A stretch of DNA of 64,000 nt, taken from a virus. Within the stretch, counting starts at the first letter, position 1, and each line of letters starts with the position of its first letter. The notes beneath the pieces are model-generated. The model was not told the DNA's origin and ran no database searches. It saw only the letters and a list, made by a program, of their open reading frames with translations. Positions 1 to 64,000 of this stretch are shown here, piece after piece. A program made the translations under genes and the position numbers. The DNA is taken from IMG/VR virus record IMGVR_UViG_3300036820_000003, positions 1 to 64,000 of that record. The stretch is one strand, 5' to 3'.

Positions 1-30
1 AGGCGAGTAAATTCGAGCTAATCAAAATCT

Positions 31-340
31 TCACTCTTGCACCACCTCCTTCAGCGAGGGGTGCGGACACCCCCCTTCGTGCTGACATTTTGCTGTACAT
101 GACTGAGAGCAATGTCGCACGCGATCGTATCGGTTGCTGAAGAAGACAGTATCACACTTGTGGCAGGTCTGTCCAACTGTATCCCGGCCCTCTTTTCGTC
201 GATTCGCGGACTTGCACGCCTTCGAGCAGAACAACTGATCACTACGTCCATGTCCCGGACTTCGGGTTGTGATTCCGGAGGTATGCATGGATGGTAACGT
301 AGAGCTTCCCGCCGACTTCTATGGGTTGATCATCCGTCAT
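31..340 (-). pseudogene. Probable internally deleted, frameshifted HNH-type endonuclease with Cys-rich zinc-binding tail
   Basis: ATG at 340, 5 nt after TACTAT, reads MTDDQPIEVGGKLYVTIHAYLRNHNPKSG and stops at 242-244. A +1 frame continues FCSKACKSANRRKEGRD..TCHKCDTVF..HCSQSC to the stop at 31, which overlaps an RBS and GTG of the next gene. Confidence 0.5.
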
Positions 341-433
341 ACCCCATAGTACCATCAGGTACGGGATGCAAAAAGTCTCCCCGCTAGATCTAGATAGATC
401 ATAGCGAGGAGGCCTTTGCTTGTCAAACAGCTG

Positions 434-625
434 TCACAGCTGGTCGCGACCGGTCCGACGGGCGTATCTCCTGACCGAGACCGCCTTGTAGCGCCGATGA
501 CCGCCCGGCGTTCGAATTGCCTTAATCTTACCCTCTTCCGCCCAGCGGGAGAGGGTTTTATCGGTGCAATGCAGAATCGCCATAGCCTCAGCGGGAGTGA
601 GCAGCTCATTTTCGTCTTCACTCAT
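434..625 (-). CDS. bldC: BldC-family (MerR-like winged HTH) transcriptional regulator
   Basis: LLTPAEAMAILHCTDKTLSRWAEEGKIKAIRTPGGHRRY parallels Streptomyces BldC (LLTPAEVATMFRVDPKTVTRWAKAGKLTSIRTLGGHRRY). RBS AAGAAGGA upstream. Confidence 0.85.
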   Translation of the reverse strand: MSEDENELLTPAEAMAILHCTDKTLSRWAEEGKIKAIRTPGGHRRYKAVSVRRYARRTGRDQL

Positions 626-645
626 GTGTTTCCTTCTTAATGAAA

Positions 646-693
646 GAGCGTCCCGGCCGCCGTGGGATGGGGTGGAGTCCGGCCGGGACGCTC
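646..693. terminator. Inverted repeat, possible terminator or RNA hairpin between the AAA ATPase and bldC-like genes
   Basis: GAGCGTCCCGGCC (646-658) / GGCCGGGACGCTC (681-693), 13-bp stem. Confidence 0.5.
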
Positions 694-725
694 AACTTCA
701 TGCTACCAGATTGCGCGCAGGGGCG

Positions 726-2246
726 CTACCTGACGGGCGGGGCGACCTCGACGGGCCTCCCCAGGACGGTTGCCCTTTGCAGGACCCGGGCGATGGCGTC
801 CTCGGTGGTGGAGGTCATGTCCGGGACGTGCTCGTGCTTGGCCTCGTTGGAGCCCTCCATCCGCTTCCGCTGCTCCTGGAGGATGGCGGCGGCCTCGATG
901 AGCTCCTTAGTGCCGACCGCGAATGCGCCGTCGCTCACCGACAGCTTGGCCAGGTACGCCGTCCTGGCCGCCTCCGAAGCGAACGCCGGGAGCAGTCCCG
1001 CGAACGCCTCCGCGACTTCCGCGTAGTTGATGTCCACGGTACGCCGGATGTCGGGAATCACCGACTCGATGATCTTGCGATGCGCCTCCGGATCCGGATC
1101 CCCGAACTCGATGACGTGATCGATGCGACCGGGTCGCAGCATCGCCTTGTCGATCTTGTCCAGGAAGTTGGTGGTGGTCAGCAGGATGACCTGGACGCCC
1201 TTGTTGTGGGCGCTGTCGACCGCGTCCAGCAGGCGGCTGACGTCCTGCCGGGACCGCTGGGCCACCAGGTTGTCCAGATCCTCGATGAAGACGACCGCCG
1301 GGGAGTATATCGAGGCGGTGCTGAGAGCGTCGAACGGGTCGTCGTCGGCTCGCACCGTGACGAACGTCCACCCGTTCTCGACCGCCTTCTGCGCGGCGAG
1401 GAGCGCGGCGAGGGACTTGCCGGTCCCGTACTTGCCCGCCAGCAGGATGCCCGACTTGACCTGCACGCCGTCATCCAGCAGGCGCTTGGTCTTCATGATG
1501 GGAGTGAACAGGTGAATGGTCAGCTCGCTCATCACGTCGACCGGGTAGATGATGTCCTCGGCCGCGAAGGAGTACGGATTGACGAACCCGGGGGTCATCT
1601 CGGCGGCCGTGATCATCTTGCCACGGTAGATGCTGTGCTCGCTCAGGAACGTGTCGATGATGGCCCAGAAGCCCTCGATGTGATTCTTGTACTTGCGCGG
1701 GGCCTTGCAGGTGATGTGGGACACCACCCCGAGATCCTCGTGGTAGTTGTAGCCCACGTTGAACTCCGCGTCCAGGGGCTTGAACCCGATCTTGCCCCAC
1801 GGCGCTTCCGTGAACTCGTCAATCCCGGTCTGGACGCTGATGAGCTTGGGCTCGATGTCACCCCAGGCGGTCTTGGTGACCTTGCCGATGCCCTGCCCGC
1901 CGAACACCAGGGCCATCGCCCGGCTGAACGCCACCGCGCCGTCATACGGACGATGCAGAAACGTCCGATTGAATTCGATGACCGATTCCTCGGACTTGGC
2001 GAACTGCCTGAGCTGCTCGATAGCGCCCTGCAGATTGCCCCTCATCCGCTCCGGGAGGACAAGCGCGTCCCCCTCGTAGCGAATGCCGTCCTGACTGGAC
2101 ACCATGCTGCCCAGCTTCTCCATATTGGAGATGATCGCTTCCTTGTCGAGATCCTCCGTGGAGGCTTCGACCTTCGTTTCGGTGATTGGAATTCCCTTCG
2201 CTTCCTTGTTCCTGTCCTTCTTGGCTGCCTTGCCGTTGCTTGCCAT
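726..2246 (-). CDS. Classic-clade AAA+ ATPase (FtsH/Cdc48-like module)
   Basis: Walker A GKYGTGKS, Walker B VVFIEDLD, sensor TTN and second region of homology AMLRPGRID. Confidence 0.9.
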   Translation of the reverse strand: MASNGKAAKKDRNKEAKGIPITETKVEASTEDLDKEAIISNMEKLGSMVSSQDGIRYEGDALVLPERMRGNLQGAIEQLRQFAKSEESVIEFNRTFLHRPYDGAVAFSRAMALVFGGQGIGKVTKTAWGDIEPKLISVQTGIDEFTEAPWGKIGFKPLDAEFNVGYNYHEDLGVVSHITCKAPRKYKNHIEGFWAIIDTFLSEHSIYRGKMITAAEMTPGFVNPYSFAAEDIIYPVDVMSELTIHLFTPIMKTKRLLDDGVQVKSGILLAGKYGTGKSLAALLAAQKAVENGWTFVTVRADDDPFDALSTASIYSPAVVFIEDLDNLVAQRSRQDVSRLLDAVDSAHNKGVQVILLTTTNFLDKIDKAMLRPGRIDHVIEFGDPDPEAHRKIIESVIPDIRRTVDINYAEVAEAFAGLLPAFASEAARTAYLAKLSVSDGAFAVGTKELIEAAAILQEQRKRMEGSNEAKHEHVPDMTSTTEDAIARVLQRATVLGRPVEVAPPVR

Positions 2247-2325
2247 ACGTAAACACTACCGCAAACGAGCTTGCCCCGCGCGGTTTTAGGGCTTCGAAGC
2301 TGGTCGGGGCCACAATGACTGCAAC

Positions 2326-3054
2326 TCAGCGGGGGTTGCCAGGCGCTCCTGAGACTCCTGAATCCGAGCCTCCTCTCGTGCTCGCGGAGTGAATGCGGTT
2401 TGCAGCCGACGCAGACGTCGGGCCGTGCCGGGGGGAAGTGGCAGTTGCTTCATGACCTCGTGAGTTGTCCCGGTTGCTCATCATGGACAGGATGCGGGAC
2501 TCGGAAACCGGAGTCAGGCTCCAGGCGTCCATCCCGACGTGGATTTCGCGCGGAGACGTGCGACGAACGGCGCTGTGCGTGTGCCCGTGCAGGAGGATCG
2601 CCCCCTCATCACGGAGTCGGAACTGGGTGAATCTGTCTTCCCCGGAGTGATCCCCGTCGCCCTTGTACGGGAAGTGGCTGAGCAGAACGATCCGGGATCC
2701 GATGCTCACCTGGGCGAACGGCTGGACGGAGGCGAACACCTCCAGGTACGGTCCGTACTTGTTCCAGGAGTTCTTGTTGCCGGACCACGGGTCGTCGTGA
2801 TTGCCGGTGATCAGGTGCTTGACGCCGTTCATGCGATCGAACAGCCTGAGATTGGCGGATCGATTGCCCATCACCGCGTCCCCGAGCAGGAAAACGATGT
2901 CGAGGGCGGAGACCTCCGCGTTCCAGCGACGGATGATCTCCTCGTCATGCGCTTTGAGATCAGGTCTCTCGTCCGGCTTGAAAAACCCTCGCTTGCCCGC
3001 TAGCAGCAGATGTCCCAGATGCGTGTCCGAGGTGAAGAACCGCTTGACGCTCAT
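2326..3054 (-). CDS. Calcineurin-like metallophosphoesterase
   Basis: Motifs SDTHLGH, LGD, GNHD, LSHFPY, LHGHTH and HVGMDAW. Confidence 0.9.
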   Translation of the reverse strand: MSVKRFFTSDTHLGHLLLAGKRGFFKPDERPDLKAHDEEIIRRWNAEVSALDIVFLLGDAVMGNRSANLRLFDRMNGVKHLITGNHDDPWSGNKNSWNKYGPYLEVFASVQPFAQVSIGSRIVLLSHFPYKGDGDHSGEDRFTQFRLRDEGAILLHGHTHSAVRRTSPREIHVGMDAWSLTPVSESRILSMMSNRDNSRGHEATATSPRHGPTSASAANRIHSASTRGGSDSGVSGAPGNPR

Positions 3055-3340
3055 TCATCCGTTCCTCCTTCCACTTCCGACCGCCGCCCGTCCCCCAGTG
3101 GGCCGGAGGCGGCGGGGTGTAACGCGAGTACCAGTCCAGAACCTCGCTGATATCCCATGCCTTGAAGCCGTCATCATCCAGGTGATGCGGCGCGGGGAAC
3201 CCGTTCCGACGGGTGCGCAGATACCAAGCCCTCACGCCCTGTCGGGAAACCGGCCTAGGCCCGGCGTCGCTAAGACGCCGGGCCAGCTCCGCGTAACCGC
3301 CGTACACAGCGGCTTTGTGTGTAAGTATACCAAGCGCCAT
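2960..3340 (-). CDS. Small HTH DNA-binding protein (AlpA/excisionase-like)
   Basis: GYAELARRLS..VSRQGVRAW..GFPAP..WDISEVLDW; leaderless ATG 6 nt after TACACT. Confidence 0.6.
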   Translation of the reverse strand: MALGILTHKAAVYGGYAELARRLSDAGPRPVSRQGVRAWYLRTRRNGFPAPHHLDDDGFKAWDISEVLDWYSRYTPPPPAHWGTGGGRKWKEERMNERQAVLHLGHASGTSAASGQARVFQAGRET

Positions 3341-3354
3341 GCCTCAAGTGTACA

Positions 3355-3879
3355 CTAGAACGGCAGCTCCGGAGCCGTCGGGTTCGCGTGATGGTGATGC
3401 GCGACTGGAGGCGTCGGGGAAAATGATCCGAACACGCCCATGTCCGAGTCCGGGACGGGACCGGATGCGTGATGGACTACGCCGTCGGTCGGGGGCTTGA
3501 CCGTGTTGATGTCATTGCGATTCGTGCCTTGGAATTCGCGCTGGGTTACCTCAGCGATACACCGGCGATTTTCCAAGTCGTCGGCGATCTTTTCGAGACT
3601 CGGGTTCTTGGCGAGATACTCTCGATCCAGTCCGAACGCCGCGAGCTTGCGGATGAGAAATCCGAGGGCGGCAGGACTTTCTGGAGAAATTACCATGTTG
3701 GTAAACACCTTGGATCCCTCGTTCGGTCCGCCCTCGACTGCTAGAACGAGCTTTAGCATGTCCTTACCACTGCTCGACTGCGTGGCCGTGCACTTGTCCA
3801 CGTACATGTCGTACGTTCCCACCGGCAGGGCGCTGAATCCCTGGTCGTCGGCGGCGGAAAGCCATTCTGACCATTTCAT
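3355..3879 (-). CDS. DUF669-family single-stranded DNA-binding protein
   Basis: FSALPVGTYDMYV..SSSGKDMLKLVLAVEGGPNEG; lies next to a Sak4-like gene. Confidence 0.8.
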   Translation of the reverse strand: MKWSEWLSAADDQGFSALPVGTYDMYVDKCTATQSSSGKDMLKLVLAVEGGPNEGSKVFTNMVISPESPAALGFLIRKLAAFGLDREYLAKNPSLEKIADDLENRRCIAEVTQREFQGTNRNDINTVKPPTDGVVHHASGPVPDSDMGVFGSFSPTPPVAHHHHANPTAPELPF

Positions 3880-3897
3880 GGTGGAAATTGTAATCTC

Positions 3898-4491
3898 CTA
3901 CCTCTCCTGATGCTGGTTCTTGTGCTTGATTTTCCGAGCATGCTCGGAGGTGTAGATGACCCGATGAGCTTTCTCATCATACCACCAGTGACACTGTCTG
4001 CACATTGGCCGAAAGTGGTTAAGCGGATCGGTCCCGTCCGTGCCATGCGTCCAAGCCCAGTCCTTTGCGGGACCCTCGCACATGATACAGTCGTATTCGG
4101 AGGCACTTCCCCGCTTATGACGAACATGATAGTGAACGCTCCAGTACGTCACCTCTTGGCTGTGCTTGCCGCAGGTGCATCCAGGCTCACATTTCTTCAT
4201 GTTCTTGAACCCGCATGTACAATCTGGACTGCACTGATGACGCGGCCGAGGGCCGATTCCGCGAGTAGAGCACGACCGACTGCAGTATTGTCTTGCTAGG
4301 TATACCTTGAGAGAATCTTTGACCCGCTTTTTGATAGGTCCACCGCAGTAATCACAAGTGTTACCGCTGAACTGCCTGTCCCAGAACTCTTTCTTGCACT
4401 CCCGACTACAGAACTCCTGCCGTTCATATGGTCCTTGCCTCTGATTTTCACGGCGTCCGAAGTCTTTTCCGCATCCTTTACACGCTTTCAC
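3898..4491 (-). CDS. HNH-type homing endonuclease with Cys-rich repeats
   Basis: CxxC..FCSxxC repeats, then YWSVHYHVRHKRGSASEYDCIMC..WAW..FRPMCRQCHWWYD. Confidence 0.7.
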   Translation of the reverse strand: MKACKGCGKDFGRRENQRQGPYERQEFCSRECKKEFWDRQFSGNTCDYCGGPIKKRVKDSLKVYLARQYCSRSCSTRGIGPRPRHQCSPDCTCGFKNMKKCEPGCTCGKHSQEVTYWSVHYHVRHKRGSASEYDCIMCEGPAKDWAWTHGTDGTDPLNHFRPMCRQCHWWYDEKAHRVIYTSEHARKIKHKNQHQER

Positions 4492-5215
4492 TGCCCCGGA
4501 TCCTCTCGATCATCCGACTGATGACCTCTGTGTCCCCATCCGGAACATCTACGTAAGTTCCGAGTTTACCTCCGACACGCTCCCCCGTCTCGTAGCCGGG
4601 AGCTGATCCGATGTAAAGTCTCCGGAACGAAATGCCTTCTTCCGTGACTCCCTGAGCTAGATATCCGACTATGTCCACGAAGTATGGCATCGTCGTCGCT
4701 AGTCGACCCTGCATGAACGGGTACCAGCTCCCGCCGTCGGGGCGTTGTGCGGCCATCGCGATGAACACCACCGCGTCCATCGGACGAATCGGATTGGTGA
4801 TGAGATCCCGGAACTTGCGAATCATATCCGATCCGATACGCAGCACGTCACCCCACTGCTGGACCTTGAGCTGCTGAGTGCCCGCAAGATCATCTATAAT
4901 TCTTTGCTGGCACTCTGAGATCGAGTCGATGATCACACTACGGAACGGGTGCTTGCCGGAGTTCAGCCACTCGAACGTCTTGGTCACGTCTTTGAACGAC
5001 CTGACCGGAACGATTGCGGTTTCCCATGAGCCATCAGCCTCGGGCGGCCCGCTTTTCGTCGGTTCCCACAGGATCTTCTTACTGGGGGTGAAGCGGCTGC
5101 CCGCCTCCGCGTCGAGCACCACCCGTGGAGCTGGGGTCGTGTCCCCGAGCCAGGATTTCCCCTGCTTCGGGTGGGAAAACACGATCATGTTGAGGCCGTA
5201 ATGCACGTCGGTCAT
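4478..5215 (-). CDS. AAA_24 / Sak4-like ssDNA-annealing ATPase
   Basis: Start placed at ATG 5215 (RBS GAAGGAGG). SHPKQGKS Walker A, VIIDSISE Walker B, QQWG and FIA motifs. Confidence 0.8.
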   Translation of the reverse strand: MTDVHYGLNMIVFSHPKQGKSWLGDTTPAPRVVLDAEAGSRFTPSKKILWEPTKSGPPEADGSWETAIVPVRSFKDVTKTFEWLNSGKHPFRSVIIDSISECQQRIIDDLAGTQQLKVQQWGDVLRIGSDMIRKFRDLITNPIRPMDAVVFIAMAAQRPDGGSWYPFMQGRLATTMPYFVDIVGYLAQGVTEEGISFRRLYIGSAPGYETGERVGGKLGTYVDVPDGDTEVISRMIERIRGSESV

Positions 5216-5308
5216 TCCTTGCCTCCTTCGCTGACCTGATAAGCATACTCCGGTCGGCGGGGAAGCGCAACTCCTTGTCCTACTCAGGTTCCCGTGGTAC
5301 ACTGAGGT

Positions 5309-5767
5309 GTGAGCGATGAAGGCGGAGCCGCCCTGTGGCTCGACCCCGGCGGCACGACCGGCATGGCCGCGTGGTTCTTCGAGACCGGCGAGTTTCGCAG
5401 CTGGCAGGAGGACTTCAAGGGAACCGGAGCGCGCATCGAGTCGCTGGCGTTTCACGTGAAACATCTGTCGATCGGCTACGAGCAATACAACATATCGCCT
5501 GGCCGCTACGTCCGGCACGACGGCTCGTCGCTGATGGTGATCGGCATGACCCGCTGGCTCGCGCTCGTGCACGGGGCCTCGATGCTTCCGTCACAGCCCC
5601 CGTCGGCCCGCAACCTGGGACTCAAGCATCTTAAAGTTCTCGGCTGGCACCGACCCGGACTCGGTCACGCAAATGACGCAGCAGCTCATTTGGCATCGTG
5701 GGCCATTTCAAATGATCTTCTACCCGAGGAACTGAAGGAGCGACTGCGTGGCAACAGCAGGGCTTGA
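5309..5767 (+). CDS. RuvC-like Holliday junction resolvase
   Basis: LDPGGTTG, IGYEQY and HANDAAAH acidic motifs. Confidence 0.7.
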   Translation: MSDEGGAALWLDPGGTTGMAAWFFETGEFRSWQEDFKGTGARIESLAFHVKHLSIGYEQYNISPGRYVRHDGSSLMVIGMTRWLALVHGASMLPSQPPSARNLGLKHLKVLGWHRPGLGHANDAAAHLASWAISNDLLPEELKERLRGNSRA

Positions 5768-7514
5768 CGGCGACTGGATCAGCCTGGACTGCAGCTACAG
5801 TCAGAGGGATCTCGCACTCCAAATCCCGGGCGGTCGCTGGTCGAAGGAGTCCCAGCTATGGAACATGCCCCGAACCTGGGCCGCATGTTTGCAGCTACGC
5901 GGACTGTTCGGCTCGGATCTGGAGATGACCGAAGAGCTGCGGGAGTGGGCCGCCGAGCTGCGCGAGCAGCGGATTGACCCCGCGCTCCATTTGCGTGAAC
6001 AGCTAGTGTCCGGCGAGTTCCTGTCCCCCGTCGAGGAGTGCCTCCGGAAAATCGAGGACGGCTCGGGGTTGCGGCTCAAGGAGTTCCAGGTGGCGGACGT
6101 GGAATTCCTCGCCCTGTGCGGACAGGCTCTGCTCGCTAACCAGCCGGGCACGGGGAAGACGGCGGTCACCATCCGCACGCTCCAGGTGCTGAGCCGGATG
6201 GGGCTGGAGCCCTTCCCGACGCTGATCGTGTGCCCGAACAGCCTCAAGAACACGGTGTGGGCGCAGGAACTGGCCCGCTGGGCACCCGAGCTGACGCTCA
6301 CCGTCGTCGGAGGGACGGCGGGAGCCCGTCGCAAGCAGATCCTTACCGAGACTGACGTGACCGTCATCAACTACGAGAGTCTCCGACTGCACACGCGGGA
6401 GGAAGGCTACGGGACCATCCGGCTGAGTGACAAGTCGAAGGAGCGGAAGGAACTCAACGCCCGGGGATTCCGAACCGTCGTGTGCGACGAGGCGCATCGG
6501 ATGCGCAACCACGACACCGCCCTCACTCGCTCGGCCTGGGCGGTACTGCACGAGGCGGAGTACCGGTTCCTGCTGACGGGGACGCCGGTGAACAACCACT
6601 GCGGGGATCTGTGGGGGCTGATGCACGGGATCCTCCCCGACTGGCACCCTCGCTACACACGGTATCTAAGCCGCTACGGATTGCTAGGTTACAACTGGTT
6701 CGGGGGGACCGAGGTGCTGGGACTCCGGCCTGAGACTGCGGAGGAGTTCCGGGCGATCACCGAGCCGACTTATCGAAGAGTGCTCAAGACCGCCGTCCTC
6801 CCGCAGCTCCCCCCGAAGCTGCCGCCGTCCATCCGCGAGACCCCGATGTCGCCCAAGCAGGCGAAGGCGTACGCTCAGATGGAGGCGAACCTGCTGACGG
6901 TGCTGGACGACGGGGAGATCCTCGCCGCGCCCTCCGCACTCGCGCAGCTGACCCGTCTGCTGCAGTTCGCAGCCGCCGACGCGATGGTGGACGAGAAGGG
7001 CGAGGTGCAGTTGAAATCGCCCTCGTCGAAGGTCGATGACCTGCTGGAGTTCCTCGGGGAGATGGACGACGACGAGCCGCTGGTCGTCGCGGCGGTCAGC
7101 CGGAAGCTGATCGAGCTGGCGGCCGGGAAGCTGAAGGAAAAGGGCGTGAGGTACGGCCTGGTGACCGGGGCTGTCTCGACGGTCGAGCGGGCGAAGGCGG
7201 TGGCGGACTTCCAGGACGGTCGGTCGCGGGTGATCCTGCTGACGCTGGGTGCGGGCGCGGAGGGGCTGACCCTGACCCGAGCCAGTTGCATGCTGTTCAT
7301 GCAGCGCTCGTGGAGTCCGCTCGAAAACGAGCAGGCGGCTGACCGGATCCATCGAATTGGATCCGAAGTACACGAATCCATCCGATTCGTGTACCAGGTG
7401 ACACCAGGGACGGTGGAGAGTCGTGTCCGCGATGTGCTGGAGGCGAAGGAAGGTCGCATTCAGGAGATCTGGCATGACCGCGACGCGCTGAGGAGGCTGC
7501 TGGGAAATGGATGA
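5748..7514 (+). CDS. SNF2-family helicase
   Basis: QPGTGKT, VCPNSL, DEAH, LTGTPV, AGAEGLTLT and QAADRIHRIG. Confidence 0.92.
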   Translation: MATAGLDGDWISLDCSYSQRDLALQIPGGRWSKESQLWNMPRTWAACLQLRGLFGSDLEMTEELREWAAELREQRIDPALHLREQLVSGEFLSPVEECLRKIEDGSGLRLKEFQVADVEFLALCGQALLANQPGTGKTAVTIRTLQVLSRMGLEPFPTLIVCPNSLKNTVWAQELARWAPELTLTVVGGTAGARRKQILTETDVTVINYESLRLHTREEGYGTIRLSDKSKERKELNARGFRTVVCDEAHRMRNHDTALTRSAWAVLHEAEYRFLLTGTPVNNHCGDLWGLMHGILPDWHPRYTRYLSRYGLLGYNWFGGTEVLGLRPETAEEFRAITEPTYRRVLKTAVLPQLPPKLPPSIRETPMSPKQAKAYAQMEANLLTVLDDGEILAAPSALAQLTRLLQFAAADAMVDEKGEVQLKSPSSKVDDLLEFLGEMDDDEPLVVAAVSRKLIELAAGKLKEKGVRYGLVTGAVSTVERAKAVADFQDGRSRVILLTLGAGAEGLTLTRASCMLFMQRSWSPLENEQAADRIHRIGSEVHESIRFVYQVTPGTVESRVRDVLEAKEGRIQEIWHDRDALRRLLGNG

Positions 7515-7857
7515 CGACAGGCCGAATCCGGGGCTGCACCCCTTTGACTTGCAGGCTCCCGTCAAAATCCTGTATCCGCAGTACACGTTGCTCGGACGGG
7601 GACCGAAGATCGATCGGCTGCAACTGGGCCAGACGGCGGACACTGCTACCTTCGAACGGTTCAGCTACCCTGACGGGACCGTCGTGTTCCGGATCGAGGT
7701 CCCGTGTGACAGGGGTCATTGCTACACCTGCGAGTGCAGCACCGGTCATTACATAGATATGTCATTCGACCAGCTCATTGCAATGCGAGCGCTACTGGGA
7801 GTCGTCAATGGTGTGCAGGGAATGTCGTACAAGGAAGCACGAGGAATGCCGTGGTAG
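7507..7857 (+). CDS. Hypothetical protein
   Basis: Translationally coupled to the helicase. Confidence 0.55.
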   Translation: MDDDRPNPGLHPFDLQAPVKILYPQYTLLGRGPKIDRLQLGQTADTATFERFSYPDGTVVFRIEVPCDRGHCYTCECSTGHYIDMSFDQLIAMRALLGVVNGVQGMSYKEARGMPW

Positions 7858-7904
7858 TTCGTGGTGCGACTGCCAGCACATGCCTGTCAGGGAGGATTCC
7901 CCGA

Positions 7905-8441
7905 TTGAGATTCGCTTACGCTGACCCGCCCTATCTCGGCAAGGGCAGGAAGTTCTATTCCGAGCACCCCGACGCCGCTGAATGGGATGATCCAGCGACG
8001 CATGTCAAGCTAGTTGACCGGCTGTGCCAGGAGTTCCCTGACGGCTGGGCACTGTCCGCGTCGACACCCTCGCTAAGGGTCCTGCTGCCCGCATGCCCGA
8101 CGGATGTCCGCATCGCGGCTTGGGTGAAGCCGTTCTGCATCTTCAAGAAAGGCGTCCGTCCCGCCTACGCCTGGGAGCCGGTGCTATTCTGCGGAGGACG
8201 CAACAAGAATCACCCTCCGCCGCTCAAAGGCGGGAGGCAGACCACTCCGAAAGACTACATCGCAGAGGTGATCACCCTGCGGAGGGGTCTGGTGGGAGCT
8301 AAGCCCGAGAAGGTCTGCCGCTGGGTGCTGGACCTGCTCAACGTCCAGCCAGGGGACGAGGTTGTGGACTTGTTTCCCGGAACCGGCGCGATGAGCCGGG
8401 TGATCAGCGAGGTGTGCTCAGATGACGCTGACCGCACTTGA
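7905..8441 (+). CDS. Amino-DNA methyltransferase-like protein (N6A/N4C)
   Basis: TTG start at 7905 after GGAGG. YADPPY motif, WVKP, and C-terminal EVVDLFPGTG SAM-binding loop. Confidence 0.75.
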   Translation: MRFAYADPPYLGKGRKFYSEHPDAAEWDDPATHVKLVDRLCQEFPDGWALSASTPSLRVLLPACPTDVRIAAWVKPFCIFKKGVRPAYAWEPVLFCGGRNKNHPPPLKGGRQTTPKDYIAEVITLRRGLVGAKPEKVCRWVLDLLNVQPGDEVVDLFPGTGAMSRVISEVCSDDADRT

Positions 8442-9093
8442 CCTGTTTTGCGGCGGGGGTGGCTCCGGCCTCGGCCTGATGCGAGCCGGGTTCGACCGGG
8501 TGATCGGCGTCGATGTGTCGGATCACGAGCGATCGTACTCGTCGTGGGGTGGGGAGTTCCACCGGATGGGATGGGAGGAGGGCCTCGCCCGCTTCGCGAT
8601 CGAGGCCGACCTCATCTGGGCGAGCCCGCCGTGTCACCGGTATTCTCGGATGACCAAGTGCATCCCCGGTCTGGCCGACACGAAGCCCGACCTGGTGGGA
8701 CCGGTGCGCGAGGCGCTGAGGGGGTCGGGGGCTCCGTGGATTATCGAGAACGTGGACGGGGCTCCCCTGCGGCACGCGATCATGCTATGCTGCTGGAGCT
8801 TCGGGTACGAAACTTACCGGCACCGGTACTTCGAAACGTCGCATCCCGTGCGCGAGAAGGAGCATCTGCCGCATGTCGTTCGAGGATCGCGCTCGGGTCA
8901 CTACGAGCCAGGGACGTTCATCTCGGTAGCGGGGCACTGCGACCCCATTGCCGAGGCCCGGCGGGTGATGGCGATAGACTGGATGTACCGGGACGAGCTG
9001 GTGGAGGCGATCCCGCCCTATATGGCCGAGTACGTGGGAAGGGAAATGATCCGTGCCGCTCAACTCGGAGTCACCGAGAGCGCAGATACTTAG
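8422..9093 (+). CDS. C5-cytosine DNA methyltransferase (short phage type)
   Basis: LDLFCGGGG, GVD, WASPPC, IIENV and HRYFE. Confidence 0.88.
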   Translation: MTLTALDLFCGGGGSGLGLMRAGFDRVIGVDVSDHERSYSSWGGEFHRMGWEEGLARFAIEADLIWASPPCHRYSRMTKCIPGLADTKPDLVGPVREALRGSGAPWIIENVDGAPLRHAIMLCCWSFGYETYRHRYFETSHPVREKEHLPHVVRGSRSGHYEPGTFISVAGHCDPIAEARRVMAIDWMYRDELVEAIPPYMAEYVGREMIRAAQLGVTESADT

Positions 9094-9352
9094 CGAGGCT
9101 AAGGATCTTATCTGCGGGGACCGCAACGTCCAGTACGGGCCGCCTACGGCTGACTTCGATCGGATTGCGTCGCTGCTGAACGCGCTCGGCTACCAAGCTG
9201 GAGGTGGTCGCCCTATCGAATCGCACGACGTGGCGGTGATCCAGATCTGCCTCAAACTCAGTCGGCTGGCCTGGAAATCGCAGAAGAAAGACAGTTGGAC
9301 TGACATCATCGGGTACGCAGCATGCGGGTGGGAGTGCGTTGACGGTGACTGA
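9053..9352 (+). CDS. DUF6378-like protein
   Basis: GDRNVQYGPP..FDRIASL..HDVA..LKLSR..DSWTDIIGYAACG. Confidence 0.75.
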   Translation: MPLNSESPRAQILSEAKDLICGDRNVQYGPPTADFDRIASLLNALGYQAGGGRPIESHDVAVIQICLKLSRLAWKSQKKDSWTDIIGYAACGWECVDGD

Positions 9353-9833
9353 GCGGCCGGACTGGGACTCGTATTTCTTGGACATCTGCCGGGCGGTGGC
9401 GGCGCGGGCGGACTGCACTCGCCGTCGAGTGGGAGCCGTCATCGTCGATCGGAGCCATCGAATCTTGTCGTGCGGCTACAACGGCGCTCCCTCGGGGGAG
9501 CCAGGCTGCCTGAGTGACGGAGCATGCCCGCGCGGACGGCACTATCTCCTTGGTCGTGAGCTGCGACTGGACGCTTCCACAGGATCGCAGTGCGCCTGCG
9601 GAAACCGATGGCCGTGCCCGAATGCTGTGAGCCCGAGCAGCAGCTATGATTCAGGGCCGGGGACATGTCCGGGGATCCACGCTGAGATGAATGCGATAAT
9701 GTTTTCGAGCTGGGAGCCTCGTCAGGGCGGGGTTATCTACGTGACTTGCGTGCCGTGTCCCGGCTGCCGTAGGATGATCAGGGGGTCGGGGATCAAGCGG
9801 ATCGTGTGGCCGGAAGGAACTGAAATACTCTGA
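9339..9833 (+). CDS. dCMP deaminase (ComEB family)
   Basis: RPDWDSYF, VGAVIV, GYNGAP, HAEMNAI and PCPGC. Confidence 0.93.
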   Translation: MTVTERPDWDSYFLDICRAVAARADCTRRRVGAVIVDRSHRILSCGYNGAPSGEPGCLSDGACPRGRHYLLGRELRLDASTGSQCACGNRWPCPNAVSPSSSYDSGPGTCPGIHAEMNAIMFSSWEPRQGGVIYVTCVPCPGCRRMIRGSGIKRIVWPEGTEIL

Positions 9834-9840
9834 CTGGACG

Positions 9841-9910
9841 TTGCATACCTGCGCGCACTACTGTAGTGTAGCAAGTGTTAGCAGGTAGTCCCGTCCGCTG
9901 GGCGGACGGG
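9841..9910 (+). promoter_or_regulatory. Housekeeping-sigma-type promoter and 5' hairpin of the RAMP-like operon
   Basis: TTGCAT (9841) -17 nt- TAGTGT (9864); perfect 9-bp hairpin CCCGTCCGC-TGG-GCGGACGGG at 9890-9910; RBS AAGGAG before 9931. Confidence 0.6.
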
Positions 9911-9930
9911 GCTCCCCTTACGGCAAGGAG

Positions 9931-10629
9931 ATGCCCATGCCTGAAGAAGAGTCTACCATACAGAATGGCGTGGTAGCCATTAAGCGGATCGCCTCAGAGA
10001 CTATCTACGTTCCGTTGATCGGGACTTCGCCGCTCATCGTTAGCAAATTCTCGCAAAAGGCGAAGCGTCAGATGCTAGACGCACAGCAAGGACGAAAGAG
10101 CCCCCGGGAAGCGCGTAATCCGCAAGCGGAGTACGAGGCTTCCAAGTACGAGGGGAAGGACGACGGCGGGAACACCATCTACGGGTTCCCCGCCTCCGGG
10201 TTCAAGAACGCGACCGTCAGCGCGGCACGGTTCTATGGTCGGGACGTCAAGATGACGGAGCTACGGCAGTTCATCTTCGTCCGTGGACGCTACTTCCCGG
10301 AGGAGAAGCAGCAGTTCGCTGTCATCGAGGGCACCCCGAACATGCGCGAGGACTGCGTCCGCCTCGCCGGAGCCGGACGACCGGCTGATCTGCGTTATCG
10401 CGCGGAGTTCACTCCCTGGCGCGCTATTCTCGTAGTCACCTACGTCGCGTCGCTACTGTCCAAGGACTCAGTGCTGTCCCTCATCGACGCAGCGGGCATG
10501 GGCGTCGGGATCGGTGAGTGGCGACCGGAGCACAAGGGCGAGTTCGGCACGTTCCAGATCGACGAGAAGCGTGACCCGGCCGACATACTGGTTAATGTCA
10601 AGGCGTGCTACGGGGACGCCAATGGCTGA
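9931..10629 (+). CDS. Stand-alone RAMP/Cas7-like protein (Vipr-like candidate effector)
   Basis: IYVPLIGTSPLIV (first RRM strand), YGFPASGFKNAT (cf. RAMP iPgSslKGa), and C-terminal Gly-rich loop AAGMGVGIGEWRPEHKGEFGTF; upstream of the pentamer array. Confidence 0.75.
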   Translation: MPMPEEESTIQNGVVAIKRIASETIYVPLIGTSPLIVSKFSQKAKRQMLDAQQGRKSPREARNPQAEYEASKYEGKDDGGNTIYGFPASGFKNATVSAARFYGRDVKMTELRQFIFVRGRYFPEEKQQFAVIEGTPNMREDCVRLAGAGRPADLRYRAEFTPWRAILVVTYVASLLSKDSVLSLIDAAGMGVGIGEWRPEHKGEFGTFQIDEKRDPADILVNVKACYGDANG

Positions 10630-11044
10630 CCTGCGAACCGAGCTTGCCAAGATTTACGAGCAATACGGCAAGCTCACTGCGGAGATCGTGCTAGAGGAGG
10701 CAACTCCGGTAGACCACCCGCTTCACTCCCAATTCACCTGGGACGACAGCGAGGCAGCTCGCCTGTACCGTCTCGAAGAAGCACGACGACTCATCCGAAT
10801 CGTCCGGGATCCCATCACCACGTCCAGTGGTGAGGTGGCGCGCGTCCGAACGTATCACTCACTCCCTCAGGAGGGTGGTGACCGTGCCTATCAGTCTACG
10901 GATGACATCGTGAAGGACGATATCTCCACGCAGATTCTTCTCCGGCAAGCCGAACGAGAGTACCGTACACTCCTCACGAAGTACGGTCATCTCAAGGAGT
11001 TCATCGAGATGGTGCGGGCGAGCCTGCTCGAAGAAGTAGCTTGA
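10622..11044 (+). CDS. Conserved phage hypothetical protein, accessory gene between the RAMP gene and the array
   Basis: ATG overlaps the RAMP stop region; motif HPLHSQFTWDDSEAARLYRLEEARRLIR. Confidence 0.8.
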   Translation: MADLRTELAKIYEQYGKLTAEIVLEEATPVDHPLHSQFTWDDSEAARLYRLEEARRLIRIVRDPITTSSGEVARVRTYHSLPQEGGDRAYQSTDDIVKDDISTQILLRQAEREYRTLLTKYGHLKEFIEMVRASLLEEVA

Positions 11045-11049
11045 CATAA

Positions 11050-11703
11050 GTGTTACGGTGCGGTACGGCAGTCGAGTCAAGGCACGGAGTGTTCAGGCGG
11101 GGTTAGTTAGGGTTTGTTACGGTGATGTCTGGTGCGTCGGGTGTGGTTGAGCAGTCGAGGTGAGGTGTCGCGAGTCACGTCATGGCTTGGCGGTGTACGT
11201 CAGTCGAGGCGATGTACTGTATCGTGAGGCGCGGGTAGGTCATGTCCGTTCGGGTATGGTCAGGTAAGTCAGTCTAGGTGCGGTTTCGTGGGGTGTCGCG
11301 GGGACAGGTTAGGCTGGGTGCGGCAGTCAAGGCGATGTGCGGTTTCGCGGGGCACAGTCCGTTTTGGCATGGTGTGGCAGTCGCGGTGAAGTGCGGGTTG
11401 GCGGGGTCTGTTACGGTGTAGTCAGTTCGGGCGTGGTATGGTCGGGCAGTCTAGGTTTGGCTAGGTTGGGTCAGTTCGTGCGCGGTTCGGCGTGGCTTGG
11501 CGGTCACGGTACTGCGTGGCGTGGCTAGGCTCGGCAGTTATGGCCCGGCTTGGTAGAGTATGGTATGTCCTGGTGTGGTCAGGTAAGTCAGTTACGGCGG
11601 GGTTTGGCTTATCAAGGCGTGGCCCGTCAAGGTGAGTCATGGCAGTCCAGGTAAGGTGTGTTTGGGTCTGTCATGGTCAGGTCTGGTGGGGCAGTCAAGG
11701 TTC
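11050..11703 (+). repeat. GGY-NN pentamer array of 11 units, putative guide-RNA (vrRNA-like) array
   Basis: Delimiters (G/A)(G/T)C(A/G)GT(C/T)NN at 11067, 11150, 11199, 11268, 11322, 11376, 11445, 11499, 11533, 11587, 11641 and 11690. The last ten spacings are 49, 69, 54, 54, 69, 54, 34, 54, 54 and 49 nt (all 5n+4). Hand count: 58/90 pentamers are exact GGYNN and 87/90 have a pyrimidine at position 3. No credible ORF. Confidence 0.92.
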
Positions 11704-11721
11704 GGATGCTATACTTAGGAC

Positions 11722-13494
11722 ATGAGCGCACTCTCAGATGTCCAGCTCCACCTGATCACCAGTCTCGATGAGGCACTAGAACTCAAGCGCTGGCTGGGAG
11801 AGCGGCGCGAGATTCTCGCAGTGGACACGGAATCGTCCGGCTTGAGTCCCACGAGAGACAAGCTACGTCTTGTCCAAGTGGGAGATCACAAACAAGGCTG
11901 GGCGATTCCGTGGCCTATGTGGGGCGGTTTCGTAAAAGACATCTTCCGTGACTACGACGGACCAATTGTCATGCATAACCTCCCGCATGACTGGCGTTTC
12001 TTGCATCTTCAGGGGGATATCACACTCCCTTGGCATCGTCTAGATGATACATTGCTCATGGCTAGCCTTGACGATCCCGCCCGTCCCCGTGGACTCAAGC
12101 CCCTGTCGAAAAAACTTGTTGACCCCCGGGCGGATTCGGGTCAAAGAGCGCTCGATGATGGAATGAAGGCCGCAGGCTGGACATGGGCTACAGTTCCAGT
12201 AGACTTTGTGCCCTACTGGTATTATTCAGCACTCGACCCGGTGCTAACCGCTCACCTGTGGTCGTATTTGAAACCACGAGTGAGTCGTGATTGCCCTCTA
12301 GCGTACGATCTAGAACTAGGCACTAATCGGGTGTGCACTCAGATGATGCTACGTGGTATTCGACTCGATCGAGAATATGTAGCCGAAGCACAAGACAAAC
12401 TGGAAAAATACTCTAAGGATGCACGCTTCTGGCTTGATGCTGCTTACGGAATTAACAGCGTACTGAGCGCTAAGCAAATCTCAAGTGCTCTATCTTCACA
12501 CGGTGAGCCTCCTACAGCCTGGACTCCCACTGGCTTGCCGAAGATGGACAAGGAGTTTCTAACCCGCATTCGTGACTTCGGTCGGACCTCGGAGGCCCGC
12601 GAGATCGCGCAGCAGGTGCTCGGGGTGCGTCATGCTGAAAAAATGATCAGCTCTTACCTCGAAAATTTCGTTAAGCGCATGGATGACGATGGCATGGTAC
12701 GCTGCAGTATCTGGTCTGCGGAGGCAATCACGGGACGGATGAGTTGTACCGATCCCGCATTGCAGACTCTTTCGCGCGATGATACATTTATCCGTGGAAG
12801 CTTCATCCCCCGCGAGGGAAATGTCTTCATCTCCTGCGACTACTCGCAGGTTGAGGCGCGGCTGGCGGCGCATTATGGTCGCGACCTGGACATGATCCAG
12901 GCATTTCTAGACGCGGACGCGGGCGGGCCGGACTTTTTCACGACGATCGCCTCCCAGATCTACAACCGTCCGATCTCGAAGGCGGACATCGAACGCCAGT
13001 TCACTAAGAACGTCACCTACTGCACCATCTATGGCGGCGGACTCGAAAAGATGGCGAAGACCGGCGGGGTGAGTCCGGAGGTGATGGCCCCGGTGAAGGA
13101 GGGGTTCGACACTCGGTTCCCGGGGTTGCGCCGGTTCATGGCGGAGATCACAGCCGAAGCCAAAGAAACGGGCCGCCGGGAAGGTCGCCCGGCGGTCCGT
13201 TCTGGGATGGGACGCTACCTGCCGGTGGAGGAGCGCAAGGAGTACGTGGCGTCCAACCGGGTGATCCAGGCCGAGGCCGCCGAGGTGCTCAAGCGGGCGA
13301 TGCTCGACCTGGACGCGGCAGGGCTGGGCGAGTACATGATCCTCCCCATCCACGACGAGGTACTGTTCGATGTCCCTCGTGAGGAATCCGAGGAGGCGTG
13401 CAAGCTGATCGGTGATGTGATGACCGTGACGGACCGCTACCTGGTCCCGCTTACCGCTAAGGCCCAGATCCTTGAGGAGCGCTGGGCGAAGTAG
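11722..13494 (+). CDS. polA: DNA polymerase I (family A; 3'-5' exonuclease plus polymerase)
   Basis: VDTES, HNLPHD, CDYSQVEAR (motif A), RQFTKNVTYCTIYGGG (motif B) and IHDE (motif C). Leaderless start 6 nt after TATACT. Confidence 0.95.
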   Translation: MSALSDVQLHLITSLDEALELKRWLGERREILAVDTESSGLSPTRDKLRLVQVGDHKQGWAIPWPMWGGFVKDIFRDYDGPIVMHNLPHDWRFLHLQGDITLPWHRLDDTLLMASLDDPARPRGLKPLSKKLVDPRADSGQRALDDGMKAAGWTWATVPVDFVPYWYYSALDPVLTAHLWSYLKPRVSRDCPLAYDLELGTNRVCTQMMLRGIRLDREYVAEAQDKLEKYSKDARFWLDAAYGINSVLSAKQISSALSSHGEPPTAWTPTGLPKMDKEFLTRIRDFGRTSEAREIAQQVLGVRHAEKMISSYLENFVKRMDDDGMVRCSIWSAEAITGRMSCTDPALQTLSRDDTFIRGSFIPREGNVFISCDYSQVEARLAAHYGRDLDMIQAFLDADAGGPDFFTTIASQIYNRPISKADIERQFTKNVTYCTIYGGGLEKMAKTGGVSPEVMAPVKEGFDTRFPGLRRFMAEITAEAKETGRREGRPAVRSGMGRYLPVEERKEYVASNRVIQAEAAEVLKRAMLDLDAAGLGEYMILPIHDEVLFDVPREESEEACKLIGDVMTVTDRYLVPLTAKAQILEERWAK

Positions 13495-13498
13495 TGCG

Positions 13499-13657
13499 CT
13501 AGGCCGGTGCGACGATCCCCGCGAGGGTGACCGCCGCCAGTCCTCCCGCCAGCAGCCACTCCCAATCCGGAGGTTTAAGGATCACGCTCCCCGCCGCGAG
13601 AGCCGACAGCACGAAGAACGCGAACCCGAGGATCATCAGCAGCTTCGATATAGGCAT
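13499..13657 (-). CDS. Small two-TM membrane protein (52 aa; not in the ORF track)
   Basis: Manual translation MPISKLLMILGFAFFVLSALAAGSVILKPPDWEWLLAGGLAAVTLAGIVAPA. Confidence 0.7.
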   Translation of the reverse strand: MPISKLLMILGFAFFVLSALAAGSVILKPPDWEWLLAGGLAAVTLAGIVAPA

Positions 13658-13741
13658 ACCGTCGCCCTACCCAGCCAAACGCGCCTCACACATCTCGTGT
13701 GAGGCGCGATTAACTCAGGCCATTGCTTCACGTCACAGGAG

Positions 13742-14086
13742 TTAGAGTTCGGAGGCAGAGGGCATCACCTCCTCGTCGTACTCCCACAAGGTCAGCTGCT
13801 CGTGATTCCACACCCTGGAGTGCCGCTGGAAAATCCGGGCCTCGACGGCGGCGTTCAGCTCCCGCCACGTCTCGATCGAAATGGGAATCTCGCGTTCCTG
13901 CCTGGACTCGTAGTACTTGGACTGGTACTGGAACCAGATTACCGGCAGGTCTTGCAGCACTCCGTCCCGCCATATCGAGCTGACAAGGAACCACAGAGCC
14001 TGCGGAGCCCCGCCCTCGTTGTGCTCCTCGACGTACACGATCTGCGGTCCGCCGTCGTCAATCAGTTGCTCGTCGTAGTCATTCAT
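13742..14086 (-). CDS. Hypothetical protein
   Basis: Coupled ORF in the minus-strand operon. Confidence 0.6.
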   Translation of the reverse strand: MNDYDEQLIDDGGPQIVYVEEHNEGGAPQALWFLVSSIWRDGVLQDLPVIWFQYQSKYYESRQEREIPISIETWRELNAAVEARIFQRHSRVWNHEQLTLWEYDEEVMPSASEL

Positions 14087-14378
14087 CTTCGTCCGCTCCT
14101 AGTTGCAGCAGCCTCCGCACCCACGCCAGATCCGGCAGCACAACAGGCCGGGCTGCGGGCGCGTCGGCCGGCTTGAGCAGGATGTCCTGCTTCCACGGCT
14201 CGGCATAATATGCGTTGTCCGAATGCGAGTTGTTGCTTCGCAGGCAGATAGTCCTGTCAGCGCGAATGCCGTTCAGGTACACTCCGCAGAACTGCTTGAC
14301 CTCCTCGATCTCGAAGTTCTTTTCGAGCGGCAAGATCAGATAATCCCTGATTCCGATCTTATACTGATAGACTGTCAT
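14079..14378 (-). CDS. Hypothetical protein
   Basis: RBS GGAAGGAAG; coupled to neighbours. Confidence 0.6.
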   Translation of the reverse strand: MTVYQYKIGIRDYLILPLEKNFEIEEVKQFCGVYLNGIRADRTICLRSNNSHSDNAYYAEPWKQDILLKPADAPAARPVVLPDLAWVRRLLQLGADEDE

Positions 14379-15360
14379 GCTTCCTTCCGAATTCCGTCAG
14401 AATCTCATCGATTGCACGGTCTGCGTATCTCGCGTACGGATCTACCTGCACGTAGTTGCCTCGCATGGCATCCTCGGCCCGGGATCCGTCGTCCCACATG
14501 CTGCAGACGGAGCTGAAGGGGCAGTACCACTGGCAGTCGTCACCCTCGACGTACCGTACGACGCTTTGATGATACTCGCCCGCCTCGATTCTCGCCCGCG
14601 CGTCCCGGATCTCGGTCGCGAGCTGTCGCACCCGCAGCCAGGTGGAATTGAGGTCGTGCCGGTTGTAGGCAAACTCCACTACCTGGTAGAACGGCCCCTT
14701 CGCACGCGGCGTTCGTTTTGATCGCAGCAGCATGACGTACTGCCCGCCGTCGGGACGACGGAGATGAGGCGTGTCAAGCGCCTGCAGCGCCTGAATCATG
14801 GTGTAGGTTTTCATCTGCGTGCTGATCGCCAGCCGGTCGGCCTTCGAAAAAGTTCCGACCGTCTTGTAGTCCCGGAAGAACACGGCTCCGTCGTCAAGTC
14901 TACGGACGAGCGCGTCCAGCTTGCAGATGAGCCGGAACTCCCCCCCGTCCGTCATGAACGGGAGGGTCACCGACGTCTCGCGCTCCGTGGCAATCACCTC
15001 GTACCCCGAGTTGTATCCCTCCTCGGCCGCCCAGTCGAGGAACCCCTCCAGCATCGCGAAGGCAAGCTCGCGTTCCTTCAGCAGATCGCCCTCCTCGCCG
15101 GACTCCTCTATCGCCCTGCGATAGATGAAATCGAGAGCGTCGAGTCCGGGTATCCCGTGTCCCTCGTGCGCTTCGAGCGCTAGGTGCAGCCGGGTGCCGA
15201 GGAGCGCGGATCCGGTCACAGGGGCGGTGACCGGATCCCGTCCCCACCTCAGGTACGTCCCCAGGTACCAGCGACGCGGGCAGCGCGCCCACGTCGCCAG
15301 TTCCGAGTGCGATAGAGTCAGAAGGTCATCCTGACTGCGGCCTGCGTTCGAGCTGATCAC
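14359..15360 (-). CDS. Cas4/RecB-like PD-(D/E)XK exonuclease
   Basis: SHSEL..WARCPRRW, GTRLHLALE, KLDALV, RDYKT and C-terminal CQWYCPFSSVC. Confidence 0.88.
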   Translation of the reverse strand: MISSNAGRSQDDLLTLSHSELATWARCPRRWYLGTYLRWGRDPVTAPVTGSALLGTRLHLALEAHEGHGIPGLDALDFIYRRAIEESGEEGDLLKERELAFAMLEGFLDWAAEEGYNSGYEVIATERETSVTLPFMTDGGEFRLICKLDALVRRLDDGAVFFRDYKTVGTFSKADRLAISTQMKTYTMIQALQALDTPHLRRPDGGQYVMLLRSKRTPRAKGPFYQVVEFAYNRHDLNSTWLRVRQLATEIRDARARIEAGEYHQSVVRYVEGDDCQWYCPFSSVCSMWDDGSRAEDAMRGNYVQVDPYARYADRAIDEILTEFGRKHDSLSV

Positions 15361-16456
15361 TCTTAGATCTTAGCAGGCCGAGGAACCGCTGCGCAATGCG
15401 GTCCACGTCCCGGTCGTTCAGCCGGGTGCCGTCGCGCAGCTGGTCCTCCAGGTACTTGACCCGGTTCTCGGCGGCCTCTGCCCGCATTTTCAGGCCGATG
15501 TTCTCAGTTTCCATGGCGGCCACCTGCTGCGCGAACACTGCCGCCTGGGCGGACAGCGTGCCGACAGGCACCTGAACAGGAGCGGCTGGAGGGACAGGCG
15601 GCTTGAACGTGACGGGAGGCGCGACTGCAGGGGAGCGCGGCTGGTCCACAAGCGAGCGTGTCCTGGTCGGCACGGTCGACGTGACGGGGGGCGGCGACGG
15701 CGGCGGATCGGATTCGACTGCGACGCCCGCCTTGGCGAGCATCTCCTCCCTGACCTCCCCCGCTTCCTGTATGAGCTGATCGTGCATGAAGGTTCCCGGC
15801 TTGAACTTATGCACGACCCCGATATGCTTGCTGAGACTCAGCTTGTCAGTCGGCTCGATCTGATTGCAGTAGTTCGCGAGGGGGCACCACCAGTCTTTCT
15901 CGACTGACTTCGGGCTGGTCGCGGTTGCGGTTGCCTGTTTTGCCTGGGACTTGCGCTCTCCTGTGTCAACCTTGAGCGCCTCGGGCTCCGGGGGCTGGAG
16001 TTTCCTGGTGATTTCCTGCACCGCCACGTTGGGCAGGCGCATGCCGTCGGCCCCGTTGAACTCCAGGGCGATCCACCAGTGCTGCGAGCGGGCGGGGACC
16101 GTCCCGTTGCGCGAACTTGAGCTGGCCTCGCGACCGCGCTCGATCACCCGCAGGTTGCGTTTGGTGATCAGCCATGTCGTGATGGGACTTTGCGACTTCT
16201 TCCAGTCCATCTCGTGGAGCGGGAGCGGGGACGCCCCGTACGGCCACAAGGCGTGGAAGACGTCCTCCATATTTCCCGTCCACTCGTAGCCCTCGAAGCC
16301 GTCGAGAAGGTAAACACCCCCCTCGCGGGACGCCCGAGCATTGATATAGCTGTAAACCTGCCAGGCGGAGTGGATGATCTCCTCCGCCTGGCTCCCCGGG
16401 GTAGGGATGTCGCCGCCTCGCTTGGTCACGACGGCAGACTCGGCTAGTGTGGGCAT
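15326..16456 (-). CDS. Hypothetical protein with Pro-rich linker and C-terminal coiled coil
   Basis: Long ORF with RBS GAAGGAAGGA. Confidence 0.7.
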   Translation of the reverse strand: MPTLAESAVVTKRGGDIPTPGSQAEEIIHSAWQVYSYINARASREGGVYLLDGFEGYEWTGNMEDVFHALWPYGASPLPLHEMDWKKSQSPITTWLITKRNLRVIERGREASSSSRNGTVPARSQHWWIALEFNGADGMRLPNVAVQEITRKLQPPEPEALKVDTGERKSQAKQATATATSPKSVEKDWWCPLANYCNQIEPTDKLSLSKHIGVVHKFKPGTFMHDQLIQEAGEVREEMLAKAGVAVESDPPPSPPPVTSTVPTRTRSLVDQPRSPAVAPPVTFKPPVPPAAPVQVPVGTLSAQAAVFAQQVAAMETENIGLKMRAEAAENRVKYLEDQLRDGTRLNDRDVDRIAQRFLGLLRSKSDQLERRPQSG

Positions 16457-16485
16457 TCCTTCCTTCTTCCTTCCTGCTGCACGTG

Positions 16486-17043
16486 CTACATCAGCACCCT
16501 GGGCTTGCTGAACTCCCTTCTGATATCCTCGTAATCCTTCGAGAGCCCTAGCAGGAGACGACTCACCACGTAGGAGAACCCGTCACCCGCCCTGCTCTTG
16601 TCTCGCAGCGATTTGACCAGCTCGGCGGCGTTGCCCGAATGGATGGTGGGGATGTCGATCTCCACGTTGAACAGGCGCTCCCCCATTCCGGAAGCGCGAT
16701 AGTCACCCGGACGGCAGTCCACGCAGGGCACCCTGCCGTCCTCCATTTCCTTCCCGAGCCTGGGAATCCCCGTGTTGCAGGTTCTCGAGCCGGTTTCGGA
16801 CGTATTCGAGTAGTGACGGTGGTACTCTACGGACTTCCCGAGAACTCGTACGACCCACTTGCCCGTGGTCGTCTTGTAAGCCTCTATCTCCGTCCATCGA
16901 GTTTGATCTGTCTCGGTGGACTCCGTCCGGACAAGCCGCCCCTCGAACACGTTGGGCCGGTTCACCTTGTCTAGAAGCTCGAAATGCTGAAACGGGCCTT
17001 CCTCGTTGCTTTCGTCGTGAGCTTCAGCTATTGCCACGCTCAT
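16486..17043 (-). CDS. Hypothetical protein
   Basis: RBS GGAGGAAGA; RWTEIEAYKTTTGKWVV. Confidence 0.7.
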   Translation of the reverse strand: MSVAIAEAHDESNEEGPFQHFELLDKVNRPNVFEGRLVRTESTETDQTRWTEIEAYKTTTGKWVVRVLGKSVEYHRHYSNTSETGSRTCNTGIPRLGKEMEDGRVPCVDCRPGDYRASGMGERLFNVEIDIPTIHSGNAAELVKSLRDKSRAGDGFSYVVSRLLLGLSKDYEDIRREFSKPRVLM

Positions 17044-17209
17044 TCTTCCTCCGTTCCTTGTGACCTCCAGTATACACCACCCGGACCGACCGTGAGGCTG
17101 CTCCGCGTTGCGCGCTACCTGGCCACCCCCCTATACTACCCTATAGGGGGGCACGGTAAACAAGGCGGAGCCCCGCCTGGATAGATAGATAGAGTAGAAC
17201 GGGAACCTG

Positions 17210-17479
17210 ATGGCTGATCATGCGCGCAAGCGCAAGGGCAGACGCGGCTCCGACAAGGAGCGCGCGTTCAACCGACAGGACGTCCGGGACACCCCGAGGC
17301 GCAGACGCAGGCTGAAGCACAAGGAGATGAGCCGCAAGACCCATTCTCACGATCGGGAGTCGGTTCCTGAGAGCGAGAAGTTCCGCTGCCCGCGCTGTCG
17401 TCCGCTGCCGTGGCGAGAGAGCACGGCCATCCGCCCGGAGGCGGGACCGCGCGACTGGAAGCCGGCGAGGCGCGGATGA
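17210..17479 (+). CDS. Small basic hypothetical protein (CPRC knuckle)
   Basis: First ORF after a divergent intergenic region; ATGA coupling with a Cys-rich ORF at 17476. Confidence 0.5.
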   Translation: MADHARKRKGRRGSDKERAFNRQDVRDTPRRRRRLKHKEMSRKTHSHDRESVPESEKFRCPRCRPLPWRESTAIRPEAGPRDWKPARRG

Positions 17480-17617
17480 GCGATCATCCGTGCGCGTGCC
17501 GATCGGACGGGACGCCATGTCCCCTGAGGGTGTCCCGTCCGGGGGAGTTCTGCAAGTTCTGCAGCACGTCGGTGGTGTGCATCAGCCGCCGACTGGAAGG
17601 AAAGGGAATCGATCGCG

Positions 17618-18226
17618 GTGACTAGGATATATCTCAACGCCCAGTTTAGCGACGGTCACAATCGCCCGCATCTGCTGAGCGTGGGGATGGTGTCGGAGCT
17701 GGGCGAGTTCTATCGCATCGTGGACGACGCGGACGCGGTGAACCACGCGCTGAAGAACGAGTGGATCCGGGAGCACGTCCTTCAGAGACTGCCCCTTGAA
17801 GTCGAGGGCCGGGAGTGGCACTGGACCCCGGAGGACAGGGAGTCCCGGTCCGATGTCCGGGATCCCCGGATCGCCACCGGTCTGGAGCTTATCGATGATT
17901 TGATCGACTTCGTCGACAGTCATCCGGAGCCGGAGCTGTGGGGCTGGCAGTCCGCCTACGCCTACACCCTGATCCGACGGCTGTTCGGGAAGATCACCGA
18001 TCGGCCTGCGAATTTCCCCCTGTGGTGCGGAGAGCTGGCCGCCAAGTGGTCGCAGGCCGGAAGACCGGAGCTTCCGGAGCGGGGGGCCGGGGGTCACCAC
18101 GCCCTGGAGATGGCGCGCTGGGCGCGAGACGTGGACGCCTACATCGATCGGATTGACCCGGTGGAAGTCGCCGCCCTGAAGAATGACACGGTCAGGGAGG
18201 CGATAATCGCGGCTAAGCCTCAGTGA
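17618..18226 (+). CDS. DUF5051/Rv2179c-like DEDDh 3'-5' exoribonuclease homologue with catalytic acids substituted
   Basis: Family motifs LLSVGMVSE.G.EFY, WIREHVL..L, PELWGW and HHAL are present; YLNAQF replaces DTEF. Confidence 0.75.
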   Translation: MTRIYLNAQFSDGHNRPHLLSVGMVSELGEFYRIVDDADAVNHALKNEWIREHVLQRLPLEVEGREWHWTPEDRESRSDVRDPRIATGLELIDDLIDFVDSHPEPELWGWQSAYAYTLIRRLFGKITDRPANFPLWCGELAAKWSQAGRPELPERGAGGHHALEMARWARDVDAYIDRIDPVEVAALKNDTVREAIIAAKPQ

Positions 18227-18230
18227 CATG

Positions 18231-18266
18231 GCAAAAGCCCCGGTCGCAGGCGACCGGGGCTTTTGC
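18231..18266. terminator. Bidirectional intrinsic terminator
   Basis: GCAAAAGCCCCGGTCG-CAGG-CGACCGGGGCTTTTGC, between convergent genes. Confidence 0.85.
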
Positions 18267-18278
18267 GCTGCTCACGTG

Positions 18279-18695
18279 CTACGCCTTCGCCTTCTCGCGT
18301 GCCAGGACCTGGCGGCTCAGATCCGTGACTGAGCGCCTAAGCTCCTCTGCCATGATCAGATCCCTGAACTTGGCGAGGGCGAACCGGCGGGTGAGACGGC
18401 CGTTGAAAACCGATGTGACCCCGCCTTCCGTGCGGACGCTGTAGTACTCCTCGTTAGTGAGCCCGAGCAGATCGCGGGCTTCCTTCCCGGGGTCCTTCAC
18501 CCGAGTGAGGCCGTCCGGCTTGAAGAACCACGGCCCGATGAGCCGGTACCCCGCTGCCAGGAGGGTGTGACCCCCGAGGCAGGCGTGGTAGCAGCGGCCC
18601 GGACCCCAGCGGAATCCCCACGAGGCCATCCGGAAATTCCCGGGCCTGTCGCTGACGCGAGCATCCGCTGACTTTGCGAGAGCTAGATCCTGCAT
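18279..18695 (-). CDS. Hypothetical protein
   Basis: ATG at 18695 after AAGGAAGGA. Confidence 0.65.
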   Translation of the reverse strand: MQDLALAKSADARVSDRPGNFRMASWGFRWGPGRCYHACLGGHTLLAAGYRLIGPWFFKPDGLTRVKDPGKEARDLLGLTNEEYYSVRTEGGVTSVFNGRLTRRFALAKFRDLIMAEELRRSVTDLSRQVLAREKAKA

Positions 18696-18744
18696 TGCGT
18701 TCCTTCCTTGTTGTGTGGTACTGCCACTATACCGCAGGCGAACG

Positions 18745-19188
18745 CTACGAGCCAGCCGCGCGCGCCTCATGATGCCCCGTCGCGGTGATGTGCGCGCCGA
18801 GGGCGTCCATCAGCTCCCGGGGCGTGAAGAACCCGCCGAAACTGTAATCGCACATCATGAGGTACTTCCCGCCCGCGCGCTCCTGCAGGACCGTCGAGTC
18901 GCAGGCGACGAAGTCGGACCCGTAGGCGTCGGTCACGTGCAGCGGCCAGTCCCACGCCGAGGTGGTCACCTTGACGTACTCTACGGGGAGACGTCGGAGA
19001 ACGGGCCGTGCGCTGTCCCTGGCGGACATCTCCTGGTAGTAGCGGACCTTGGCGACGTCCGCCGGATCCGACGAGTCCTGGTGCTCGCCGTCTCCGCGAC
19101 ACGGAACAAAACGACCGTGCGCGAGGCACACGACGGCGGCGTCGTGCTCGTACTCTTCGTTCGTCAGATCATCACTCCACGGCGACAT
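18745..19188 (-). CDS. Hypothetical protein
   Basis: RBS GAGGGGCAAGG; plausible composition. Confidence 0.6.
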   Translation of the reverse strand: MSPWSDDLTNEEYEHDAAVVCLAHGRFVPCRGDGEHQDSSDPADVAKVRYYQEMSARDSARPVLRRLPVEYVKVTTSAWDWPLHVTDAYGSDFVACDSTVLQERAGGKYLMMCDYSFGGFFTPRELMDALGAHITATGHHEARAAGS

Positions 19189-19298
19189 GAACTACCTTGC
19201 CCCTCCGCTTTTAGGGCGCGTGCGCGGTAAGCGCGGTGTGTTTTTATGGTAGGGTTATTGTACCGTAGCCGCGCTAGTGCACGGCAGTTAGGAAGGGC

Positions 19299-19877
19299 AT
19301 GCTAGAGGAAGCGGAAATTGACAGGAAGAAAGCAGAGCTTAAGCAGTTTCTGCAGAGGGGCAGGATCACCGACGCGGTGATCGCGGATAACAGGGAGTCT
19401 ATCTCGGAGATCTTCGCGCCGCTCCCGCCTCCGTGGGACTGGCAGATCTGGCGCGAGCTGGCCGGGATGACCGCCGCCGGCATGGCGCAGCTCTCAGGCG
19501 TCCAGGCCGGGCGCATCCGGCAGTGGGAGAACGGGGCCGGCTCGCTGGACGTGGAGGAGTGGCTGGGCTACGGCAACCTGCTCGTGGAAACAGTCGCAAA
19601 GGCCCTGGGCGAATCGGATCCGGTCGAGCTGACGGCAGTCGTCACGCGCAGGATGCAGGTCGCCAGCCAGAACCAGTCGATCATCGCCATCGAACGCCAG
19701 CAGCGGACCACCATCAGCTCGATGGAGTCGTGGATCGCCCAGATGGGCGACAAGTGCTCGCCTGACGAGGCGTTCCAGCTGATGAAGGTCTCCAAGGAGG
19801 CGATAGTCGAGCTGCGACGGCTGCAGTCCAGGCTGCGCGCTATCCGCGAGACCAGGAAGGGAGGAACCGAGGGATGA
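19299..19877 (+). CDS. XRE-like HTH protein with C-terminal coiled coil
   Basis: WRELAGMTAAGMAQLSGVQAGRIRQWENG. Confidence 0.7.
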   Translation: MLEEAEIDRKKAELKQFLQRGRITDAVIADNRESISEIFAPLPPPWDWQIWRELAGMTAAGMAQLSGVQAGRIRQWENGAGSLDVEEWLGYGNLLVETVAKALGESDPVELTAVVTRRMQVASQNQSIIAIERQQRTTISSMESWIAQMGDKCSPDEAFQLMKVSKEAIVELRRLQSRLRAIRETRKGGTEG

Positions 19878-20776
19878 TCCCACCCGATCTTGAGTGGACG
19901 CAGGAGACGGTCCCGGTCAAGGATCTTGTCCAGGATCTGCGGGTCAACCCGCGCAATCCGTCTGACAAATGGGTGCGCGACCAGCTGGACAGCTACAACC
20001 CGGCTCTGGTGGGGTTGTTCATCGTGTCAGAGCGGCTCGGCGAGGGCGGTACCCGGGAGCTGGTGCTGCTGGACGGCGCTAACCGGCAATCGCTGATGCG
20101 CATGGCGGGAGTCGAGGAGACCCCGGTGCTGTGCCAGGTCTTCCACGGGCTGACCATCGCCCAGGAGGCCGAGATAGCCCTGGAGTACAACGACCGTCGT
20201 TCGTGGACGGCGGTGCGCGAGTTCCAGAACCGCATCACGATGGGGGACCCGGTCGCAGTTCAGATCCGGGATATCCTGGAGGCATCCGGGTGGTGCGTGG
20301 ACTCGGCTTCGGTTCCGGGCACCGTGGTGGGCGTCAAGTCATTCGAGTCGCTCATCAAGACGGCGTGCCGTCGGGCGGCGGACGCCACCGGAGCGCATCG
20401 GGGCACCGAGACCTGGAAAGCCGGGCTGGCGTCTGGCGAGAAGGACGCGATGCGCGTGCTGCGGCTGGCCGTGGAAATCTACACGGAGGCGTTCCCGGAG
20501 AGGCAGTCCGGGCACTCGTCGGTCATCTTCTACGGGCTGGCGCTGGTGCTGCTGAAGTTCGAGGGGCAGATCGACCTCGCCCGGCTGACGGAGAACTTCA
20601 GGGAGCATTCCCGGGGCATCCGCCAGCTGATGTCCGACGCCCGGGGCGCGCACGAGACCTACGGCTACTCGCAGCCGGATGCCGTCGCGTTCATGATGGT
20701 GCAGTACTACAACAAAGGCCTGGCTCGGAACTCCAAGCATGCTCTGCCCCCCTTCTGGGTCAAGATGGCGAAGTAG
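19874..20776 (+). CDS. ParB-like / DUF6551-type protein
   Basis: VPVKDL..D.RVNPR, VG.FIVSER, LLDGANR and QEAEI..EYN. Confidence 0.7.
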   Translation: MIPPDLEWTQETVPVKDLVQDLRVNPRNPSDKWVRDQLDSYNPALVGLFIVSERLGEGGTRELVLLDGANRQSLMRMAGVEETPVLCQVFHGLTIAQEAEIALEYNDRRSWTAVREFQNRITMGDPVAVQIRDILEASGWCVDSASVPGTVVGVKSFESLIKTACRRAADATGAHRGTETWKAGLASGEKDAMRVLRLAVEIYTEAFPERQSGHSSVIFYGLALVLLKFEGQIDLARLTENFREHSRGIRQLMSDARGAHETYGYSQPDAVAFMMVQYYNKGLARNSKHALPPFWVKMAK

Positions 20777-20782
20777 AGGGAC

Positions 20783-21109
20783 TTGCCTTACCCGAGCCTG
20801 CGGTGCGTCCTATGCCGGAGGCCGCTCGCAGTCAGGGCGGGGGAGTTCGAGGCTCCCCCGCCTGGCTGCCTGCTGTTCTACTCCCGGGGCGCGGACGGAT
20901 CCGAGGTGTACGATCCGGGGGAGAGCCAGGCTGACCTGCGGCATCTGGTCCTCGGGGTGTGCGATCCGTGCCTGCGCGTCGCGGGGGAGAGGGGAGACGT
21001 CGCATACGGCGAAATGAGGCCGCGCCTTGGCGAGGTGCTGCCGGGGCAGTGGAGCTACAGGACGTGGCGGCTGCCGACTGACGAGGAGGAACGTGAACCA
21101 GGAGCCTGA
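20783..21109 (+). CDS. Hypothetical protein (Cys pairs)
   Basis: CVLC..GVCDPC; operon context. Confidence 0.55.
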   Translation: MPYPSLRCVLCRRPLAVRAGEFEAPPPGCLLFYSRGADGSEVYDPGESQADLRHLVLGVCDPCLRVAGERGDVAYGEMRPRLGEVLPGQWSYRTWRLPTDEEEREPGA

Positions 21110-21434
21110 TGATGATACGGACTATCCGGGCGAAGAGGAGCTGCGACGTCTGCTGGCGGTCGTGGGGGAGTGGGACGGGGACACCTTCCGGTTTCGCGAG
21201 CCGCTGACGATGGGGAACAGGCAGATACGGTCGATGGTGATACCGCCAGGCAGCCTGTCCGACCTGCCTCCGGGAGTCACCCGGGACGATCTGATCTACT
21301 CGATGCTCAGCCCGCTGACGGAAATCGGCGAGATCAAGACGAACAGCGGCATGCCCCTCGGCTACGACAACATCACGCTGCCGAGGAGGAGGGACGAGGA
21401 TGCCGGTGAAGGGCCGTGCGACGACGAACGCTGA
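21093..21434 (+). CDS. Hypothetical protein
   Basis: GTG after GAGGAGG. Confidence 0.55.
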   Translation: MNQEPDDDTDYPGEEELRRLLAVVGEWDGDTFRFREPLTMGNRQIRSMVIPPGSLSDLPPGVTRDDLIYSMLSPLTEIGEIKTNSGMPLGYDNITLPRRRDEDAGEGPCDDER

Positions 21435-21663
21435 CAAGGATCGAATTATGGCGATCATCGGGGAGGCGTGGAAGGCCGAGCCCGAGATGCGACTGGGCCA
21501 GCTGATCATCGCGTGGGCGGGCGTGACCTGGGGGAAAGGCGACGCCGGAGCGATGGAGTCCAGGCGCAGGATCTTGGATGAGCTGTTCTTCATCGAAGAC
21601 GCCGACCTGGCGGCCGGGCTGTTCCTGTACTCTACGAGGGAACGGGGACCTGACGGCGGCTGA
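21400..21663 (+). CDS. Hypothetical protein
   Basis: DRIMAIIGEAWKAEPEMRLGQLI motif. Confidence 0.6.
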   Translation: MPVKGRATTNADKDRIMAIIGEAWKAEPEMRLGQLIIAWAGVTWGKGDAGAMESRRRILDELFFIEDADLAAGLFLYSTRERGPDGG

Positions 21664-21664
21664 C

Positions 21665-21700
21665 TTTACAACCGGCTGCAAGTTCCTGTATGCTGTTTAC
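21665..21700 (+). promoter_or_regulatory. Promoter TTTACA-N18-TATGCT with GTTTAC motif
   Basis: Same -10 plus GTTTAC word as at 25745, 36482 and 45230. Confidence 0.65.
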
Positions 21701-21738
21701 AGCGGCGGGGAACACCGCCGTCGGAAAGAAAGGAAGTC

Positions 21739-22320
21739 ATGAAGTACGCAACGGACTTCAAGACTGTGGCAGCATCCCTTCAAGCCCCGGCAGGATGGCA
21801 CATGTACGGCTTCGAGCCTGTCGGGCCGCAATTGATCACCCCCCCGGCTTCCTCCCCCGTCCCCTGGGCGGACGTCGCGCAGGCCCTGCAGGAGACAGGG
21901 GACTATCTGCGGGAGCACGGGTGGATTAAGCACTCGATGACGGCTCCGGGGGGGATGGCGTGCACGTACGGCGCGTTCCTGGCGCGGAAGGCAGACGCGC
22001 AGTCGGACGGGGTGACCCCCCTCGGGGAGGCGGTGTCCGCGTTGCTGGTCAGCCAGCTGCCCTCCGGGATGTTCATGGTCGCGCCGGGCTTCATGCAGTC
22101 GTGGAACCTCGTCATGAGCTACAACGACTGGCACTGCACGAGCTTCGCGGACGTGATCGACTGGATCGACAGGTCCCGGAACGTGGCGCTGGAACTCGCC
22201 AGGGCCGAGGAGACCCCCGAGGTCAAGCCGGATCCGGATACGACTCCGGTATCGGTCCCGGATTACATCCCCGGGGAGTTCCTGGGTGCGGTCCCGCTGC
22301 CGGAGCTTGTCGCCGTGTAA
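21739..22320 (+). CDS. DUF6197-like protein
   Basis: ALQETGDYLREHGWIK..CTYGA..SYNDW..FADVIDWID. Confidence 0.65.
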   Translation: MKYATDFKTVAASLQAPAGWHMYGFEPVGPQLITPPASSPVPWADVAQALQETGDYLREHGWIKHSMTAPGGMACTYGAFLARKADAQSDGVTPLGEAVSALLVSQLPSGMFMVAPGFMQSWNLVMSYNDWHCTSFADVIDWIDRSRNVALELARAEETPEVKPDPDTTPVSVPDYIPGEFLGAVPLPELVAV

Positions 22321-22452
22321 TCAGCGCAGTCAGATGTGCTAGGCTACGGGTAGGCGCAAGCCTACCCGTTTTGCTTGGAAGGAACCGGAATGGGAATCGC
22401 GTGGCCGTGGCCGTGGCCGTGGCCGAGATGTACGCTGAGTTTCCAGGTGGAG

Positions 22453-22818
22453 ATGACTGACGGCAAACCCGTCCTGTGGGCTGTCCTACGTGACGGAGAC
22501 CGGGAGAAATCCAGGATCGTCGCAAACGGATTCCACTACGAAATCTACGAGGATCGCGAGATGGGAACTCGATTCGCGGAATGGCTGAGAGGCTTAACGA
22601 TGCGAGTTCTTAACTTCACCGTGGAGCTGCAAGAGGAGCCGGAGGACGAGGAAACGGGGGAGATGAAAACATTCGCCGTGGTCAGACTGCAAGGCGAGGA
22701 GATTCTGCGACTCCCTGTGCAGCCTTATCGGATATGGCGAGTCGGGCGGGACGACGCGGCCGAGGAGGCAGTGCTGGACTGGATGAGGGGGAAGCTCAGT
22801 GCAATTCAGTCGGCATGA
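22453..22818 (+). CDS. Hypothetical protein
   Basis: ATG after GGTGGAG. Confidence 0.55.
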   Translation: MTDGKPVLWAVLRDGDREKSRIVANGFHYEIYEDREMGTRFAEWLRGLTMRVLNFTVELQEEPEDEETGEMKTFAVVRLQGEEILRLPVQPYRIWRVGRDDAAEEAVLDWMRGKLSAIQSA

Positions 22819-23239
22819 TTATTTCGGGGCTCCGGAGTATATCACGAAAACTCGCAGGTGGAAGCTGGACGTCGAATGGAACACCCGCTTCCCCGGCGGG
22901 TTCTCTGCGACGCTCAGCTCGTTTCGCAAGGGGGTGCACAAGGACGGGAGCCTGCCCGCCTGGACCTGCTGCCTGGAGGTGAACCCCCCTATGGGCGAGC
23001 CGAACCGGCTGTACGTGTCAGCGTGGGGGTGGTTCATGATCCTGGGGCTGCCGTCGCTCAAGGGGGAGCGAATGATCTCCCGCGAGGGTAGGGCGGTTCA
23101 CACGGAGCGCTATCTGACCTGGCCGCATCTGGACGGGTGCAGTCGTTATCTACATCACAGGGACGAGGAAGGAAAGTGGGTGCGCAATGACCGCCCGGAG
23201 CGGGGGCACTGGGGGTGGCTCACCGTTTATCGCAATTGA
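22799..23239 (+). CDS. Hypothetical Trp-rich protein
   Basis: Coupled ORF. Confidence 0.5.
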   Translation: MQFSRHDYFGAPEYITKTRRWKLDVEWNTRFPGGFSATLSSFRKGVHKDGSLPAWTCCLEVNPPMGEPNRLYVSAWGWFMILGLPSLKGERMISREGRAVHTERYLTWPHLDGCSRYLHHRDEEGKWVRNDRPERGHWGWLTVYRN

Positions 23240-23436
23240 CTACATGGTCGCGATGGAATTCCTCCGCGGGGAGGGGATGACCGACAGATGGATTGAGAAT
23301 TCGATTGACGAGTCGATCACCCCCTTGTGGGGGCCTCGTATCTGCGTCGACGGATGGCACATCGATCGCCTCAGGAAAGGGTATGTGCTGCAGGAATGCG
23401 ATTGCGCTCCTGCCGGGAAGAAGGAAAGGAATCGGA

Positions 23437-23658
23437 ATGTCAGTGCAATTCAGAAATTCTTTCGGCGAGCTGTTCACCTGCGCGTGGTGCCGTCAGGAGT
23501 TTCAAAAAGGGAGAACGGACGAGGAGGCGCTGGCGGAGGCTCGCAAGCGCCTGCCCGCCCTCGATCTCAAGGCCTCTGACCTGGTGCTCATCTGCGAGTG
23601 GTGCAACCAGGGGGCGGAGCCGGTGCTGAAGCCCGATCCGCAGCCTTCCGAGAGCTGA
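23437..23658 (+). CDS. Small zinc-binding protein
   Basis: FTCAWC..LICEWC; RBS AAGGAAAGGA. Confidence 0.65.
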   Translation: MSVQFRNSFGELFTCAWCRQEFQKGRTDEEALAEARKRLPALDLKASDLVLICEWCNQGAEPVLKPDPQPSES

Positions 23659-23672
23659 CAGTTAGATAAACG

Positions 23673-23707
23673 AAAGAGCGAGCCGGGGGGTTCCCGGCTC
23701 GCTCTTT
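23673..23707. terminator. Bidirectional intrinsic terminator
   Basis: AAAGAGCGAGCCGGG-GGGTT-CCCGGCTCGCTCTTT followed by a T-tract; between convergent genes. Confidence 0.85.
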
Positions 23708-23712
23708 TTATT

Positions 23713-24177
23713 TTACTTAGGATTGTTCCTATTTCGATAGTACGGCGGAGGCTGGAACGTCAGCACGTTCATACTTTCCATCTGCCGGAGGATGAGAGCC
23801 TGCGCATGCCGGACTCGGTCGACCTCGGCCTCGTCCATCTCTGTCACGTCTACGGTGGCGGCGGTCCCGGCGACCCGGGTGAGCTTGCGTCGCACGGCGA
23901 GCGCACCGGTGATGGCCTTCTCGACGTGCGCGTTGCCTCCGACAAACCGGTACCCGACTCCGCGTTCCGTCAGCAGGGTCCGGGATCGATCATTCTCCAG
24001 CTCGATGCACGCCTTGGCGACCGCATGATAGTACTGACCGCGATGTCGCGCCTCGTCCCAGTTGAGCCCCGCTATCTGGCATAGCACGTCGTGCGTCGTC
24101 ACGTATCCGATAGGCGGCGGCTCCTCTGAGAAATATCGGTAGATCCTAAGCCACGCGGGGCTCGCTGGTGTTGTCAT
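23713..24177 (-). CDS. Hypothetical protein
   Basis: RBS GGAAAGGAAAG; TLLTERGVGYR motif. Confidence 0.7.
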   Translation of the reverse strand: MTTPASPAWLRIYRYFSEEPPPIGYVTTHDVLCQIAGLNWDEARHRGQYYHAVAKACIELENDRSRTLLTERGVGYRFVGGNAHVEKAITGALAVRRKLTRVAGTAATVDVTEMDEAEVDRVRHAQALILRQMESMNVLTFQPPPYYRNRNNPK

Positions 24178-24244
24178 GCAACTTTCCTTTCCGTCTCCCC
24201 CAGCCTACCACCTGCGGGAACGCCCGGCAAGTCCGCCCGGCGAG

Positions 24245-24283
24245 TTGCGGCGGACCCTCGTGACCGCTATAATGTAAACAGCA
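24245..24283 (+). promoter_or_regulatory. Promoter TTGCGG-N17-TATAAT followed by GTAAACAGCA
   Basis: Consensus -10 at 24268 with the inverted GTTTAC word directly downstream. Confidence 0.7.
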
Positions 24284-24318
24284 ACGCGCGCACGCGCGGG
24301 AGGAAGAGGAAGAGGAAG

Positions 24319-24777
24319 ATGAAGCTCAAGTTCGGGGTGTCCCCCGGTCAGATCGAGGTGCAGTCAGTCGACACCGTCGTGCGCTGGCGGGACTTCGTCG
24401 TGATTGAAATCGTAACAGCTCAGAAGTACCCGGAGATTCCGGGGTGGAATGACGCGGAGATCCTCATCGGGCCGAGTCAGTTCACCTTCGCCGACAGCTA
24501 CCGGTCGGCCGATCCCCCCACCGTGCTGCACCTCCCGCCGGAACTGCAAGGCTGGGAGGCTTGCCCTCGGGCGGGGGAATGGGGTAACGTAATCCTCGTG
24601 GCCTTCTACAAGCCGATGGAACGGGAATCCTGTACGATCGTCACACTCCCGGCCGGAGCGCCCGGCCCGTGGGACGGAAGGATTCCGGGTGCACGTGACC
24701 GATCTGCTCCTGCTGGCGATAGGGTTCATCGCGGGGATGATAACGATGGCGTACCTGTTCCGACCCCCGGCGGGTAA
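24319..24777 (+). CDS. Hypothetical protein
   Basis: Strong RBS downstream of the promoter. Confidence 0.65.
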   Translation: MKLKFGVSPGQIEVQSVDTVVRWRDFVVIEIVTAQKYPEIPGWNDAEILIGPSQFTFADSYRSADPPTVLHLPPELQGWEACPRAGEWGNVILVAFYKPMERESCTIVTLPAGAPGPWDGRIPGARDRSAPAGDRVHRGDDNDGVPVPTPGG

Positions 24778-24793
24778 GAAATAGCGAGGATGA

Positions 24794-24961
24794 ATGCCAG
24801 GAAGCGAGAGCACTTGCCCGACTCCCCGGAAAAGAGCCTGGGGGAGTAGGCAACGTGCGCAAAGAGCCGCGACGGCTATAGGTCGTGCATACCGCAGGAA
24901 GTTCTACGTGTATCAGTGCCCTGGTTGCAGTCGATGGCATCTAACTAGTAGTCCGAGATAG
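24794..24961 (+). CDS. Small zinc-ribbon protein (55 aa; not in the ORF track)
   Basis: Manual translation TCPTPRKRAWGSRQRAQRAA..YVYQCPGCSRWHLTS, a common small phage protein pattern. Confidence 0.65.
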   Translation: MPGSESTCPTPRKRAWGSRQRAQRAATAIGRAYRRKFYVYQCPGCSRWHLTSSPR

Positions 24962-25044
24962 GAAGGAGCAAAATGCCACAAGACCAAATGCCCGAGGATC
25001 TGGAAGCCGAACTGGCAGAACTGATCGGCACTACCGTCGAACGG

Positions 25045-25440
25045 CTACGCCGGATGACCGAGGACGAGGTGATCAAGGCCCTCGTCGGGGACGACTTGTC
25101 GTAACTCCCCCGCAGGTTCGGGCAGGAGCACGACCCTGACCGGCTCGGGAGCGTGCACGCCATAGAAAACCCGAGCCGTGCCCGGTCCCTCGACGACAGT
25201 CACCTTGACGACGGACCGGGTCACCGGGTTGAGCACCTCGATAACAGGCGCCCCGACGGGGGCCGGGAGGACGGGATTGTCTTCATCGCCCCAGCGCCAA
25301 CTGGATTCAATCCCCCGTCCCGAAAGGAGCACGTCAGCCGACAGCTCGGCAACTGACGGCTCGGGGAGCGCAATCTCGATCACGTCCCCCCGGCTCGCCC
25401 ACTCCCGGACGCACAGCTCCTCGAATTCCCCGAGTGTCAC
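25045..25440 (-). CDS. Hypothetical protein
   Basis: GTG at 25440 overlapping the upstream stop. Confidence 0.5.
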   Translation of the reverse strand: MTLGEFEELCVREWASRGDVIEIALPEPSVAELSADVLLSGRGIESSWRWGDEDNPVLPAPVGAPVIEVLNPVTRSVVKVTVVEGPGTARVFYGVHAPEPVRVVLLPEPAGELRQVVPDEGLDHLVLGHPA

Positions 25441-25694
25441 AGCTCCTCCGCAACGTCCCGCAGCACCGTCGCGATCAGCAGCTTGACGAACGCCTCCACC
25501 CCCGCCTCGACGTCCGCTTTGACAGCCGGCGGGATCTTGAGGTCGGGGGAGGCGACGGAGTTCGCCGTCATCGTCCCGGTGCTGACCTGCATCCCCGGCG
25601 AGGACGTCACCGTGACGACGGGGGAAGGAGGGTCGAGGCGGTCGGCGGCCTTGAGGAGGGCGGACTTGACGTGGAAGGCTGACATGAGGTCCAT
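25437..25694 (-). CDS. Hypothetical protein
   Basis: Plausible ORF divergent from the 25722 promoter. Confidence 0.5.
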   Translation of the reverse strand: MDLMSAFHVKSALLKAADRLDPPSPVVTVTSSPGMQVSTGTMTANSVASPDLKIPPAVKADVEAGVEAFVKLLIATVLRDVAEEL

Positions 25695-25784
25695 GTCCGC
25701 AGTCTAGCACGATCCGACGAATGGCGCAACCACTTCGCATGCGGTATGCTGTTTACGTAGCACGGCGCATACGGAAGGAATAAG

Positions 25785-25955
25785 ATGGCGGAAGACAAAC
25801 GGCATGACCGGGACAAATGTGACCCTGCGGCGCAGGGTCAGCACTACTTCCCGACTGAGGAGGCGGCACGGGCGTCCGACCCTGCCGGGATGTTCGTTTA
25901 CAAGAAGTGCGAAGGCTGCAAGGGCTGGTACAACTACGGACTGAGGGCTAGGTAG
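25785..25955 (+). CDS. Small Cys-containing protein (56 aa; not in the ORF track)
   Basis: Promoter TGGCGC-N17-TATGCT (25722-25750), RBS GGAAGGAA; MAEDKRHDRDKC..YKKCEGCKGWY. Confidence 0.6.
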   Translation: MAEDKRHDRDKCDPAAQGQHYFPTEEAARASDPAGMFVYKKCEGCKGWYNYGLRAR

Positions 25956-26015
25956 TTCTTGCGTTCCCCTCTTGCGGATGGTAGAGTCACGTGTATCTAC
26001 CTGAAGAGGTGAACA

Positions 26016-26321
26016 ATGAAAGAGCTTGACCAACTGCAAGAGGAAGTCGCCGGGATTCTGGGTATCTCTCTCAGTGACGTCCAGTCGATGTGCCTATCCG
26101 ACCTCAAGCACGCCGCTATGTGGGGTCCGGGAGCATGCCAGGCTCACCTCCCGGCCGACTCTCGCGAGGACAGGCTCGACTCGATTCGGCTGGAACGACT
26201 GCAGGCGGACGTCGCTAAGCTGGTAGACTGGCCGGAGGATGACATCCGGGTGTCGTACCAGTCGGAGTACGTGCACAACGGACTGTGGGGTCCGCTTCCC
26301 TGTCCGGTTCCGGTACCGTAA
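26016..26321 (+). CDS. Hypothetical protein
   Basis: RBS GAAGAGGTG; followed by hairpins at about 26329 and 26407. Confidence 0.6.
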   Translation: MKELDQLQEEVAGILGISLSDVQSMCLSDLKHAAMWGPGACQAHLPADSREDRLDSIRLERLQADVAKLVDWPEDDIRVSYQSEYVHNGLWGPLPCPVPVP

Positions 26322-26438
26322 ACCACCGAGGCCCGCGCTACGGCGCGGGCCTCGTTCATGCCCGCAGTCTAGCAGACGTCGGGGGCTGGCGCAAGACCTG
26401 CGGCATAAAAAGAGCGGGACGCTTGTGCGTCCCGCTCT

Positions 26439-26894
26439 TTAGTACGAGGTGATTGATATATGGATATCGATTTTCGACGTCATTCCACTGACTATTGTGG
26501 ACGTTATACTACCATCCGCGACGGGCTCCCCGACCACTTCTCTTCGTCCTTCGTTTTCTAGCCAGGTTTCCATTTCACGGGACATCACTTCGCGAATGAT
26601 ATTACCCCCTACAGGGAGACCCTTCTGGTAATTCTCAGCTGTTTCCACTGCCTCTTGGAAGTACTTGTACCACCCTTCCTCTAGGAGGCGATCACAAGCA
26701 CTTACATCCTCACTCCGTGCTTCCCAGAAAACGGGACCGACCTCGAGGAATGGGTTTTTGAGACAGCGTTTTGCTCCCATTGCACTCTTTGTGTACTCTT
26801 GAAAATGGTCACATCGAGGCTTAGTCCATACGAGCCATTTTTCACCGATGATTATGATAAGATTTGATCTGTTCGGAGGTGAATACAGTTTCAT
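26439..26894 (-). CDS. Hypothetical protein, visibly lower GC
   Basis: Own promoter TTGTCA-N17-TAGTTT (about 26925-26953, minus strand), RBS GGAAGGAA and a terminator hairpin at 26407-26440. Confidence 0.65.
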   Translation of the reverse strand: MKLYSPPNRSNLIIIIGEKWLVWTKPRCDHFQEYTKSAMGAKRCLKNPFLEVGPVFWEARSEDVSACDRLLEEGWYKYFQEAVETAENYQKGLPVGGNIIREVMSREMETWLENEGRREVVGEPVADGSITSTIVSGMTSKIDIHISITSY

Positions 26895-27010
26895 CGAATT
26901 CCTTCCGTCTGTGGGAACTCGAATAAACTACCGTGCTGGTCAGCATTTGACAACATTCATTTTCCCGTCTCCGCCTAGCTTCCGCTTGCCTCATGTGTTA
27001 GACTGAGGTA

Positions 27011-28552
27011 GTGGACTTCAGTGAGGACCAGGCTATTACCCTGGAAAAAGTCGCGATCTGGCGACGTGAGGCATCACCTGTCCGGCACTGCCGCGAGCTG
27101 GCGTGCAGTCCCGGTTCGAGGGTGGGTCCGGACGGCAGGAAGGTGGGGCTCCCGCACACGCACGGCAAGGCGCAGGACTACCCCGTGTTCAGCCTCGCAG
27201 GGCTGGCGGGGACAGGCAAAACTTATCTCGCCGGGAGGCTGGCGGAGGAGCTTGGAATTCAGATCACATACGGGACTCCAACCAACAAGTCTGCGCACGT
27301 GCTCCGGAAAAAACTCGGAGGCCGGGCGGCCGAGATGGTTCGAACATACTTTTCGATCATGTACTTCCCGCATGAGGAGTTTCACTGCCTGACCTCCGGA
27401 CGCGAGGTGAACAAGAGGAGATGCGAGTGCGTCAGGGAGGGGAGGGGGGATGACGAGTGCTATTGCCCTCAGAAGTTCACCCCCTGCGGGATGTGCCCAC
27501 CTGATAAGTGCAAGGTGGACGGCACTCTCAAGTTTAAATTGCGCGAAAGTCTCGGCGGTTACCGTGACATCGTGCTCATCGACGAGGCCTCGATGATATC
27601 CGAGGAGAGGGTCAATGAAATCCGCTCATTCGGGGTGCCTGTCCTTCTCGTCGGTGATCATGGTCAATTGCCTCCGATTAAAGAAAAAATGAATCCGTGG
27701 ATGCTCAATCCAAACGTCGTGCTGACTGTGAATCACAGACAGGCCGAGGCAAACGGAATCGTGGACGCTGCCCTGCGAGTTCGAGCGACTGGTGAAATTT
27801 CGCACGGATCCTACGGTGACGGGTCAACTGTCTGCGTTAGCGCTAAGGAAAATCCGAGCATCTTCGAGATAATGAAGCCGGATCGACTGGCACCGGGACC
27901 GGACTCCGCTATCATCGTCCCGAGAAATTCCCTGCGCTCGAATATCAACAAGCAGATCCACTCCGAGATGATCGTGTCGGATGAGGATCGCAAGCGCAAT
28001 GAGTCTCGCGTCGGCCGGGGGCTGATGGAGCTTCCGTGTGTTGGCGACCGGGTGATATCACTGCAGAATCATTACCCTAACGAGAAGACCAAGCGGGAAG
28101 ACTACTTTGGCACCCTCGCTGTCCGCAGGTTCAACAACGGATGGAGGATGTTCGGGGACATCCTGGTCTGGAACGGGATGACGGGGACAGTCCGCGACGT
28201 CAACCCGCATGGTGAGACGTTCAAAAACCCGAAGCACAGGGTAGAACTGATCATCGAATTGGATGACGAGGACGATCCCGAAAGCGACACCGGGAAACTG
28301 CACATCCAGGTGCGCGCTGACATACGCCAGTTCGGGGCGGAGTCCAAGATGCGAGTCGATCAGTACGCTCGTGTCAAGGGAGAGATCACACAGCTCTGGG
28401 ATTACGCCTACGCGCTGACCGCTCACAAGGCGCAGGGCTCGGAGTTCAGCCGCGTGGTGGTGCTGGACGCCGGTCCGTACGAGCGCAAGCGCTGGATGTA
28501 CACCGCGATGACCCGCGCCAAGGACCAGCTGGTCGTGATCGACTGGCGCTGA
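27011..28552 (+). CDS. RecD/Dda-like superfamily 1B helicase with Cys-rich insertion
   Basis: GLAGTGKT, DEASMI, GDHGQLPPI, HRQ, AYALTAHKAQGSEF and YTAMTRAK. Confidence 0.92.
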   Translation: MDFSEDQAITLEKVAIWRREASPVRHCRELACSPGSRVGPDGRKVGLPHTHGKAQDYPVFSLAGLAGTGKTYLAGRLAEELGIQITYGTPTNKSAHVLRKKLGGRAAEMVRTYFSIMYFPHEEFHCLTSGREVNKRRCECVREGRGDDECYCPQKFTPCGMCPPDKCKVDGTLKFKLRESLGGYRDIVLIDEASMISEERVNEIRSFGVPVLLVGDHGQLPPIKEKMNPWMLNPNVVLTVNHRQAEANGIVDAALRVRATGEISHGSYGDGSTVCVSAKENPSIFEIMKPDRLAPGPDSAIIVPRNSLRSNINKQIHSEMIVSDEDRKRNESRVGRGLMELPCVGDRVISLQNHYPNEKTKREDYFGTLAVRRFNNGWRMFGDILVWNGMTGTVRDVNPHGETFKNPKHRVELIIELDDEDDPESDTGKLHIQVRADIRQFGAESKMRVDQYARVKGEITQLWDYAYALTAHKAQGSEFSRVVVLDAGPYERKRWMYTAMTRAKDQLVVIDWR

Positions 28553-28635
28553 GCGTCGCTAGTCAAGGGGTCGGGGGAGTGCTAGACTTCAAGTCTCGCA
28601 CTCCCCCGTGTGTTCCCTTGACAAGGAGATTCTAT

Positions 28636-31278
28636 ATGGAAATTCGGCCCTTTGTCAACTCCGGACCCGAGATTCTCCCCCTGGACACGGATTTCTGGAT
28701 CCCGGACGGGTTCGAGTTCACGGGCTGCCGCTGGAATCACTACACACGCAAGAGGGCGCGGGACAACGACGGCCAGGTGACGTACGCCTACGTCAAAAAG
28801 TTCGCATTGGAAGGCGGGATCGGCAGCTACAAGTACGGCGAGCAGGTCGGCTACCCCTTGGACATCAAGTGCCAGGCTGGCCTGATCTGCTCCCCGCACA
28901 CGTTCTTCATGGTGGTCGAGTGTGACACCATCGAGCTTTGGGACGACTCAGTCCTCGGCGATGCAACCCCCACGGTACGGAGCCGTCGGGGGTTTCATTA
29001 CTATTTCCACGTTCCCGCCGGGCTAGTCCACCTGATGCCGACCGACGGGCCGATCTCGGGCGGCGACGTGCAGACTCGCGGTTTCGTGCCGTGTCCCGGC
29101 TCGGAGCACCCTTCAGGCGTGAAGTACGAGCTGGTATCGAACCGGATCAACGTGGCCGACTCCGACCTCCTGCACCGCATCAGCAAAGCTCGCGAAATTC
29201 GCAAGGCGCAGGAGCTGGAGGCGTACCGCAAGTCCGGGGGCGAGGGCGCGTGGTCCGGCGACGGCGGAGTTTACGGTCACGATGATTACCTCGCTAAGAT
29301 CGTGACCTGGAACGCCGTGTTCGAGGGCAAGACGGAAGACGAGGTGCGCTCAGTCTGGCAGGCCGAGGCGGCGGCATTGCCCCAGACTCCCGGCGATCCG
29401 TTTACCGAGGATGACTTCCAGCGTCATTACAAGGGAGCTGCCGACGAGTGGAAGATCCGACAGGCAGCCCGGTCCGAGACCGAGGTAATTGACGCCACTA
29501 TCATGGACTGGGTGCGCAGCACGCAGGGTAGCGGCGGATCTGGTTCCGGGGGTGATGGCGTCAGCATCAACGGATTCGAGGATGACGGGGACCGGTTCCT
29601 CCCCGTGGGCTATCGGCTCCCGGCCGACTACTCGCTGGCCGGGGGCGTCAGCCACACGACCAGGCACGGCAAGGACGAGGACGAGGAGCAGATAGCGCAG
29701 CTCCCCATCTACGTATCCGGTCTGGAGATCGACTCCGATGACGTGTCCTGGTACGAACTAACCTGGGAAACCCACGACGGGAGCGGCCGCAAGATCATCA
29801 TTCCGTCCGGGCACATCGCGGATCGGACCAATCTGATGCGTGCCTTCCCCGAGGTTGTGGTCACCACCAAAGGCGCGACCGCCGCAGCCGAGTACCTGGC
29901 GGCGTGCCGGAAAGTGAACGCGGACTGGCTGGCACAGGAGAATCGCACTCGCAGGGTCGCGCTCCGCCTCGGCTGGTACGGCAACCGGATCGAGGAAGGA
30001 TTCGTTTCCGGACCGGAACGCCCCTATCAAGTCCGTGATGTCGCTAACCTGGGCGGATGGCTTCAGGGGCACCGGCCTCACGGGCATCTCGCGGAGTGGA
30101 CGGCGATCCTGTCCCGCATGCCGATCCGGGTGGTGATGCTGACGGCGGCGGCGCTGGCCGCCCCGCTGCTCAAGATCCTGGAAGTCCCGGGGTTCGTGCT
30201 CGACAACTCAGGCGGCACCACGCAGGGCAAGACTCGGGCCGCTCGGGTGGCGGCGAGCGTGTGGGGTGATCCTGATCGGCTGCTGCTGTCGTGGTCAGCA
30301 ACGAAGGCAGCTCTGGAGATTCACGCCCAGAAGGCTAACGGAACGCCGCTGCTCATCGACGACTCGAAACTGGCGCGTGATGGGGAGCAGATCGCGGGAC
30401 TAGTGTACCAGGTCACCTCGGGCCTGATGACGGGCCGCCTGGAACGCTCGTCGGACCGCCTGCGCGGCGGCGATGAGATCAAAACGGTGATCCTGACCAA
30501 CGGCGAGACCCCGCTGCTGACCGCCGGTAAGTCAGGACGTCGTGACGGAGGTGCTGTCGCACGGGTGCTGGAGATGTGGGGAGCCCCCTTCGGGACAGCT
30601 GAGGAGGCAGACTCAGTCAACGCCGTCATCAGGGAGAATTACGGGCTGGCCGGGGAGGAGTTCGTGCGGTCAGCGCTGAAGACGGGGGCCGGGGAGCTGC
30701 GATCACAGTACCAGGAACTGAGACTGCTGGCGAGGGGGATGGGCACCACCGACGTCGCCCGGCGACGGGCTGACGCAGGTGCTGTCGTGATGCTGGCAGC
30801 GCAGATCGCTAACCGGGCGGGGCTTCTGCCCATCGTACCGACGGCGTTCTGGCCGACTTTGCTGGGCGAGGGCGCTGCCGGGGACAGTTCCGATGACCTG
30901 GCACTCGCTGCACTTGAGCTGGTGTGGGGCGAGGTCGCGTTCAACGACAACAGCTTCTGGCGTCCCGACTCCGGCGCGATCACCAACTCCTTCGATCGTC
31001 CTCGCGACGGATGGAAGGGCAGGTACGATCGGAAGGAAAGCTGGCTCGCGGTGAAGCCTGACTGGCTGGACAGGTTCCTGGCAGAACGAGGATTCGAGTC
31101 CGAGGGGGTTCGCCGTCAGTGGGACGACCGAGGCTGGACCGCCAAGGATACCAAGGGGCGCAGGAGCATCTCGATCAGAATCGCTGGTGAGGTGGCCCGG
31201 TGCGTCAAGATCATCCATCGCCCAGAATCTATCTCCACCGACTCATCGGCGATCGAGAATTCGGAAGCCGAGCTGTAA
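28636..31278 (+). CDS. Primase-helicase: N-terminal Prim-Pol (AEP), DUF927 and C-terminal helicase
   Basis: SRRGFHYYF and GFVPCPGSEHPSG.Y (Prim-Pol); LGW..FV, GGTTQGKT, SWSAT and LLIDD. RBS AAGGAG. Confidence 0.88.
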   Translation: MEIRPFVNSGPEILPLDTDFWIPDGFEFTGCRWNHYTRKRARDNDGQVTYAYVKKFALEGGIGSYKYGEQVGYPLDIKCQAGLICSPHTFFMVVECDTIELWDDSVLGDATPTVRSRRGFHYYFHVPAGLVHLMPTDGPISGGDVQTRGFVPCPGSEHPSGVKYELVSNRINVADSDLLHRISKAREIRKAQELEAYRKSGGEGAWSGDGGVYGHDDYLAKIVTWNAVFEGKTEDEVRSVWQAEAAALPQTPGDPFTEDDFQRHYKGAADEWKIRQAARSETEVIDATIMDWVRSTQGSGGSGSGGDGVSINGFEDDGDRFLPVGYRLPADYSLAGGVSHTTRHGKDEDEEQIAQLPIYVSGLEIDSDDVSWYELTWETHDGSGRKIIIPSGHIADRTNLMRAFPEVVVTTKGATAAAEYLAACRKVNADWLAQENRTRRVALRLGWYGNRIEEGFVSGPERPYQVRDVANLGGWLQGHRPHGHLAEWTAILSRMPIRVVMLTAAALAAPLLKILEVPGFVLDNSGGTTQGKTRAARVAASVWGDPDRLLLSWSATKAALEIHAQKANGTPLLIDDSKLARDGEQIAGLVYQVTSGLMTGRLERSSDRLRGGDEIKTVILTNGETPLLTAGKSGRRDGGAVARVLEMWGAPFGTAEEADSVNAVIRENYGLAGEEFVRSALKTGAGELRSQYQELRLLARGMGTTDVARRRADAGAVVMLAAQIANRAGLLPIVPTAFWPTLLGEGAAGDSSDDLALAALELVWGEVAFNDNSFWRPDSGAITNSFDRPRDGWKGRYDRKESWLAVKPDWLDRFLAERGFESEGVRRQWDDRGWTAKDTKGRRSISIRIAGEVARCVKIIHRPESISTDSSAIENSEAEL

Positions 31279-31755
31279 CACCTAGACCGTTAGAACGCCG
31301 GAGCTGTCACCTGGGGTGATAGTTCCGGCGTTTTCTATTCTGCTCGCTGACCTGCTGTAACCACCTAGAAGGTCGTGTAACACCTTCTGTAACCACCCTA
31401 AAACCGCCTCTGAGCTGCGGTTTCCCCTCGGTGTAACACCGTAACACCTAAAACCTTGTAGTCCTAGTGCGCACGCGCTTCTCTAGAGGGGGCCTGTAAC
31501 ACCGTAACACCTAGGTGTTACAGGAGGTGTTACGGCATAACCCCAGGTCACACACCTCTGTAACACCGTAACACCTAAATTCAGGTTTTCACTGTTGTAC
31601 CCGCAGGGGAATCCCATTTCCGTTTCCGTCCCGGGGTCGGGCCCTCGCGCGCCTACGCGCATATGCGTGAGTTATGTGTTACACGTGTTACGGTGTTACA
31701 CGGGCGTCTGACCTGCACAGACACCGTAACACCCTCTGTAACACCTTGTAACACA
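31274..31755. repeat. Iteron-rich candidate replication origin
   Basis: 16 exact GTAACAC words on both strands plus 2 variants. TGTAACACCGTAACACCT occurs three times (31432, 31495, 31559). Directly after the primase-helicase; purine/AT-rich at 31755-31800. Confidence 0.8.
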
Positions 31756-31840
31756 CAGAGAGAAAGATAATCAGAGAGTTAGAATTAAGTAGCAGAAAGT
31801 AATCCTTGCATGGGTGGAGAAGATCGTCTAGACTCAGTCT

Positions 31841-33202
31841 GTGGTCCGTAATGAGAAGAACCCCCGAGGGGACTCGATCGCCGAGCAGTACGGGACTCCC
31901 GTCACTGCGTCTGACGTCGAGGACCTCCTTTATCGCGAGCAGATCCCGGCCGGGTCCCGGATGAAGATCATGGACGTCGTCCGCAAGGCCCTGAGCTGGA
32001 GCCGGGTGTCGTCCTCCCGTCCGTACGCCCGTGACCTGGAGAACGGGCTGACCCGCCAGGAGGACGCCCGGGCTCAGAAAAGGCGCGAGGCACTGGCCGA
32101 GGCACTCCGGGAGGAGGGTCGGCTCGCGGCGGCGGCGAAAAATGCAGACTCCCCAGGCGTAAACAGCCCGAGGGAGGACGCTGAGGAGGCGGCGGCGGAC
32201 CTGGCCGCGCGCCGGGCGGGCTGGAGGGGGCCGGAAAAGGCCCTGGGAGCCACGCTGAGCCCCCTGGAGGGGCTGGGCGGCACAATCACCCCGGAGGCCC
32301 CCCTGAAGCCCGCTACGGCCCGCTCAGAGCCTCTGACGGATATCCCGACTGTCAGCCCTCAGATCAGGAATCCGAAATCGGCGACTTCCGGCGGGAAGGC
32401 CCCGTTCGAGATCCGGGTCGAGCCGTGGATCCCGGCCGGATGGTCGGTCACGCACACCGAGCCCGTGAAGCCCGAGGCCCCGGAGACCCTCGACGACGTG
32501 TTCGCGGAGATGCGGGAGGAGCTGGCTGCGGCGGTGCCGGGCGGCGGGGGCCAGGATGCCGTTTCCGAGGCCGCAGGGACCCCGCAGGCGGGTGCGGAGG
32601 CCCCCCCGCGTGTAACGGGCGGGGGCGGGGGTCCCGAGGCTTCTGAGGGCCTCTCCGAGGCTGCGGAGCGGAAGACGTGCTCGCAGTGCGGGCACGAGCG
32701 AGGGCTGGGGCAGTTCCAGCGCGACAAGCGGGCCTCGGACGGACGCAGGCCCAGCTGCAAGATCTGCACGGCGCGATATGACGCGATGAGGCGAAGTCTG
32801 CGGAAATCCGCGAAAAAGGCGGTTGACGTCGCGATCGAGGCGGGTGAGGACGCGAAAAAGGCGGTTGAGGCGGAAATCGTGGCTCCGCCTCCTGAGAAGC
32901 CGATTCCCAAAAAACCGGTCGCGCCCTTGAAGATCGTCAAGACCCCGAAGCCGGTGAAGGTCGTCAGGCCGGCTGACCGGCCGGTCGTGCTCCAGAAGAT
33001 CTTCCGGCCCCCGGTTGAAGACGAGATCCCCGAGCTGGAGGAGGATCTCAGCCTGCGGAAGTGCAGGTCGTGTCACGTGGGGAAGTCGGAGGAGGCGTAC
33101 TACACCCGAGCGGACGGGAGAATCAGGTCGGTCTGCAAGGAGTGCGAAATCCGGGAAAGCCGCGAGCGACGGATCGCGAGGAAGCTCCGTGAAGTTCTCT
33201 GA
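31841..33202 (+). CDS. Hypothetical protein with two CxxC..CxxC zinc ribbons
   Basis: KTCSQCG..SCKIC and KCRSCH..VCKEC; promoter TTGCAT-N17-TAGACT 6 nt before the GTG. Confidence 0.7.
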   Translation: MVRNEKNPRGDSIAEQYGTPVTASDVEDLLYREQIPAGSRMKIMDVVRKALSWSRVSSSRPYARDLENGLTRQEDARAQKRREALAEALREEGRLAAAAKNADSPGVNSPREDAEEAAADLAARRAGWRGPEKALGATLSPLEGLGGTITPEAPLKPATARSEPLTDIPTVSPQIRNPKSATSGGKAPFEIRVEPWIPAGWSVTHTEPVKPEAPETLDDVFAEMREELAAAVPGGGGQDAVSEAAGTPQAGAEAPPRVTGGGGGPEASEGLSEAAERKTCSQCGHERGLGQFQRDKRASDGRRPSCKICTARYDAMRRSLRKSAKKAVDVAIEAGEDAKKAVEAEIVAPPPEKPIPKKPVAPLKIVKTPKPVKVVRPADRPVVLQKIFRPPVEDEIPELEEDLSLRKCRSCHVGKSEEAYYTRADGRIRSVCKECEIRESRERRIARKLREVL

Positions 33203-33902
33203 GCCCGAGCCCGGCCCGGGGGCTGACGGCGACCCGGAGATGTGGGTTGACGATCTGGCCGAGCCGATCCGGGCACATGAGGCTTGCCCGGAGTGCGGGT
33301 GCTCGGGGATGTCGTCAGTTGTCCGGTTCATCCCGGTGGACGCGGACGGCGGCGGGATTCTCACGCCGGAGGACTATGCACGGCGCAGGAAACGTGCTAT
33401 GCTCGAACTGTCGCGGGAGCTGGAGCGGGAAGCGGCCGAGGGACTGGACCCGGTTGACGTGTGGCTGGGGGATGAGATCGTCATGCAGGTTCTCGGACTT
33501 TCGAACGGGACCTGGAGGGCGACGATCATCGCGACCGGCGGCAACTTCGGGCAGACGAGGGTGAAGTACGGACGGGGGAGCCGGGCGCACGGGGCGAAGT
33601 CCTGGAGACACGCGCTTGCTCTCGCAAGCGCTGCGACCGAGGTCACGACCGAGGCCGAGAAGATGAACGGGATCCGGGCTTTCGAGGGGGAGCCCGGAAC
33701 CCTGATGTTCAGGAAGCAGCAGCTGAGTCACTACACGCCAGACCGGATCACGGAGCAGCAGAGAATCGAGCGGAATCTGCGGGACCGGCTGTCCCCGACC
33801 ACGGCCTGGGAGCGGCACGGCAAGCCGCAGGACAGACGCAGAAAGGCTCGGGAGGCGGCGCTGGAGTTCAGTGAAAAGCCCCCCTCAGGAGGGGAATCCT
33901 GA
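33189..33902 (+). CDS. Hypothetical protein (CPECGC knuckle)
   Basis: Coupled to the upstream gene; start uncertain. Confidence 0.6.
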   Translation: MKFSEPEPGPGADGDPEMWVDDLAEPIRAHEACPECGCSGMSSVVRFIPVDADGGGILTPEDYARRRKRAMLELSRELEREAAEGLDPVDVWLGDEIVMQVLGLSNGTWRATIIATGGNFGQTRVKYGRGSRAHGAKSWRHALALASAATEVTTEAEKMNGIRAFEGEPGTLMFRKQQLSHYTPDRITEQQRIERNLRDRLSPTTAWERHGKPQDRRRKAREAALEFSEKPPSGGES

Positions 33903-33924
33903 GGGGGGCGCGGACGGCGGGGGG

Positions 33925-34719
33925 TCAGGGAGAGACTGACTCGCGCCCCGCGTCCTGGTTCCGGAGGTGGCGGACGCCCCACGCCCGACCCGAGGCGACG
34001 GAGCTGCGATGAGCGTGCTCGTCGACGAGGCGGGCGCGGGTCGCGTCCTTGAACGGAGCGGGGCGCGTGGTCCCGGGCTCGCGAAGCGTCGCGGCCGCTC
34101 CCTGCACGAATCCGGCGATCGAGGCGCGCGTGAGACGCGTGACGTCGTAGCTGCCCTTGAAGGCGCGACCTTCCTTGCGAGCGGCGGCCCGGACGGACGC
34201 GGCGTGCGACTCGGCCTCGGGCGCTATGATGTCGTAGACGTCGTTTATCCGCTCGAAGAGAGGGAGAGGGGCGGTGACGGTCACCTGGAGAGGGCTAGCC
34301 CCGGTTGAGCGGGTTCCGCCCTGAGTGAGCTCGGCCTCGACGTTGAGCGCCTTGGCGACGGCGATGTAGCCGTACGCCCGCGCGACTCCGTGACCCGCTG
34401 ATCCGGGGATGTCACGGGTGAAGGTCTCGAGTTCGGGGGCGGTCAGCCGCTCGAACGGCTCTTTCCAGGAGTCATCCGGTTCCGGAGATGCTTCCTCGTC
34501 CTTGACTTCCTCATCAGCGGGAAGCTGCTGAACAGAGGGTACTTCCGGTTCCACCACAGGTACCTCAAGTGCCGGTACGCTCTCCTCTGCATTGTCCACC
34601 TCCTCGCTAGGATTAGCTGCGACCTGCTCCGACGCGGCTTCCTGCTCGATCGACGTATCTGCCCGGTTCGAGGCCGGGCGGAATGTGAACTTCGTGGGCT
34701 CCGGGGGGCTTGCGGTCAT
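33925..34719 (-). CDS. Hypothetical protein with acidic Pro-rich N-terminus
   Basis: Promoter TTTACA-N17-TATGTT (about 34800-34828, minus strand); RBS AGGAGG. Confidence 0.7.
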   Translation of the reverse strand: MTASPPEPTKFTFRPASNRADTSIEQEAASEQVAANPSEEVDNAEESVPALEVPVVEPEVPSVQQLPADEEVKDEEASPEPDDSWKEPFERLTAPELETFTRDIPGSAGHGVARAYGYIAVAKALNVEAELTQGGTRSTGASPLQVTVTAPLPLFERINDVYDIIAPEAESHAASVRAAARKEGRAFKGSYDVTRLTRASIAGFVQGAAATLREPGTTRPAPFKDATRARLVDEHAHRSSVASGRAWGVRHLRNQDAGRESVSP

Positions 34720-35134
34720 AACTTCCTCCTGGTAAGGTGGGAGTTGCAGGACCGGGGGGTCGTGCAACCGGAGTGGCTTTAGGGAGTCACTCCGGTTTAA
34801 ACATAGCACACAGGACGGCGGTTGTAAACAGATGCGAGCATCCGAGTTTCCCTGCCTCCCAGGAGGCCCGTAAGCCTCGCGACCCTGCCCCCGCCCCCCT
34901 TTTACACGCGGCCCGGCCACGCGACGTCGTCAGGGGCCTCCCCGCGCCTCGGAGGCGGCTCCGGGCGGGCTACCAGCCGTGCGCCAGCGCCCAGCCCACG
35001 AATGACAGCCAGCATGCGAGAATGAGAATGAGCAGGGCGATAGTGAAGCTAGCCCTCTGCCGCAAACTCCACGACGACGGCCACATGGTTTCCAGCAGCC
35101 AGTACACGAACTCCTCGATGAGGCGGATCATCCG

Positions 35135-36433
35135 CTAATCCTGGACGTAGGTGCGGACGGGCGGGCGCGGATCGGCGGGCTGTTGCTGCGCGGGCTGCCG
35201 GCCCAAACCACCCGCTACACCCGCTACACCCGCTACATCCTGCTCGTCTTCGTAGCCGGGAACCGGACCCTCGTCCACTTCCTCGTCCTCGTCGTAGGCG
35301 AACGGGTCAATCTCCTCCGGAAGCTCCCCGTCCTCCGGCTCCGGCGGCTTCACCTGATCCCACGCCCGGAGCACATCGCGCAGGTAGTAGCCGCGCTGCG
35401 GGATCTCGAAGCCGGGGATGCGACGCTGGTGAGTGTTCACCGGCATCTCGTCGGATATCATCCTTGACATGCTGTTGAGCGAGTGATCCTCCTCCTCGTA
35501 CTCCTCGTGCGCTCGCATCGCGTTTGACAGGTCAGGCGATCGCACGAACCCCCGAAGGTACGTGTCGAGGCCGGGTGCGAGCTCGGCCGCTATCTGCAGC
35601 ATCCGCTGGCCCGGCGTCAACGCCGGCGCGTCCATCTCGGAGAATGCCAGCGCCCGGAACGCCTCGGTGCAGTACCGAAGCCAGCGGGGACCGCCAAGCT
35701 TGATAGCGACGGCGAACATCAGCTCCCACACCTCGGCCCTGCGCCCGCTGAGTCCCTTGATGTCCAGGCTGTCCGCCCGGAACCGGGCGATCTGGTCCGC
35801 CTTGGCGCGAGTCTGCTGGCCGAGCGCCCGGCCGTAGCGGTACATCTTGGGCTCGGCGTCCCGCACGTCGTAGTATTTGCGCGGCTTGCCTCGCTCGGTG
35901 GTTATGACGACGCAGCGGCTGCGGACGTCTCGCTTGACGCAGTCCCGGAGGCCGGTGAATATGAACGGCCCGTAGGTGCTGTAAGTCTCCTGGACGCCGC
36001 TGACGGAGCGGCCCCGGGTCGCGTTGCAGTGGTACCCTTCTCGGAGGACGTCCCCGATGATGCCGGAATTGGAGAGCTTCCTGGTCATCTCGTCCCGATA
36101 GACGACAAGCGGGATCTTGCGCTCAAGCGCGTTCCCCGCCTCCGCCAGCGCGGACGCCAAGTCGAATCCGGTACCGGACGCGTTGACGGCACGGGGGGAA
36201 AGTGCCAGCGTGATTCGCATTCCGAGGGTCTTTGCGGATTCCTCGTCTGCGGAGGTGAACATCAGGCGGCCGACTGTCGCCCCCTTGTCAGCCACCCAGG
36301 AAGCAGCCGCGTACAGGATCATCGCGCGTCGCTGCTCGTCGCTGGATACGAAATACCGTGCGACCGCACGGTCTATCTCGTCCAGTATCCCCAGCTGCTC
36401 TACTGATCCTTCGGACTCGTCTTGATTCGTCAT
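35135..36433 (-). CDS. DUF3631-type P-loop-like protein with degenerate Walker A
   Basis: LDEIDRAVARYFV..AMILYAAASW..RL.FTS..ESAKT..RDE..RSRCVVI..RRAEVWE.MFAVA..GG.W. Confidence 0.75.
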   Translation of the reverse strand: MTNQDESEGSVEQLGILDEIDRAVARYFVSSDEQRRAMILYAAASWVADKGATVGRLMFTSADEESAKTLGMRITLALSPRAVNASGTGFDLASALAEAGNALERKIPLVVYRDEMTRKLSNSGIIGDVLREGYHCNATRGRSVSGVQETYSTYGPFIFTGLRDCVKRDVRSRCVVITTERGKPRKYYDVRDAEPKMYRYGRALGQQTRAKADQIARFRADSLDIKGLSGRRAEVWELMFAVAIKLGGPRWLRYCTEAFRALAFSEMDAPALTPGQRMLQIAAELAPGLDTYLRGFVRSPDLSNAMRAHEEYEEEDHSLNSMSRMISDEMPVNTHQRRIPGFEIPQRGYYLRDVLRAWDQVKPPEPEDGELPEEIDPFAYDEDEEVDEGPVPGYEDEQDVAGVAGVAGGLGRQPAQQQPADPRPPVRTYVQD

Positions 36434-36481
36434 TCCGTCCTCCTTCTTCCTGTTCCTTCCTGCGGGCGCGCATGCGCGCCC

Positions 36482-36516
36482 GTAAACAGCATAGCACTCC
36501 GCAGCAAGCCGCGCAA
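36482..36516 (-). promoter_or_regulatory. Promoter TTGCGC-N17-TATGCT-GTTTAC
   Basis: Reverse-complement reading; same -10/GTTTAC block as at 21689 and 25745. Confidence 0.7.
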
Positions 36517-36749
36517 GGGCGCGACTGCGGCGGAGTGCTATGCCCGACTATTCCTCTCGACTGATGAAACTAACCTCCTGAACTGACACGAGACGCCATT
36601 CCGGCGGGATCCCGGACTGAGCCTCGACAGCGGCGTGCACGATGGACTGGCAGTCGTAATCAGCCTCGAAAATCTCGGCGTCATCGAGATTATCCACGAA
36701 TACAGCCTGATAGATAGGCATCCTTCACTCCTTCCGCGAAGGCATCCTA

Positions 36750-37115
36750 TCACATGGCCGGAGGATCCGACGCGGGGTGCTCGGGCTCGGGCTCGGAGGC
36801 TGAAGGAGGATCCGGCACATTCCACACCGTCGTCTGGCCGAACAGGATCATCCGCAGCGCGGCCTGCATTCTACCAGCTCGGTATGAGGGTCCGATGACG
36901 GGGTCAGACAGAGCGCACTGATCGCAGATAAGACTCTCGATCATCCCCTCGACCTCCGGGGGCATCACCTGGTCAGCCTGGACCCACACCGGCAGGTCGC
37001 ATTCCCTGCACGCGCCCCTGACGACGGTTAGGATCTCGAGGCCCATCAGCGGGTTGTCCTCTACGCGACAGCAGACGCGGGTGCGAGTCTCAGGTTCCGG
37101 TGCGGGGTCGCTCAT
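36750..37115 (-). CDS. Hypothetical protein (CREC..CDQC)
   Basis: Early minus-strand cluster. Confidence 0.55.
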   Translation of the reverse strand: MSDPAPEPETRTRVCCRVEDNPLMGLEILTVVRGACRECDLPVWVQADQVMPPEVEGMIESLICDQCALSDPVIGPSYRAGRMQAALRMILFGQTTVWNVPDPPSASEPEPEHPASDPPAM

Positions 37116-37425
37116 TCCATTCCCTCTGGTAGTCGGCGGCCAGCTTGTCGATCTCGTTTTCGGATGGAGGCTTGAGCGCGAAGCTGCGCTCCATATGCTC
37201 CTCCAGCAGCTTGAGCGCCGCCTCCAGGCGACTCACCTGCCACAGGAGCCGCTGCATGTCCTCGACTCCCGCCTCCGCGATCTCCCGGGCTCCCTGCGGC
37301 GGCTCCCCCAGCAGCCACCACGCATCCAGGATGTCGCCCAGTTCGGACTCGATGAAGCCGTCCGGCATCGACTCAAGCGACTCCGCCAGCTCCCGGAGCC
37401 TGTGAATTACCTGGCTTTTTGTCAT
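37090..37425 (-). CDS. Hypothetical protein
   Basis: ATG after GGAAGGGAAGG. Confidence 0.6.
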   Translation of the reverse strand: MTKSQVIHRLRELAESLESMPDGFIESELGDILDAWWLLGEPPQGAREIAEAGVEDMQRLLWQVSRLEAALKLLEEHMERSFALKPPSENEIDKLAADYQREWNERPRTGT

Positions 37426-37825
37426 CTCGCCGCCTTCCCTTCCTTGATTGATGCGCCGGGCGACGTGCCCGGAAGTCACGGCGCTGCCACTTGTAGCGAA
37501 GCGCGGAGCGAAGCCGGAGGAAAGGGTACACGAACGTCCGCAGAAAAGGCCAGATGACATATCGTCCGAACGTGCGCCGGAACAGCCTGCGGAGGAAAGC
37601 CCGGATTCTGCGAGGCTTCACGTGCCCGATGTGATAGTGCAGCCGGTACGAGCGACCGTTTTCGAACACCGGCCCCCAGCGACATTCGTAAGGCGTGATC
37701 ACCTGAGCCCGCCGGGTGTCGCGGATGAGGCGGCCGACCGCGATCCACGCCTCACCACGAGTGGAGTAGGAACGTTTCCGCAGATGGGAGTACATCCACC
37801 GCTTACGACGCTTCTTGACGCTCAC
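37373..37825 (-). CDS. Basic hypothetical protein
   Basis: KRSYSTRGEA..PYEC..HYHIGH. Confidence 0.55.
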   Translation of the reverse strand: MSVKKRRKRWMYSHLRKRSYSTRGEAWIAVGRLIRDTRRAQVITPYECRWGPVFENGRSYRLHYHIGHVKPRRIRAFLRRLFRRTFGRYVIWPFLRTFVYPFLRLRSALRYKWQRRDFRARRPAHQSRKGRRRDDKKPGNSQAPGAGGVA

Positions 37826-38126
37826 TCAGCAGCTCCGTCCCCTCCGCCAGCAGGCTCAGCATCTCGGCGGGGAACTCCAGCTCGAAGTCGAACTCCCGGA
37901 CGGGGAATCCAGAGTCGAGGGAGCGAATCCACTGCTCGCGATCGGCGGGATTATACACCCGATAGTGAACTTCCCACGGCGGCGGCAGCACGATGTTGAT
38001 CGCGTGCTCAAGGACGGCGACCCTGCACCGGGGGAACAGACGGCTGACCGCCACCTGGATCGGACAGCTTCGCGCGTCACCCCGACACCCCTCGTCGGGA
38101 TCGACGTGAACCTGAACCTTCGGCAT
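37803..38126 (-). CDS. Hypothetical protein
   Basis: GCRGDARSCPIQVAV; RBS AAGGAG. Confidence 0.65.
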   Translation of the reverse strand: MPKVQVHVDPDEGCRGDARSCPIQVAVSRLFPRCRVAVLEHAINIVLPPPWEVHYRVYNPADREQWIRSLDSGFPVREFDFELEFPAEMLSLLAEGTELLSERQEAS

Positions 38127-38205
38127 ACCCCATTCTCCTTCCTGGCGGACTCAGCCCGCTCCGCCGACCGCCTCGAACGAGGCGGGCGACGGGCCGGGTT
38201 GAGGC

Positions 38206-38457
38206 CTACTTGAAGGTGACCTCCCAGGTGCCGTTGTCCAGACGACGCGGCGGGTGCTTGTCCATGCTGAGCTTTTTCGCGTCCAGTTTGAGGTACTCTG
38301 AATGCGAGACGATCTTGTGCTTGGAGTTCTTGGAGCTCTCCTCCTTCAAACGCTCGAACTCCGCCGTCCTGGCGTCGTGCCGATCGTTGCGACCCTGCTG
38401 ACCGCTCTTGCGGAGCTGCTCAGCGGCAGCTTCCGCGATTTTCCTTCCGATTCCCAT
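38206..38457 (-). CDS. Hypothetical protein
   Basis: RBS AGGAAGGA. Confidence 0.6.
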   Translation of the reverse strand: MGIGRKIAEAAAEQLRKSGQQGRNDRHDARTAEFERLKEESSKNSKHKIVSHSEYLKLDAKKLSMDKHPPRRLDNGTWEVTFK

Positions 38458-38470
38458 GAAGGTTTCCTTC

Positions 38471-38683
38471 CTAAGAGTACTTCACCCAGTACTTGCCGTG
38501 CTTGTCCACGTGGACCGCATCCACGTTGTCCATTCCCTTCTCCGCCATCAGCTGCTCGGGGCTGACCTCCACCGCGCCGTGCGGCTTGCCGGTCATCGTC
38601 TGGACAGTCCTGCCGTGGGCGTTCCTCGCGCCGCCGTGCAGCTTCCGGGCCAGCTCGACCGCCTTCTTGGTCTTCTCGAACAT
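38471..38683 (-). CDS. Hypothetical protein
   Basis: RBS AGGAAG. Confidence 0.6.
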   Translation of the reverse strand: MFEKTKKAVELARKLHGGARNAHGRTVQTMTGKPHGAVEVSPEQLMAEKGMDNVDAVHVDKHGKYWVKYS

Positions 38684-38891
38684 CAGCTTCCTGTTCCCTT
38701 CCTCTTCGGTGCCCAGCGCACCGAGCCGCCCCCGACACGTCGGGGGCGACCCGCTAGGCTGGACGCCAGGCCCCGCTGTCGCAATGGGCGACGCGAGGAA
38801 TCGTGAACCTTTTCATGTTCCTCCTTTCCCCTTACGGTTGCGCGTGCGTGCGCACGCTGCCAGTTTAGCAGCCGGGAACCCCGGCTGCCAC

Positions 38892-39074
38892 CTAGGAATG
38901 CCGGGACGAGGGCCGGATATCCTTGAGAATCGTGTTGATAAGACTATCTCGGCTGGCGATCCGCACCGCGCCCCGGGCGAGCATCCGCTGCACGCCCGGA
39001 AATCGATCTGCCTGGGTCATCGCGATCTTCCGAAGCTCCGAAGTCCGCATTCCCTCAAGCTCCTCGCGCGTCAT
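38892..39074 (-). CDS. Small helix-extension-helix (Rho-N-like) protein
   Basis: EELEGMRTSELRKIA..SRDSLINTIL pattern. Confidence 0.45.
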   Translation of the reverse strand: MTREELEGMRTSELRKIAMTQADRFPGVQRMLARGAVRIASRDSLINTILKDIRPSSRHS

Positions 39075-39249
39075 TGACTCTCCCTCCGTTGTCTCGCACG
39101 AACTTCTCCAGCACGGCGGGGGACATCATCCGCACCCGGATCGGAATGTCCGTCGCGCTCGGATCCAGACTCGAGAGGATATCCGTCGCCTGGGCCGTCA
39201 GCGCCGCCAGCCTGTCATCACTCGCGTTCGCTCTCTCGATCGCGCTCAC
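39055..39249 (-). CDS. Hypothetical protein
   Basis: Coupled ORF. Confidence 0.5.
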   Translation of the reverse strand: MSAIERANASDDRLAALTAQATDILSSLDPSATDIPIRVRMMSPAVLEKFVRDNGGRVNDARGA

Positions 39250-39569
39250 GCCTTCAGCGCCTTCCTTATCACCAGGACGGCGAGCATGCTAGCCCCTGAG
39301 ATCGCCAGGAAGCTGCATCCCCAGATGAGCAGCCAGAATCCAGGCTCCAGACGAATCCCGAAGATCCCGGTCCCGGCTGCCGACAGCCACACCGAACTGC
39401 AGAAAGGGCAGCTGATCAAGTCGAAAGCCCAGCGAGTGACAGCGTTCGGACGCCTGGGCCTGGCGAGCTTCATGCGGAGCGGACGCGAGATCTGCGCGCT
39501 GCTCGCAATCTGCGCGACGGTCCCGACGGCGAGGGCCAGAACCCCCGCCGCCAGCAGCGGACCGGTCAC
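39246..39569 (-). CDS. DUF1360-family membrane protein
   Basis: ISRPLR..LISCPFCSSVWLS with TM helices; GTGA overlap start. Confidence 0.75.
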   Translation of the reverse strand: MTGPLLAAGVLALAVGTVAQIASSAQISRPLRMKLARPRRPNAVTRWAFDLISCPFCSSVWLSAAGTGIFGIRLEPGFWLLIWGCSFLAISGASMLAVLVIRKALKA

Positions 39570-39880
39570 TCCGACTCGTACCTGTAGAAGCCACTGCCAC
39601 AGCAGTCCTCGCCGAAGCGAAGTCCCAGATGCGCGTACTCGGCCTGCCACACGCGCAGCTCGTCCGAGGTCTGCGCGTAGCTGATCTCGACTCGCTCGAA
39701 CTTCGCCTTGATCTCGTCAAACTCCCGAGTCGCCTTGTCCTTCTCGGACTCGACCTCGGCGAGGCAGCAGGCTGTGTCCTCGTCGAGCCGCTCGTTGCGC
39801 TGATCCTGCGGAGTCTCGTCGACGGGCTGGTCTGCCTTCGAGGCCGAGCCGGAGGTCGCGCGCTGCTTGCGTTCTGACAT
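39566..39880 (-). CDS. Coiled-coil hypothetical protein
   Basis: RBS AAGGAAGGA. Confidence 0.6.
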   Translation of the reverse strand: MSERKQRATSGSASKADQPVDETPQDQRNERLDEDTACCLAEVESEKDKATREFDEIKAKFERVEISYAQTSDELRVWQAEYAHLGLRFGEDCCGSGFYRYESE

Positions 39881-40043
39881 CTTCCGTCCTTCCTTGCGTG
39901 CGTTGCATGTGCTTGCAGCCGCAGGCCCGGAGGGGCCTGCGGACGTCGCCGGGTGCCTCCGGGAGGTCGCGCGGGCGTGGCGCGCGGTTGCGCACGCGCG
40001 TTAAGCGCGCGTGCGCACGGCCTCCTGCGAGGCTCCCGCCGGC

Positions 40044-40331
40044 TCACTCGATATCGCGCTCTTCCGGATCGGCCGGAGACGCGGGAGTCGAGGGGTCGGT
40101 GTCGTACCTGACGATCTGCGAGGCCTGGGTGGCGTTAACGAGCCGCAGGATCTGAACCAGCTCCTCGTAGCGAGCCCTGGCGGCGTTCCGCAGCGGAATG
40201 TAGTGATCCCGCAGGCTCCGCTGCGCGTCCAGGTAGGTCATGCGGTCCTCCGCCCGGGTGCGGATGATCTCCGGCTCGGGGCCGCTCCAGTCAACCTGAA
40301 AGCCCTCGGCCGGGACGCGGGTGCCGCTCAT
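40044..40331 (-). CDS. Hypothetical protein
   Basis: ATGA coupling. Confidence 0.55.
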   Translation of the reverse strand: MSGTRVPAEGFQVDWSGPEPEIIRTRAEDRMTYLDAQRSLRDHYIPLRNAARARYEELVQILRLVNATQASQIVRYDTDPSTPASPADPEERDIE

Positions 40332-40429
40332 CGGGTGAGCCTGGCGAAGACCGGGATGAAGAGCACCGCCAGATTGGCGGCGATAAGAGACACCCCGATC
40401 TCGATTCCGATCGTGAACATGCGAGCCTC

Positions 40430-40612
40430 CTAGCGCTCGAACTTCACCAGATAGTCGATTATCTCTATGCGAGGCTGCCTGCACAGCTTTGCGATTGCGG
40501 ATTTCTTCTCGTCCGCCTTCAGCGTCGTCCAGCTGTTGAACATCTTCTCGACCCGCTTCTTCAGGTCCCTCTCGCTGAGTGCGTCCAGCTCCCGGCGCTT
40601 GGCGTCAGACAT
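40430..40612 (-). CDS. Hypothetical protein
   Basis: RBS AAGGAGCAAGGAG. Confidence 0.6.
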   Translation of the reverse strand: MSDAKRRELDALSERDLKKRVEKMFNSWTTLKADEKKSAIAKLCRQPRIEIIDYLVKFER

Positions 40613-40640
40613 TGTCGCTCCTTGCTCCTTTCCTTCCGGG

Positions 40641-40847
40641 CTACCCGAGAGACTGAAGCCACCTGCGCAGGCTGGCGGCGTCCCAGGTGCCGGTCTTGTC
40701 GTAAATCCCCTGACGGTATCTCTTGATCATCGCCACCGGAAGCTGCAGCAATTCCGAGATCTGCCCGTCGGTCTTCTCATGGGCCGCGTGTCGCGCGATT
40801 TGACTTTCGCGGGCCGTGAAGATATGATTGGTGTTGGCGGCGGTCAT
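40641..40847 (-). CDS. LuxR/GerE-type HTH protein
   Basis: FTARESQIARHAA..TDGQISELLQLPVAMIKRYRQGIYDKTG. Confidence 0.75.
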   Translation of the reverse strand: MTAANTNHIFTARESQIARHAAHEKTDGQISELLQLPVAMIKRYRQGIYDKTGTWDAASLRRWLQSLG

Positions 40848-41191
40848 GTGACGGTGAACTTGCCTTCCTCAATGCAGGTAAGCGTGGCGATCCACGCGTG
40901 CGCGGACCTTGAGTAGCCGAGTGCCCTCGCGTCCGGATGACCCTCAACGTCGAGGCTCATCCCGGGCTTGAGACTGATGACCCGGATGTAGGCGACCAAA
41001 CCCCAGCCGCCCGAAGCGGCTGATGTCACGGGCACCTCCCCCGGAAGCTGGAGTATGACCAGCTCCGGGTATTTGAACACCGCCTCCCGGAACACCGTGA
41101 TCGACCCGTCGTATGGCGGCAGCGCGATGAGCGCGTCTGTCACGGGCTCCGAACCGGGTTCCGGTTCCGGGGTGATTGCAGGCTCTGACAT
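40844..41191 (-). CDS. Hypothetical protein
   Basis: RBS AAGGAGG. Confidence 0.6.
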   Translation of the reverse strand: MSEPAITPEPEPGSEPVTDALIALPPYDGSITVFREAVFKYPELVILQLPGEVPVTSAASGGWGLVAYIRVISLKPGMSLDVEGHPDARALGYSRSAHAWIATLTCIEEGKFTVT

Positions 41192-41265
41192 CGGGCCTCC
41201 TTTCGAACTTCGGTCCTGAGGACCGGACCCGGCACGGCGCAGCCGTGCCGGATCCCGCGCTCAGG

Positions 41266-42066
41266 CTACTTGTTCCTGCTCCTAGCCCGGATGATAGTAA
41301 CCCCGACCGCCATCATCAGCGCTACGAAGAACACCCAGAGGTCGTAGCCCTGGGCTTTCAGGCCCTGATCCCCGAACATCCCACTAATCGCCGCGCTCGA
41401 CATCAGCATGCCAGCCATAGCGAGAATCATCTGAAGATGCCTGTCGTAGCTCTTGCTGCGCCGGACTAGCTCCGTGACCTTGGCGTCGGGCTTTTCCAGC
41501 TCGCTCCTGAAGCCTGACGGCATATCCGGCAGATTAACCAGCAGCGCCTTCAGGTCGTCGTCGAAGCGCGCCTCCATGCACGCCTCCATCCGCGCGGTGA
41601 ACTCCTCGACCTTGAGACGGCCCTCGGCGAGGCATTGCTCCAGGTAAGCGCGGTAGCGCTCGCGGGTTTCGTCTTTGACGAAGATGCGCGTTTCCTTCAC
41701 TTCCGGTTCCTTTTCCGATTCTTGAACTGCTTTCAGATCGTCCACCAGGCTCCGCGCTGCCACCACAGCCAGATGGTCAATCTTGAACTGCCCGCCTTTA
41801 CGAACTGCTTCCATCAATTGCCAGACCACCTCGAAACCCCGGCGTATTTCCGGGTCGTCGAGTGTGAATCGGGTAATATCCAGTCCAGGCGTCACCAGCA
41901 GAATGCCCTTATCGACCCAGTGGGCGTGCATAATCGACTGGATCTGCTTATCTTGCTCTTGATTCGCCCGGATGATCCGACTCCCTTCGGGAGTCGCCCA
42001 GCTGTAAACGACAGCGCCGTTCTGAATGTCACGACGAACGACCCAGTAGCGAATGCCTGACGTCAT
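41266..42066 (-). CDS. DUF1707 (SHOCT-like) domain membrane protein
   Basis: KDETRERYRAYLEQCLAEGRLKVEEFTARMEAC..A...DDLKALLVNLP plus two C-terminal TM helices. Confidence 0.75.
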   Translation of the reverse strand: MTSGIRYWVVRRDIQNGAVVYSWATPEGSRIIRANQEQDKQIQSIMHAHWVDKGILLVTPGLDITRFTLDDPEIRRGFEVVWQLMEAVRKGGQFKIDHLAVVAARSLVDDLKAVQESEKEPEVKETRIFVKDETRERYRAYLEQCLAEGRLKVEEFTARMEACMEARFDDDLKALLVNLPDMPSGFRSELEKPDAKVTELVRRSKSYDRHLQMILAMAGMLMSSAAISGMFGDQGLKAQGYDLWVFFVALMMAVGVTIIRARSRNK

Positions 42067-42134
42067 CCTTCCTCCTTCCGAGGCCGACTAGCCCGCGCCG
42101 CGCTCAGCCGATTCCGGGCTGAGCGCGACGCCGG

Positions 42135-42317
42135 TCATCCGGATTCGCGAGCGAGCGCTCCCGCAATTCGCCCGATCAGGCTGAAACGAGGGATCGGCTT
42201 CCTGAAGGAGGCTGACCTCGCCGTCTTCCGGGCCTCCCGTGCGAGCCTGGCGTTGCGTCCGCGCTGGAGCGCCTCGGCGTGTTTCAGCCGGGTCAGCTCC
42301 ATGTGGATGTCGTTCAT
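42135..42317 (-). CDS. Small actinobacterial-type hypothetical protein
   Basis: HMEL.RLKHAEALQRGRNARLAREAR; RBS AGGAAGGA. Confidence 0.55.
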   Translation of the reverse strand: MNDIHMELTRLKHAEALQRGRNARLAREARKTARSASFRKPIPRFSLIGRIAGALARESG

Positions 42318-42401
42318 GATTTCCTTCCTAGGTGAAGTACAGCAGCACGCCCACGACGACAAGCGCGATGAACAGCCACGCGATCCTCTGCCAGTCATTC
42401 A

Positions 42402-42581
42402 TCAGCAGTCTCCAAGCGTCGCGGAGATCTCGCAGTACGATCTCCCCTGGCCCCCGCCCGTCCCCGGGCTGCCCATGAGCATCAGCCCGGCGATCAGGCA
42501 GCCGAGCGCCCCGGCGAGGATGATGATCGAGATGACGCCGCCCCGCCGGCTCTCCTGCTCGTCCCCCGGGGCGGGGGTCAC
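42402..42581 (-). CDS. Small membrane protein
   Basis: VISIIILAGALGCLIAGLML TM segment. Confidence 0.5.
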   Translation of the reverse strand: MTPAPGDEQESRRGGVISIIILAGALGCLIAGLMLMGSPGTGGGQGRSYCEISATLGDC

Positions 42582-42799
42582 GGGATGCTCCAGCTGATGA
42601 CGTACTGGAACACGTCCACGCGCAGCGGCCGGGCGACGATCGTGATGTGACCGTCTCGCCACGGGATGTACACGCCCCTCGCCCCGGCTGAGTGCGATCC
42701 GGACACCTGGCCCCGAGCCTGAGGCCGGGGCATCCCCAGAGCGAACAGATGGTCGACTGCGGCCTGGAAGGTGTCGCAATCCTTGGAGCCCGAGGTCAT
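42578..42799 (-). CDS. Hypothetical protein
   Basis: Coupled chain of small ORFs. Confidence 0.5.
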   Translation of the reverse strand: MTSGSKDCDTFQAAVDHLFALGMPRPQARGQVSGSHSAGARGVYIPWRDGHITIVARPLRVDVFQYVISWSIP

Positions 42800-43014
42800 G
42801 ACGGAGGCCCTTCGGTGATGACGAGCCTGCGACGGAAGCCAGCCCGTCGCACTTCGACTCGCACGACGTTCCCGGATCTGAGTGAGATCCGGCCCGGCTG
42901 GCCGAGGACGGCGGCGGCGACCATGTCCGTCGCGTCCCTCCCCGAAAGCCCCAGTCCCGTCAGGTAGCCGGACGCCGCCGCCTCCTCCGCGACCGGGAAC
43001 ATGCGCTCGCTCAT
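42796..43014 (-). CDS. Hypothetical protein
   Basis: RBS GAAGGGGG; coupled. Confidence 0.5.
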   Translation of the reverse strand: MSERMFPVAEEAAASGYLTGLGLSGRDATDMVAAAVLGQPGRISLRSGNVVRVEVRRAGFRRRLVITEGPPS

Positions 43015-43250
43015 GTCGCGGCCCCCTTCTTCCTGCGACACGAGGGGCAGAGAATCTTCAGCTCCCCGCCCGGAAGCGTCGCCAGCGACAAATCCCGATC
43101 CGGCTTCCCGCACTCCGCGCAGACCGGGGGCGACGGAGGCCTCCGCTCGGCCGGGGCGCGGTTCTTCGGGTAGTTGTTCACGCCCGGTCCATTCCCGAGA
43201 AGGACAGATTCCGGATCGCCCGCAGGGCGTTCCGCTTGTGACGCGGACAC
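43011..43250 (-). CDS. Small zinc-binding protein
   Basis: CAECG..LCPSC. Confidence 0.5.
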   Translation of the reverse strand: MSASQAERPAGDPESVLLGNGPGVNNYPKNRAPAERRPPSPPVCAECGKPDRDLSLATLPGGELKILCPSCRRKKGAAT

Positions 43251-43383
43251 AGCTTGCGCACGGCGATCGTAGCCCCGTCAACGACGAAACTGACTTTCGT
43301 CACCGGCTGCTCGCCGGTCTTGCCGTCGTAGTCGCATCTAGGCTGCGGCGGCCCGGTCGCGGGCCTCACAACCCGCTCTCTGC

Positions 43384-43566
43384 TCACGTACTGGTCACCA
43401 CGTAGGTGCCGGCGACTTCCATCACGACGACGCCGCCCGGACCGGTCCAGGATCCCTGGGCGTCCGCCGTGTCGACGGCGTCGTACAGCTGACGGCCCCT
43501 CAGCTCGGGGAGCAGTCCGGCGAGATGATGAATCGCGTCTGACTGCTGCGTGAATGTATTTTCCAT
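43384..43566 (-). CDS. Hypothetical protein
   Basis: RBS GCAGGAAA. Confidence 0.5.
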   Translation of the reverse strand: MENTFTQQSDAIHHLAGLLPELRGRQLYDAVDTADAQGSWTGPGGVVVMEVAGTYVVTST

Positions 43567-43754
43567 TTTCCTGCCTGCCTTCCTTTGCGGGCCTGCCCGC
43601 ATACTGCCAGTATAGCAGCAGCGAGCCCCGCATGCCGCTCGCTGGCGGCATCACGGGGCTCGCGCCGGGCCGCCGCATAGGGCAGCGGCCCGCCCGGCTC
43701 TGTCGGGGGGACATGTGCGGAGCCGGACGTCGGACCCGGCCCTCCGGCCGGGAG

Positions 43755-45128
43755 TCAGGGAATCATCATCGCGAACGCCGCCGTGTAGGGAAGCGTCCGG
43801 AACATGGAGTCGACGTTGTCGGGGATGAGCGCGACAGTCGGATCATCGACCTCCGCGCGCATGAACGGCAGGGCGGCGATGGTGCCGATGCCGTACATCT
43901 CCCGGTCCGGCAGCTTGCGGGCGACCGGGACGACGGACCCCCTGGAACCGGTGAAAACGGGCCAGGATGACGGACTGGGAACCGCCCTCATGTTCCCGGT
44001 GCGGGTGTTGCCCGCGCACACGACGACCAGGTCGTACTGGCGACGCGCCACGATGCCCCCGGCGGGGGTGTCGATTGGCTGCTCCTTGACCCGGAAGGTG
44101 CGGAGCCTGCGCTGACGGGTGAGGTCGGGGGTGTTCGGCGTGGAGAGGTCGACCGCCCGGGGAAGCTTGGCGCCGATCATCTGGTAGCGAGCCGGGGCGG
44201 TCGCCTTCCACTCCTGGCAGGTGCGCGGCAGGTTCGTGTTGTACCAGTCCACCTGGCGAATCCAGTCCAGGCCGGGCACGCTGTAATGCGACCCGAAGAT
44301 GTTCAGCGCGGACTCGACGGCGCAGTTCCCGGCGTTGCCCCTTCCGGCCCCGCCGCCGATGATCGCGACGGAGGAAATCCCCTGGAACGGGAAGGGCCGC
44401 GCCATCCGCTCCATGAACTCCCACCAGGTTTCCACGTGGAAGCGCACGTCAGGAAGCGCGAGGGCGCTCTCGTATCCCTTTCCCCGGGCGTCGACGATCC
44501 GGGCGGGGGTGATCTCCGTCCCGTTTGCAAGGCTGACCAGGTTGGTGTACCCTGAGCCGTAGGCGGCAACCGTTCCCAGCCGGACGTCCGCGTAGGCGGC
44601 GAGCGTCCAGCGAATGAGGAAGCGCATGGCGGCGTTCGTGGGGTAGTCGCCGGACTCCAGCTCGTTCGGCTGTACGACAGCGCCGGGGATGTAGTTGAGA
44701 TTAGCCTCCCGGGGCAGGCCGCCCATGCCGGGACGGGACGAGGAGTTCAGCCGGAAGACCGGCTTCCCGCCGCCGACTGCGAAGGAGCCGCCCGGCCGGT
44801 CAGTGATTACGACGGGAGGTTCTTCCCCCATCGCCGCTCGGCAGGCGGCGTAAACAGCGGAGTGGACGCCGCCCCCGATCACCAGGTCCTCGACGGGGGG
44901 GAAACCATAGATCCCGTACACCTGACCGGCCCAGTACTCGTCCAGGAGACGATCGGCGTACTCACGCGCGTCGGGATTCATGTAGATGGCGGCCAGAGTT
45001 GCGGCCCATGGGGTGCTGAACTCATCCTTCCGGGCTTCCATCAGCCCGATGAGCCGATTCTTAATCGGAGTCTTGCGAATCGTGTCCAGCGTCTTGGTGA
45101 ACCAGCCGGACGGGACAGCGAGCGCCAT
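43755..45128 (-). CDS. FAD/NAD(P)-binding oxidoreductase-like flavoprotein
   Basis: LVIGGGVHSAVYA and VAIIGGGAG dinucleotide-binding motifs, PGGSF, FRLNS and VDARGKG. Own promoter TAGGCT-GTTTAC at 45230-45241. Confidence 0.7.
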   Translation of the reverse strand: MALAVPSGWFTKTLDTIRKTPIKNRLIGLMEARKDEFSTPWAATLAAIYMNPDAREYADRLLDEYWAGQVYGIYGFPPVEDLVIGGGVHSAVYAACRAAMGEEPPVVITDRPGGSFAVGGGKPVFRLNSSSRPGMGGLPREANLNYIPGAVVQPNELESGDYPTNAAMRFLIRWTLAAYADVRLGTVAAYGSGYTNLVSLANGTEITPARIVDARGKGYESALALPDVRFHVETWWEFMERMARPFPFQGISSVAIIGGGAGRGNAGNCAVESALNIFGSHYSVPGLDWIRQVDWYNTNLPRTCQEWKATAPARYQMIGAKLPRAVDLSTPNTPDLTRQRRLRTFRVKEQPIDTPAGGIVARRQYDLVVVCAGNTRTGNMRAVPSPSSWPVFTGSRGSVVPVARKLPDREMYGIGTIAALPFMRAEVDDPTVALIPDNVDSMFRTLPYTAAFAMMIP

Positions 45129-45266
45129 AGGCTCTTCCTTCCTACCTTTCCTGCGGATCGCTCCTGCGAACCGCACCCGACCTGGCCCTGCCAGGTCGGA
45201 TGCCGCGCTCAGGGGCGGGTGCGCGTGCTGTAAACAGCCTAGCGGTCCCGAGCCCGGGAAACCAGG

Positions 45267-45512
45267 CTATGAGCCCGGGGCATTGCGCTTCGTAATTTTC
45301 ACCGTGAATGTGATCTCAGTCCCCGACCCGCCGGGTCGAAGAGCCGTCACGGCGAAGTTCCGCAGGGCCGTCGCGTCGTACTGAGGATGACCTACCCGGA
45401 CGACGGCCCGGCTCAGCATCCGATCCACCGTGCGAGGGAACAATCCCATCTGCTCCATGTACACGCGCACCTCCTCGCGCGTGCCGGTGAAGTCGCGCGA
45501 GATCGGGCTCAC
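45267..45512 (-). CDS. Hypothetical protein
   Basis: GTGA coupling. Confidence 0.5.
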   Translation of the reverse strand: MSPISRDFTGTREEVRVYMEQMGLFPRTVDRMLSRAVVRVGHPQYDATALRNFAVTALRPGGSGTEITFTVKITKRNAPGS

Positions 45513-45733
45513 GGGACGACTTCCAGCTTGAAACGCCAGTTCAACTGATCGATGAAGGCGATAAGCCGAACCTTGTCCGCCTCCCGGGCCACACGACTCG
45601 GAGCCGGGCGAACCGGATTTCCGGGGGTCCCCTTCGCGCGCTCGATCAGATCGTCGGTGATCGCGTCGCTCATGAAGAACCGGCTGGTCAGATAGGAGCG
45701 CGCCCACGCCTGCGGGCCGGTCAGCTCGCTCAC
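45509..45733 (-). CDS. Hypothetical protein
   Basis: Coupled ORF. Confidence 0.5.
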   Translation of the reverse strand: MSELTGPQAWARSYLTSRFFMSDAITDDLIERAKGTPGNPVRPAPSRVAREADKVRLIAFIDQLNWRFKLEVVP

Positions 45734-45924
45734 GCGCCGCCCCTTCGAATGCGGAACACGCCGGGGCCGACGCAGATCAGCAGCTCATTATTGAGGAAGA
45801 ACGTGCTGCCGCGCTCCTTAGCGCGCCGGACGGCCTCCTCGGCCTGCCCCTTGATCATCCCGAGTCGCTGCATTTCCCGCAGGACCTCGGCCTCGCTCAT
45901 GCGAGGTCCATTCGAGTCTGTCAT
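45730..45924 (-). CDS. Hypothetical protein
   Basis: RBS GAAGGA. Confidence 0.55.
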   Translation of the reverse strand: MTDSNGPRMSEAEVLREMQRLGMIKGQAEEAVRRAKERGSTFFLNNELLICVGPGVFRIRRGGA

Positions 45925-46482
45925 TTCCTTCGCTCCCTTCCAGAGCTCCCCGTGAGCTCAAAACCGCCCGCGTCCGGAGACGCGGGCGATCTTCAACCGG
46001 GGAGTGCGGGAGTGCGGGAGATGATCACGTCTTGCGAATGATGATCCTGCCGTTGTCGTGCACGAGCTGAACGCGAGTGCCCGGGATGGTGAAGATGGTG
46101 AAAATGAGGACTGTGAGCACGGCGGCCCGCGCTTCCCCGCGACTCACATTGTGCTTGTCGACAAGCTCATCGACGGCGATCTCGGGATCGAGTGCCTCTG
46201 ACACGAGGTCTCAGCCCCTTTCTAATTGAAGGGAACAGCAGTGCGACGGCGGCCGTCACGATGACGGCTGTCGCGATGACGCACACGGCCCTGAACCAGG
46301 TCGGGAGCGCGTCCGGAGCGGATGTGACCACGTAGGATGGAATCATTCCCGTCGCTTGCCCATCCAGTAGTTGAAGACGATCCCCGCCGCGAAGAACGCG
46401 ACGGGGATCGCGACAAGCTGCCACGGCTGGAGATGCAGGGTGATGACGCGAGGCGTCGTGCGGGCGACCGCGTCGGAGAGTC

Positions 46483-46761
46483 TCACGTCAGGAACTCCTC
46501 GATGAACGGGTGAATCGGATAATCCATCGGGAGCAGCTTCCTGCTCCCGAACCTGACCCATCCCCCCTGCCGACGTCGGTACCACACCCCGTCCGCGTCC
46601 CGGATGACAGCGCCGATCGGATACGATCTGCCCGCCTGGCGAAGCTTCTGCACCTCCCGGATAATCAGCCGAGTGAGATCGGAGTTTCCCATCCCGGCGG
46701 TGTTGTGAACTTCCCTGACCTTGCGAACTGCGGTCTCCAGCTCTCGCTCCCTGATCCTCAC
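46483..46761 (-). CDS. Hypothetical protein, paralogue of the C-terminal domain of 46758-47579
   Basis: YPIGAVIRDADGVWYRRRQGGWVRFG. Confidence 0.65.
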   Translation of the reverse strand: MRIRERELETAVRKVREVHNTAGMGNSDLTRLIIREVQKLRQAGRSYPIGAVIRDADGVWYRRRQGGWVRFGSRKLLPMDYPIHPFIEEFLT

Positions 46762-47579
46762 TTGTCGTCCATCCGGGTGAGCGGCTGGACGGGAGAGCGA
46801 TCGAGGTACATGTGCCCCGCCTCGGCGAAGCGGGACCAGGTCCGGCCCTCCTCGCGTCGGAACCACTTCCCTTCGGCGTCGCGGACGACAGCCCCGACGG
46901 GGAGCTCGATCCGCTGGGCACGGATGCTCTCGCGAATGACATTGTTCATCCACAAGACCGAGGAAGGGCTGCCCGGGCCCCAGCTCTGCAGCCGGATGCG
47001 CAGCTCGCTGAGCGCGTTCACCAGCTCGTCCCAGGTGGGATGATCAGCGAGCACGTCCGGCCCGGATGCCTGCGACGGCGGACGGGACTCGCGAAAGGCC
47101 CGCGCCTCGCGTATGAGATTCCCCGCGACGACGCGATCCGAACTGAGCCTGTCGGCCGCCGCGTTAAGGTCCTCCTCGGTGTACCTCTCCGGACGAGCGG
47201 GACGCTTCCAGGCGGCTCGCGCATTCGAGATCAAATCCGACATCTGACCGTCGGTGATCCCGGTGCCCGCCCCCGCCGTCCGCATCTCCGCCGCCGTGAA
47301 CTCCATCTCCCCGAATCGGGGCTCGGGCTCGGGCGCGATCGGCTTGCCCCGGTTCAACCTCGCGAGAATGATCGATCGGGCGACGGCGTCCTGCGCGAGC
47401 GGCCCGATCTCACGGGCCGCTCGTCGCAGCTCCACCTGGGTGAACGTCTCCGGCTCGTTTGAGCTGAAATTCAGGGATCTCAGACTGTCGATCACATCCC
47501 GGGCGGCAGGATCGCGAACGTGAGAGTCAGACAGAGCCCTCATGACCTGGATCTCGCTGTAGCGGCGTTCTCGCGTCAC
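46758..47579 (-). CDS. Hypothetical protein with short internal helical repeats
   Basis: YSEIQV/FTQVEL/FTAAEM/YTEEDL repeats; C-terminal LPVGAVVRDAEGKWFRR. Confidence 0.65.
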   Translation of the reverse strand: MTRERRYSEIQVMRALSDSHVRDPAARDVIDSLRSLNFSSNEPETFTQVELRRAAREIGPLAQDAVARSIILARLNRGKPIAPEPEPRFGEMEFTAAEMRTAGAGTGITDGQMSDLISNARAAWKRPARPERYTEEDLNAAADRLSSDRVVAGNLIREARAFRESRPPSQASGPDVLADHPTWDELVNALSELRIRLQSWGPGSPSSVLWMNNVIRESIRAQRIELPVGAVVRDAEGKWFRREEGRTWSRFAEAGHMYLDRSPVQPLTRMDDK

Positions 47580-47857
47580 AGCATTCCCTCCAGCTTCTCC
47601 CGAACATCCGGGTCGACGGAGCTGACCTGCACGCTGAACCAGTTGCCCTGGGCATCCCGGAGCTGAAGCCCCGTCGCAGCCGGATGGAAGTTGCTCTCGC
47701 ACTCCCGGCTGAAAGGCGCGATCTCGGGCTCCGACGGGAGAACGGATATGTCGGTGACCGTCACATCCGGATTCTTCGCGAGAGCCTGGCTGATGATCGC
47801 CGCCGCGCCCTGATTGCGAGCGCACTGCACGTGATCGCAGCTGTCCTGCACTTGCAT
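47576..47857 (-). CDS. Hypothetical protein
   Basis: RBS GAAGGAAGGA. Confidence 0.55.
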   Translation of the reverse strand: MQVQDSCDHVQCARNQGAAAIISQALAKNPDVTVTDISVLPSEPEIAPFSRECESNFHPAATGLQLRDAQGNWFSVQVSSVDPDVREKLEGML

Positions 47858-47932
47858 GTTATTCCTTCCTTCTTCCCGGTGCGGATTAGCACCGCACGCC
47901 GGGCGTCCCCCTCGGACGTCCGGCATGCCGCG

Positions 47933-48142
47933 TCAATCCGCGTCCGCGTCCGCGTCCGCGTCCGCGACAGGCGGCAGGTACACCCGCGCTCGCTGTTCCC
48001 AGTTCCCAGCTTCCAGCACCCAGACGCAGAACGGGTCCTGGCACGCGCACAGCGCGCTGACGACTCGCTCCCGGCCGACGGTCGTGAACCGGATCTCCCG
48101 AGTTCGAACCGTCTCGGGCCGCCGGGTGTGCGGGGCGCTCAC
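47933..48142 (-). CDS. Small CxC-family protein (paralogue 1)
   Basis: ALCACQDPFCVWVLEAGNW. Confidence 0.6.
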   Translation of the reverse strand: MSAPHTRRPETVRTREIRFTTVGRERVVSALCACQDPFCVWVLEAGNWEQRARVYLPPVADADADADAD

Positions 48143-48327
48143 GCCGGATCACGCTCCTTGACGTCCGTGCCGGAGCCCGTGTAACGGAGCCACTCGCCCC
48201 CGCGCCGAATCCAGATGCAGTCCGGGTTCTTCGGATTCGCCTGGCAGACGCAGAGCTGGCGCGCCACGCCCGCGATCCAGGTCTCCTTGCCCGGCATCCG
48301 GGCGTGCCGGACCGTATCGTCGCTCAC
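48139..48327 (-). CDS. Small CxC-family protein (paralogue 2)
   Basis: QLCVCQANPKNPDCIWIRRGGEW. Confidence 0.6.
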   Translation of the reverse strand: MSDDTVRHARMPGKETWIAGVARQLCVCQANPKNPDCIWIRRGGEWLRYTGSGTDVKERDPA

Positions 48328-48560
48328 GGGTTCGGATTCGGATTCGGGTCGGGCTCGGGACCGTTCTTCAGCAGATCCGAGCAGTCCACCAGATCGTCGC
48401 CCATGAGACCGTCCGGGTGGACCCACCAGCGTCCCCTCGGGGCGCTGAAGCCCCCCGAATTGGAGACGGTGCCCCACTTTCGGAGCGGCTTGACGTACAC
48501 TCGCATTCCCGATGTGATCGGGATGTTATCGGCTGTCCTGTCCATGCGCCTCAGTTCCAA
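48324..48560 (-). CDS. Small SH3-like hypothetical protein
   Basis: ITSGMRVYV..WGTV..WWVHPD. Confidence 0.5.
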   Translation of the reverse strand: MELRRMDRTADNIPITSGMRVYVKPLRKWGTVSNSGGFSAPRGRWWVHPDGLMGDDLVDCSDLLKNGPEPDPNPNPNP

Positions 48561-48697
48561 TCCCAGTCGCCGTTAGCGTAGAAGGTCCACTTGCAGGTGA
48601 TGCTGCCGCAGATGCAGTAGCACACGGTGACGGTCTTCCCTGAGTCGAGCCTGACCTTGCTGTCAGTTTTCCTGTTCGCCCGGTGGACGGTCTTCAT
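48551..48697 (-). CDS. Small CxC-family protein (paralogue 3; not in the ORF track)
   Basis: Manual translation MKTVHRANRKTDSKVRLDSGKTVTVCYCICGSITCKWTFYANGDWDWN; RBS GAAGGAGGG. Confidence 0.6.
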   Translation of the reverse strand: MKTVHRANRKTDSKVRLDSGKTVTVCYCICGSITCKWTFYANGDWDWN

Positions 48698-48769
48698 TCG
48701 GGTCGTTCCCTCCTTCCCCTCCGTTCGACGGAGGGGGCCGAGCCCGGGCGCGGAGCCCGGGCGCGACCC

Positions 48770-49021
48770 TCACAGCCGAGTCGGATCCACCCTTCTGAAC
48801 TCGGGACGCGGATTCGCGAAGGAGATCTCCAGGCCCGCGTCCCTGACGCTGCGCTGACTGGTCAGCCTCGCGATGACGCTGGCGGCGGCCTTCTCCTGCG
48901 CAGGAGTCAGATAAGGTCCGGCGACGCAGTGCACCCGATCTTTCACGCAGTAGAACACGTGCCAGCGCGGGACGCTGTAAAGATCGCCCTCGCGCCGGGG
49001 CGGCGGATCGAGGGTGCTCAC
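48770..49021 (-). CDS. Hypothetical protein
   Basis: Coupled ORF. Confidence 0.5.
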   Translation of the reverse strand: MSTLDPPPRREGDLYSVPRWHVFYCVKDRVHCVAGPYLTPAQEKAAASVIARLTSQRSVRDAGLEISFANPRPEFRRVDPTRL

Positions 49022-49419
49022 GCGGGCGCGTGGCTGACGCTCATCACGTCGAATCCGGAGCCTCGCCGGGTCTGCTCGATGTGCTCGATGAACGGCCGGT
49101 CAGCCCGGACGGTCACCGTGGAGCCGTCGGGAGACGGACTCCAGAGGATCATCTGCATCTCCTGCTCCGCGAACTCGCAGCGGAACAGCAGCTCCGACAT
49201 CGCGCTGCATATCAGCTCGACGGGGGACGGGTAGTCCTCAACCGCGAGGAGCTCGAGGTAGGCCTGGTCGCCCACGTCGTGCCACGACATGGTGAGCTTG
49301 GACGGCCACAGGTTCATCAGTCCCGTCGGAACCGGGCCGGGATCCTCGCCGTCGCCGGTTTCGAGGAGGTTGCGGTTCCACGCCTCCTCCTCGGGATCGC
49401 GTTCGTCTTGATTGTTCAT
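49018..49419 (-). CDS. Hypothetical acidic protein
   Basis: RBS GGAAGGAAG. Confidence 0.6.
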   Translation of the reverse strand: MNNQDERDPEEEAWNRNLLETGDGEDPGPVPTGLMNLWPSKLTMSWHDVGDQAYLELLAVEDYPSPVELICSAMSELLFRCEFAEQEMQMILWSPSPDGSTVTVRADRPFIEHIEQTRRGSGFDVMSVSHAPA

Positions 49420-49597
49420 TTCTTCCTTCCTTTTGCGCGTTTGCGCTGCTTTTAGCTTACACCCGCCGAGCCCCCTGCGGGCCTCGGAGAGGCACTCGGC
49501 TGCCTCGCAGGGGCGGGCCGCGCTGTTTACCATGCAGCTGCCCGCGCGAGGGGGCCGACCCCGTCACGAAAGCGACGGGGGCGACCCTCACGTTCGG

Positions 49598-49828
49598 TCA
49601 GCAGGTGTCGGTGCGCTCGCTGAGCGGGATGAAGAAGATCACGGACGATTCCTCGTCCTCTTCGTCGTCCGGCTCGATTTCGCAGACGCCGTTCTCGTGA
49701 TCGCACATCAGATGCGGATCGGAGGCGTAGTCCGGCGGGATCCAGTTGCACGGAAGACCGGAGCCGTCGTCATGCTCGCAGCACGGAAAATCTTCGCAGC
49801 GAGCGGGAAGATCGGGGTTAACCGCCAT
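49598..49828 (-). CDS. Small acidic Cys-rich protein
   Basis: RCEDFPCCEH..PCNW..MCDHENGVC; RBS GGGAGAGG. Confidence 0.6.
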   Translation of the reverse strand: MAVNPDLPARCEDFPCCEHDDGSGLPCNWIPPDYASDPHLMCDHENGVCEIEPDDEEDEESSVIFFIPLSERTDTC

Positions 49829-49842
49829 ATTGCCTCTCCCTT

Positions 49843-50082
49843 TCAGCAGGTGTCGGTGTAGTCACTCGGATGCGCCCTCCCCTTCTTGCGGATCTCCCGG
49901 CGGCCCCGGACCGCGTAGCGAGGCGACAGAACCCGGTAGACGACGTCGCGCGGCGGGGACTCGACCTTGTCGAGGCTGATCCACTTCCGCCCTCGAAGGC
50001 AGGTGTTGAAGACCTTGCCGTATCTGATCTCGAGGACGTCGTGGACCTCGCGATAGACCTCGAAGTCGGCGTCGGAGCTCAC
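49843..50082 (-). CDS. Hypothetical protein
   Basis: GTGA coupling. Confidence 0.5.
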   Translation of the reverse strand: MSSDADFEVYREVHDVLEIRYGKVFNTCLRGRKWISLDKVESPPRDVVYRVLSPRYAVRGRREIRKKGRAHPSDYTDTC

Positions 50083-50273
50083 AGGGACCTCCTTCGGAAC
50101 AGCCCGCCGATTCGCCTCATGAGGCGGAGTCGCCGGGCTTCGACTTCCCTGCGATCGGATTCGATCTGCTCGGGGGACGCGTTCCGGCAGTCCTTCGTGT
50201 GCAGATGGACGTACCCGTGCGGCTGCTCCCGTGCGATGGGGCATCTGCCGGGCTTCCACCCGTCGTCGCTCAC
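50079..50273 (-). CDS. Hypothetical protein
   Basis: Coupled ORF. Confidence 0.5.
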   Translation of the reverse strand: MSDDGWKPGRCPIAREQPHGYVHLHTKDCRNASPEQIESDRREVEARRLRLMRRIGGLFRRRSL

Positions 50274-50503
50274 TTCTTGCGCAGGTACGCGTAGAGCGCG
50301 TACCAGCCCGGCTGCTCCGGGTCGGCCTGCGGCTCGCTGACCTTCCAGCCTCGGTACAGCGGGTCAGTCAGCATGTGCGGGGCGTGATCGTGACGCCCGG
50401 CGTTCGCCTTCGGCCTGGAGGAATAGCGCTCCAGGAATCGCTTGCCGATGATCCCCTCGGCCGCCTCGGCCGGGGTGATGCCGACCTTGTCGCCTGATCT
50501 CAT
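50270..50503 (-). CDS. Hypothetical protein
   Basis: RBS GGAAGGAAAG. Confidence 0.6.
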   Translation of the reverse strand: MRSGDKVGITPAEAAEGIIGKRFLERYSSRPKANAGRHDHAPHMLTDPLYRGWKVSEPQADPEQPGWYALYAYLRKK

Positions 50504-50585
50504 GTGCTTTCCTTCCTGTTCGAGGCCCTGCGCCTCGGAGCCGCGCACGTCAGGGGACGTGCGCGACTCCCGGGTGCGGGCCGGG

Positions 50586-50762
50586 TCAGCTGTCGGGCTG
50601 CGGACCCGACTTGCCGTGGATTCGGCGCTCCCACTTGCCGTCGACGCGGATCCAGTAGCATTTGGAGTCGTCGCAGACGCAGAGCGCCGTCGTGACGGTG
50701 ACGCGTCCGTTCAGGATCTCGCTGGACTTCTCGGTCGACGGATCTCTTCCGTGCTCTCGCAT
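50586..50762 (-). CDS. Small CxC-family protein (paralogue 4; not in the ORF track)
   Basis: Manual translation ..VTVTTALCVCDDSKCYWIRVDGKWERR..; RBS GAGAGGAG. Confidence 0.65.
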   Translation of the reverse strand: MREHGRDPSTEKSSEILNGRVTVTTALCVCDDSKCYWIRVDGKWERRIHGKSGPQPDS

Positions 50763-50836
50763 GTGACTCCTCTCCTCCCAGCTGGCGCCCGGAGTCGCGC
50801 CCGGCTCCTCCGGGCGCGACCCTCAACGTCAACCCG

Positions 50837-51064
50837 TCATTCGGAATTGCAGATGTCACACAGGTGGAGGAGTCCGACGTGCTCAGACTTGAGTCGTCCG
50901 CAGATGTGCGACTCCTCTGGGTGATTTTTCCGCGAGGCCGCGTTGTCCCATAGAAAATTGCAGAACTCGGACTTGTTCCGCGCCTCGGTCATCTCCCTGA
51001 CGATACGATCCCCTAGCCGGAGCATCCGGATCTCAAGTTCTCGCTCGCGATTGAGCAATTGCAT
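50837..51064 (-). CDS. Hypothetical protein
   Basis: RBS AAGGAGG. Confidence 0.55.
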   Translation of the reverse strand: MQLLNRERELEIRMLRLGDRIVREMTEARNKSEFCNFLWDNAASRKNHPEESHICGRLKSEHVGLLHLCDICNSE

Positions 51065-51079
51065 TCCTCCTTGCATTCG

Positions 51080-51412
51080 CTAGAAGTCCCGCGCCGGGGC
51101 GTTGACGGTGAACTTGTCGATCCGGTAGCCGTAGAAGACGCCGTCGCCGGGGTCGGTGCGAGCCTGCCACGCGTCGTAGACGGAGGGAATCGGATTCCAG
51201 TCCAGCTTCCACGCCGTGTACTTCTCGTCCGACGTGAAAGCGTCGCCCGCCGTCGCGGCCTCCTTCTCGCGCTCGAAGTCCTGGGCCGCGCCCTTCGCCT
51301 TCTCAAGGGCGAGATCGAGCCCGGTGTCGTCGATATAGATCCCGAGTTCGATCCACTCGGCCGGGTCCGAGCCGTCCGACTCGCGAACGGACAGCAGATA
51401 AGCCGTCGTCAA
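51080..51412 (-). CDS. Hypothetical protein, similar to 52257-52580
   Basis: C-terminal YGYRIDKFTVNAP versus FGYSVERFTLDAP. Confidence 0.6.
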   Translation of the reverse strand: MTTAYLLSVRESDGSDPAEWIELGIYIDDTGLDLALEKAKGAAQDFEREKEAATAGDAFTSDEKYTAWKLDWNPIPSVYDAWQARTDPGDGVFYGYRIDKFTVNAPARDF

Positions 51413-51594
51413 TTCGACCTCCCGTCGTGACTGATCTCGAACGTGTTGCGAGCCGTCCGGGTGATGAAGACGGTGTCCGACTGATTCGTCCAGCTCCCGA
51501 GCTTGTCAGCGTCCCGGAGGGCCTTGTCCGCCACATCGGCGGCGAGGCCGTACTCCCGGGACGTGAGCAGATCGTGCGCTTCGAAGAAGTTCAC
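51409..51594 (-). CDS. Hypothetical protein
   Basis: RBS AGGAAGGA. Confidence 0.55.
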   Translation of the reverse strand: MNFFEAHDLLTSREYGLAADVADKALRDADKLGSWTNQSDTVFITRTARNTFEISHDGRSN

Positions 51595-51608
51595 GCTGAT
51601 TTTCCTTC

Positions 51609-52064
51609 CTAGCTGAGCGGATCCGGATTCCCGGACTCGCGGATTTCCTGCGCGAGGGCGGCGTCGGAGGCGGGATCCGAATTATCCGGATAACGCTCCT
51701 CGCCCCCGGCCTCCGTTCGCCACATCGCGTCCCGCGCCTCCTGGGTGATGAACTCCGGAGCATCACTCAGGACGCCGCTCAGATCGCGGGCGAACTTCAT
51801 CATTTCAAATCGCATGTGATCCTCGGTCTCGCCGTTGATCAGCCCGGCCTGTTCCATCATCCCCCGCAGGTACGTGACCTGCTGCTCCACGCTGAGCGGG
51901 GACGGGGCGGGAGTCCACCCCTGCGGCCGGTCCACCGCCACGTACAGAACATCCGACGGATCGGAATGCGGGTCAAGCTCGAAGACGGGACTCACGAGGC
52001 TCGCGCCTCCCGGACTCAGGTCGGTGACCGTCACCTGGAAACGTTTGGGGATCAACTTGCTCAT
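51609..52064 (-). CDS. Hypothetical protein
   Basis: ATG after GAGAGG. Confidence 0.55.
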   Translation of the reverse strand: MSKLIPKRFQVTVTDLSPGGASLVSPVFELDPHSDPSDVLYVAVDRPQGWTPAPSPLSVEQQVTYLRGMMEQAGLINGETEDHMRFEMMKFARDLSGVLSDAPEFITQEARDAMWRTEAGGEERYPDNSDPASDAALAQEIRESGNPDPLS

Positions 52065-52256
52065 GACGGCCTCTCGATTCGGAAGCGGCTCGTCGAGACC
52101 TGCACGACTCGGATTTCGCCGTTCTCCCACGCCCCGAACTCGGCGGCGTCGCTCACGAGCTGACGCGCCTCCTCGACGCTGAGATTATGAGGAGGCCGCT
52201 GAAGAAGCCCGACGGCCTCGTCCCTGGTGATACTCATGTGCCTTCCTTCCCCCGGG

Positions 52257-52580
52257 TCAGGGCTCTCGCGGCGGCGCGTCGAGCGTGAAGCGCTCGACGC
52301 TGTAGCCGAAGCTCATGCGCTCGAAGACCTGGAGGGAGATGGCGTGCCACTTGTCCGGACGGGGGATGATCGTGCCGCCCTCTCCGTCGGGACAGGATTC
52401 CCGCTCCCAGGCGAGCTGGACAGGCTCGTACTCGCCGTCGGAGGCGAGGGCCTTGTCCGTCTCGATGCCCTGGGCTGCGGCCTGCGCGAGTTCGAGGGTG
52501 GTGTAGGCTCCCGCGTTGGAGGCCCCGTGATCGTGCTCGGTGAGCACGTAGATGCCGGTCTCGATCTCGGTCCCGGTCAC
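52257..52580 (-). CDS. Hypothetical protein
   Basis: IYVLTEHDH..GAYTTLELAQAAA. Confidence 0.6.
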   Translation of the reverse strand: MTGTEIETGIYVLTEHDHGASNAGAYTTLELAQAAAQGIETDKALASDGEYEPVQLAWERESCPDGEGGTIIPRPDKWHAISLQVFERMSFGYSVERFTLDAPPREP

Positions 52581-52777
52581 TTGACGTTCACGTGCTTCCA
52601 GGGCCTGATCCTGACGTTGCGCTTGTACCAGAAGCACGTTGACCGCCCGGATCCCGAATCCCCGTAGCAGGTCGCTATGGTGATGGTCGCGCCCGGCGCG
52701 TCACTGTGAATGAAGTAGAAGCTGTCCCTTGAGGTGCGCTCGGTGGAAGTCCTGCGCACGTGTTCCTGATCTCTCAC
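52577..52777 (-). CDS. Hypothetical protein
   Basis: RBS GAAGGAAGGA. Confidence 0.5.
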   Translation of the reverse strand: MRDQEHVRRTSTERTSRDSFYFIHSDAPGATITIATCYGDSGSGRSTCFWYKRNVRIRPWKHVNVK

Positions 52778-53036
52778 TGTTCCTTCCTTCCTCCTCGGCG
52801 CTGACGCTGAGGGAGCCCGTCCCGACGGACGTCGGGACGGACCCTCACGGCGCAGCCGTGAGCTAGACGGATGCGGATGCGCTTTACCAGAGACCCATGT
52901 CGCACCTCCTTTTTAGGATGCTGTGTGCTCTCATTTCCCGCGTGTTTGGCTGCGCGCCCGTTGCCAGTTTACCAGCCCGGAGGCCCGCGAACGCGGGGAT
53001 GAGGGCTCACGCGGGCGGCGCGAGGGCGGGGGTCCT

Positions 53037-53330
53037 TCACTCCGGATCCCGGCGCTTCAGCAGCAGCTCGTAGGACGCCCCCTCCTCGCTGTGCACGATC
53101 ATCCCGGTGATGAGCGGGTCGACCGACTGGTGAGTCAGCGCCGGAAGGAAGTCGGCGGGGACCTCGAAGGTCCCGAGCGCGGTGACGCAGCTGATGGCGC
53201 TCCGGCCCTCGTTCAGCTGGCTGAATATCTGGGCGGTGACGCGAAGCTGGTCCTCGACGTCCGGATCGGGCTCTGGCTTGATGTACATGAGATTGATTCC
53301 TTCCTCTTCCTTCGGTGGTGCGCTTGTCAC
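53037..53330 (-). CDS. Hypothetical protein
   Basis: Plausible ORF between hairpin cassettes. Confidence 0.55.
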   Translation of the reverse strand: MTSAPPKEEEGINLMYIKPEPDPDVEDQLRVTAQIFSQLNEGRSAISCVTALGTFEVPADFLPALTHQSVDPLITGMIVHSEEGASYELLLKRRDPE

Positions 53331-53415
53331 ATGTCCTGATATTTCGTGTTAAACCGGACAGTCAGCGCACTCCGCCGGGTCCGGTCGGGCGACCGGACCT
53401 GACGGGGCGGGCTGA

Positions 53416-53760
53416 TCAGTTTCGGGGACGAGCGGAGTTCGGGTGCCAGGTTCCGCCTCCGCGCTTGCTCCAGTTCGGCCCGTAGGTGCTCTTGAGCAGC
53501 TCTACCTGCCCTCTCACCCCGGTGATTCCGTCGGCTGCGAGGGAGGCTCGGTCGTCCTCGTCCGGATAGCCGAGTTCAGCGGAGCGGAGGGTGAAGGCGT
53601 CGCAGTAGGCCGACAGAATCGTCTCCGGATCGCCGTCGAAGCCCGGGTGAATCATCTCGAGAATCTCGTCGTCGGTGCGAGGCACGTAAACAGGTGTCTC
53701 GGCACGCGCGTGCCCGAGGGCTGTGGCGATCTCGATGTCGTCGGGCGGCTGTGATGTCAT
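53416..53760 (-). CDS. Hypothetical acidic protein
   Basis: RBS GAGAGGA. Confidence 0.6.
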   Translation of the reverse strand: MTSQPPDDIEIATALGHARAETPVYVPRTDDEILEMIHPGFDGDPETILSAYCDAFTLRSAELGYPDEDDRASLAADGITGVRGQVELLKSTYGPNWSKRGGGTWHPNSARPRN

Positions 53761-53824
53761 TTTCCTCTCCTCTCAGGACGCTTCAGCGTCCTGAGCCGGT
53801 CCCGCCCTCGCGGGCGGGGCTGAC

Positions 53825-54094
53825 TCAGGAGGTTGAATCGGATTCGAATCGCAGTCGGCTTCGCAGCTGACGGTCATGCGACATCAGCTCGGGGCCGGTC
53901 ATGCCGAAGGCCTGGGCGCGAGTGCGGAAGCCCCGGGCGAATCCGTTGCCGTAGGCGGGATAGGCCGGATCCCCTCGCCGGTAGATCTTGAGAGCGTAGT
54001 CGGGCGGATTGGAAATGCCGAGCAGGAACCCGGCGTCGTAGGGGCTGAAGGACGGATCGGTGATGCCCGCGTTGGCGTCAGCGTCGGAGGTCAC
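53825..54094 (-). CDS. Hypothetical protein
   Basis: PYDAGFLLG..YGNGFARG. Confidence 0.5.
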   Translation of the reverse strand: MTSDADANAGITDPSFSPYDAGFLLGISNPPDYALKIYRRGDPAYPAYGNGFARGFRTRAQAFGMTGPELMSHDRQLRSRLRFESDSTS

Positions 54095-54095
54095 G

Positions 54096-54485
54096 TCAGA
54101 ATCCCAGATGCTGGCAGCTGAGCCGGAAGGACTGAGTCGGATCCGTCGGGATGATGACGGGCCCGAGTGCGATGACGGCCCGGGTGACGTACGGGAAACC
54201 GGATGAGTCGGTCTGATGCGGGAGGTCGTTGCAGAGCGCCTCATGCCCGCACGAGTAGCAGTCCATGTAGTCCGGGCAGAACGCGAGCGGCCCCCGGGCG
54301 AGCTCGCGAGTCGTCCAGTTGACCTCGTGGTAGTTCCCGGGCAGCTCCATCACGATGACGGGATGGAAATACGGAAGCGGGAACATCTCGCCGTAGCGAA
54401 CTCCCGCCTGACGCTCGTAGCTGTAGAGCGTCCGGACGTGCAGGCCGTTTTCGGCGTGTCCGAGGATGATGCTCTTGGGTCGCAT
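54096..54485 (-). CDS. Hypothetical protein
   Basis: RBS AAGGAAGGA. Confidence 0.6.
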   Translation of the reverse strand: MRPKSIILGHAENGLHVRTLYSYERQAGVRYGEMFPLPYFHPVIVMELPGNYHEVNWTTRELARGPLAFCPDYMDCYSCGHEALCNDLPHQTDSSGFPYVTRAVIALGPVIIPTDPTQSFRLSCQHLGF

Positions 54486-54521
54486 GTCTGTTTCCTTCCT
54501 TTACTGCGGTATGATGGTAGT

Positions 54522-55167
54522 ATGTCATGGCTTGATGGAAAACCGGCAGGTCCTACTCTGAGCGAACAATTCCCTGATGAGATGCTGCCCGTCCGAGTTA
54601 TAAGGCTCGGAGGAGTGAAGAGACTGTTCGCGATAGTCGACCCGGAAGATTACGAGTGGCTGACTTCGGATCATAACTGGTACCCAGATGGTGACGGGTA
54701 CGCCATGTCCTGGCACGAGCGTAAGCACATTCGGATGCACGTGGCTATCCGGGGAACCGCAGGGATAGATCACCGCAACAGGCAGCGAAGGGATAATCGT
54801 CGCTTTAATCTTCGTGTCTGCGATGACACAGGCAATAAGATCAACACAAGCCTGAAACCTCGCAACACGTCCGGGTACAAGGGCGTCACCAGGGACAATC
54901 GTGTGGATTGCCTCCATTAAGCTGCCTGACAGCCCATCTTCTATGCATCTGGCATCTAGTCCGGATCCTGTTGAGGCTGCTTATGCTTACGACCGAGCAG
55001 CTCGACGTCTTTGGGGCGATTTTGCTTGCACCAATGAGGATCTCGGAATCGTGCCTCCTGATGATGGGCATGAACTGCGGCTCAGACACGCCTATCCTTC
55101 CTGGTGCCTGCCTCTGGAGCAGGAGACCGTCACCGTACGAGACGGTGACGATCCTCCACCTCAGTAG
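54522..55167 (+). pseudogene. HNH-AP2 homing endonuclease split by a frameshift at about 54900
   Basis: Leaderless ATG 6 nt after TATGAT. AIVDPEDYE, IRMH, IDHRNR..DNRRFNLR and NTSGYKGV, then the frame shifts to WIASI..EAAYAYDRAARRLWGDFACTN (AP2). Confidence 0.8.
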
Positions 55168-55195
55168 TGGAACTGATGTTCGAGCCCGACGCCGC

Positions 55196-55645
55196 TCAGC
55201 CGGAGGTTGAAGTCGGAGCTGACGGAGCTGACGGTGTGAGGCTGTACTTCACGATCTGGAACATGGTGATGTGCCTACCGAGATCGGCGTAGTTGACGAT
55301 ATTCCAGATCTTGCGATCCGGATCGGAATCGTCAAGGGGAGACTCGATGTAAACTAGAGTCGTCGCAGGGTCCTCCATGATCCCGCAGTGCTGGCGATAG
55401 AGCCGCAAGCCGAACTCCTGCGCGTCCTCCAGGCGTCCGAAGTACTCGTAGCTGAAGGAGTCAAGCTCCGGATCGACCTGGTAGAAGTCGACCGGGGCGG
55501 GACCCGGGAGCCAGCCGAGCTCGGGGATGACCGGCGTGCCGGCGTCCGCGCGATAGATCGCGTCGGCGGCGTCGTCAGCCTGGACGCCCCGGAGATGGAC
55601 TGTCTCGCCGGTGTCCTCGTTGCGGACGGTGACTGAGAACGTCAT
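55196..55645 (-). CDS. Hypothetical protein
   Basis: RBS AAGGAAGGAAG. Confidence 0.6.
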   Translation of the reverse strand: MTFSVTVRNEDTGETVHLRGVQADDAADAIYRADAGTPVIPELGWLPGPAPVDFYQVDPELDSFSYEYFGRLEDAQEFGLRLYRQHCGIMEDPATTLVYIESPLDDSDPDRKIWNIVNYADLGRHITMFQIVKYSLTPSAPSAPTSTSG

Positions 55646-55764
55646 GCTGATGCTTCCTTCCTTGAGGGTCCTTTCGACTGGACCGCGCCGCCTCCGAGCT
55701 GTCTGGGATCGGAGACGACGCCGCTCAGCCGGGATCGCCGGTGAGAGGTTCGGGTTCGGCTGCG

Positions 55765-56181
55765 TTAAAGCGAGCCGACTTCAGCGGTTCGCTCGACGTG
55801 CGGAGGCGGTCGGAAGCTGACCGCGCCGTCGCCCGAGCCGGGGGCGGCCGGAACCGCCTCGCGCGCGGACCTGAAGACGTTCGCGGCGGCGAGGAAGCCG
55901 TTCAGCTCCAGGATCCTCGCGGCGAACAGCCGGATGCTGGTCGCGTGATCCAGATCCCGGATGCTGAGGGACGGATCCTGCACCCACTGGAGAATCGGAT
56001 CGTAGTAGGCGACGAACACGCCGTACTTCCCGGACGGACCCTGCACGCGATCCTCCACGTGCACGACGTGACGGCTCGGCTGATACGGGACGTCGGGGAT
56101 CTTCTCGGCCCCGATGACGGCGTAGCCGCTGAAGTCGGCCGGCAGGATGCCGGACAGGACGGGCGGCGGGGTTGAGTTCAC
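55765..56181 (-). CDS. Hypothetical protein
   Basis: GTGA coupling. Confidence 0.55.
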   Translation of the reverse strand: MNSTPPPVLSGILPADFSGYAVIGAEKIPDVPYQPSRHVVHVEDRVQGPSGKYGVFVAYYDPILQWVQDPSLSIRDLDHATSIRLFAARILELNGFLAAANVFRSAREAVPAAPGSGDGAVSFRPPPHVERTAEVGSL

Positions 56182-56669
56182 GAGCGGACCTCGAAGCTCT
56201 CTGTCTCGTTGTCGGGAGTAGCCTGCACGAACTGGGAGTCCGCGAAGGAGCGATGATCGGGGATGACCCACACGCCCGCGACCGTGTAGCGTCCGGTGGG
56301 AACGCCGGGGTTGCGCGGGAAGTACGCGCAGAGCGTGAAGATCGTGCCGTGCGTCATGACCGTGTTGCTGGAGATGACGCTGTTGCCCGTTGAATCGTTG
56401 GCGATCCACTGGACCGCGTAGACGACGCGCGGGTCGTGGAACGTCATGCACAGCCAGCTCGAGGGGTCCTTGAACGGACCCTCGTGCACGGTGCGCCGCC
56501 ACAGCCTATAATACGGCTGCGGAGCCCTCGCCGGGGCGCTTTGAGCCTGCGGCCGGGTGGTCGCGCTCGCTGCCGAGGCGGGATGCGCCCCGGTGATCGC
56601 GACTCCCGTGATGCCGAGGGCGAGAGCCGCTGACGCGACGGTCGCCCTCATCTTCCTTTTCCTTGTCAT
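56178..56669 (-). CDS. Secreted protein with Sec-type signal peptide
   Basis: MTRKRKMRATVASAALALGITGVAITGAHPASA-A. Confidence 0.7.
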   Translation of the reverse strand: MTRKRKMRATVASAALALGITGVAITGAHPASAASATTRPQAQSAPARAPQPYYRLWRRTVHEGPFKDPSSWLCMTFHDPRVVYAVQWIANDSTGNSVISSNTVMTHGTIFTLCAYFPRNPGVPTGRYTVAGVWVIPDHRSFADSQFVQATPDNETESFEVRS

Positions 56670-56745
56670 GTTGCTGTTTTCCTTCCTGAGTCGGACCTGA
56701 CGGTCCGAGCCCCGTCCGCCCGGAGGGCGGGCGGGACTCGCGCTG

Positions 56746-57015
56746 TCAGGTCGCGTACGGATCGTCCTGCATGACGTAGGAGTCGTTCTGGACGTCCGCG
56801 ATGATGACGTTATCGCGTTCGGAGGAGTAGTAGTTGATCATCGCCGCGCAGCTGAGCAGATGGGCTGCGAGCTGCCGGTCGAGGCCCGACGCCCGGGCGA
56901 TGACCTCGCAGCTGAGCGGTCGCCCGTAGTTCGCCTTCAGGACGGAGCGAACCTTCTCCATCTGGGCTAGCCGGATGTCTCTCATCTCCTGCACGAACTT
57001 GTCGATGTCGTCCAT
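56746..57015 (-). CDS. Small winged-helix-like protein
   Basis: VRSVLKANYGRPLSCEVIARASGLDRQLAAHLL. Confidence 0.5.
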   Translation of the reverse strand: MDDIDKFVQEMRDIRLAQMEKVRSVLKANYGRPLSCEVIARASGLDRQLAAHLLSCAAMINYYSSERDNVIIADVQNDSYVMQDDPYAT

Positions 57016-57120
57016 GTGACGTGCCTCCTCGTCGGGGCTGAGCGCCCCGCACCCCGCCCGAGGCCCCTGCGCTCGGGCGGGATGCGCGTGGCTCAGGTCA
57101 GATGTTACGCGCGGCGCGCG

Positions 57121-57453
57121 TCAGCGCGTCGGAGGGGCGTTGTCGTAGAACTCCTGCGGGGTCTGGGCGAGGGGCTCCGGCGGCTCGGGCCGTATGACGG
57201 TGACCCGGGCGGTGTCGTGCGCGAAGGTCACGCCGACGTCGGGGACGTGCACGTTGCCGTTGTCCTCGGAGAGGGCGAGCATCCCGACCTTGCCGAGGCC
57301 CGCGACGTCGTCGACGTCCGGGTTGCTCACCTGATGCCCGCTGAGAAGCGCGAAGCAGGTGTGCGTCGGCTTCAGAATGAGCTGCAGATCCCCGTTGGTG
57401 AAGAGGATCTTGTCGTTCGGCTGGAGATCTCGCGCGTTGATCTCGAGTTCCAT
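57121..57453 (-). CDS. Hypothetical protein
   Basis: INARDLQPND motif; RBS GGAAGG. Confidence 0.6.
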   Translation of the reverse strand: MELEINARDLQPNDKILFTNGDLQLILKPTHTCFALLSGHQVSNPDVDDVAGLGKVGMLALSEDNGNVHVPDVGVTFAHDTARVTVIRPEPPEPLAQTPQEFYDNAPPTR

Positions 57454-57545
57454 GTGTTGTGCCTTCCTTTTCCTTGTGTGAAGCTCGAGCTGAGTTGCCC
57501 GGGAGGCGCTCGAAATTGTTTTCGAGCGCGACCCGCGTGACTCAG

Positions 57546-58289
57546 TTAGGACGCGCTGACCTCGACCTCGACCGCGCTGACGTCGATGTTCAGCTCGGGC
57601 CGGATGAGGTCGATCCGGCTGTTGACGATCAGCTGGAGATCCCTCACCTGCTCGGGATCGATGTTCGACCCGTCTGGGGTTCGGGCGCTGAAGCTGAAGC
57701 GAGCCGTGGAGGCGTCGACGTCGGTGACGTCGGTGCGGGGTCGGCTGACGCTCGCGGTGATCTCGCCCGTGTTGAACGGGGCGTCGTCGAGGAGGATGGC
57801 GATCCCCGCGATGACGCCGCCGATGTAGGCGGAATCCATGTCCTGATCGTTCTTGCGACTGACCGGGACGCTGAGGACGACCTGCTGAGTCCCCTCGACA
57901 CTCGATGTGACGGGGGGGAACAGGCTAGCCTCGGAGCCGAAGGTCGGCGTCCACGGGATGAGCTCCGCGCCCTGCGGTAGATGATCTATCATCCAGTTGA
58001 GGGCGTAGACGACGTGCTCTTCCTCGATCGTCAGCGTCAGCGTGTGATGGAGATTGTAGTTGCCGTACTCCTCCGACACGGAGGCGCTGGAGATGAGATC
58101 AGGCTCGCCGATGGCGTCGATCAGCTCGCCGACGAGCGTGTAGAGCTGCGTCGCCGGCGGCTTCGCGCCCTGTGCCGCGAGGTCGCCCCACGCTGGATAG
58201 ATGGCAGTATCCGAAGGCGGATCCTGACCGTCCGTCGGAGCGGGATGCTCCTGACTCCAGTTCCACGTGAGCGTGCGTGTGTCTCGCAT
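57546..58289 (-). CDS. Acidic hypothetical protein
   Basis: RBS AAGGAAGGAG. Confidence 0.65.
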   Translation of the reverse strand: MRDTRTLTWNWSQEHPAPTDGQDPPSDTAIYPAWGDLAAQGAKPPATQLYTLVGELIDAIGEPDLISSASVSEEYGNYNLHHTLTLTIEEEHVVYALNWMIDHLPQGAELIPWTPTFGSEASLFPPVTSSVEGTQQVVLSVPVSRKNDQDMDSAYIGGVIAGIAILLDDAPFNTGEITASVSRPRTDVTDVDASTARFSFSARTPDGSNIDPEQVRDLQLIVNSRIDLIRPELNIDVSAVEVEVSAS

Positions 58290-58365
58290 GTGATGCTCCT
58301 TCCTTCCTTGAGGCCGAGTGGCCCGAGCCCGGTCCGAACTGGGTTTTGTTCGGACTGGACTCCCG

Positions 58366-58683
58366 TCACTCGGGCGGGACGCGGTTGAACGGGATGACGT
58401 TCCAGGCGCGCAGGAGATAGGGATGGAAACCCTGACAGCGCTGGTCGGGTGGTCGGGTTCGCTTGCAGACGCAGTCGATGAGGATCATCATCGTCTCGTC
58501 ATCGGCTGCTGCATAGGAGGTCGCCGTCCGCAGGTCGGGGTGATGAGCCCGAGTGTGGATGACGGGAGGCTGCGAGGGCCGGGGCCGGGGTGTGACCGGC
58601 GGGATGAGATCGTGCCGGGTGGGGCCGCCGTGCGGCGGCGGATCCTGCTCGGGCGAGGTGACAACCTCGTTCGCTTCGCTCAC
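58366..58683 (-). CDS. Pro-rich hypothetical protein
   Basis: GTGA coupling to 58680-58829. Confidence 0.45.
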   Translation of the reverse strand: MSEANEVVTSPEQDPPPHGGPTRHDLIPPVTPRPRPSQPPVIHTRAHHPDLRTATSYAAADDETMMILIDCVCKRTRPPDQRCQGFHPYLLRAWNVIPFNRVPPE

Positions 58684-58829
58684 GAGGTTGTCACCGGCCC
58701 GATCAGCGCCGTGTACAGCTGGATCTGCTGAGCCTCGCTGTAGGACTTCCACATCTCGCGGAAGCGCTTGCGAGTCGGGGCTCCGAGAGAGCGTCGCAGG
58801 ATCGCGACGTTAGCCGGGCTGAAATTCAT
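58680..58829 (-). CDS. Small hypothetical protein
   Basis: RBS GGAGGAAAGGA. Confidence 0.55.
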   Translation of the reverse strand: MNFSPANVAILRRSLGAPTRKRFREMWKSYSEAQQIQLYTALIGPVTTS

Positions 58830-58909
58830 GATGTCCTTTCCTCCTTGTGTGCGAGTTGTTGAGCGCACAGGCCGTCGACCGGACGGAGTCCGGGCGGCAG
58901 CCGACGCGC

Positions 58910-59173
58910 TCACGTCGTGAGGCTCGTGCCCGCCGTGCAGTGAGGACACGACTTGACAAGCGAGTCGAAGTGCTCTAGAATGTAGGCGTCGAGGGACAGA
59001 TGCCGACGCAGATCGCAGGCGACGGTGTCGCGACAGAGCCAGAAGCCTCCGTAATGACGGCGGAAGCGCATCGTGAGGTAGGTTCCCTCGACGTTGCAAC
59101 TGGAGCAGATGCGAATGAGCGGCGGGAACTCCGGGATTTGAGCCGGAGCCGGGAGCGAGACGGGCTGAATCAT
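58910..59173 (-). CDS. Small zinc-binding protein
   Basis: CSSC..CRDTVAC..CPHC. Confidence 0.5.
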   Translation of the reverse strand: MIQPVSLPAPAQIPEFPPLIRICSSCNVEGTYLTMRFRRHYGGFWLCRDTVACDLRRHLSLDAYILEHFDSLVKSCPHCTAGTSLTT

Positions 59174-59186
59174 GTCGGCCGTCGCC

Positions 59187-59378
59187 CTAGTTCCCCGTGC
59201 AGCTGGACGTGTCGGTCGCGCTGTAGGGGCTCTGGCTGTAGGTGCAGGTGGTGGTCGTGCTGTGCTGCGCGATCGCCACGATCATGACGAAGACCGCGAT
59301 GACGAGCAGGAGCAGCAGGGCCACGATCGCGCCCCCGTTCGAGGTTGAAGCGGACGGGGACGGGGTCTTGTCGTTCAT
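59187..59378 (-). CDS. Single-TM membrane protein
   Basis: AIVALLLLLVIAVFVMIVAIA. Confidence 0.65.
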   Translation of the reverse strand: MNDKTPSPSASTSNGGAIVALLLLLVIAVFVMIVAIAQHSTTTTCTYSQSPYSATDTSSCTGN

Positions 59379-59523
59379 TTGATGTCTTTCCTTCCTTGGG
59401 GTTGTGCTCCGTCGTGTGACGGGGGCGAGGTCCCGCTCGCTGCGCTTGCGGGGCCTCGCGCTCTACACACGGTGGCTACACCTCACATGGGTGGATGCGA
59501 GGTGCCTTCCGTGACTCGGGGGG

Positions 59524-59802
59524 TTACAGCAGACTGCGAGGGATGTCGCGATCGCATCTGTGGCAGTGCTGAGTCGGGGCGTCATCTATCGCGAAGACGC
59601 CCGGGTGGATGCAGGGCTCCGGGAAAGCCGGAACCCTGAACGTGAAGACGCGCGCGTCCGCGAAATAGTCCTCCGCGAGGGTCACGACGTGAACGCCCCA
59701 GCCCTGCGGAAGCTCCTTTTCAAGATCTTCCGCCTGATCGGGCGTCGCGTCCAGAATCTCCGACTGCACGACGTTCCAGTCGTTGACGATCTGGATGTGC
59801 AT
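59524..59802 (-). CDS. Hypothetical protein
   Basis: RBS AAGGAAGGAAAGG. Confidence 0.6.
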   Translation of the reverse strand: MHIQIVNDWNVVQSEILDATPDQAEDLEKELPQGWGVHVVTLAEDYFADARVFTFRVPAFPEPCIHPGVFAIDDAPTQHCHRCDRDIPRSLL

Positions 59803-59913
59803 GTGGCTGCCTTTCCTTCCTTGTTGCCTGCTTCGTGCACAGGAGACCGTACCCCCGCCGATATCGGGCGGGGGTGCGATCCTCACTGCACGAGGTCGAG
59901 GTGCGTGATGGCG

Positions 59914-61020
59914 CTAGATGCCGAGCGTGGCGAACGCGGCCTGAAGGCCCGAGATGTCCGGGGCGGCCTGGACCGGAGTCCGGGTGACGCCCTGAGCGGG
60001 GGCCGGCGGGGCCGGGGTCATGCCGGGCGCGAGAACCGGGAAGCGATTGAGCTTGCTGCCCGCGAAGCTCGCGTTGTACAGCGCGGCGCTGGAGGCCTGG
60101 ACCCTGGCGAAGGCCGGGTCCGAGCTGAGCGCGGCGTGAACCCGCGCGCTGATCTCGTTGGCGACTCGCTGCATCGCGGCCCGGGAGCCCTTGTTCTTGA
60201 GCTGGTACTCCGTGGTCGGGAGACCCTGGGCGTCCGTCAGGCCGTGGAGCTTGACGTGCTCCGCGACGGAGGCGAGCGCCTGGTTCTCGGCGGCCACGAT
60301 CGGGCCGTTGGGCGCGAACTGCAGGAACTGGATGAGCGCAGTCCAGCTCGCCTTGAACTCGGTCGGGAGAATGCTGTAGACCCGACCCGGCTTCTTGGCG
60401 GACTTGTCGTGCGTGACGCAGTCGTGGACGGCCGAGCCGCCGATGGCCTGCGTCAGCTGCGCGATCGCGTTGCCGGGCTGCACGCTGCGACCCTGCTGGC
60501 CGGGGACGAGGGACTGCATGATCTCGCAGGCGATGTTCTCCTGCGAGACGGCGGCTGTGAGAAACTGCCTGGTCATGCCGATGGCGGCGTTGGAGAACGC
60601 CGTGACCTTGCCCGGCACGAGGACGTTGCCGTCCTCGTCCAGCAGGTCGAACACCGGCACGGTCGGGTCGACCGTGCGCTCCAGCTCCTGGCGGATGGTC
60701 CGCTCAGGGGCCGGGGCCGGGGCCGGAGCGGGCTCGGTCTCCTCGGCGACGGGGGCGTCCGTGATGGGCGTCTCGTCGCCGGGGGCGGTCTCGTCCTCGG
60801 TGTCCGGCTCGGTGTCCGTGACCTCGGGGGCGGGGGCGTCCGTGTCCGTGTCGTCCGTGCTGTCAGGCTCGGTCGGCTCGGGGGCGGTCGTGTCCTGCTC
60901 CGTGGTCACGGTCGGCTGCTGCTGCTCGGCGTCCGTGTCCGGCTGCGCGGGGGCGTCCGTGTTGGGGGCGTCCTGCGCGGCCGGGGTCGCGTTGCGGCGG
61001 TTGCTGCGGTTGCTGTTCAT
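59914..61020 (-). CDS. Large early protein with acidic T/D/E/P-rich disordered N-terminus
   Basis: Strong codon bias; RBS AGGAAAGG; followed by a hairpin. Confidence 0.8.
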   Translation of the reverse strand: MNSNRSNRRNATPAAQDAPNTDAPAQPDTDAEQQQPTVTTEQDTTAPEPTEPDSTDDTDTDAPAPEVTDTEPDTEDETAPGDETPITDAPVAEETEPAPAPAPAPERTIRQELERTVDPTVPVFDLLDEDGNVLVPGKVTAFSNAAIGMTRQFLTAAVSQENIACEIMQSLVPGQQGRSVQPGNAIAQLTQAIGGSAVHDCVTHDKSAKKPGRVYSILPTEFKASWTALIQFLQFAPNGPIVAAENQALASVAEHVKLHGLTDAQGLPTTEYQLKNKGSRAAMQRVANEISARVHAALSSDPAFARVQASSAALYNASFAGSKLNRFPVLAPGMTPAPPAPAQGVTRTPVQAAPDISGLQAAFATLGI

Positions 61021-61165
61021 TTTTGATGCCTTTCCTACCCTTAACAGTCACACCGTGTCACTGTTTTGATTCTTTGCGCGCGGATTGGTTACCGTTCGCT
61101 TGTAGGCTGATTGCAACCTACGTGACCGCACACAATCTGGTTTTGATTGTGTGCGATCATGAGGG

Positions 61166-61450
61166 TTACGGGTGCTGCTGCGGCTGGATTTCTCCCGGAT
61201 GACAGTTGGGCGCGTTGCTGGTCAGAGCCAAGATTGCCAGGAGCGTACCGGGGGTCGCGCTGTAATAGGTGACCTCCATAGCGTCCGGATCGGTGCTGAA
61301 CGCGCATGAGTAGGGCACGTTGGCATCGGTGGTGATCTGACGCGCGGCGGCCGATAGCCACACTGCGCGGGCGGCCGGACGGGCCATAGTCTCAGGTTCG
61401 TCACTTGAGATTTGGACCGTGAGTCTCTCTTTCACGCTTTGCCTTTCCAT
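61166..61450 (-). CDS. Hypothetical protein
   Basis: ATG after CAAGGA. Confidence 0.45.
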   Translation of the reverse strand: MERQSVKERLTVQISSDEPETMARPAARAVWLSAAARQITTDANVPYSCAFSTDPDAMEVTYYSATPGTLLAILALTSNAPNCHPGEIQPQQHP

Positions 61451-61525
61451 CCTTGATCTCTCCGCACTGCGCGGATTACACAACGCGCACCGTGGTGCGC
61501 ATCATGCAAAGCGTGCGTGCTGTTG

Positions 61526-61768
61526 CTATACCTCGGTTATGTCGCCGAAGTGGATATCCGGGGCGTCCCATTGGGTCAGCTTTTCGAGAGCTGTCTTGTC
61601 AGTAGATGAGAATGTCGTTACCAGCGTAGGCACGTCGATAACGAAGAACACCATACCGTCAAGTCCTGATTCCGTTATCAACATCTCGGCGGAATCCTCT
61701 AGCTCTAGTCCGATATCCTCCGGCCGGTCAAATTCCTCCGGATCGGCGGTTTCTGTGACTTGGTACAC
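61526..61768 (-). CDS. Small highly acidic protein
   Basis: 20 D/E versus 3 K/R in 80 aa; RBS AAGGAGGGAAGG. Confidence 0.7.
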   Translation of the reverse strand: MYQVTETADPEEFDRPEDIGLELEDSAEMLITESGLDGMVFFVIDVPTLVTTFSSTDKTALEKLTQWDAPDIHFGDITEV

Positions 61769-61853
61769 GGAATGCCTTCCCTCCTTGATTGGTCGCTATT
61801 CACGGCCATGCCGGCGCACACCTCCGGGTGTGCGCCGGCAAAGCGGGGAATCG

Positions 61854-62081
61854 CTAGGGGTTGGTGTTGGGGTCGGGGGACTGGGACGCGAAACCGAGCG
61901 TTGCCACCCAGCCCGAATCGCAGTCATTGAGGTAGCCGTTGCCGGCCTTGACCGTGAGAACGCAATTGACCTGCCGGCCGGAATGCGTGAGCGCGTTTAC
62001 CCGTGTCGGATGCGCGCTGCACCCTATGACCAGAGCGGCGATCGTGGCCGCGCCGAGGATTGACGTCCCGAGCTTGCGCAT
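61854..62081 (-). CDS. Putative lipoprotein
   Basis: MRKLGTSILGAATIAALVIG-C lipobox. Confidence 0.6.
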   Translation of the reverse strand: MRKLGTSILGAATIAALVIGCSAHPTRVNALTHSGRQVNCVLTVKAGNGYLNDCDSGWVATLGFASQSPDPNTNP

Positions 62082-62173
62082 GGTGCTTTCCCTCCCTTGA
62101 AGTGCGCCCGTGCGCACTGCTAGGCATGCGTCCGGGTTTGGGGGACGCATGCCAAGCGGCATGTAGGGTGCTG

Positions 62174-62554
62174 CTATTCGCATTGATCGCAGGTACCCGC
62201 TATGGGGAGCACGATGTGATGCACGTGGCAACGCGCGCCGTGCTTTGCCTGCGCTTCCGCGCGCTTGGCTATCTGCATAGTGGTCGCGCGCACCGCGAGG
62301 AAATCCTCGGAGTAGTTCTCTGGCCATTCCTTGCGCACTATCGTTTCCTTGACCACTAGCTTTACGTGGCCACGGTGTTGTTGGGTGCCGTTGGCGTACT
62401 CGCGTGGCTCGTTGTCCGCGTACTCGCCTTTAAGACCCCTACGGGTGTGGGAGTCGTCATTGCACTTGCGCCACGTCTGGACCGGGTTGCCCCGGTTCTT
62501 CTGGCCTTTGCGCTTTGACTTGCTTCCCTTACCGCGCTTGGCAGGCCTAAGCAT
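62174..62554 (-). CDS. Basic hypothetical protein
   Basis: Coupled to the upstream ORF; C-terminal CHVHH..CDQC. Confidence 0.5.
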   Translation of the reverse strand: MLRPAKRGKGSKSKRKGQKNRGNPVQTWRKCNDDSHTRRGLKGEYADNEPREYANGTQQHRGHVKLVVKETIVRKEWPENYSEDFLAVRATTMQIAKRAEAQAKHGARCHVHHIVLPIAGTCDQCE

Positions 62555-62783
62555 CGGCTATGCCAAGCGCGGTCACGTACTGCGCATCGCACCAGTAGTA
62601 GGTAAGCCCGTTGTCGCGATTGCGATTGATGAGCTTAGCCTCATAGCGCGAACGGGTGAGATGCCAGCGAGTCGCCACGGAGCCGTATCGACCGCGCATG
62701 CTATGACCGCGCGTTAGCTGACCGGTCGCGATGCAATTCATAGCCCATTGCTGGTAAGAGAGCATCTGTGTTTTTCCTTTCAT
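62547..62783 (-). CDS. Hypothetical protein, first ORF of the early cluster
   Basis: RBS-like GGAAAAAC before the MLSYQQW alternative start. Confidence 0.5.
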   Translation of the reverse strand: MKGKTQMLSYQQWAMNCIATGQLTRGHSMRGRYGSVATRWHLTRSRYEAKLINRNRDNGLTYYWCDAQYVTALGIADA

Positions 62784-62799
62784 GGTTACCCATAGTGCA

Positions 62800-64000
62800 G
62801 GCCGGAGGATTGCTCATCCGGCATGCGCCACGGGTGAGGAATGAGAGGCATAGCTCCGCTACGCTACGGGAAAGGATTACCCGCGCAGTCATTCCCCACC
62901 CATGCAAGGATAGGAAAGAAAGGCATCAATATGTCTAGGCGCGTTCGACCGCGCTTCCACCCCTCCCCTTTCAGGGTTGCCTTATTGCGTCACGCGCACT
63001 TTCATGCGCCCGCATGCACTCTTTTCAGCATGCTTTGGATTCCCTACCCACTACACCACACCAATGCCGAGTAATACCCCCGTAAAGCAAGGTAAAAGCC
63101 CGGTAAAGGCATCCGCAGCCTCTCGGTTCGCCGCCGTGAATTGCGCGAAACGCGCAGTGACAATTCTCGCACTTTCCCGCTATTGCTGACCGGTCACCAT
63201 TGCTGGTTTCGGCCCACTACCCTATTGCGTATCATCGCGCAAATAATCGGATCGGGTGTCTGCTTTACCTTTCGCAAGCCCATAGATGAAAGACATTGGG
63301 TGACCGCCATTCCGCCATACAGGCCGGCAGTTACAAGATCACCCGCACGCTATTCGGGGTTACTAAGGGTTGCCCAAATTCGTAGGCTAGCAACGCCGCG
63401 CGCAGTCTAGGACTGCGCACGTGGGATGGAATTTGTATGCCCTACGCGGAATTGACCCGCGCATGAATAGGGCAGAAGAATCGTATGCGCACCTCCGCCC
63501 GGTCAGCTTGCGCCGCCCGTTCGGTGGGGCATGGCTACAGTCAACCACACATGCGCGGAATTGCACCTAACGGCTAGGCCACGAACGTATAACGGGAAGG
63601 TAACGCTCATAAAGGGGTCTCACAGCCACGTAGGCGCATGCAGAAGTCTTCCCGTGTGATCCGCCTACGGTCTACCCATGCGCGCGTCCTAGACCCCTCC
63701 CAGAGTCAGCAAGGCGCATCTACAGGCCGTCCCAGAATGCGCCTGAGAGTACGTGCGCGCCTGGTGAGCGAGTGCGCATCACCAGGCGCGCACGCCATTC
63801 GGTCGAATGCGCGGCGTGCGTCTAGGTGCCTTTGCGGAGCCCGCCGCCTAGCCTGCCTAGATACTAGGTAACCTAGTATCTAGGTAACCTAGTGTTTGCA
63901 CATGCAACTAGTTTCAGATGCCAGCGAGCCGGCCGGCTTGGTAGGGAATTGCATTCACGATCATGAATTCAGCAATTTGTCAAGCGCCTATATACACATT
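62800..64000. other. Non-coding, lower-GC probable terminal or early-promoter region
   Basis: No credible ORF for about 1.2 kb; palindrome at 63857-63883. Confidence 0.55.

What the first reader, a model, noticed from the sequence alone, without database searches (positions are those of the whole stretch)
9841..11703. Candidate phage RNA-guided system: solo RAMP/Cas7-like gene, accessory gene and GGY-NN guide array (VIPR-like)
Seen: a promoter, a 232-aa gene with RAMP hallmarks (IGTSPLIV, FPASGFKNA, C-terminal GMGVGIGEWRP..GEFGTF), a coupled 140-aa gene, then a co-oriented 650-bp non-coding array of fixed GGY triplets alternating with variable dinucleotides. No Cas1, Cas2, Cas3, Cas5, Cas6 or CRISPR repeats are present. 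Established: Cas7-type RAMPs polymerise along guide RNA with a fixed nucleotide step. Inference: one subunit binds each pentamer, holding GGY and displaying NN to read a gapped DNA target, probably to silence competing phages or elements. From memory this matches recently reported VIPR (Viral Interference Programmable Repeat) systems; that attribution needs checking.
Basis: partly seen in the sequence, partly recalled or inferred. Interest (0 to 1): 0.96.

Follow-up and report, generated by a model that had tools for sequence, protein, structure and literature searches.

The report
Phage VIPR system, staggered guide array
A 130-kb soil phage of actinobacteria carries a genuine VIPR system (a Cas7-like protein, a small partner gene and about 13 guide RNAs written in five-base units), a class first described in 2026 preprints; one guide spells, codon by codon, the most conserved motif of the capsid gene of small tectivirus-like viruses, which points to virus-against-virus silencing.

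The parts
9842..9870 (+). Promoter-like TTGCAT-17 nt-TAGTGT upstream of vipr (weak, by eye)
   Evidence: Read; the consensus scan did not report it (second hexamer matches 3 of 6). Unconfirmed.
9890..9910 (+). 9-bp GC-rich hairpin (CCCGTCCGC-TGG-GCGGACGGG) in the leader between the promoter-like site and vipr
   Evidence: Read; function unknown (5' UTR element, or a U-less terminator of the dCMP deaminase gene that ends at 9833).
9937..10629 (+). vipr: single-RRM RAMP (Cas7-like) protein, 230 aa (232 aa if read from ATG 9931)
   Evidence: phrog_4652, no Pfam. Profile against the PDB hits only SUSP1 Vipr 36pp_D, E 4e-13, chain residues 4-190. Model pLDDT 94. Foldseek and VIA-align top hits are all Cas7/Csm3/Cmr/gRAMP. 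R157, E196, W197 and R198 align with SUSP1 R138, D177, W178 and R179.
10622..11044 (+). vap: 140-aa accessory gene, translationally coupled (start overlaps the vipr stop)
   Evidence: phrog_15946. Homologues lie next to vipr in all related loci. No Pfam, NCBIfam, PADLOC or PDB match. No similarity to SUSP1 vap1.
11049..11705 (+). Staggered vrRNA array: about 13 guides of YNNG(G/T) pentamers, each opened by (G/T)CAGT, which shifts the register by 4 nt
   Evidence: The same architecture (delimiter GCAGG) is in relatives. No Rfam family or hammerhead. No terminator before the DNA polymerase gene at 11722.
11328..11377 (+). Ten-unit guide with NN code AA/GA/GC/TT/GG/AC/CC/TT/AT/GT; probable target is the capsid gene of tectivirus-like viruses
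   Evidence: With a 1-nt skip it matches 20/20 bases in six metagenome contigs, all in frame at KDAFGTPLIV. That protein is related to the Rhodococcus tectivirus Toil/P19 coat protein and has PRD1 P3-type capsid neighbours.
11274..11421 (+). Three consecutive guides that share the NN core GC/TT/GG (Ala-Phe/Leu-Gly)
   Evidence: Read as a duplicated and diverged guide family (inference).

Best explanation
This is a VIPR (Viral Interference Programmable Repeat) locus of a complete 130-kb phage of an actinobacterial host. The operon vipr-vap is followed by a staggered array that is probably transcribed with it and cut at or near each (G/T)CAGT delimiter into about 13 vrRNAs. By homology with SUSP1 VIPR, one Vipr protomer binds each pentamer. 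The G-loop (GEWRP) and the thumb arginine hold the GG and the next protomer holds the pyrimidine. The two variable bases of each unit pair with double-stranded DNA, skipping every third target base, so the filament sits on the target and blocks transcription. The skipped base falls on the codon wobble position, so a guide recognises a conserved protein motif across diverged rival genomes. At least one guide is aimed at the major capsid gene of tectivirus-like viruses that probably share the host. Shown here: homology, fold, locus architecture, co-occurrence, and the exact gapped match. Inferred: transcription, processing, filament assembly, silencing and the ecological role.
Against: There are no expression data: no RNA run holds the locus. 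64% of units are perfect YNNGG, against 75-98% in nine relatives, so some guides may be decaying. SUSP1 H17, which contacts G1, is Ser38 here and in its subclade. The vap is unrelated in sequence to the only tested vap (vap1). Staggered arrays are the one architecture that the paper did not confirm by small-RNA sequencing. Only one of about 13 guides has a convincing match. Seven exact scans with five other patterns found nothing. The size of the metagenome collection is not known to me, so the chance rate of one 20-base match could be near 1, and the six hits are one family, not six independent events.
Confidence: 0.92

Rival explanations
1. A real VIPR locus by descent, but a decaying or inactive one: the array has drifted (degenerate GG, CAGT instead of CAGG) and no longer yields working guides.
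For: It has the lowest share of perfect units among the ten arrays compared (64% against 75-98%). Several segments have only 4-6 units. H17 is replaced by Ser. Most guides have no match.
Against: Both ORFs are intact and coupled. Y stays 95-97% pyrimidine and the period is kept over 650 nt. The paper itself reports frequent internal degeneracy and YNNNG/NNNGG variants. CAGT also occurs as a delimiter in relative L012. One 10-unit guide has a perfect 20/20 in-frame match, which is not expected of a drifting sequence.
Confidence: 0.06
2. The system regulates the phage's own or the host's genes (temporal control or host takeover) rather than rival viruses.
For: It sits inside the replication module between dCMP deaminase and DNA polymerase I. 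The array has no terminator before the polymerase gene. The 8-unit guide at 11382 spells the generic motif A-D/E-A-F/L-G-L-T-V, found in frame in 28 unrelated viral ORFs. Other agents of this scan report guides against host defence genes in other genomes (untested here).
Against: No guide matches the phage's own 129,940 bases better than shuffled guides do. Two 10-unit guides had no exact match in 596 billion bases of prokaryote genomes. The one clear match is in a virus capsid gene.
Confidence: 0.15
3. Not a guide array at all: a G-rich minisatellite or a leader of the polymerase operon that happens to have a 5-nt period, next to an unrelated RRM protein.
For: No direct evidence of transcription or binding.
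Against: The same three parts travel together in all 20 related loci that hold a full-length vipr match, although their order is permuted, and always on the gene's strand. The protein is homologous to a Vipr solved with its vrRNA. NN positions are compositionally mixed while Y and GG are constrained.
Confidence: 0.01

Closest known systems
VIPR systems with staggered vrRNA arrays (bioRxiv 10.64898/2026.04.26.720920, Fig. 5 and the fig. S18 legend)
   Same: A lone Vipr RAMP plus one vap gene. Back-to-back YNNGG guides without a structured tail or ribozyme, where the end of one guide overlaps the start of the next by 1 nt (here a 4-nt register slip at each delimiter). A viral genome, with no cas genes and no CRISPR repeats.
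   Different: The delimiter unit is (G/T)CAGT instead of the GCAGG seen in all compared relatives except part of L012. The second G is T in 17% of units. The array follows vap, whereas many relatives have it between vipr and vap or upstream. The host genome is a 130-kb phage with terminal repeats and the locus lies in its replication module. The type number (I-VII) could not be assigned because the figure and data files are not held.
Type II VIPR of Escherichia phage SUSP1 (Vipr structure 36pp; .720920, .720927 and 10.64898/2026.10.15.759431)
   Same: Homologous Vipr over nearly its whole length, with the same G-loop (G-x-G-[DE]-W-R-P) and thumb Arg. The same two-gene operon. Guides of 9-16 pentamers. 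A gapped code whose skipped base is the codon wobble. Targets in rival mobile elements. SUSP1's locus also lies beside its DNA polymerase and ligase genes.
   Different: The only single-sequence match is E 0.02 over residues 149-209, so the relation needs a profile. SUSP1 vrRNAs are separate units, each with a 3' pseudoknot tail; here there is no tail. vap1 is not detectably related to this vap. SUSP1 targets a satellite's recombinase; here the candidate target is a tectivirus-like capsid gene.
Class 1 CRISPR-Cas backbone subunits (Cas7, Csm3, Cmr4, type VII Cas7, gRAMP)
   Same: RRM core, G-loop and thumb. The subunits polymerise along a guide RNA with a fixed step and flip bases out periodically. 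These are the best structural matches.
   Different: No CRISPR repeats, Cas1 or other cas genes. A 5-nt rather than 6-nt step. Three of five guide bases are sequestered. The guide is genomically hard-wired, not acquired as a spacer.
TIGR-Tas tandem interspaced guide RNA systems (recalled from memory, not checked here)
   Same: A non-CRISPR, phage-associated, RNA-guided DNA-targeting system with repeat-structured guide arrays.
   Different: TIGR-Tas uses a Nop-domain protein and contiguous split spacers. It has no RAMP and no pentamer code.

Membership tests
VIPR system | Vipr protein: a member of the family found by PSI-BLAST from the seed Vipr and homologous to SUSP1 Vipr | tested here: met
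   A profile of 111 homologues against all PDB sequences hits only 36pp_D 'SUSP1 Vipr protein', E 4e-13, profile positions 24-203 to chain residues 4-190. The same profile hits the SUSP1 genome gene agp039. The family has 3262 clusters at E<=0.001.
VIPR system | Residues that hold GGY in SUSP1 (H17, R138, D177, W178, R179) | tested here: inconclusive
   R157, E196, W197 and R198 are kept or conservatively changed. H17 is Ser38 here and in 26 of 164 relatives checked. The alignment of the helical-bundle residue K33 is unreliable.
VIPR system | Adjacent tandem YNNGG (GGY/NN) repeats, at least four units, on the gene's strand | tested here: met
   About 115-135 units over 11049-11705. This is the only such array in the genome.
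VIPR system | Minimal locus: vipr plus one vap gene, no CRISPR array and no other cas genes | tested here: met
   vap is conserved beside vipr in all related loci. There is no Cas1 and no CRISPR-like spaced repeats in 129,940 bases. PADLOC finds nothing for either protein. Cas2, Cas3, Cas5 and Cas6 were not searched one by one.
VIPR system | vap belongs to one of the six described vap families (vap1-6) | not testable with these tools
   Only vap1 (SUSP1 agp038) could be fetched. There is no similarity by BLASTP (E 0.48) or hhalign (probability 0.1). Sequences of vap2-6 are not held.
VIPR system | Staggered array architecture (adjacent guides overlap by 1 nt, no tail, no ribozyme) | tested here: met
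   There are 11-13 register slips of 4 nt at (G/T)CAGT. There is no Rfam hit and no hammerhead. Relatives show the same pattern with GCAGG.
VIPR system | vrRNAs are expressed, processed and bound by Vipr | not testable with these tools
   No RNA run holds the locus. Only DNA contigs of two soil metagenomes hold it.
VIPR system | Guides recognise targets by the 1-nt skip rule, with the skip on the wobble position, and not in the phage's own genome | tested here: inconclusive
   In favour: guide 11328-11377 matches 20/20 bases in frame in six capsid genes, and there is no self-target. Other skip lengths could not be scanned in the collections, the chance rate in the metagenome collection is not measured, and the other guides have no match.
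VIPR system | Type assignment I-VII (Vipr phylogeny plus array plus vap) | not testable with these tools
   Fig. 5A, fig. S16 and data S4 are not held as text.
CRISPR-Cas (class 1) | CRISPR repeat-spacer array and adaptation or effector cas genes | tested here: not met
   The only spaced repeat in the genome is a TGTAACACC iteron cluster at 31274-31757.
VIPR with ribozyme-interspersed arrays | Hammerhead ribozymes between guides | tested here: not met
   No Rfam family at the gathering threshold in the window, and none at E<=1 in 9800-11800 apart from a chance lncRNA hit.

The most novel reading that the evidence does not exclude
A large tailed actinophage uses hard-wired VIPR guides against viruses of another realm. 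The guide at 11328-11377 would silence the double-jelly-roll capsid gene of an abundant uncultured clade of tectivirus-like viruses by reading its most conserved motif through the wobble-skipping code. The neighbouring guides that share the GC/TT/GG core, and a similar guide in relative L012, would be diverged copies tracking capsid variants. In addition, the CAGT delimiter and the G/T at the second G would mark a Vipr subclade (Ser in place of SUSP1 His17) with relaxed repeat recognition.
Probability: 0.35. Interest if true: 0.6.

Novelty: new member of a known kind. Interest (0 to 1): 0.4.

Why it matters
The locus adds no new principle: VIPR was described in 2026, and this scan has met it in over 100 genomes. 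Its value is as a clean natural example of the staggered array type, the architecture that the discovery paper did not verify by RNA sequencing. It lies in a complete 130-kb actinophage genome and comes with a concrete, testable target. If the capsid-gene match is real, it extends the known VIPR targets (satellites, prophage regulators, other VIPRs) to a lytic-cycle structural gene of tectivirus-like viruses. It also gives a simple reporter experiment for the code in a high-GC system. The variant delimiter and the relaxed GG give natural variation for studying how Vipr recognises its repeat and how staggered arrays are cut.

Tried and rejected
- The single-sequence AF2 model failed (pLDDT 33). 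It was replaced by the model built on the alignment.
- Pfam, NCBIfam and PADLOC gave nothing for either protein.
- A megablast of the locus against GenBank phages found no match.
Only L006 (72%) was obtained.
- Exact gapped-pattern scans gave 0 hits for guides 11274, 11593, 11328, 11539 and 11647 in viral contigs, and for guides 11328 and 11274 in genome contigs. These are exact-match scans only, so targets at 80-95% NN identity would be missed.
- The 8-unit guide at 11382 gave 28 IMG/VR hits, all in frame as A-[DE]-A-[FL]-G-L-T-V but in unrelated ORFs of 43 to 831 aa. I rejected this as a specific target; it is a generic peptide word.
- No other guide of this array, and none of 107 guides from relatives, matches the six capsid-bearing contigs or phage Toil above the shuffled level. 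L012's guide at the same capsid site (13/16) is a lead only.
- Toil's own coat gene lacks the motif.
- The capsid protein found no relatives in viral contigs.
- There is no self-target under any skip length.
- No RNA holder is listed for the locus. Laying the contigs showed only the probable source sample and an identical 569-nt piece in a second soil metagenome, so there is no natural variation to test NN hypervariability.
- vap against SUSP1 vap1, the PDB and Pfam gave nothing. The Atlas neighbours are unnamed viral clusters.
- Both structure-prediction jobs went to Vipr, so neither vap nor the capsid protein was folded.

Full report
WHAT IS THERE. The window is the first 64 kb of a complete IMG/VR virus record of 129,940 bases. 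The record has direct terminal repeats and 62.9% G+C. The finding lies in the replication module. Upstream are a Sak4-like annealing protein, a helicase, DNA methyltransferases and dCMP deaminase. Downstream are DNA polymerase I and a Cas4-like exonuclease. The ORF 9931-10629 encodes 232 aa. The AAGGAG box ends at 9930, so ATG 9937 (230 aa, the form in the protein collection) is the likelier start. A second ORF starts at ATG 10622, overlapping the first gene's stop (ATGGCTGA), and ends at 11044 (140 aa). From 11049 to about 11705 no convincing ORF exists and the sequence has a 5-nt period: identity at lag 5 is 0.45 against about 0.25 at other lags.

THE ARRAY. A YNNGG score over nine consecutive units reaches 23 of 27 only in 11078-11696 on the + strand. 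It reaches that nowhere else in the window or the genome on either strand. The array is not one register. A phase-aware parse shows 11-13 slips of 4 nt, almost always CAGT. The unit at each slip therefore reads (G/T)CAGT and shares its first base with the last unit of the preceding run. This gives about 13 segments of 4-13 units (segments of 20-65 nt; delimiters 24-83 nt apart). Within units of the trimmed array, the first base is a pyrimidine in 97%, the fourth is G in 83%, and the fifth is G in 83% and T in 17%; the two middle bases are compositionally mixed. Only 64% of 115 units are perfect YNNGG, the lowest value among ten arrays compared (75-98% in relatives). No Rfam family, including hammerhead ribozymes, matches. 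No terminator-like site lies between the array and the DNA polymerase start at 11722.

CO-OCCURRENCE. tblastn finds homologues in Gordonia phages UmaThurman, Pipp, Ecliptus and ODay (54-58% identity). It also finds them in 27 Mycobacterium phage records (42-43%) and in cyanophage Cy-LDV1 (25%). All four fetched loci carry same-strand YNNGG runs cut by 4-nt slips, with the delimiter unit GCAGG. Of 17 IMG/VR loci, the 16 with a full-length vipr match all have such arrays on the + strand and none on the - strand; the seventeenth holds only a partial match. The 140-aa gene has a homologue beside vipr in every locus. The order of the three parts is permuted: vipr-vap-array here and in L006, L012 and L020; vipr-array-vap in the Gordonia phages; array-vipr-vap in Saal. 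Parts that stay together while their order changes are good evidence of a functional module. The closest fetched relative, L006 (72%), has 20 guides and a terminator hairpin after the array.

COMPARISON WITH THE LITERATURE. VIPR systems were described in three 2026 preprints. A Vipr RAMP and a vap gene are flanked by vrRNAs made of 9-16 YNNGG repeats. One protomer binds each repeat. The NN bases pair with double-stranded DNA while every third target base is skipped. Binding represses transcription. Natural targets are satellites, prophage regulators and other VIPRs. Seven types exist, with array variants that include 'staggered arrays' in which neighbouring vrRNAs overlap by 1 nt. The staggered form is the one variant not confirmed by small-RNA sequencing. 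The present locus meets every defining feature that sequence can test (see Membership tests). It is therefore a member, of the staggered kind. The type number cannot be assigned because the figures and data files are not held. Its vap is unrelated in sequence to SUSP1 vap1 and to anything in Pfam or the PDB. The genome has no Cas1 and no CRISPR-like repeats.

TARGETS. I took the NN pair of each unit and applied the published 1-nt skip. No guide matches the phage's own genome better than unit-shuffled guides do. Exact scans of public collections found nothing for five guides. The 10-unit guide at 11328-11377 (AA/GA/GC/TT/GG/AC/CC/TT/AT/GT) found six metagenome contigs. In all six the match is in the sense frame of homologous ORFs of about 380 aa, at the peptide KDAFGTPLIV. 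The skipped bases differ among contigs (GAC/GAT, GGA/GGC/GGG/GGT and so on) and all 20 coded bases are identical. The protein has no Pfam or PHROG family. It is related to the coat or major capsid protein of the Rhodococcus tectiviruses Toil and P19 (tblastn E 1e-10 and 5e-9; BLASTP E 1e-17). Its Atlas neighbours include PRD1 P3-type and NCLDV double-jelly-roll capsids. Its family (1896 proteins) occurs only on contigs up to about 21 kb. On L057 it follows a packaging ATPase-like gene and shares the contig with a DNA polymerase (PHROG E 4e-8; Pfam DNA_pol_B_2 just under its cut-off), as in Toil. The motif is among the most conserved in the family: 55 of 120 cluster representatives are compatible with the guide and 33 more differ at one residue.

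CAVEATS ON THE TARGET. The six hits are one family, so they count as one event. I do not know the size of the metagenome collection, so a single chance match of 20 coded bases cannot be excluded. The match falls in frame, in a virus structural gene, at its most conserved motif, in a lineage whose only cultured relatives infect Mycobacteriales. The cultured carriers of this Vipr clade are likewise Gordonia and Mycobacterium phages and Nocardia and Rhodococcus genomes. For these reasons I judge a true target more likely than not (about 0.6).

GUIDES WITH A SHARED CORE. The guides at 11274, 11328 and 11382 share the core GC/TT/GG. A guide of relative L012 aligns to the same capsid site at 13 of 16. 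These look like a diverging guide family, but that is inference. The 8-unit guide at 11382 hits 28 IMG/VR contigs, all in frame, but in unrelated ORFs, so it names no target.

MECHANISM. The steps are shown for SUSP1 and inferred here. The operon and array are transcribed from upstream of vipr. The transcript is cut at or near each delimiter. The delimiter has a purine or T where a pyrimidine pocket is expected, followed by CAG, so it may mark where a filament ends. Vipr protomers coat each guide, one per pentamer. The filament binds the capsid gene about 300 nt into the ORF and blocks its transcription. Because the skipped base is the wobble base, synonymous drift in the rival does not free it. 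What vap does is unknown.

VERDICT. This is a new member of a known kind. The scan has reported VIPR loci in at least 126 other genomes, so the class is neither new to the literature nor to this scan. The local points of interest are the variant delimiter, the relaxed GG, and a concrete candidate target in tectivirus-like viruses.

Noticed in passing
window 31274-31757: A cluster of TGTAACACC(GTAACACC) iterons in both orientations: five direct copies, three of them 63-64 nt apart, plus several inverted pairs. They lie in the 560-bp intergenic region just after the primase/helicase gene (28579-31278). This is a likely replication origin or regulator binding site.
   Followed up: partly
window 45171-45195 (- strand): Five perfect YNNGG units (CCTGG CAGGG CCAGG TCGGG TGCGG) lie just upstream of the start of the - strand ORF 43755-45176. 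They overlap a 7-bp hairpin (GACCTGG/CCAGGTC). This is probably a hairpin or chance, but a solo vrRNA is not excluded.
   Followed up: partly
L001 4140-4463 (Gordonia phage UmaThurman gp40); L003 3336-4082 (Mycobacterium phage Saal gp51): GenBank annotation issues. UmaThurman 'hypothetical protein' gp40 lies wholly on the vrRNA array and is probably not a gene. The annotated start of Saal gp51 (vipr) is about 50 codons upstream of where all relatives begin and directly abuts the array.
   Followed up: partly
window 11706-11721: The array runs straight into the ribosome-binding site of the DNA polymerase I gene (ATG 11722) with no terminator-like site. The closest relative, L006, ends its array with a strong hairpin at 5140-5180. 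Read-through into the polymerase gene is possible.
   Followed up: no
L012 2470-2520: The array of a 56%-identical relative also uses CAGT at one delimiter. It holds a guide (GC/TT/GG/TC/AC/TA/AT/GT) that aligns to the same capsid-gene site as the window's guide, at 13 of 16.
   Followed up: partly
L052-L057 (metagenome contigs): An abundant uncultured clade of tectivirus-like elements: contigs up to about 21 kb, a DJR-type capsid protein family of at least 1896 proteins, a packaging ATPase and a DNA polymerase. Neither Pfam nor PHROGs recognises the capsid protein.
   Followed up: partly
window 9841-11760 in public runs: The phage is present in two soil metagenome studies. One contig is identical over the whole stretch and is probably the source sample. 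An identical 569-nt piece at low depth is in a second study.
   Followed up: yes
G000:C1 64874-64919 (just beyond the window): A hexamer repeat CCCGCA, at least six copies in tandem.
   Followed up: no

What the first reader, a model, noticed from the sequence alone, without database searches (positions are those of the whole stretch)
11067..11698. Strict grammar of the array: pentamers punctuated by a 9-nt register-shifting delimiter
Seen: 12 delimiters of the GGCAGTCNN type (variants AGCAG, GTCAG, GGCGG, GTT). The ten regular units hold 8, 12, 9, 9, 12, 9, 5, 9, 9 and 8 pentamers, and each delimiter shifts the phase by one base. Positions 1-3 are constrained (58/90 exact GGY, 87/90 Y at position 3) while positions 4-5 vary freely, which suggests selection rather than satellite drift. 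A 17-nt duplication, TGGTCAGGTAAGTCAGT (11257 and 11576), suggests unit shuffling. Inference: delimiters are processing sites that release 34-69 nt guides.
Basis: seen in the sequence. Interest (0 to 1): 0.85.

Follow-up and report, generated by a model that had tools for sequence, protein, structure and literature searches.

The report
Phage VIPR guide-RNA array
The odd five-base repeat tract is the guide-RNA array of a VIPR system, a recently described CRISPR-like weapon that phages use against rival mobile elements, so it is a real and well-formed new example of a kind first reported in 2026 rather than a new kind of element.

Summary
Window 11045-11721 is a 677-nt non-coding tract of about 119 NNG(G/T)Y pentamers. 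The NN positions are nearly random, G3 is 85% and Y5 is 97%. Twelve 4-nt elements (AGTC or AGTT, two variants) each shift the register by one base and cut the tract into units of mostly 9-13 pentamers.

It is a "staggered" VIPR vrRNA array, a kind described in bioRxiv 10.64898/2026.04.26.720920 and two companion preprints.
- The gene just upstream (9931-10629) is a Vipr RAMP. Its profile hits PDB 36pp "SUSP1 Vipr protein" at E=2e-12, and its model matches the Cas7/Csm3 fold.
- A conserved accessory gene (10622-11044) sits between it and the array.
- The same grammar recurs in over 40 viral contigs of 38-71% GC.
- All 41 prokaryote loci found through the protein alone carry an adjacent array.
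- Related phages of about 130 kb that lack VIPR have dCMP deaminase directly before pol, so the cassette is an insertion.

RNA ends were not tested.

Targets are unknown. One guide matches a conserved DNA-polymerase motif of related phages at 16-18 of 20 positions, with the skipped bases on wobble positions. This is suggestive only.

The parts
9931..10629 (+). vipr gene: 232-aa stand-alone RAMP (Cas7-like) protein, the presumed vrRNA-binding subunit.
   Evidence: - phrog_4652; no Pfam family.
- A 26-sequence profile hits PDB 36pp_D 'SUSP1 Vipr protein' at E=2.2e-12. hhalign against the phiSUSP1 gene product gives probability 98%.
- The thumb Arg (R157 in RYR) and the G-loop G-x-G-E-W-R-P are invariant or nearly so.
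- The AF2 model has pLDDT 87. Its best Foldseek hits are type VII Cas7, Cmr6, Csm3 and Cascade Cas7.
10622..11044 (+). Candidate vap (VIPR accessory) gene: 140 aa, overlapping the vipr stop by 8 nt.
   Evidence: - phrog_15946; no Pfam family.
- Found beside vipr and the array in 27 of 43 array loci, always on the array strand.
- The AF2 model has pLDDT 95: N-terminal helices, a 4-stranded sheet and a 40-residue C-terminal helix.
- No informative PDB fold match.
- No detectable similarity to phiSUSP1 vap1.
11045..11721 (+). Staggered vrRNA array: the whole intergenic tract, with about 119 NNG(G/T)Y pentamers and 12 register-shifting delimiters.
   Evidence: It is unique in the genome, and no solo units occur elsewhere. 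No Rfam family matches. No sigma-70-like promoter or intrinsic terminator lies inside it.
11074..11151 (+). Unit 1: 12 pentamers plus an irregular tail with two extra phase slips. It may be decayed or composite.
11152..11205 (+). Unit 2: CAGTC, then 9 pentamers, then AGTC.
11206..11274 (+). Unit 3: 13 pentamers plus AGTC. Its 3' end carries one copy of the 17-nt duplication (11257).
11275..11328 (+). Unit 4: 10 pentamers plus AGTC.
11329..11382 (+). Unit 5: 10 pentamers plus AGTC.
11383..11451 (+). Unit 6: 13 pentamers plus AGTC. It contains an in-phase CAGTT at 11423, which may be a further boundary.
11452..11505 (+). Unit 7: 10 pentamers plus the variant delimiter GGTC. It contains an in-phase CAGTT at 11472.
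11506..11539 (+). Unit 8: 6 pentamers plus AGTT. This is the short unit.
11540..11593 (+). Unit 9: 10 pentamers plus AGTT. It holds the second copy of the 17-nt duplication (11576). This is the guide with a candidate target in the DNA polymerase genes of related phages.
11594..11647 (+). Unit 10: 10 pentamers plus AGTC.
11648..11696 (+). Unit 11: 9 pentamers plus the terminal AGTC.
11722..13494 (+). DNA polymerase I gene (context only). The array abuts its ribosome-binding site. The phage's own copy of the site matched by unit 9 lies at 12331-12359.
   Evidence: Pfam DNA_pol_A and the 3'-5' exonuclease domain. The own site scores 15/20.

Best explanation
Window 9931-11721 is a complete VIPR (Viral Interference Programmable Repeat) cassette in an uncultivated, roughly 130-kb phage that probably infects an actinobacterium. 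It comprises a vipr gene, a small accessory gene and a 'staggered' array of about 11-13 vrRNAs.

**Shown here**
- The protein is a Vipr/RAMP homologue.
- The array has the YNNGG grammar on the same strand.
- Protein and array co-occur across hundreds of kilobases of unrelated DNA.

**Inferred from the published SUSP1 work**
- The tract is transcribed with vipr-vap and cut at the delimiters. The last pentamer of one unit (NNGGC) and the first of the next (CAGTC) share one base.
- Vipr protomers polymerise one per pentamer along each RNA. They bury GGY and present the NN pairs.
- The filament binds double-stranded DNA whose sequence reads NN-x-NN-x... (the one-base skip rule).
- Binding silences transcription of a competing mobile element.

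The targets of this array are not established.
For: **Vipr homology.**
- The profile hits the solved SUSP1 Vipr at E=2.2e-12 and hhalign probability 98%.
- The alignment runs through the thumb Arg and the G-loop D/E-W-R that contact G1, G2 and Y3 in the cryo-EM structures (10.64898/2026.04.26.720927).
- The AF2 model matches Cas7-family RAMPs.

**Array grammar.** It is identical to the published YNNGG definition: 9-16 repeats, hypervariable NN, and tolerance of internal degeneracy.

**Array to protein.** A delimiter-pair pattern found at least 119 viral contigs. 42 of them have such arrays, and 26 of those carry both genes beside the array on the array strand; the window's own locus makes it 27 of 43. 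Many of the rest are contig ends.

**Protein to array.** All 41 bacterial or archaeal genome loci found through the protein alone have an adjacent same-strand pentamer array. So do the cultured phages UmaThurman and Saal.

**Gene order.** vipr-vap-array is the order in phiSUSP1.

**Modularity.** L088 and L185 differ by whole units.

**Self-targeting.** No self-target exceeds the shuffled-guide null by more than one match, in line with the absence of self-targets reported for VIPR.

**Mobility.** The cassette is absent from syntenic related phages L268, L269 and L005, consistent with a mobile accessory module.
Against: - No RNA, processing or binding data exist for this locus.
- Exact one-base-skip matches were not found for five guides in IMG/VR or in GTDB genomes.
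- About a third of the pentamers depart from GGY. Unit 1 is irregular, so some units may be decayed.
- The accessory protein cannot be equated with any named vap.
- The residue matching SUSP1 H17 is Ser in this protein.
- The VIPR type (I-VII) could not be assigned from the text that is available.
Confidence: 0.92

Rival explanations
1. The array is a decoy or 'solo' vrRNA set whose main role is to redirect or saturate the Vipr machinery of other phages, rather than to guide the phage's own Vipr.
For: Satellites and SUSP1-family phages carry stand-alone vrRNAs that redirect foreign VIPR systems (10.64898/2026.10.15.759431, abstract). No targets were found for most guides here.
Against: An intact vipr gene with conserved RNA-contact residues sits 415 nt upstream on the same strand. 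This is the canonical complete locus, not a VIPR-null one.
Confidence: 0.04
2. The tract is a replication element acting as DNA next to the polymerase gene: an origin, a set of iterons, or a G-rich R-loop or G-quadruplex former. It would be bound by an initiator that reads GGY pentamers, much as SV40 T antigen reads GAGGC.
For: It lies inside the replication module, between dCMP deaminase and DNA pol I. It has strong G/T strand asymmetry.
Against: - Related phages with the same replication module lack it entirely.
- In other phages and prophages the array travels with vipr, not with replication genes.
- The orientation is always co-directional with vipr, as expected for a transcript.
Confidence: 0.02
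3. It is a degenerate microsatellite produced by slippage, with no function.
For: It is a short-period repeat with many imperfect copies. Tandem Repeats Finder barely detects it.
Against: - Slippage does not keep three positions fixed while randomising two.
- Slippage does not conserve an AGTC register shift every 9-13 units across phages of 38-71% GC.
- Slippage does not explain the obligate linkage to a RAMP gene (41/41).
Confidence: 0.01

Closest known systems
VIPR systems with 'staggered' vrRNA arrays (bioRxiv 10.64898/2026.04.26.720920, Fig. S18)
   Same: - A stand-alone Vipr RAMP gene, a small accessory gene and an array of YNNGG repeats.
- Adjacent vrRNAs share one base, so each boundary shifts the register by one.
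- The system is phage-borne.
   Different: - The figure itself is not available to me. I cannot say whether the conserved CAGTC boundary, the 9-13-pentamer unit size or this Vipr clade are the ones shown there.
- The preprint reports no small-RNA confirmation of staggered arrays.
- This instance sits in a 130-kb, probably lytic-type genome, between dCMP deaminase and DNA pol I.
Type II VIPR of Escherichia phage phiSUSP1 (KT454805; PDB 36pp)
   Same: - Homologous Vipr: the C-terminal 70 residues align at 25% identity, and the G-loop and thumb are conserved.
- Same gene order, vipr-vap-array.
- GGY/NN code.
   Different: - SUSP1 vrRNAs are about 100 nt, each with an invariant 3' tail that folds into a pseudoknot. 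Here the units are 49-69 nt and are separated only by a 4-nt element.
- The accessory protein shows no detectable similarity to vap1.
Class 1 CRISPR-Cas (Cas7 backbone filaments on crRNA)
   Same: - The RAMP fold.
- One protomer per short RNA segment.
- Periodic base flipping.
- An array of units that are gained and lost as cassettes.
   Different: - No 25-40-nt repeats and no contiguous spacers.
- No cas1/cas2 or other cas genes.
- The period is 5 rather than 6.
- The guide is non-contiguous.
- It is encoded by a virus.
TRAP-type ring proteins binding (G/U)AG triplets at 5-nt spacing
   Same: A 5-nt period made of a fixed triplet and two free bases on single-stranded RNA.
   Different: This is an analogy recalled from memory only. 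There is no TRAP-like gene here, and the partner protein is a RAMP.

Membership tests
VIPR system | A Vipr protein: a stand-alone RAMP with an RRM core, a glycine-rich loop and a thumb | tested here: met
   PDB 36pp SUSP1 Vipr at E=2.2e-12. hhalign probability 98%. Foldseek top hits are Cas7, Csm3 and Cmr6. The G-x-G-E-W-R-P loop and the thumb R157 are conserved.
VIPR system | vrRNA region of tandem YNNGG repeats (at least 4, typically 9-16 per RNA) with conserved GGY and hypervariable NN | tested here: met
   119 pentamers. NN entropy is 1.93-1.98 bits, against 0.67-1.19 bits for the GGY positions. Units hold 6-13 pentamers. The same holds in 3,925 pentamers from other arrays.
VIPR system | The array lies in the intergenic DNA flanking vipr, on the same strand | tested here: met
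   The array starts 415 nt after the vipr stop, on the + strand. The linkage is 41/41 in loci found through the protein alone.
VIPR system | An accompanying vap accessory gene | tested here: inconclusive
   A conserved 140-aa gene lies between vipr and the array. It has no similarity to SUSP1 vap1 and no informative fold match. It cannot be assigned to vap1-6.
VIPR system | The array is expressed and processed, and the vrRNAs co-purify with Vipr | not testable with these tools
VIPR system | Guides match natural DNA targets by the one-base skip rule (at least 80% NN match), with no self-targets | tested here: inconclusive
   - No exact matches for five guides.
- One guide reaches 90%, 85% and 80% on pol genes of related phages, against 75% on the phage's own pol. 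The per-guide p is about 0.012.
- Own-genome best hits exceed the shuffled-guide null by at most one match and are not significant.
Staggered VIPR array architecture | Adjacent vrRNAs overlap by 1 nt, so the end of one marks the start of the next | tested here: met
   At each boundary NNGGC and CAGTC share the C. The 4-nt AGTC remainder shifts the register by -1 at all 12 boundaries. This is also the commonest 4-nt register-shifting element in about 40 other arrays, at 219 of 458.
Type II (SUSP1-like) VIPR | Each vrRNA ends in a long invariant 3' tail that forms a pseudoknot, with vap1 as accessory | tested here: not met
   Units are contiguous and there is no tail between them. There is no vap1 similarity.
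CRISPR array | Direct repeats of about 25-40 nt alternating with unique spacers of similar length, plus cas adaptation genes | tested here: not met
   The only conserved element between units is 5-9 nt long. Tandem Repeats Finder finds no such repeats. None of the ten neighbouring ORFs scanned (564-15183) has a Cas family hit.
Any Rfam RNA family | A covariance-model match | tested here: not met
   No match at E<=1 in 10400-12000. vrRNAs are apparently not in Rfam 15.

The most novel reading that the evidence does not exclude
The guide at 11540-11589 is aimed at the codons for the conserved I/V-C-T-x-M-M-L-K-G-I motif of the family-A DNA polymerase of related phages that lack VIPR.

| Site | Match (of 20) |
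|---|---|
| G001 / L020 | 18 |
| L269 | 17 |
| L268, L005 | 16 |
| Own pol, immediately downstream of the cassette | 15 |

The skipped bases fall on wobble positions. The phage's own pol gene has diverged at two codons (Q and R), which brings it below the published 80% cut-off. On this reading the cassette lets the phage silence the replicative polymerase of close competitors during co-infection while sparing its own copy.
Probability: 0.3. Interest if true: 0.6.

Novelty: new member of a known kind. Interest (0 to 1): 0.42.

Why it matters
VIPR was described only in 2026 and is proposed as the viral ancestor of CRISPR RAMP effectors. Its staggered-array form has, according to the preprint, not been confirmed experimentally.

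This locus and the roughly 80 related loci collected here give three things:
- a compact, well-delimited example of about 1.8 kb, with 11-13 units of 49-69 nt and a conserved CAGTC boundary;
- presence in cultured, tractable hosts (Gordonia terrae phage UmaThurman, Mycobacterium smegmatis phage Saal), where processing and targeting could be tested;
- a concrete candidate target, a rival phage's DNA polymerase.

It also shows that at least one GenBank CDS (UmaThurman gp40) is really a vrRNA array.

Tried and rejected
**Searches that found nothing**
- megablast and blastn of the region against 50,697 phage records gave no match.
- Known phages with the nearest DNA pol (Atuin, GodonK, DSL-LC01) have no array before pol.
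- IMG/VR relatives found through pol (80 loci) have no period-5 tract.

It was redone by reference.
A 6-sequence alignment worked.

**Ideas considered before the PDB hit, then dropped**
- TRAP-like ring-protein binding sites.
- Primase-site arrays (GTC).
- A rho-utilisation tract on the minus strand.
- G-quadruplex or R-loop origin.
- SV40-like GAGGC iterons.
- Chi-like decoys.

None of these explains the obligate linkage to a RAMP gene.

**Accessory protein.** Foldseek against the PDB and VIA-align wide matched only the C-terminal long helix (coiled-coil matches, Z about 5.7). This is uninformative. The ESM Atlas returned only unnamed viral clusters.

**Target searches**
- Exact one-base-skip patterns for the units at 11275, 11329, 11452, 11540 and 11594, and a 9-dinucleotide sub-pattern of 11540, gave zero hits in viral contigs or genome contigs.
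- Mismatch-tolerant scans of three whole genomes of related phages found nothing for the other ten guides.
- The five related genomes G001-G005 gave no Vipr match.

**Not run.** Complex prediction was not used. No binding claim rests on it.

Full report
**What is there**

The window is the first 64 kb of a 129,940-bp IMG/VR virus record with 127-bp terminal repeats. Between a small gene ending at 11044 and the DNA polymerase I gene starting at 11722 lies 677 nt with no ORF over 63 aa. It is 42% G and 27% T. Its lag-5 and lag-10 G autocorrelation (0.33 and 0.32) is unmatched anywhere else in the genome.

Cut at each CAGT, the tract falls into pieces of 83, 49, 69, 54, 31+23, 45+24, 25+63, 54, 54 and 49 nt. 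Nearly all of these (the bracketed pairs taken as their sums of 54 and 69) are 4 modulo 5.

A dynamic-programming parse reads it as NNG(G/T)Y pentamers interrupted by 4-nt AGTC/AGTT elements. Equivalently, the last pentamer of a unit (NNGGC) and the first of the next (CAGTC) overlap by one base.

**How the identity was found**

Sequence searches of known phages found nothing. Related phages found through the polymerase lacked the tract.

A pattern made of two delimiters with their first pentamers, spaced 30-58 nt apart, hit at least 119 viral contigs. About 42 of these carry long tracts with the same grammar, in genomes of 38% to 71% GC. Low-GC phages use NNGTT or NNGGT where high-GC ones use NNGGC, but G3, K4, Y5 and the AGTC step are kept.

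Clustering all ORFs within 3.5 kb of these arrays gave two families present in 27 loci each. Both are always on the array strand, and both include the two genes just upstream of our array, 9931-10629 and 10514/10622-11044.

A profile of the first family hit one solved structure, PDB 36pp 'SUSP1 Vipr protein', at E=2.2e-12. That led to three 2026 preprints on VIPR systems.

**Comparison with the published system**

The discovery preprint (10.64898/2026.04.26.720920) defines VIPR as follows.
- A stand-alone RAMP (Vipr), usually one accessory gene (vap), and vrRNAs of 9-16 YNNGG repeats with hypervariable NN.
- The NN pairs read double-stranded DNA with one skipped base per repeat.
- Binding represses transcription of competing phages or satellites.
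- Array architectures include 'staggered arrays with overlapping vrRNAs'. These, unlike the ribozyme-interspersed and single-vrRNA forms, were not reported as confirmed by small-RNA sequencing.

The structural preprint (10.64898/2026.04.26.720927) shows one protomer per repeat. G1 is read by H17 and D177, G2 by R138 and W178, and Y3 by R179.

Our protein aligns to SUSP1 Vipr through exactly the thumb Arg (R157) and the G-loop (E196-W197-R198). These are invariant or nearly invariant in the family. The H17 position is Ser here.

The AF2 model (pLDDT 87) independently retrieves Cas7, Csm3 and Cmr6 chains.

The phiSUSP1 locus has the same vipr-vap-array order. Its vap1 is not detectably related to our second gene. 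Its vrRNAs carry long pseudoknotted tails that ours lack.

**Independent linkage test**

Searching 185,579 species genomes with a Vipr alignment alone returned 41 loci, from Gordonia, Nonomuraea, Thermoactinospora, sphingomonads, clostridia and a Methanothrix MAG. All 41 have a same-strand pentamer array beside the gene, and several use AGTC steps.

The closest cultured carriers are Gordonia phages UmaThurman, Pipp, ODay and Ecliptus (54-58% Vipr identity), followed by 27 Mycobacterium phage records (Saal, Brocalys and others; 42-43%). In UmaThurman the annotated CDS gp40 is in fact the array. In Saal the array fills the gap before gp51.

**Evolutionary behaviour**

Two genomes of about 131 kb (L268 and L269, with pol 68% and 64% identical) share the SNF2-helicase to pol synteny. 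In L269 dCMP deaminase lies directly before pol. Neither has vipr, the accessory gene or an array. The same is true of L005, L006 and L012. The 1.8-kb cassette is therefore an insertion.

Phages L088 and L185, with almost identical Vipr proteins, share some units letter for letter but differ by whole CAGTC-bounded units. This is direct evidence that the delimiters bound functional modules.

**Targets**

Following the published scan, each unit was converted to NN-x-NN-x and searched.
- The phage's own genome gives nothing more than one match above the shuffled-guide null.
- Exact patterns for five guides gave no hit in IMG/VR or GTDB genomes.
- In the 2.06 Mb of loci held at that point, one guide (11540-11589) scored 18/20 on L020. 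It also matched the same in-frame position of the pol gene in other related phages.

| Site | Match of guide 11540-11589 |
|---|---|
| L020 / G001 | 18/20 |
| L269 | 17/20 |
| L268, L005, L006, L012 | 16/20 |
| Own pol, 12331 | 15/20 |

All skipped bases fall on third codon positions of the conserved I/V-C-T-x-M-M-L-K-G-I motif.

Shuffled guides reached 18 in 7 of 600 trials on the original set. They reached it in 0 of 4,000 trials on the related phage genomes, but that set was chosen after the hit was seen. With 11 guides tested, the family-wise p is about 0.1 before the wobble phasing is counted. I treat this as a lead with odds of about 0.3, not a finding. No other guide hit those genomes.

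**Other checks**
- No Rfam family matches.
- No sigma-70-type promoter or terminator lies in or around the tract, which fits co-transcription with vipr-vap.
- No solo units occur elsewhere in the genome.
- The accessory protein models confidently (pLDDT 95) as helices, a small sheet and a long helix. It has no informative structural neighbour.

**Verdict**

The interpretation, guide RNAs released at the delimiters, agrees with the published VIPR model, but cleavage is untested. This is a new member of a known, very recently described kind.

The scan's own notes had already labelled an overlapping stretch 'VIPR-like'. I saw that only after reaching the same reading.

Noticed in passing
L204:3625-3940 (Gordonia phage UmaThurman NC_031249, record about 33347-33662): The annotated CDS gp40 ('hypothetical protein', 107 aa), directly after the Vipr homologue gp39, is a staggered GGY/NN pentamer array. 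It is probably a mis-annotated vrRNA array. Mycobacterium phage Saal has an array in the 250-nt gap before gp51 (L205:2589-2836).
   Followed up: partly
window 9834-11721 compared with L269:6516-7001 and L268: Related phages of about 131 kb have dCMP deaminase immediately before DNA pol I. The vipr-vap-array cassette is an insertion at that junction in this genome only.
   Followed up: yes
L088 (record 6000-6800, minus strand) compared with L185: Two phages with almost identical Vipr proteins share several array units exactly but differ by three to four whole CAGTC-bounded units. This is cassette-wise gain or loss, like CRISPR spacers.
   Followed up: partly
Genome 64147-65376 (just beyond the window end), and window 32157 and 44848: The 9-mer GCGTAAACA occurs 13 times on the + strand and never on the - strand. 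Seven copies are clustered at 64.1-65.4 kb, where the strand composition flips to A+C-rich. It may be a phage-specific promoter or regulatory motif at a transcription switch point.
   Followed up: no
Genome 64876-64917 (beyond the window): A perfect (CCCGCA)x7 hexamer repeat inside the A+C-rich stretch. If it is coding on the minus strand, it would give a short dipeptide repeat.
   Followed up: no
L266 (Methanothrix sp. MAG, JAABPZ010000073): A Vipr homologue (52% over the N-terminal 60 residues, cut by the contig end) with an upstream AGTC-stepped array in an archaeal MAG. The same array dialect therefore spans bacteria and archaea.
   Followed up: no
window 11423 and 11472: Two in-phase CAGTT pentamers inside units 6 and 7 look like delimiters without the register shift. 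These units may be read as 8+4 and 4+5 pentamers, so the number of vrRNAs could be 13 rather than 11.
   Followed up: no
window 5748-7514 and 9339-9833: The context genes are an SNF2-family helicase and a dCMP deaminase. Together with DNA pol I they form a replication and nucleotide-metabolism block syntenic with Gordonia, Arthrobacter and Microbacterium phages, which suggests an actinobacterial host.
   Followed up: partly

What the first reader, a model, noticed from the sequence alone, without database searches (positions are those of the whole stretch)
11081..11689. Decoded NN strings: shared prefix in three units and a possible codon-wobble-skipping target code
Seen, NN per unit: 11081 AC GT CA GG TA AG TT AC GA CT GC; 11159 GA GT GA AC AT TT GG AC; 11208 GA AC AT GA GC TA CA CC CG AT CA AA; 11277 GC TT GG GT GG CA TA TG GC; 11331 GA GC TT GG AC CC TT AT GT; 11385 GA GC TT GG CT AC GT CA CG GT AT CG; 11454 TT TA TG CA CG GC TC GT TT; 11508 AC GT GT TA TC; 11542 CC TT AG AT AT CT GT CA AA; 11596 GG TT TT AA GT CC AA GA AT; 11650 AA GT TG CT AT CA CT GG. 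Three consecutive units share (GA)-GC-TT-GG. Inference: if targets are read NN-x-NN-x, the skipped base could be the wobble position, giving peptide patterns such as [DE]A[FL]GLTV[HQ]RV[IM]R (HTH-like) and TV[HQ]GY[SR][FL]T[DE]LA. Any dinucleotide string can be read this way, so this is only a hypothesis. I found no target in the window by eye.
Basis: partly seen in the sequence, partly recalled or inferred. Interest (0 to 1): 0.8.

Follow-up and report, generated by a model that had tools for sequence, protein, structure and literature searches.

The report
Phage VIPR guide-RNA array, decoded

Summary
All 11 NN strings are exactly as listed. The 677-nt non-coding tract 11045-11721 has a 5-nt period found nowhere else in the 130-kb phage genome.

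It is a VIPR locus (bioRxiv 10.64898/2026.04.26.720920 and .720927):
- A Cas7-like Vipr gene lies at 9931-10629.
- A conserved winged-helix-like partner gene (vap) lies at 10622-11044.
- A "staggered" array follows, with 11 vrRNA units of G-G/T-Y-NN repeats.

It is therefore supported by literature and homology, and it is not new.

No target was found:
- Own genome: none.
- Exact NNx scans of IMG/VR for 7 guides gave chance-level hits.
- 212 clade guides against 343 kb of related loci scored the same as shuffled guides.
- Guide U6 was searched in 401 and U3 in 151 Actinomycetes genomes. This gave only 3-mismatch hits in a housekeeping gene and an unconserved nuclease site.
- The host is unknown, so this null is weak.

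Units U5 and U6 share GA-GC-TT-GG while their scaffold letters differ. This points to selection on the NN letters.

The scan has already reported VIPR systems in at least eight other actinophage genomes. Verdict: a new member of a known kind.

The parts
9841..9869 (+). Promoter-like pair TTGCAT, 17-nt spacer, TAGTGT upstream of vipr. A hairpin follows at 9890-9910 and an AAGGAG ribosome site lies before the ATG.
   Evidence: Read directly from the sequence printed. No tool scan covered this stretch; inference only.
9931..10629 (+). vipr: a 232-aa Cas7-like RAMP protein (P0001).
   Evidence: Its only PDB sequence match is 36pp_D 'SUSP1 Vipr protein' (E 0.02 alone; E 1.8e-5 with a clade profile). 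The AlphaFold model has pLDDT 86. Its best folds are all Cas7/Csm3/Cmr4-type RAMPs, 81 hits at E<=1e-3. The G-loop GxGxGEWRPE and the thumb Arg are invariant in 23 relatives. It matches phrog_4652.
10622..11044 (+). vap: a 140-aa accessory protein whose start overlaps the end of vipr.
   Evidence: It is conserved next to vipr in Gordonia and Mycobacterium phages and in metagenome locus L004, at 29-47% identity. It matches phrog_15946. The model has pLDDT 91. Residues 1-98 align to winged-helix DNA-binding domains (Fur, MarR, MecI, forkhead) at Z 5.2-6.3 only.
11052..11071 (+). Short leader unit U0: three repeats plus the terminal GGCAG.
Its NN string starts GC TT GG.
Its NN string starts GA GC TT GG.
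Its NN string starts GA GC TT GG.
It is short and may form one long unit with U7.
11694..11708 (+). Truncated trailing repeats (GTCAA GGTTC GGATG) that run into the polA promoter region. There is no terminator.

Best explanation
The tract 11052-11708 is the guide-RNA (vrRNA) array of a phage-borne VIPR system. Its protein genes, vipr (9931-10629) and vap (10622-11044), lie directly upstream on the same strand.

Mechanism, by homology with the characterised SUSP1 and P. fulva systems:
1. The array is transcribed and cut into units of about 10-16 five-base repeats.
2. One Vipr protomer binds each repeat and buries the G-G/T-Y letters. The conserved G-loop E196-W197-R198 and thumb R157 correspond to SUSP1 D177-W178-R179 and R138.
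3. Vipr presents the two variable letters. These pair with double-stranded DNA two bases out of every three, so the skipped base falls on codon wobble positions.
4. Binding silences transcription of the target, presumably in a rival mobile element or a host gene.

Shown here: the repeat grammar, the RAMP fold, the specific sequence link to SUSP1 Vipr, the conserved gene-array association, and the hypervariable NN letters.

Inferred: expression and processing of the array, the 1-nt skip rule in this clade, and silencing.

Unknown: the targets.

The array is of the tail-less 'staggered' type. Each unit ends in GGCAG, and that last G is also the first letter of the next unit, which here begins GTC or GTT.
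For: Grammar and uniqueness of the tract.

Vipr:
- The only PDB sequence hit is SUSP1 Vipr, with key RNA-binding residues aligned and invariant in the clade.
- The predicted fold matches Cas7-family RAMPs.

Gene-array association:
- GGY-NN arrays lie beside vipr homologues, always on the same strand, in Gordonia phages UmaThurman and Ecliptus and in Mycobacterium phage Saal.
- The same holds in about 40 of 53 soil-metagenome loci.
- All four loci from bacterial assemblies also yielded guide units (Gordonia MAG, Microbacterium ginsengisoli, Streptomyces caeni, Saccharibacteria MAG).
- Neighbouring genes differ between these loci.

vap is conserved with vipr.

Clade grammar: 186 of 247 units end in GGCAG with a 1-nt overlap, and most have 9-13 repeats. 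This matches the 'staggered arrays' of the VIPR paper.

Guide letters:
- The guides of this array share nothing beyond chance with 236 other clade guides, as expected for hypervariable guides.
- U5 and U6 keep 8 of 8 NN letters identical while the scaffold triplet differs in all four shared repeats.
- NN composition of 246 clade guides fits codon positions 1-2 better than uniform, 2-3 or 3-1 (log-likelihood -6543 against -6624, -6808 and -7184).

Published mechanism.
Against: - No target was found for any of the 11 guides, and gapped matches were not enriched over controls.
- The 1-nt skip rule has been demonstrated only for type II systems of Proteobacteria. Vipr here is only distantly related to them (E 1.8e-5 over the C-terminal third).
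- The scaffold is looser than GGY: position 1 is G in 83 of 101 repeats and position 2 is T in 16.
- There is no 3' tail or pseudoknot, and no terminator.
- Expression was not tested.
- This array's own NN composition does not discriminate between codon phases.
Confidence: 0.9

Rival explanations
1. It is a VIPR array, but the guides are aimed at conserved motifs of host genes (for example defence or secreted-nuclease genes) rather than at rival phages, prophages or satellites.
For: Earlier follow-ups of this scan on other actinophages proposed host defence genes as targets (unchecked). Guide U3 matches 21 of 24 letters, in frame, in a secreted SNase-like nuclease gene of one Actinomycetes genome.
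Against: The 29 homologues of that nuclease gene do not keep the match; the best elsewhere is 16 of 24. The U6 hits with 3 mismatches fall in a pseudouridine synthase gene, and the reversed-pattern control gave a similar count. No hit with 2 or fewer mismatches was found for U6 in 401 or for U3 in 151 class-level genomes.
Confidence: 0.15
2. The tract acts as DNA. It would be an array of iterons or protein-binding sites, such as a replication origin or an upstream regulatory region of the adjacent DNA polymerase gene.
For: It lies directly upstream of polA and abuts a good extended -10 element, TGcTATACT at 11706-11714.
Against: Equivalent arrays travel with vipr, not with polA. They lie up- or downstream of vipr in unrelated gene contexts and always on vipr's strand. 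In L004 the array ends in an intrinsic terminator hairpin. The strong G+T strand bias and the 3-fixed/2-free grammar fit a single-stranded RNA read by a RAMP protein.
Confidence: 0.03
3. The RNA is a sponge or wrap-around ligand for some other oligomeric RNA-binding protein (TRAP-like), or a G-quadruplex-forming element. In that case the NN letters carry no information.
For: Triplets spaced by 2 nt recall TRAP sites, and GG every 5 nt could form two-tier quadruplexes. This was my first reading, before the literature search.
Against: The adjacent protein is specifically related to SUSP1 Vipr and has a RAMP fold. The NN letters of U5 and U6 are conserved while scaffold letters drift. Clade NN composition is codon-like. 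The published structures explain the grammar exactly.
Confidence: 0.02

Closest known systems
VIPR systems with 'staggered' vrRNA arrays (bioRxiv 10.64898/2026.04.26.720920, main text and legend of fig. S18)
   Same: Both have a lone Cas7-like Vipr, one small vap gene, a phage genome, and back-to-back vrRNAs of GGY-NN pentamers in which the end of one unit overlaps the start of the next by 1 nt. There is no CRISPR array and there are no other cas genes.
   Different: - The first repeat of every unit here is GTC or GTT rather than GGY, and the scaffold is relaxed to G-G/T-Y.
- The array runs without a terminator into the polA promoter region.
- I could not see the paper's supplementary tables. 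So I cannot say which of the seven VIPR types this is, or whether this phage is already among the 667 listed loci.
Type II VIPR of Escherichia phage SUSP1 and the Pseudomonas fulva prophage (same preprint; structures in 10.64898/2026.04.26.720927; PDB 36pp)
   Same: One protomer binds per pentamer. The G-loop and thumb residues that hold G1, G2 and Y3 are conserved: D/E-W-R and Arg. Unit size is 9-16 repeats, and the partner protein is predicted to bind DNA.
   Different: - Sequence similarity is detectable only over the C-terminal third (E 1.8e-5 with a profile).
- SUSP1 vrRNAs are separate transcripts of about 100 nt with a 3' pseudoknot tail. Here there are 11 contiguous tail-less units.
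- Targets are known for SUSP1 (a satellite recombinase) and unknown here.
Class 1 CRISPR-Cas effector backbones (Cas7, Csm3, Cmr4)
   Same: The RAMP fold is shared. Both form a filament on a guide RNA with periodic flipped bases.
   Different: - There are no CRISPR repeats or spacers, no Cas5, Cas6, Cas1 or Cas2 genes, and no adaptation module.
- The period is 5 nt with 2 pairing letters, instead of 6 nt with 5 pairing letters.

Membership tests
VIPR system | Vipr protein: a minimal RAMP with an RRM core, a glycine-rich loop and a thumb | tested here: met
   The model has pLDDT 86. The top PDB folds are all Cas7-type RAMPs. The clade profile hits only 36pp_D SUSP1 Vipr, at E 1.8e-5. G189-G191-G193-G195-E196-W197-R198-P199 and R157 are invariant in the clade.
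VIPR system | vrRNA made of 9-16 tandem pentamers with a conserved GGY and a hypervariable NN | tested here: met
   There are 11 units of 7-16 repeats. Positions 1-3 are constrained and positions 4-5 are near uniform. The guides are unrelated to those of 236 clade relatives. The scaffold is somewhat relaxed, to G-G/T-Y.
VIPR system | The array is encoded next to vipr, and the association holds across relatives | tested here: met
   Same-strand arrays lie next to vipr homologues in 3 isolated actinophages and about 40 of 53 metagenome loci. The 4 loci from bacterial assemblies also yielded same-strand guide units. No arrays were found on the opposite strand of the phage and metagenome loci.
VIPR system | An accessory vap gene predicted to interact with DNA | tested here: inconclusive
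   The partner gene is conserved. The winged-helix-like N-terminal domain is supported only at Z 5.2-6.3 and Foldseek E >= 0.16. Which of vap1-6 it corresponds to is unknown.
VIPR system | Mainly virus-encoded | tested here: met
   The genome is a 129,940-bp virus record with phage DNA polymerase, terminase and portal genes.
VIPR system | Targets obey the 1-nt skip rule, with the skipped base on wobble positions | tested here: inconclusive
   No target was found, and real guides scored like shuffled or reversed controls. The IMG/VR hits were at chance level. Clade-wide NN composition favours codon positions 1-2.
VIPR system | vrRNAs are expressed, processed and co-purify with Vipr, and binding represses transcription | not testable with these tools
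   This needs small-RNA sequencing, pull-down and reporter assays.
VIPR type II (SUSP1-like) | An invariant 3' tail with a pseudoknot after each repeat tract | tested here: not met
   Units abut one another with a 1-nt overlap and no tail. There was no Rfam hit.
CRISPR-Cas class 1 | A CRISPR repeat-spacer array and a multi-gene cas operon | tested here: not met
   Only vipr and vap flank the array. The tandem-repeat finder sees no CRISPR-like repeats.

The most novel reading that the evidence does not exclude
In this tail-less actinophage clade the constant junction (GGCAG overlapping GTC/GGC) may be a new, ribozyme-free processing signal. Guides such as the U4-U6 trio would then be kept by selection to hit one conserved protein motif, [D/E]-A-[F/L]-G, across variants of a rival element's or the host's gene. 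Wobble-skipping would serve to defeat synonymous escape in Actinobacteria too.
Probability: 0.2. Interest if true: 0.5.

Novelty: new member of a known kind. Interest (0 to 1): 0.28.

Why it matters
It shows that the 2026 VIPR class extends to a large and very divergent soil actinophage. Its DNA polymerase is at most 43% identical to any phage in the collection. The whole clade of vipr-vap-array cassettes is currently annotated as hypothetical proteins, or even as a CDS laid over the array, as with UmaThurman gp40.

For this particular finding, the practical value is a clean, verified list of 11 guide strings and their likely true boundaries. These can be run against the right host and virome data once those are known.

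It does not open a new question.

Tried and rejected
1. My first reading was a TRAP-like, iteron or G-quadruplex element. I dropped it once the literature and the Vipr homology were found.
2. Rfam gave no family at E <= 1.
3. Close relatives of the phage:
   - Megablast of the region found none.
   - The polA peptide scan of IMG/VR found none.
   - Primase and capsid-region proteins have only remote phage hits.
I therefore could not fetch the 134-kb contig that carries the 72%-identical Vipr, P0007.
5. Self-targeting: none at skip 0, 1 or 2. The perfect skip-3 hits are the guides themselves.
6. Exact NNx scans of IMG/VR for 7 guides:
   - U6: 0 hits. U3: 0 hits.
   - U5: 8 contigs in 3 families. 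These were a prim-pol gene in frame, a repeat protein, and a non-coding frame.
   - U4: 1 hit, with stops in frame.
   - U9: 0 hits.
   - U10: 2 hits in unrelated proteins.
   - U7: 0 hits.
   - These counts match my own rough estimate of about one chance hit per 18-letter pattern.
7. Cross-targeting among 212 clade guides and 343 kb of fetched loci plus this genome: real equals shuffled at skips 0-3.
8. Class-level genome samples:
   - U6 (401 genomes) gave 2 hits with 3 mismatches, both in rluB-like genes, against 1 control hit.
   - U3 (151 genomes) gave 1 hit with 3 mismatches, in a nuclease gene. It was not conserved in that genome's family or order, nor in 29 homologues.
   - Unpublished genomes G026 and G038 contributed two of the 30 loci scanned. 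G026, G038 and G009 are also among the 64 of 401 genomes counted as matching. Only that null result and that tally touch them.
9. Host inference: the phage HddA has Trebonia sp. MAGs as its best named relatives, at 63-64% identity. The best hit in a 401-genome sample was 61%. This is not enough to name a host.
10. The supposed BldC gene is a generic excisionase-type HTH.
11. The array RNA fold has z = -2.4, which is uninformative.

Full report
**What is there**

The window is the first 64 kb of a single 129,940-bp virus record with 63% G+C.

Between a small ORF ending at 11044 and a 590-aa DNA polymerase I gene starting at 11722 lies 677 nt without a credible ORF. The tract is G+T rich: G 284, T 185, C 119 and A 97 over positions 11041-11725. 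It has a sharp 5-nt period, with lag-5 identity of 0.45 against about 0.24 for other lags. The 12 best 200-nt windows for this period in the whole genome all lie here. Neither strand holds a second array.

**Check of the observation**

The fixed triplet behaves as follows:
- GGT 40 times, GGC 24, GTT 9 and GTC 6, with a few degenerate forms.
- Position 2 is never A or C.
- Position 3 is a pyrimidine in 97 of 101 repeats.
- Positions 4 and 5 are close to uniform.

Each unit is followed by G[GT]CAG-T[CT]-NN. This is simplest to read as two normal repeats sharing one G: a terminal GGCAG, then a first repeat GTC/GTT-NN. Unit lengths are therefore 5k, with a 1-nt overlap. U1 has an irregular GCAG end, and U7 has a degenerate GGCGG end.

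U5 and U6 both start GA GC TT GG, and U4 starts GC TT GG. A shared run of 4 or more NN arises in 3.6% of shuffles. In the four shared repeats of U5 and U6, all 8 NN letters are identical, while the scaffold triplet differs every time (ggc/ggt, tgt/agt, ggt/ggg, cgc/ggc). This looks like selection on the NN letters and not like a recent duplication.

**What it is**

A literature search then found three 2026 preprints.

VIPR (Viral Interference Programmable Repeat) systems consist of three parts:
- a minimal RAMP protein, Vipr;
- a small accessory gene, vap;
- vrRNAs of 9-16 YNNGG/GGYNN repeats.

One protomer binds each repeat and hides GGY. The NN letters pair with dsDNA while every third target base is skipped. 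That base falls on codon wobble positions, and binding represses transcription. Some types have 'staggered arrays' in which the end of one vrRNA is the start of the next, with a 1-nt overlap.

**Tests of membership**

Vipr, the 232-aa protein upstream (9931-10629):
- It has no Pfam family.
- Its only PDB sequence match is chain 36pp_D, 'SUSP1 Vipr protein', at E 0.02. This improves to E 1.8e-5 with a 23-member clade profile.
- In that alignment, SUSP1 R138, D177, W178 and R179 correspond to R157, E196, W197 and R198. These are the residues the structure paper says hold G2, G1, G2 and Y3. All four positions are invariant in the clade.
- The AlphaFold model (pLDDT 86) finds only Cas7-type RAMPs at the top of the PDB list: type VII Cas7, Csm3, Cmr4/6 and Cas7-11. 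There are 81 hits at E <= 1e-3.

vap, the next gene (10622-11044):
- It overlaps the end of vipr.
- It is conserved beside vipr in Gordonia phages UmaThurman and Ecliptus, in Mycobacterium phage Saal and in a metagenome relative.
- Its model (pLDDT 91) has an N-terminal domain that aligns almost exclusively with winged-helix DNA-binding domains, but only at Z 5-6.

**Comparative evidence**

Vipr has 2481 homologues, including 32 actinophage records.

In the three phages I opened, a GGY-NN array lies beside vipr on the same strand. In UmaThurman it is annotated as the CDS gp40. The same holds for about 40 of 53 metagenome loci. All four loci from bacterial assemblies also yielded guide units (Gordonia, Microbacterium, Streptomyces, Saccharibacteria MAG). 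No arrays appear on the opposite strand of the phage and metagenome loci, and the neighbouring genes differ.

In L004, whose Vipr is 72% identical, the order is vipr-vap-array, as here. The units end in GGCAG and the array ends in a terminator hairpin.

Over 247 distinct clade units:
- 186 end in GGCAG.
- The next unit starts on that G with GGC (142), GTC (37) or GGT (17).
- Most units have 9-13 repeats.

The guides of this array share nothing beyond chance with the other 236.

**The targeting code**

I tried to confirm it for this locus.
- **Own genome.** The best skip-0, 1 and 2 matches equal those of shuffled guides.
- **IMG/VR.** This collection can only be scanned for exact patterns. Seven guides gave 0, 0, 3 families, 1, 0, 2 and 0 hits. 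The hit proteins are unrelated to each other, and two hits are not in an open frame. This agrees with my rough expectation of about one chance hit per 18-letter pattern.
- **Clade guides against fetched DNA.** 212 clade guides scanned against 343 kb of fetched loci plus this genome show identical distributions for real and shuffled guides at every skip.
- **Actinomycetes genomes.** In 401 genomes, U6 has only two 3-mismatch hits, both in a pseudouridine synthase gene, against one hit for the reversed control. In 151 genomes, U3 has one 3-mismatch, in-frame hit in a secreted nuclease gene. That site is not kept in the genome's order or in 29 homologues.
- **Indirect support.** The NN composition of 246 clade guides fits codon positions 1-2 (mostly antisense) better than a uniform model or the other two phases. 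The 98 NN of this array alone do not discriminate.

The host is unknown. The closest named relatives of the phage's HddA kinase are Trebonia MAGs at 63-64% identity. The right target database was therefore probably never searched.

**Verdict**

The object is a VIPR vrRNA array of the staggered, tail-less kind with its vipr and vap genes.

It is plausible here by homology but unconfirmed for this locus, and the targets are unknown. Other follow-ups of this scan have already described VIPR systems in at least eight other actinophage genomes.

This is a new member of a known kind. Its minor peculiarities are the GTC/GTT first repeat, the relaxed scaffold, and an array that abuts the polA promoter with no terminator.

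Noticed in passing
L011, L015, L018, L021, L067 (arrays next to vipr): One guide string, TG CC AG TC TG GC (often flanked by AG and GC), recurs in five separate VIPR loci, although guides are otherwise hypervariable. This may point to a widely shared target.
   Followed up: no
L001:3640-3963 (Gordonia phage UmaThurman gp40): The annotated 'hypothetical protein' CDS lies entirely on the GGY-NN vrRNA array and is probably a mis-annotation. The ORFs at 11278-11421, 11337-11528 and 11492-11635 in the window are the same kind of artefact.
   Followed up: partly
window 11706-11724: An extended -10 element, TGcTATACT, ends 7 nt before the ATG of DNA polymerase I. There is no Shine-Dalgarno sequence, so the polA mRNA may be leaderless. 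The consensus scan reported no two-hexamer promoter.
   Followed up: no
window 9872-9879 and 11047-11054: The octamer AAGTGTTA occurs just after the promoter-like -10 upstream of vipr, and again at the very start of the array just after a TTGACA hexamer. These could be two transcription start regions.
   Followed up: no
G000 122740-123750 (L071:18740-19750, minus strand): A phage-encoded D-glycero-D-manno-heptose-7-phosphate kinase. Its best named relatives are Trebonia sp. MAGs at 63-64% identity. This hints at an uncultured soil actinomycete host.
   Followed up: partly
L076 (G146:C128:1863-1897, minus strand): Guide U3 matches 21 of 24 NN letters, in frame (QAMEAYHPSIQN), in a 485-aa secreted SNase-like nuclease with lamin-tail-like repeats. 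The site is not conserved in 29 homologues, so the match is most likely chance.
   Followed up: yes
whole genome G000: The phage is very isolated. Its DNA polymerase is at most 43% identical to any phage in the collection. Its terminase is closest, at 48%, to a Microcystis phage. The primase-helicase and a 1033-aa capsid-region protein with a maturation-protease-like segment have only remote hits.
   Followed up: partly
The resemblance is generic and does not identify a Streptomyces host.
   Followed up: partly
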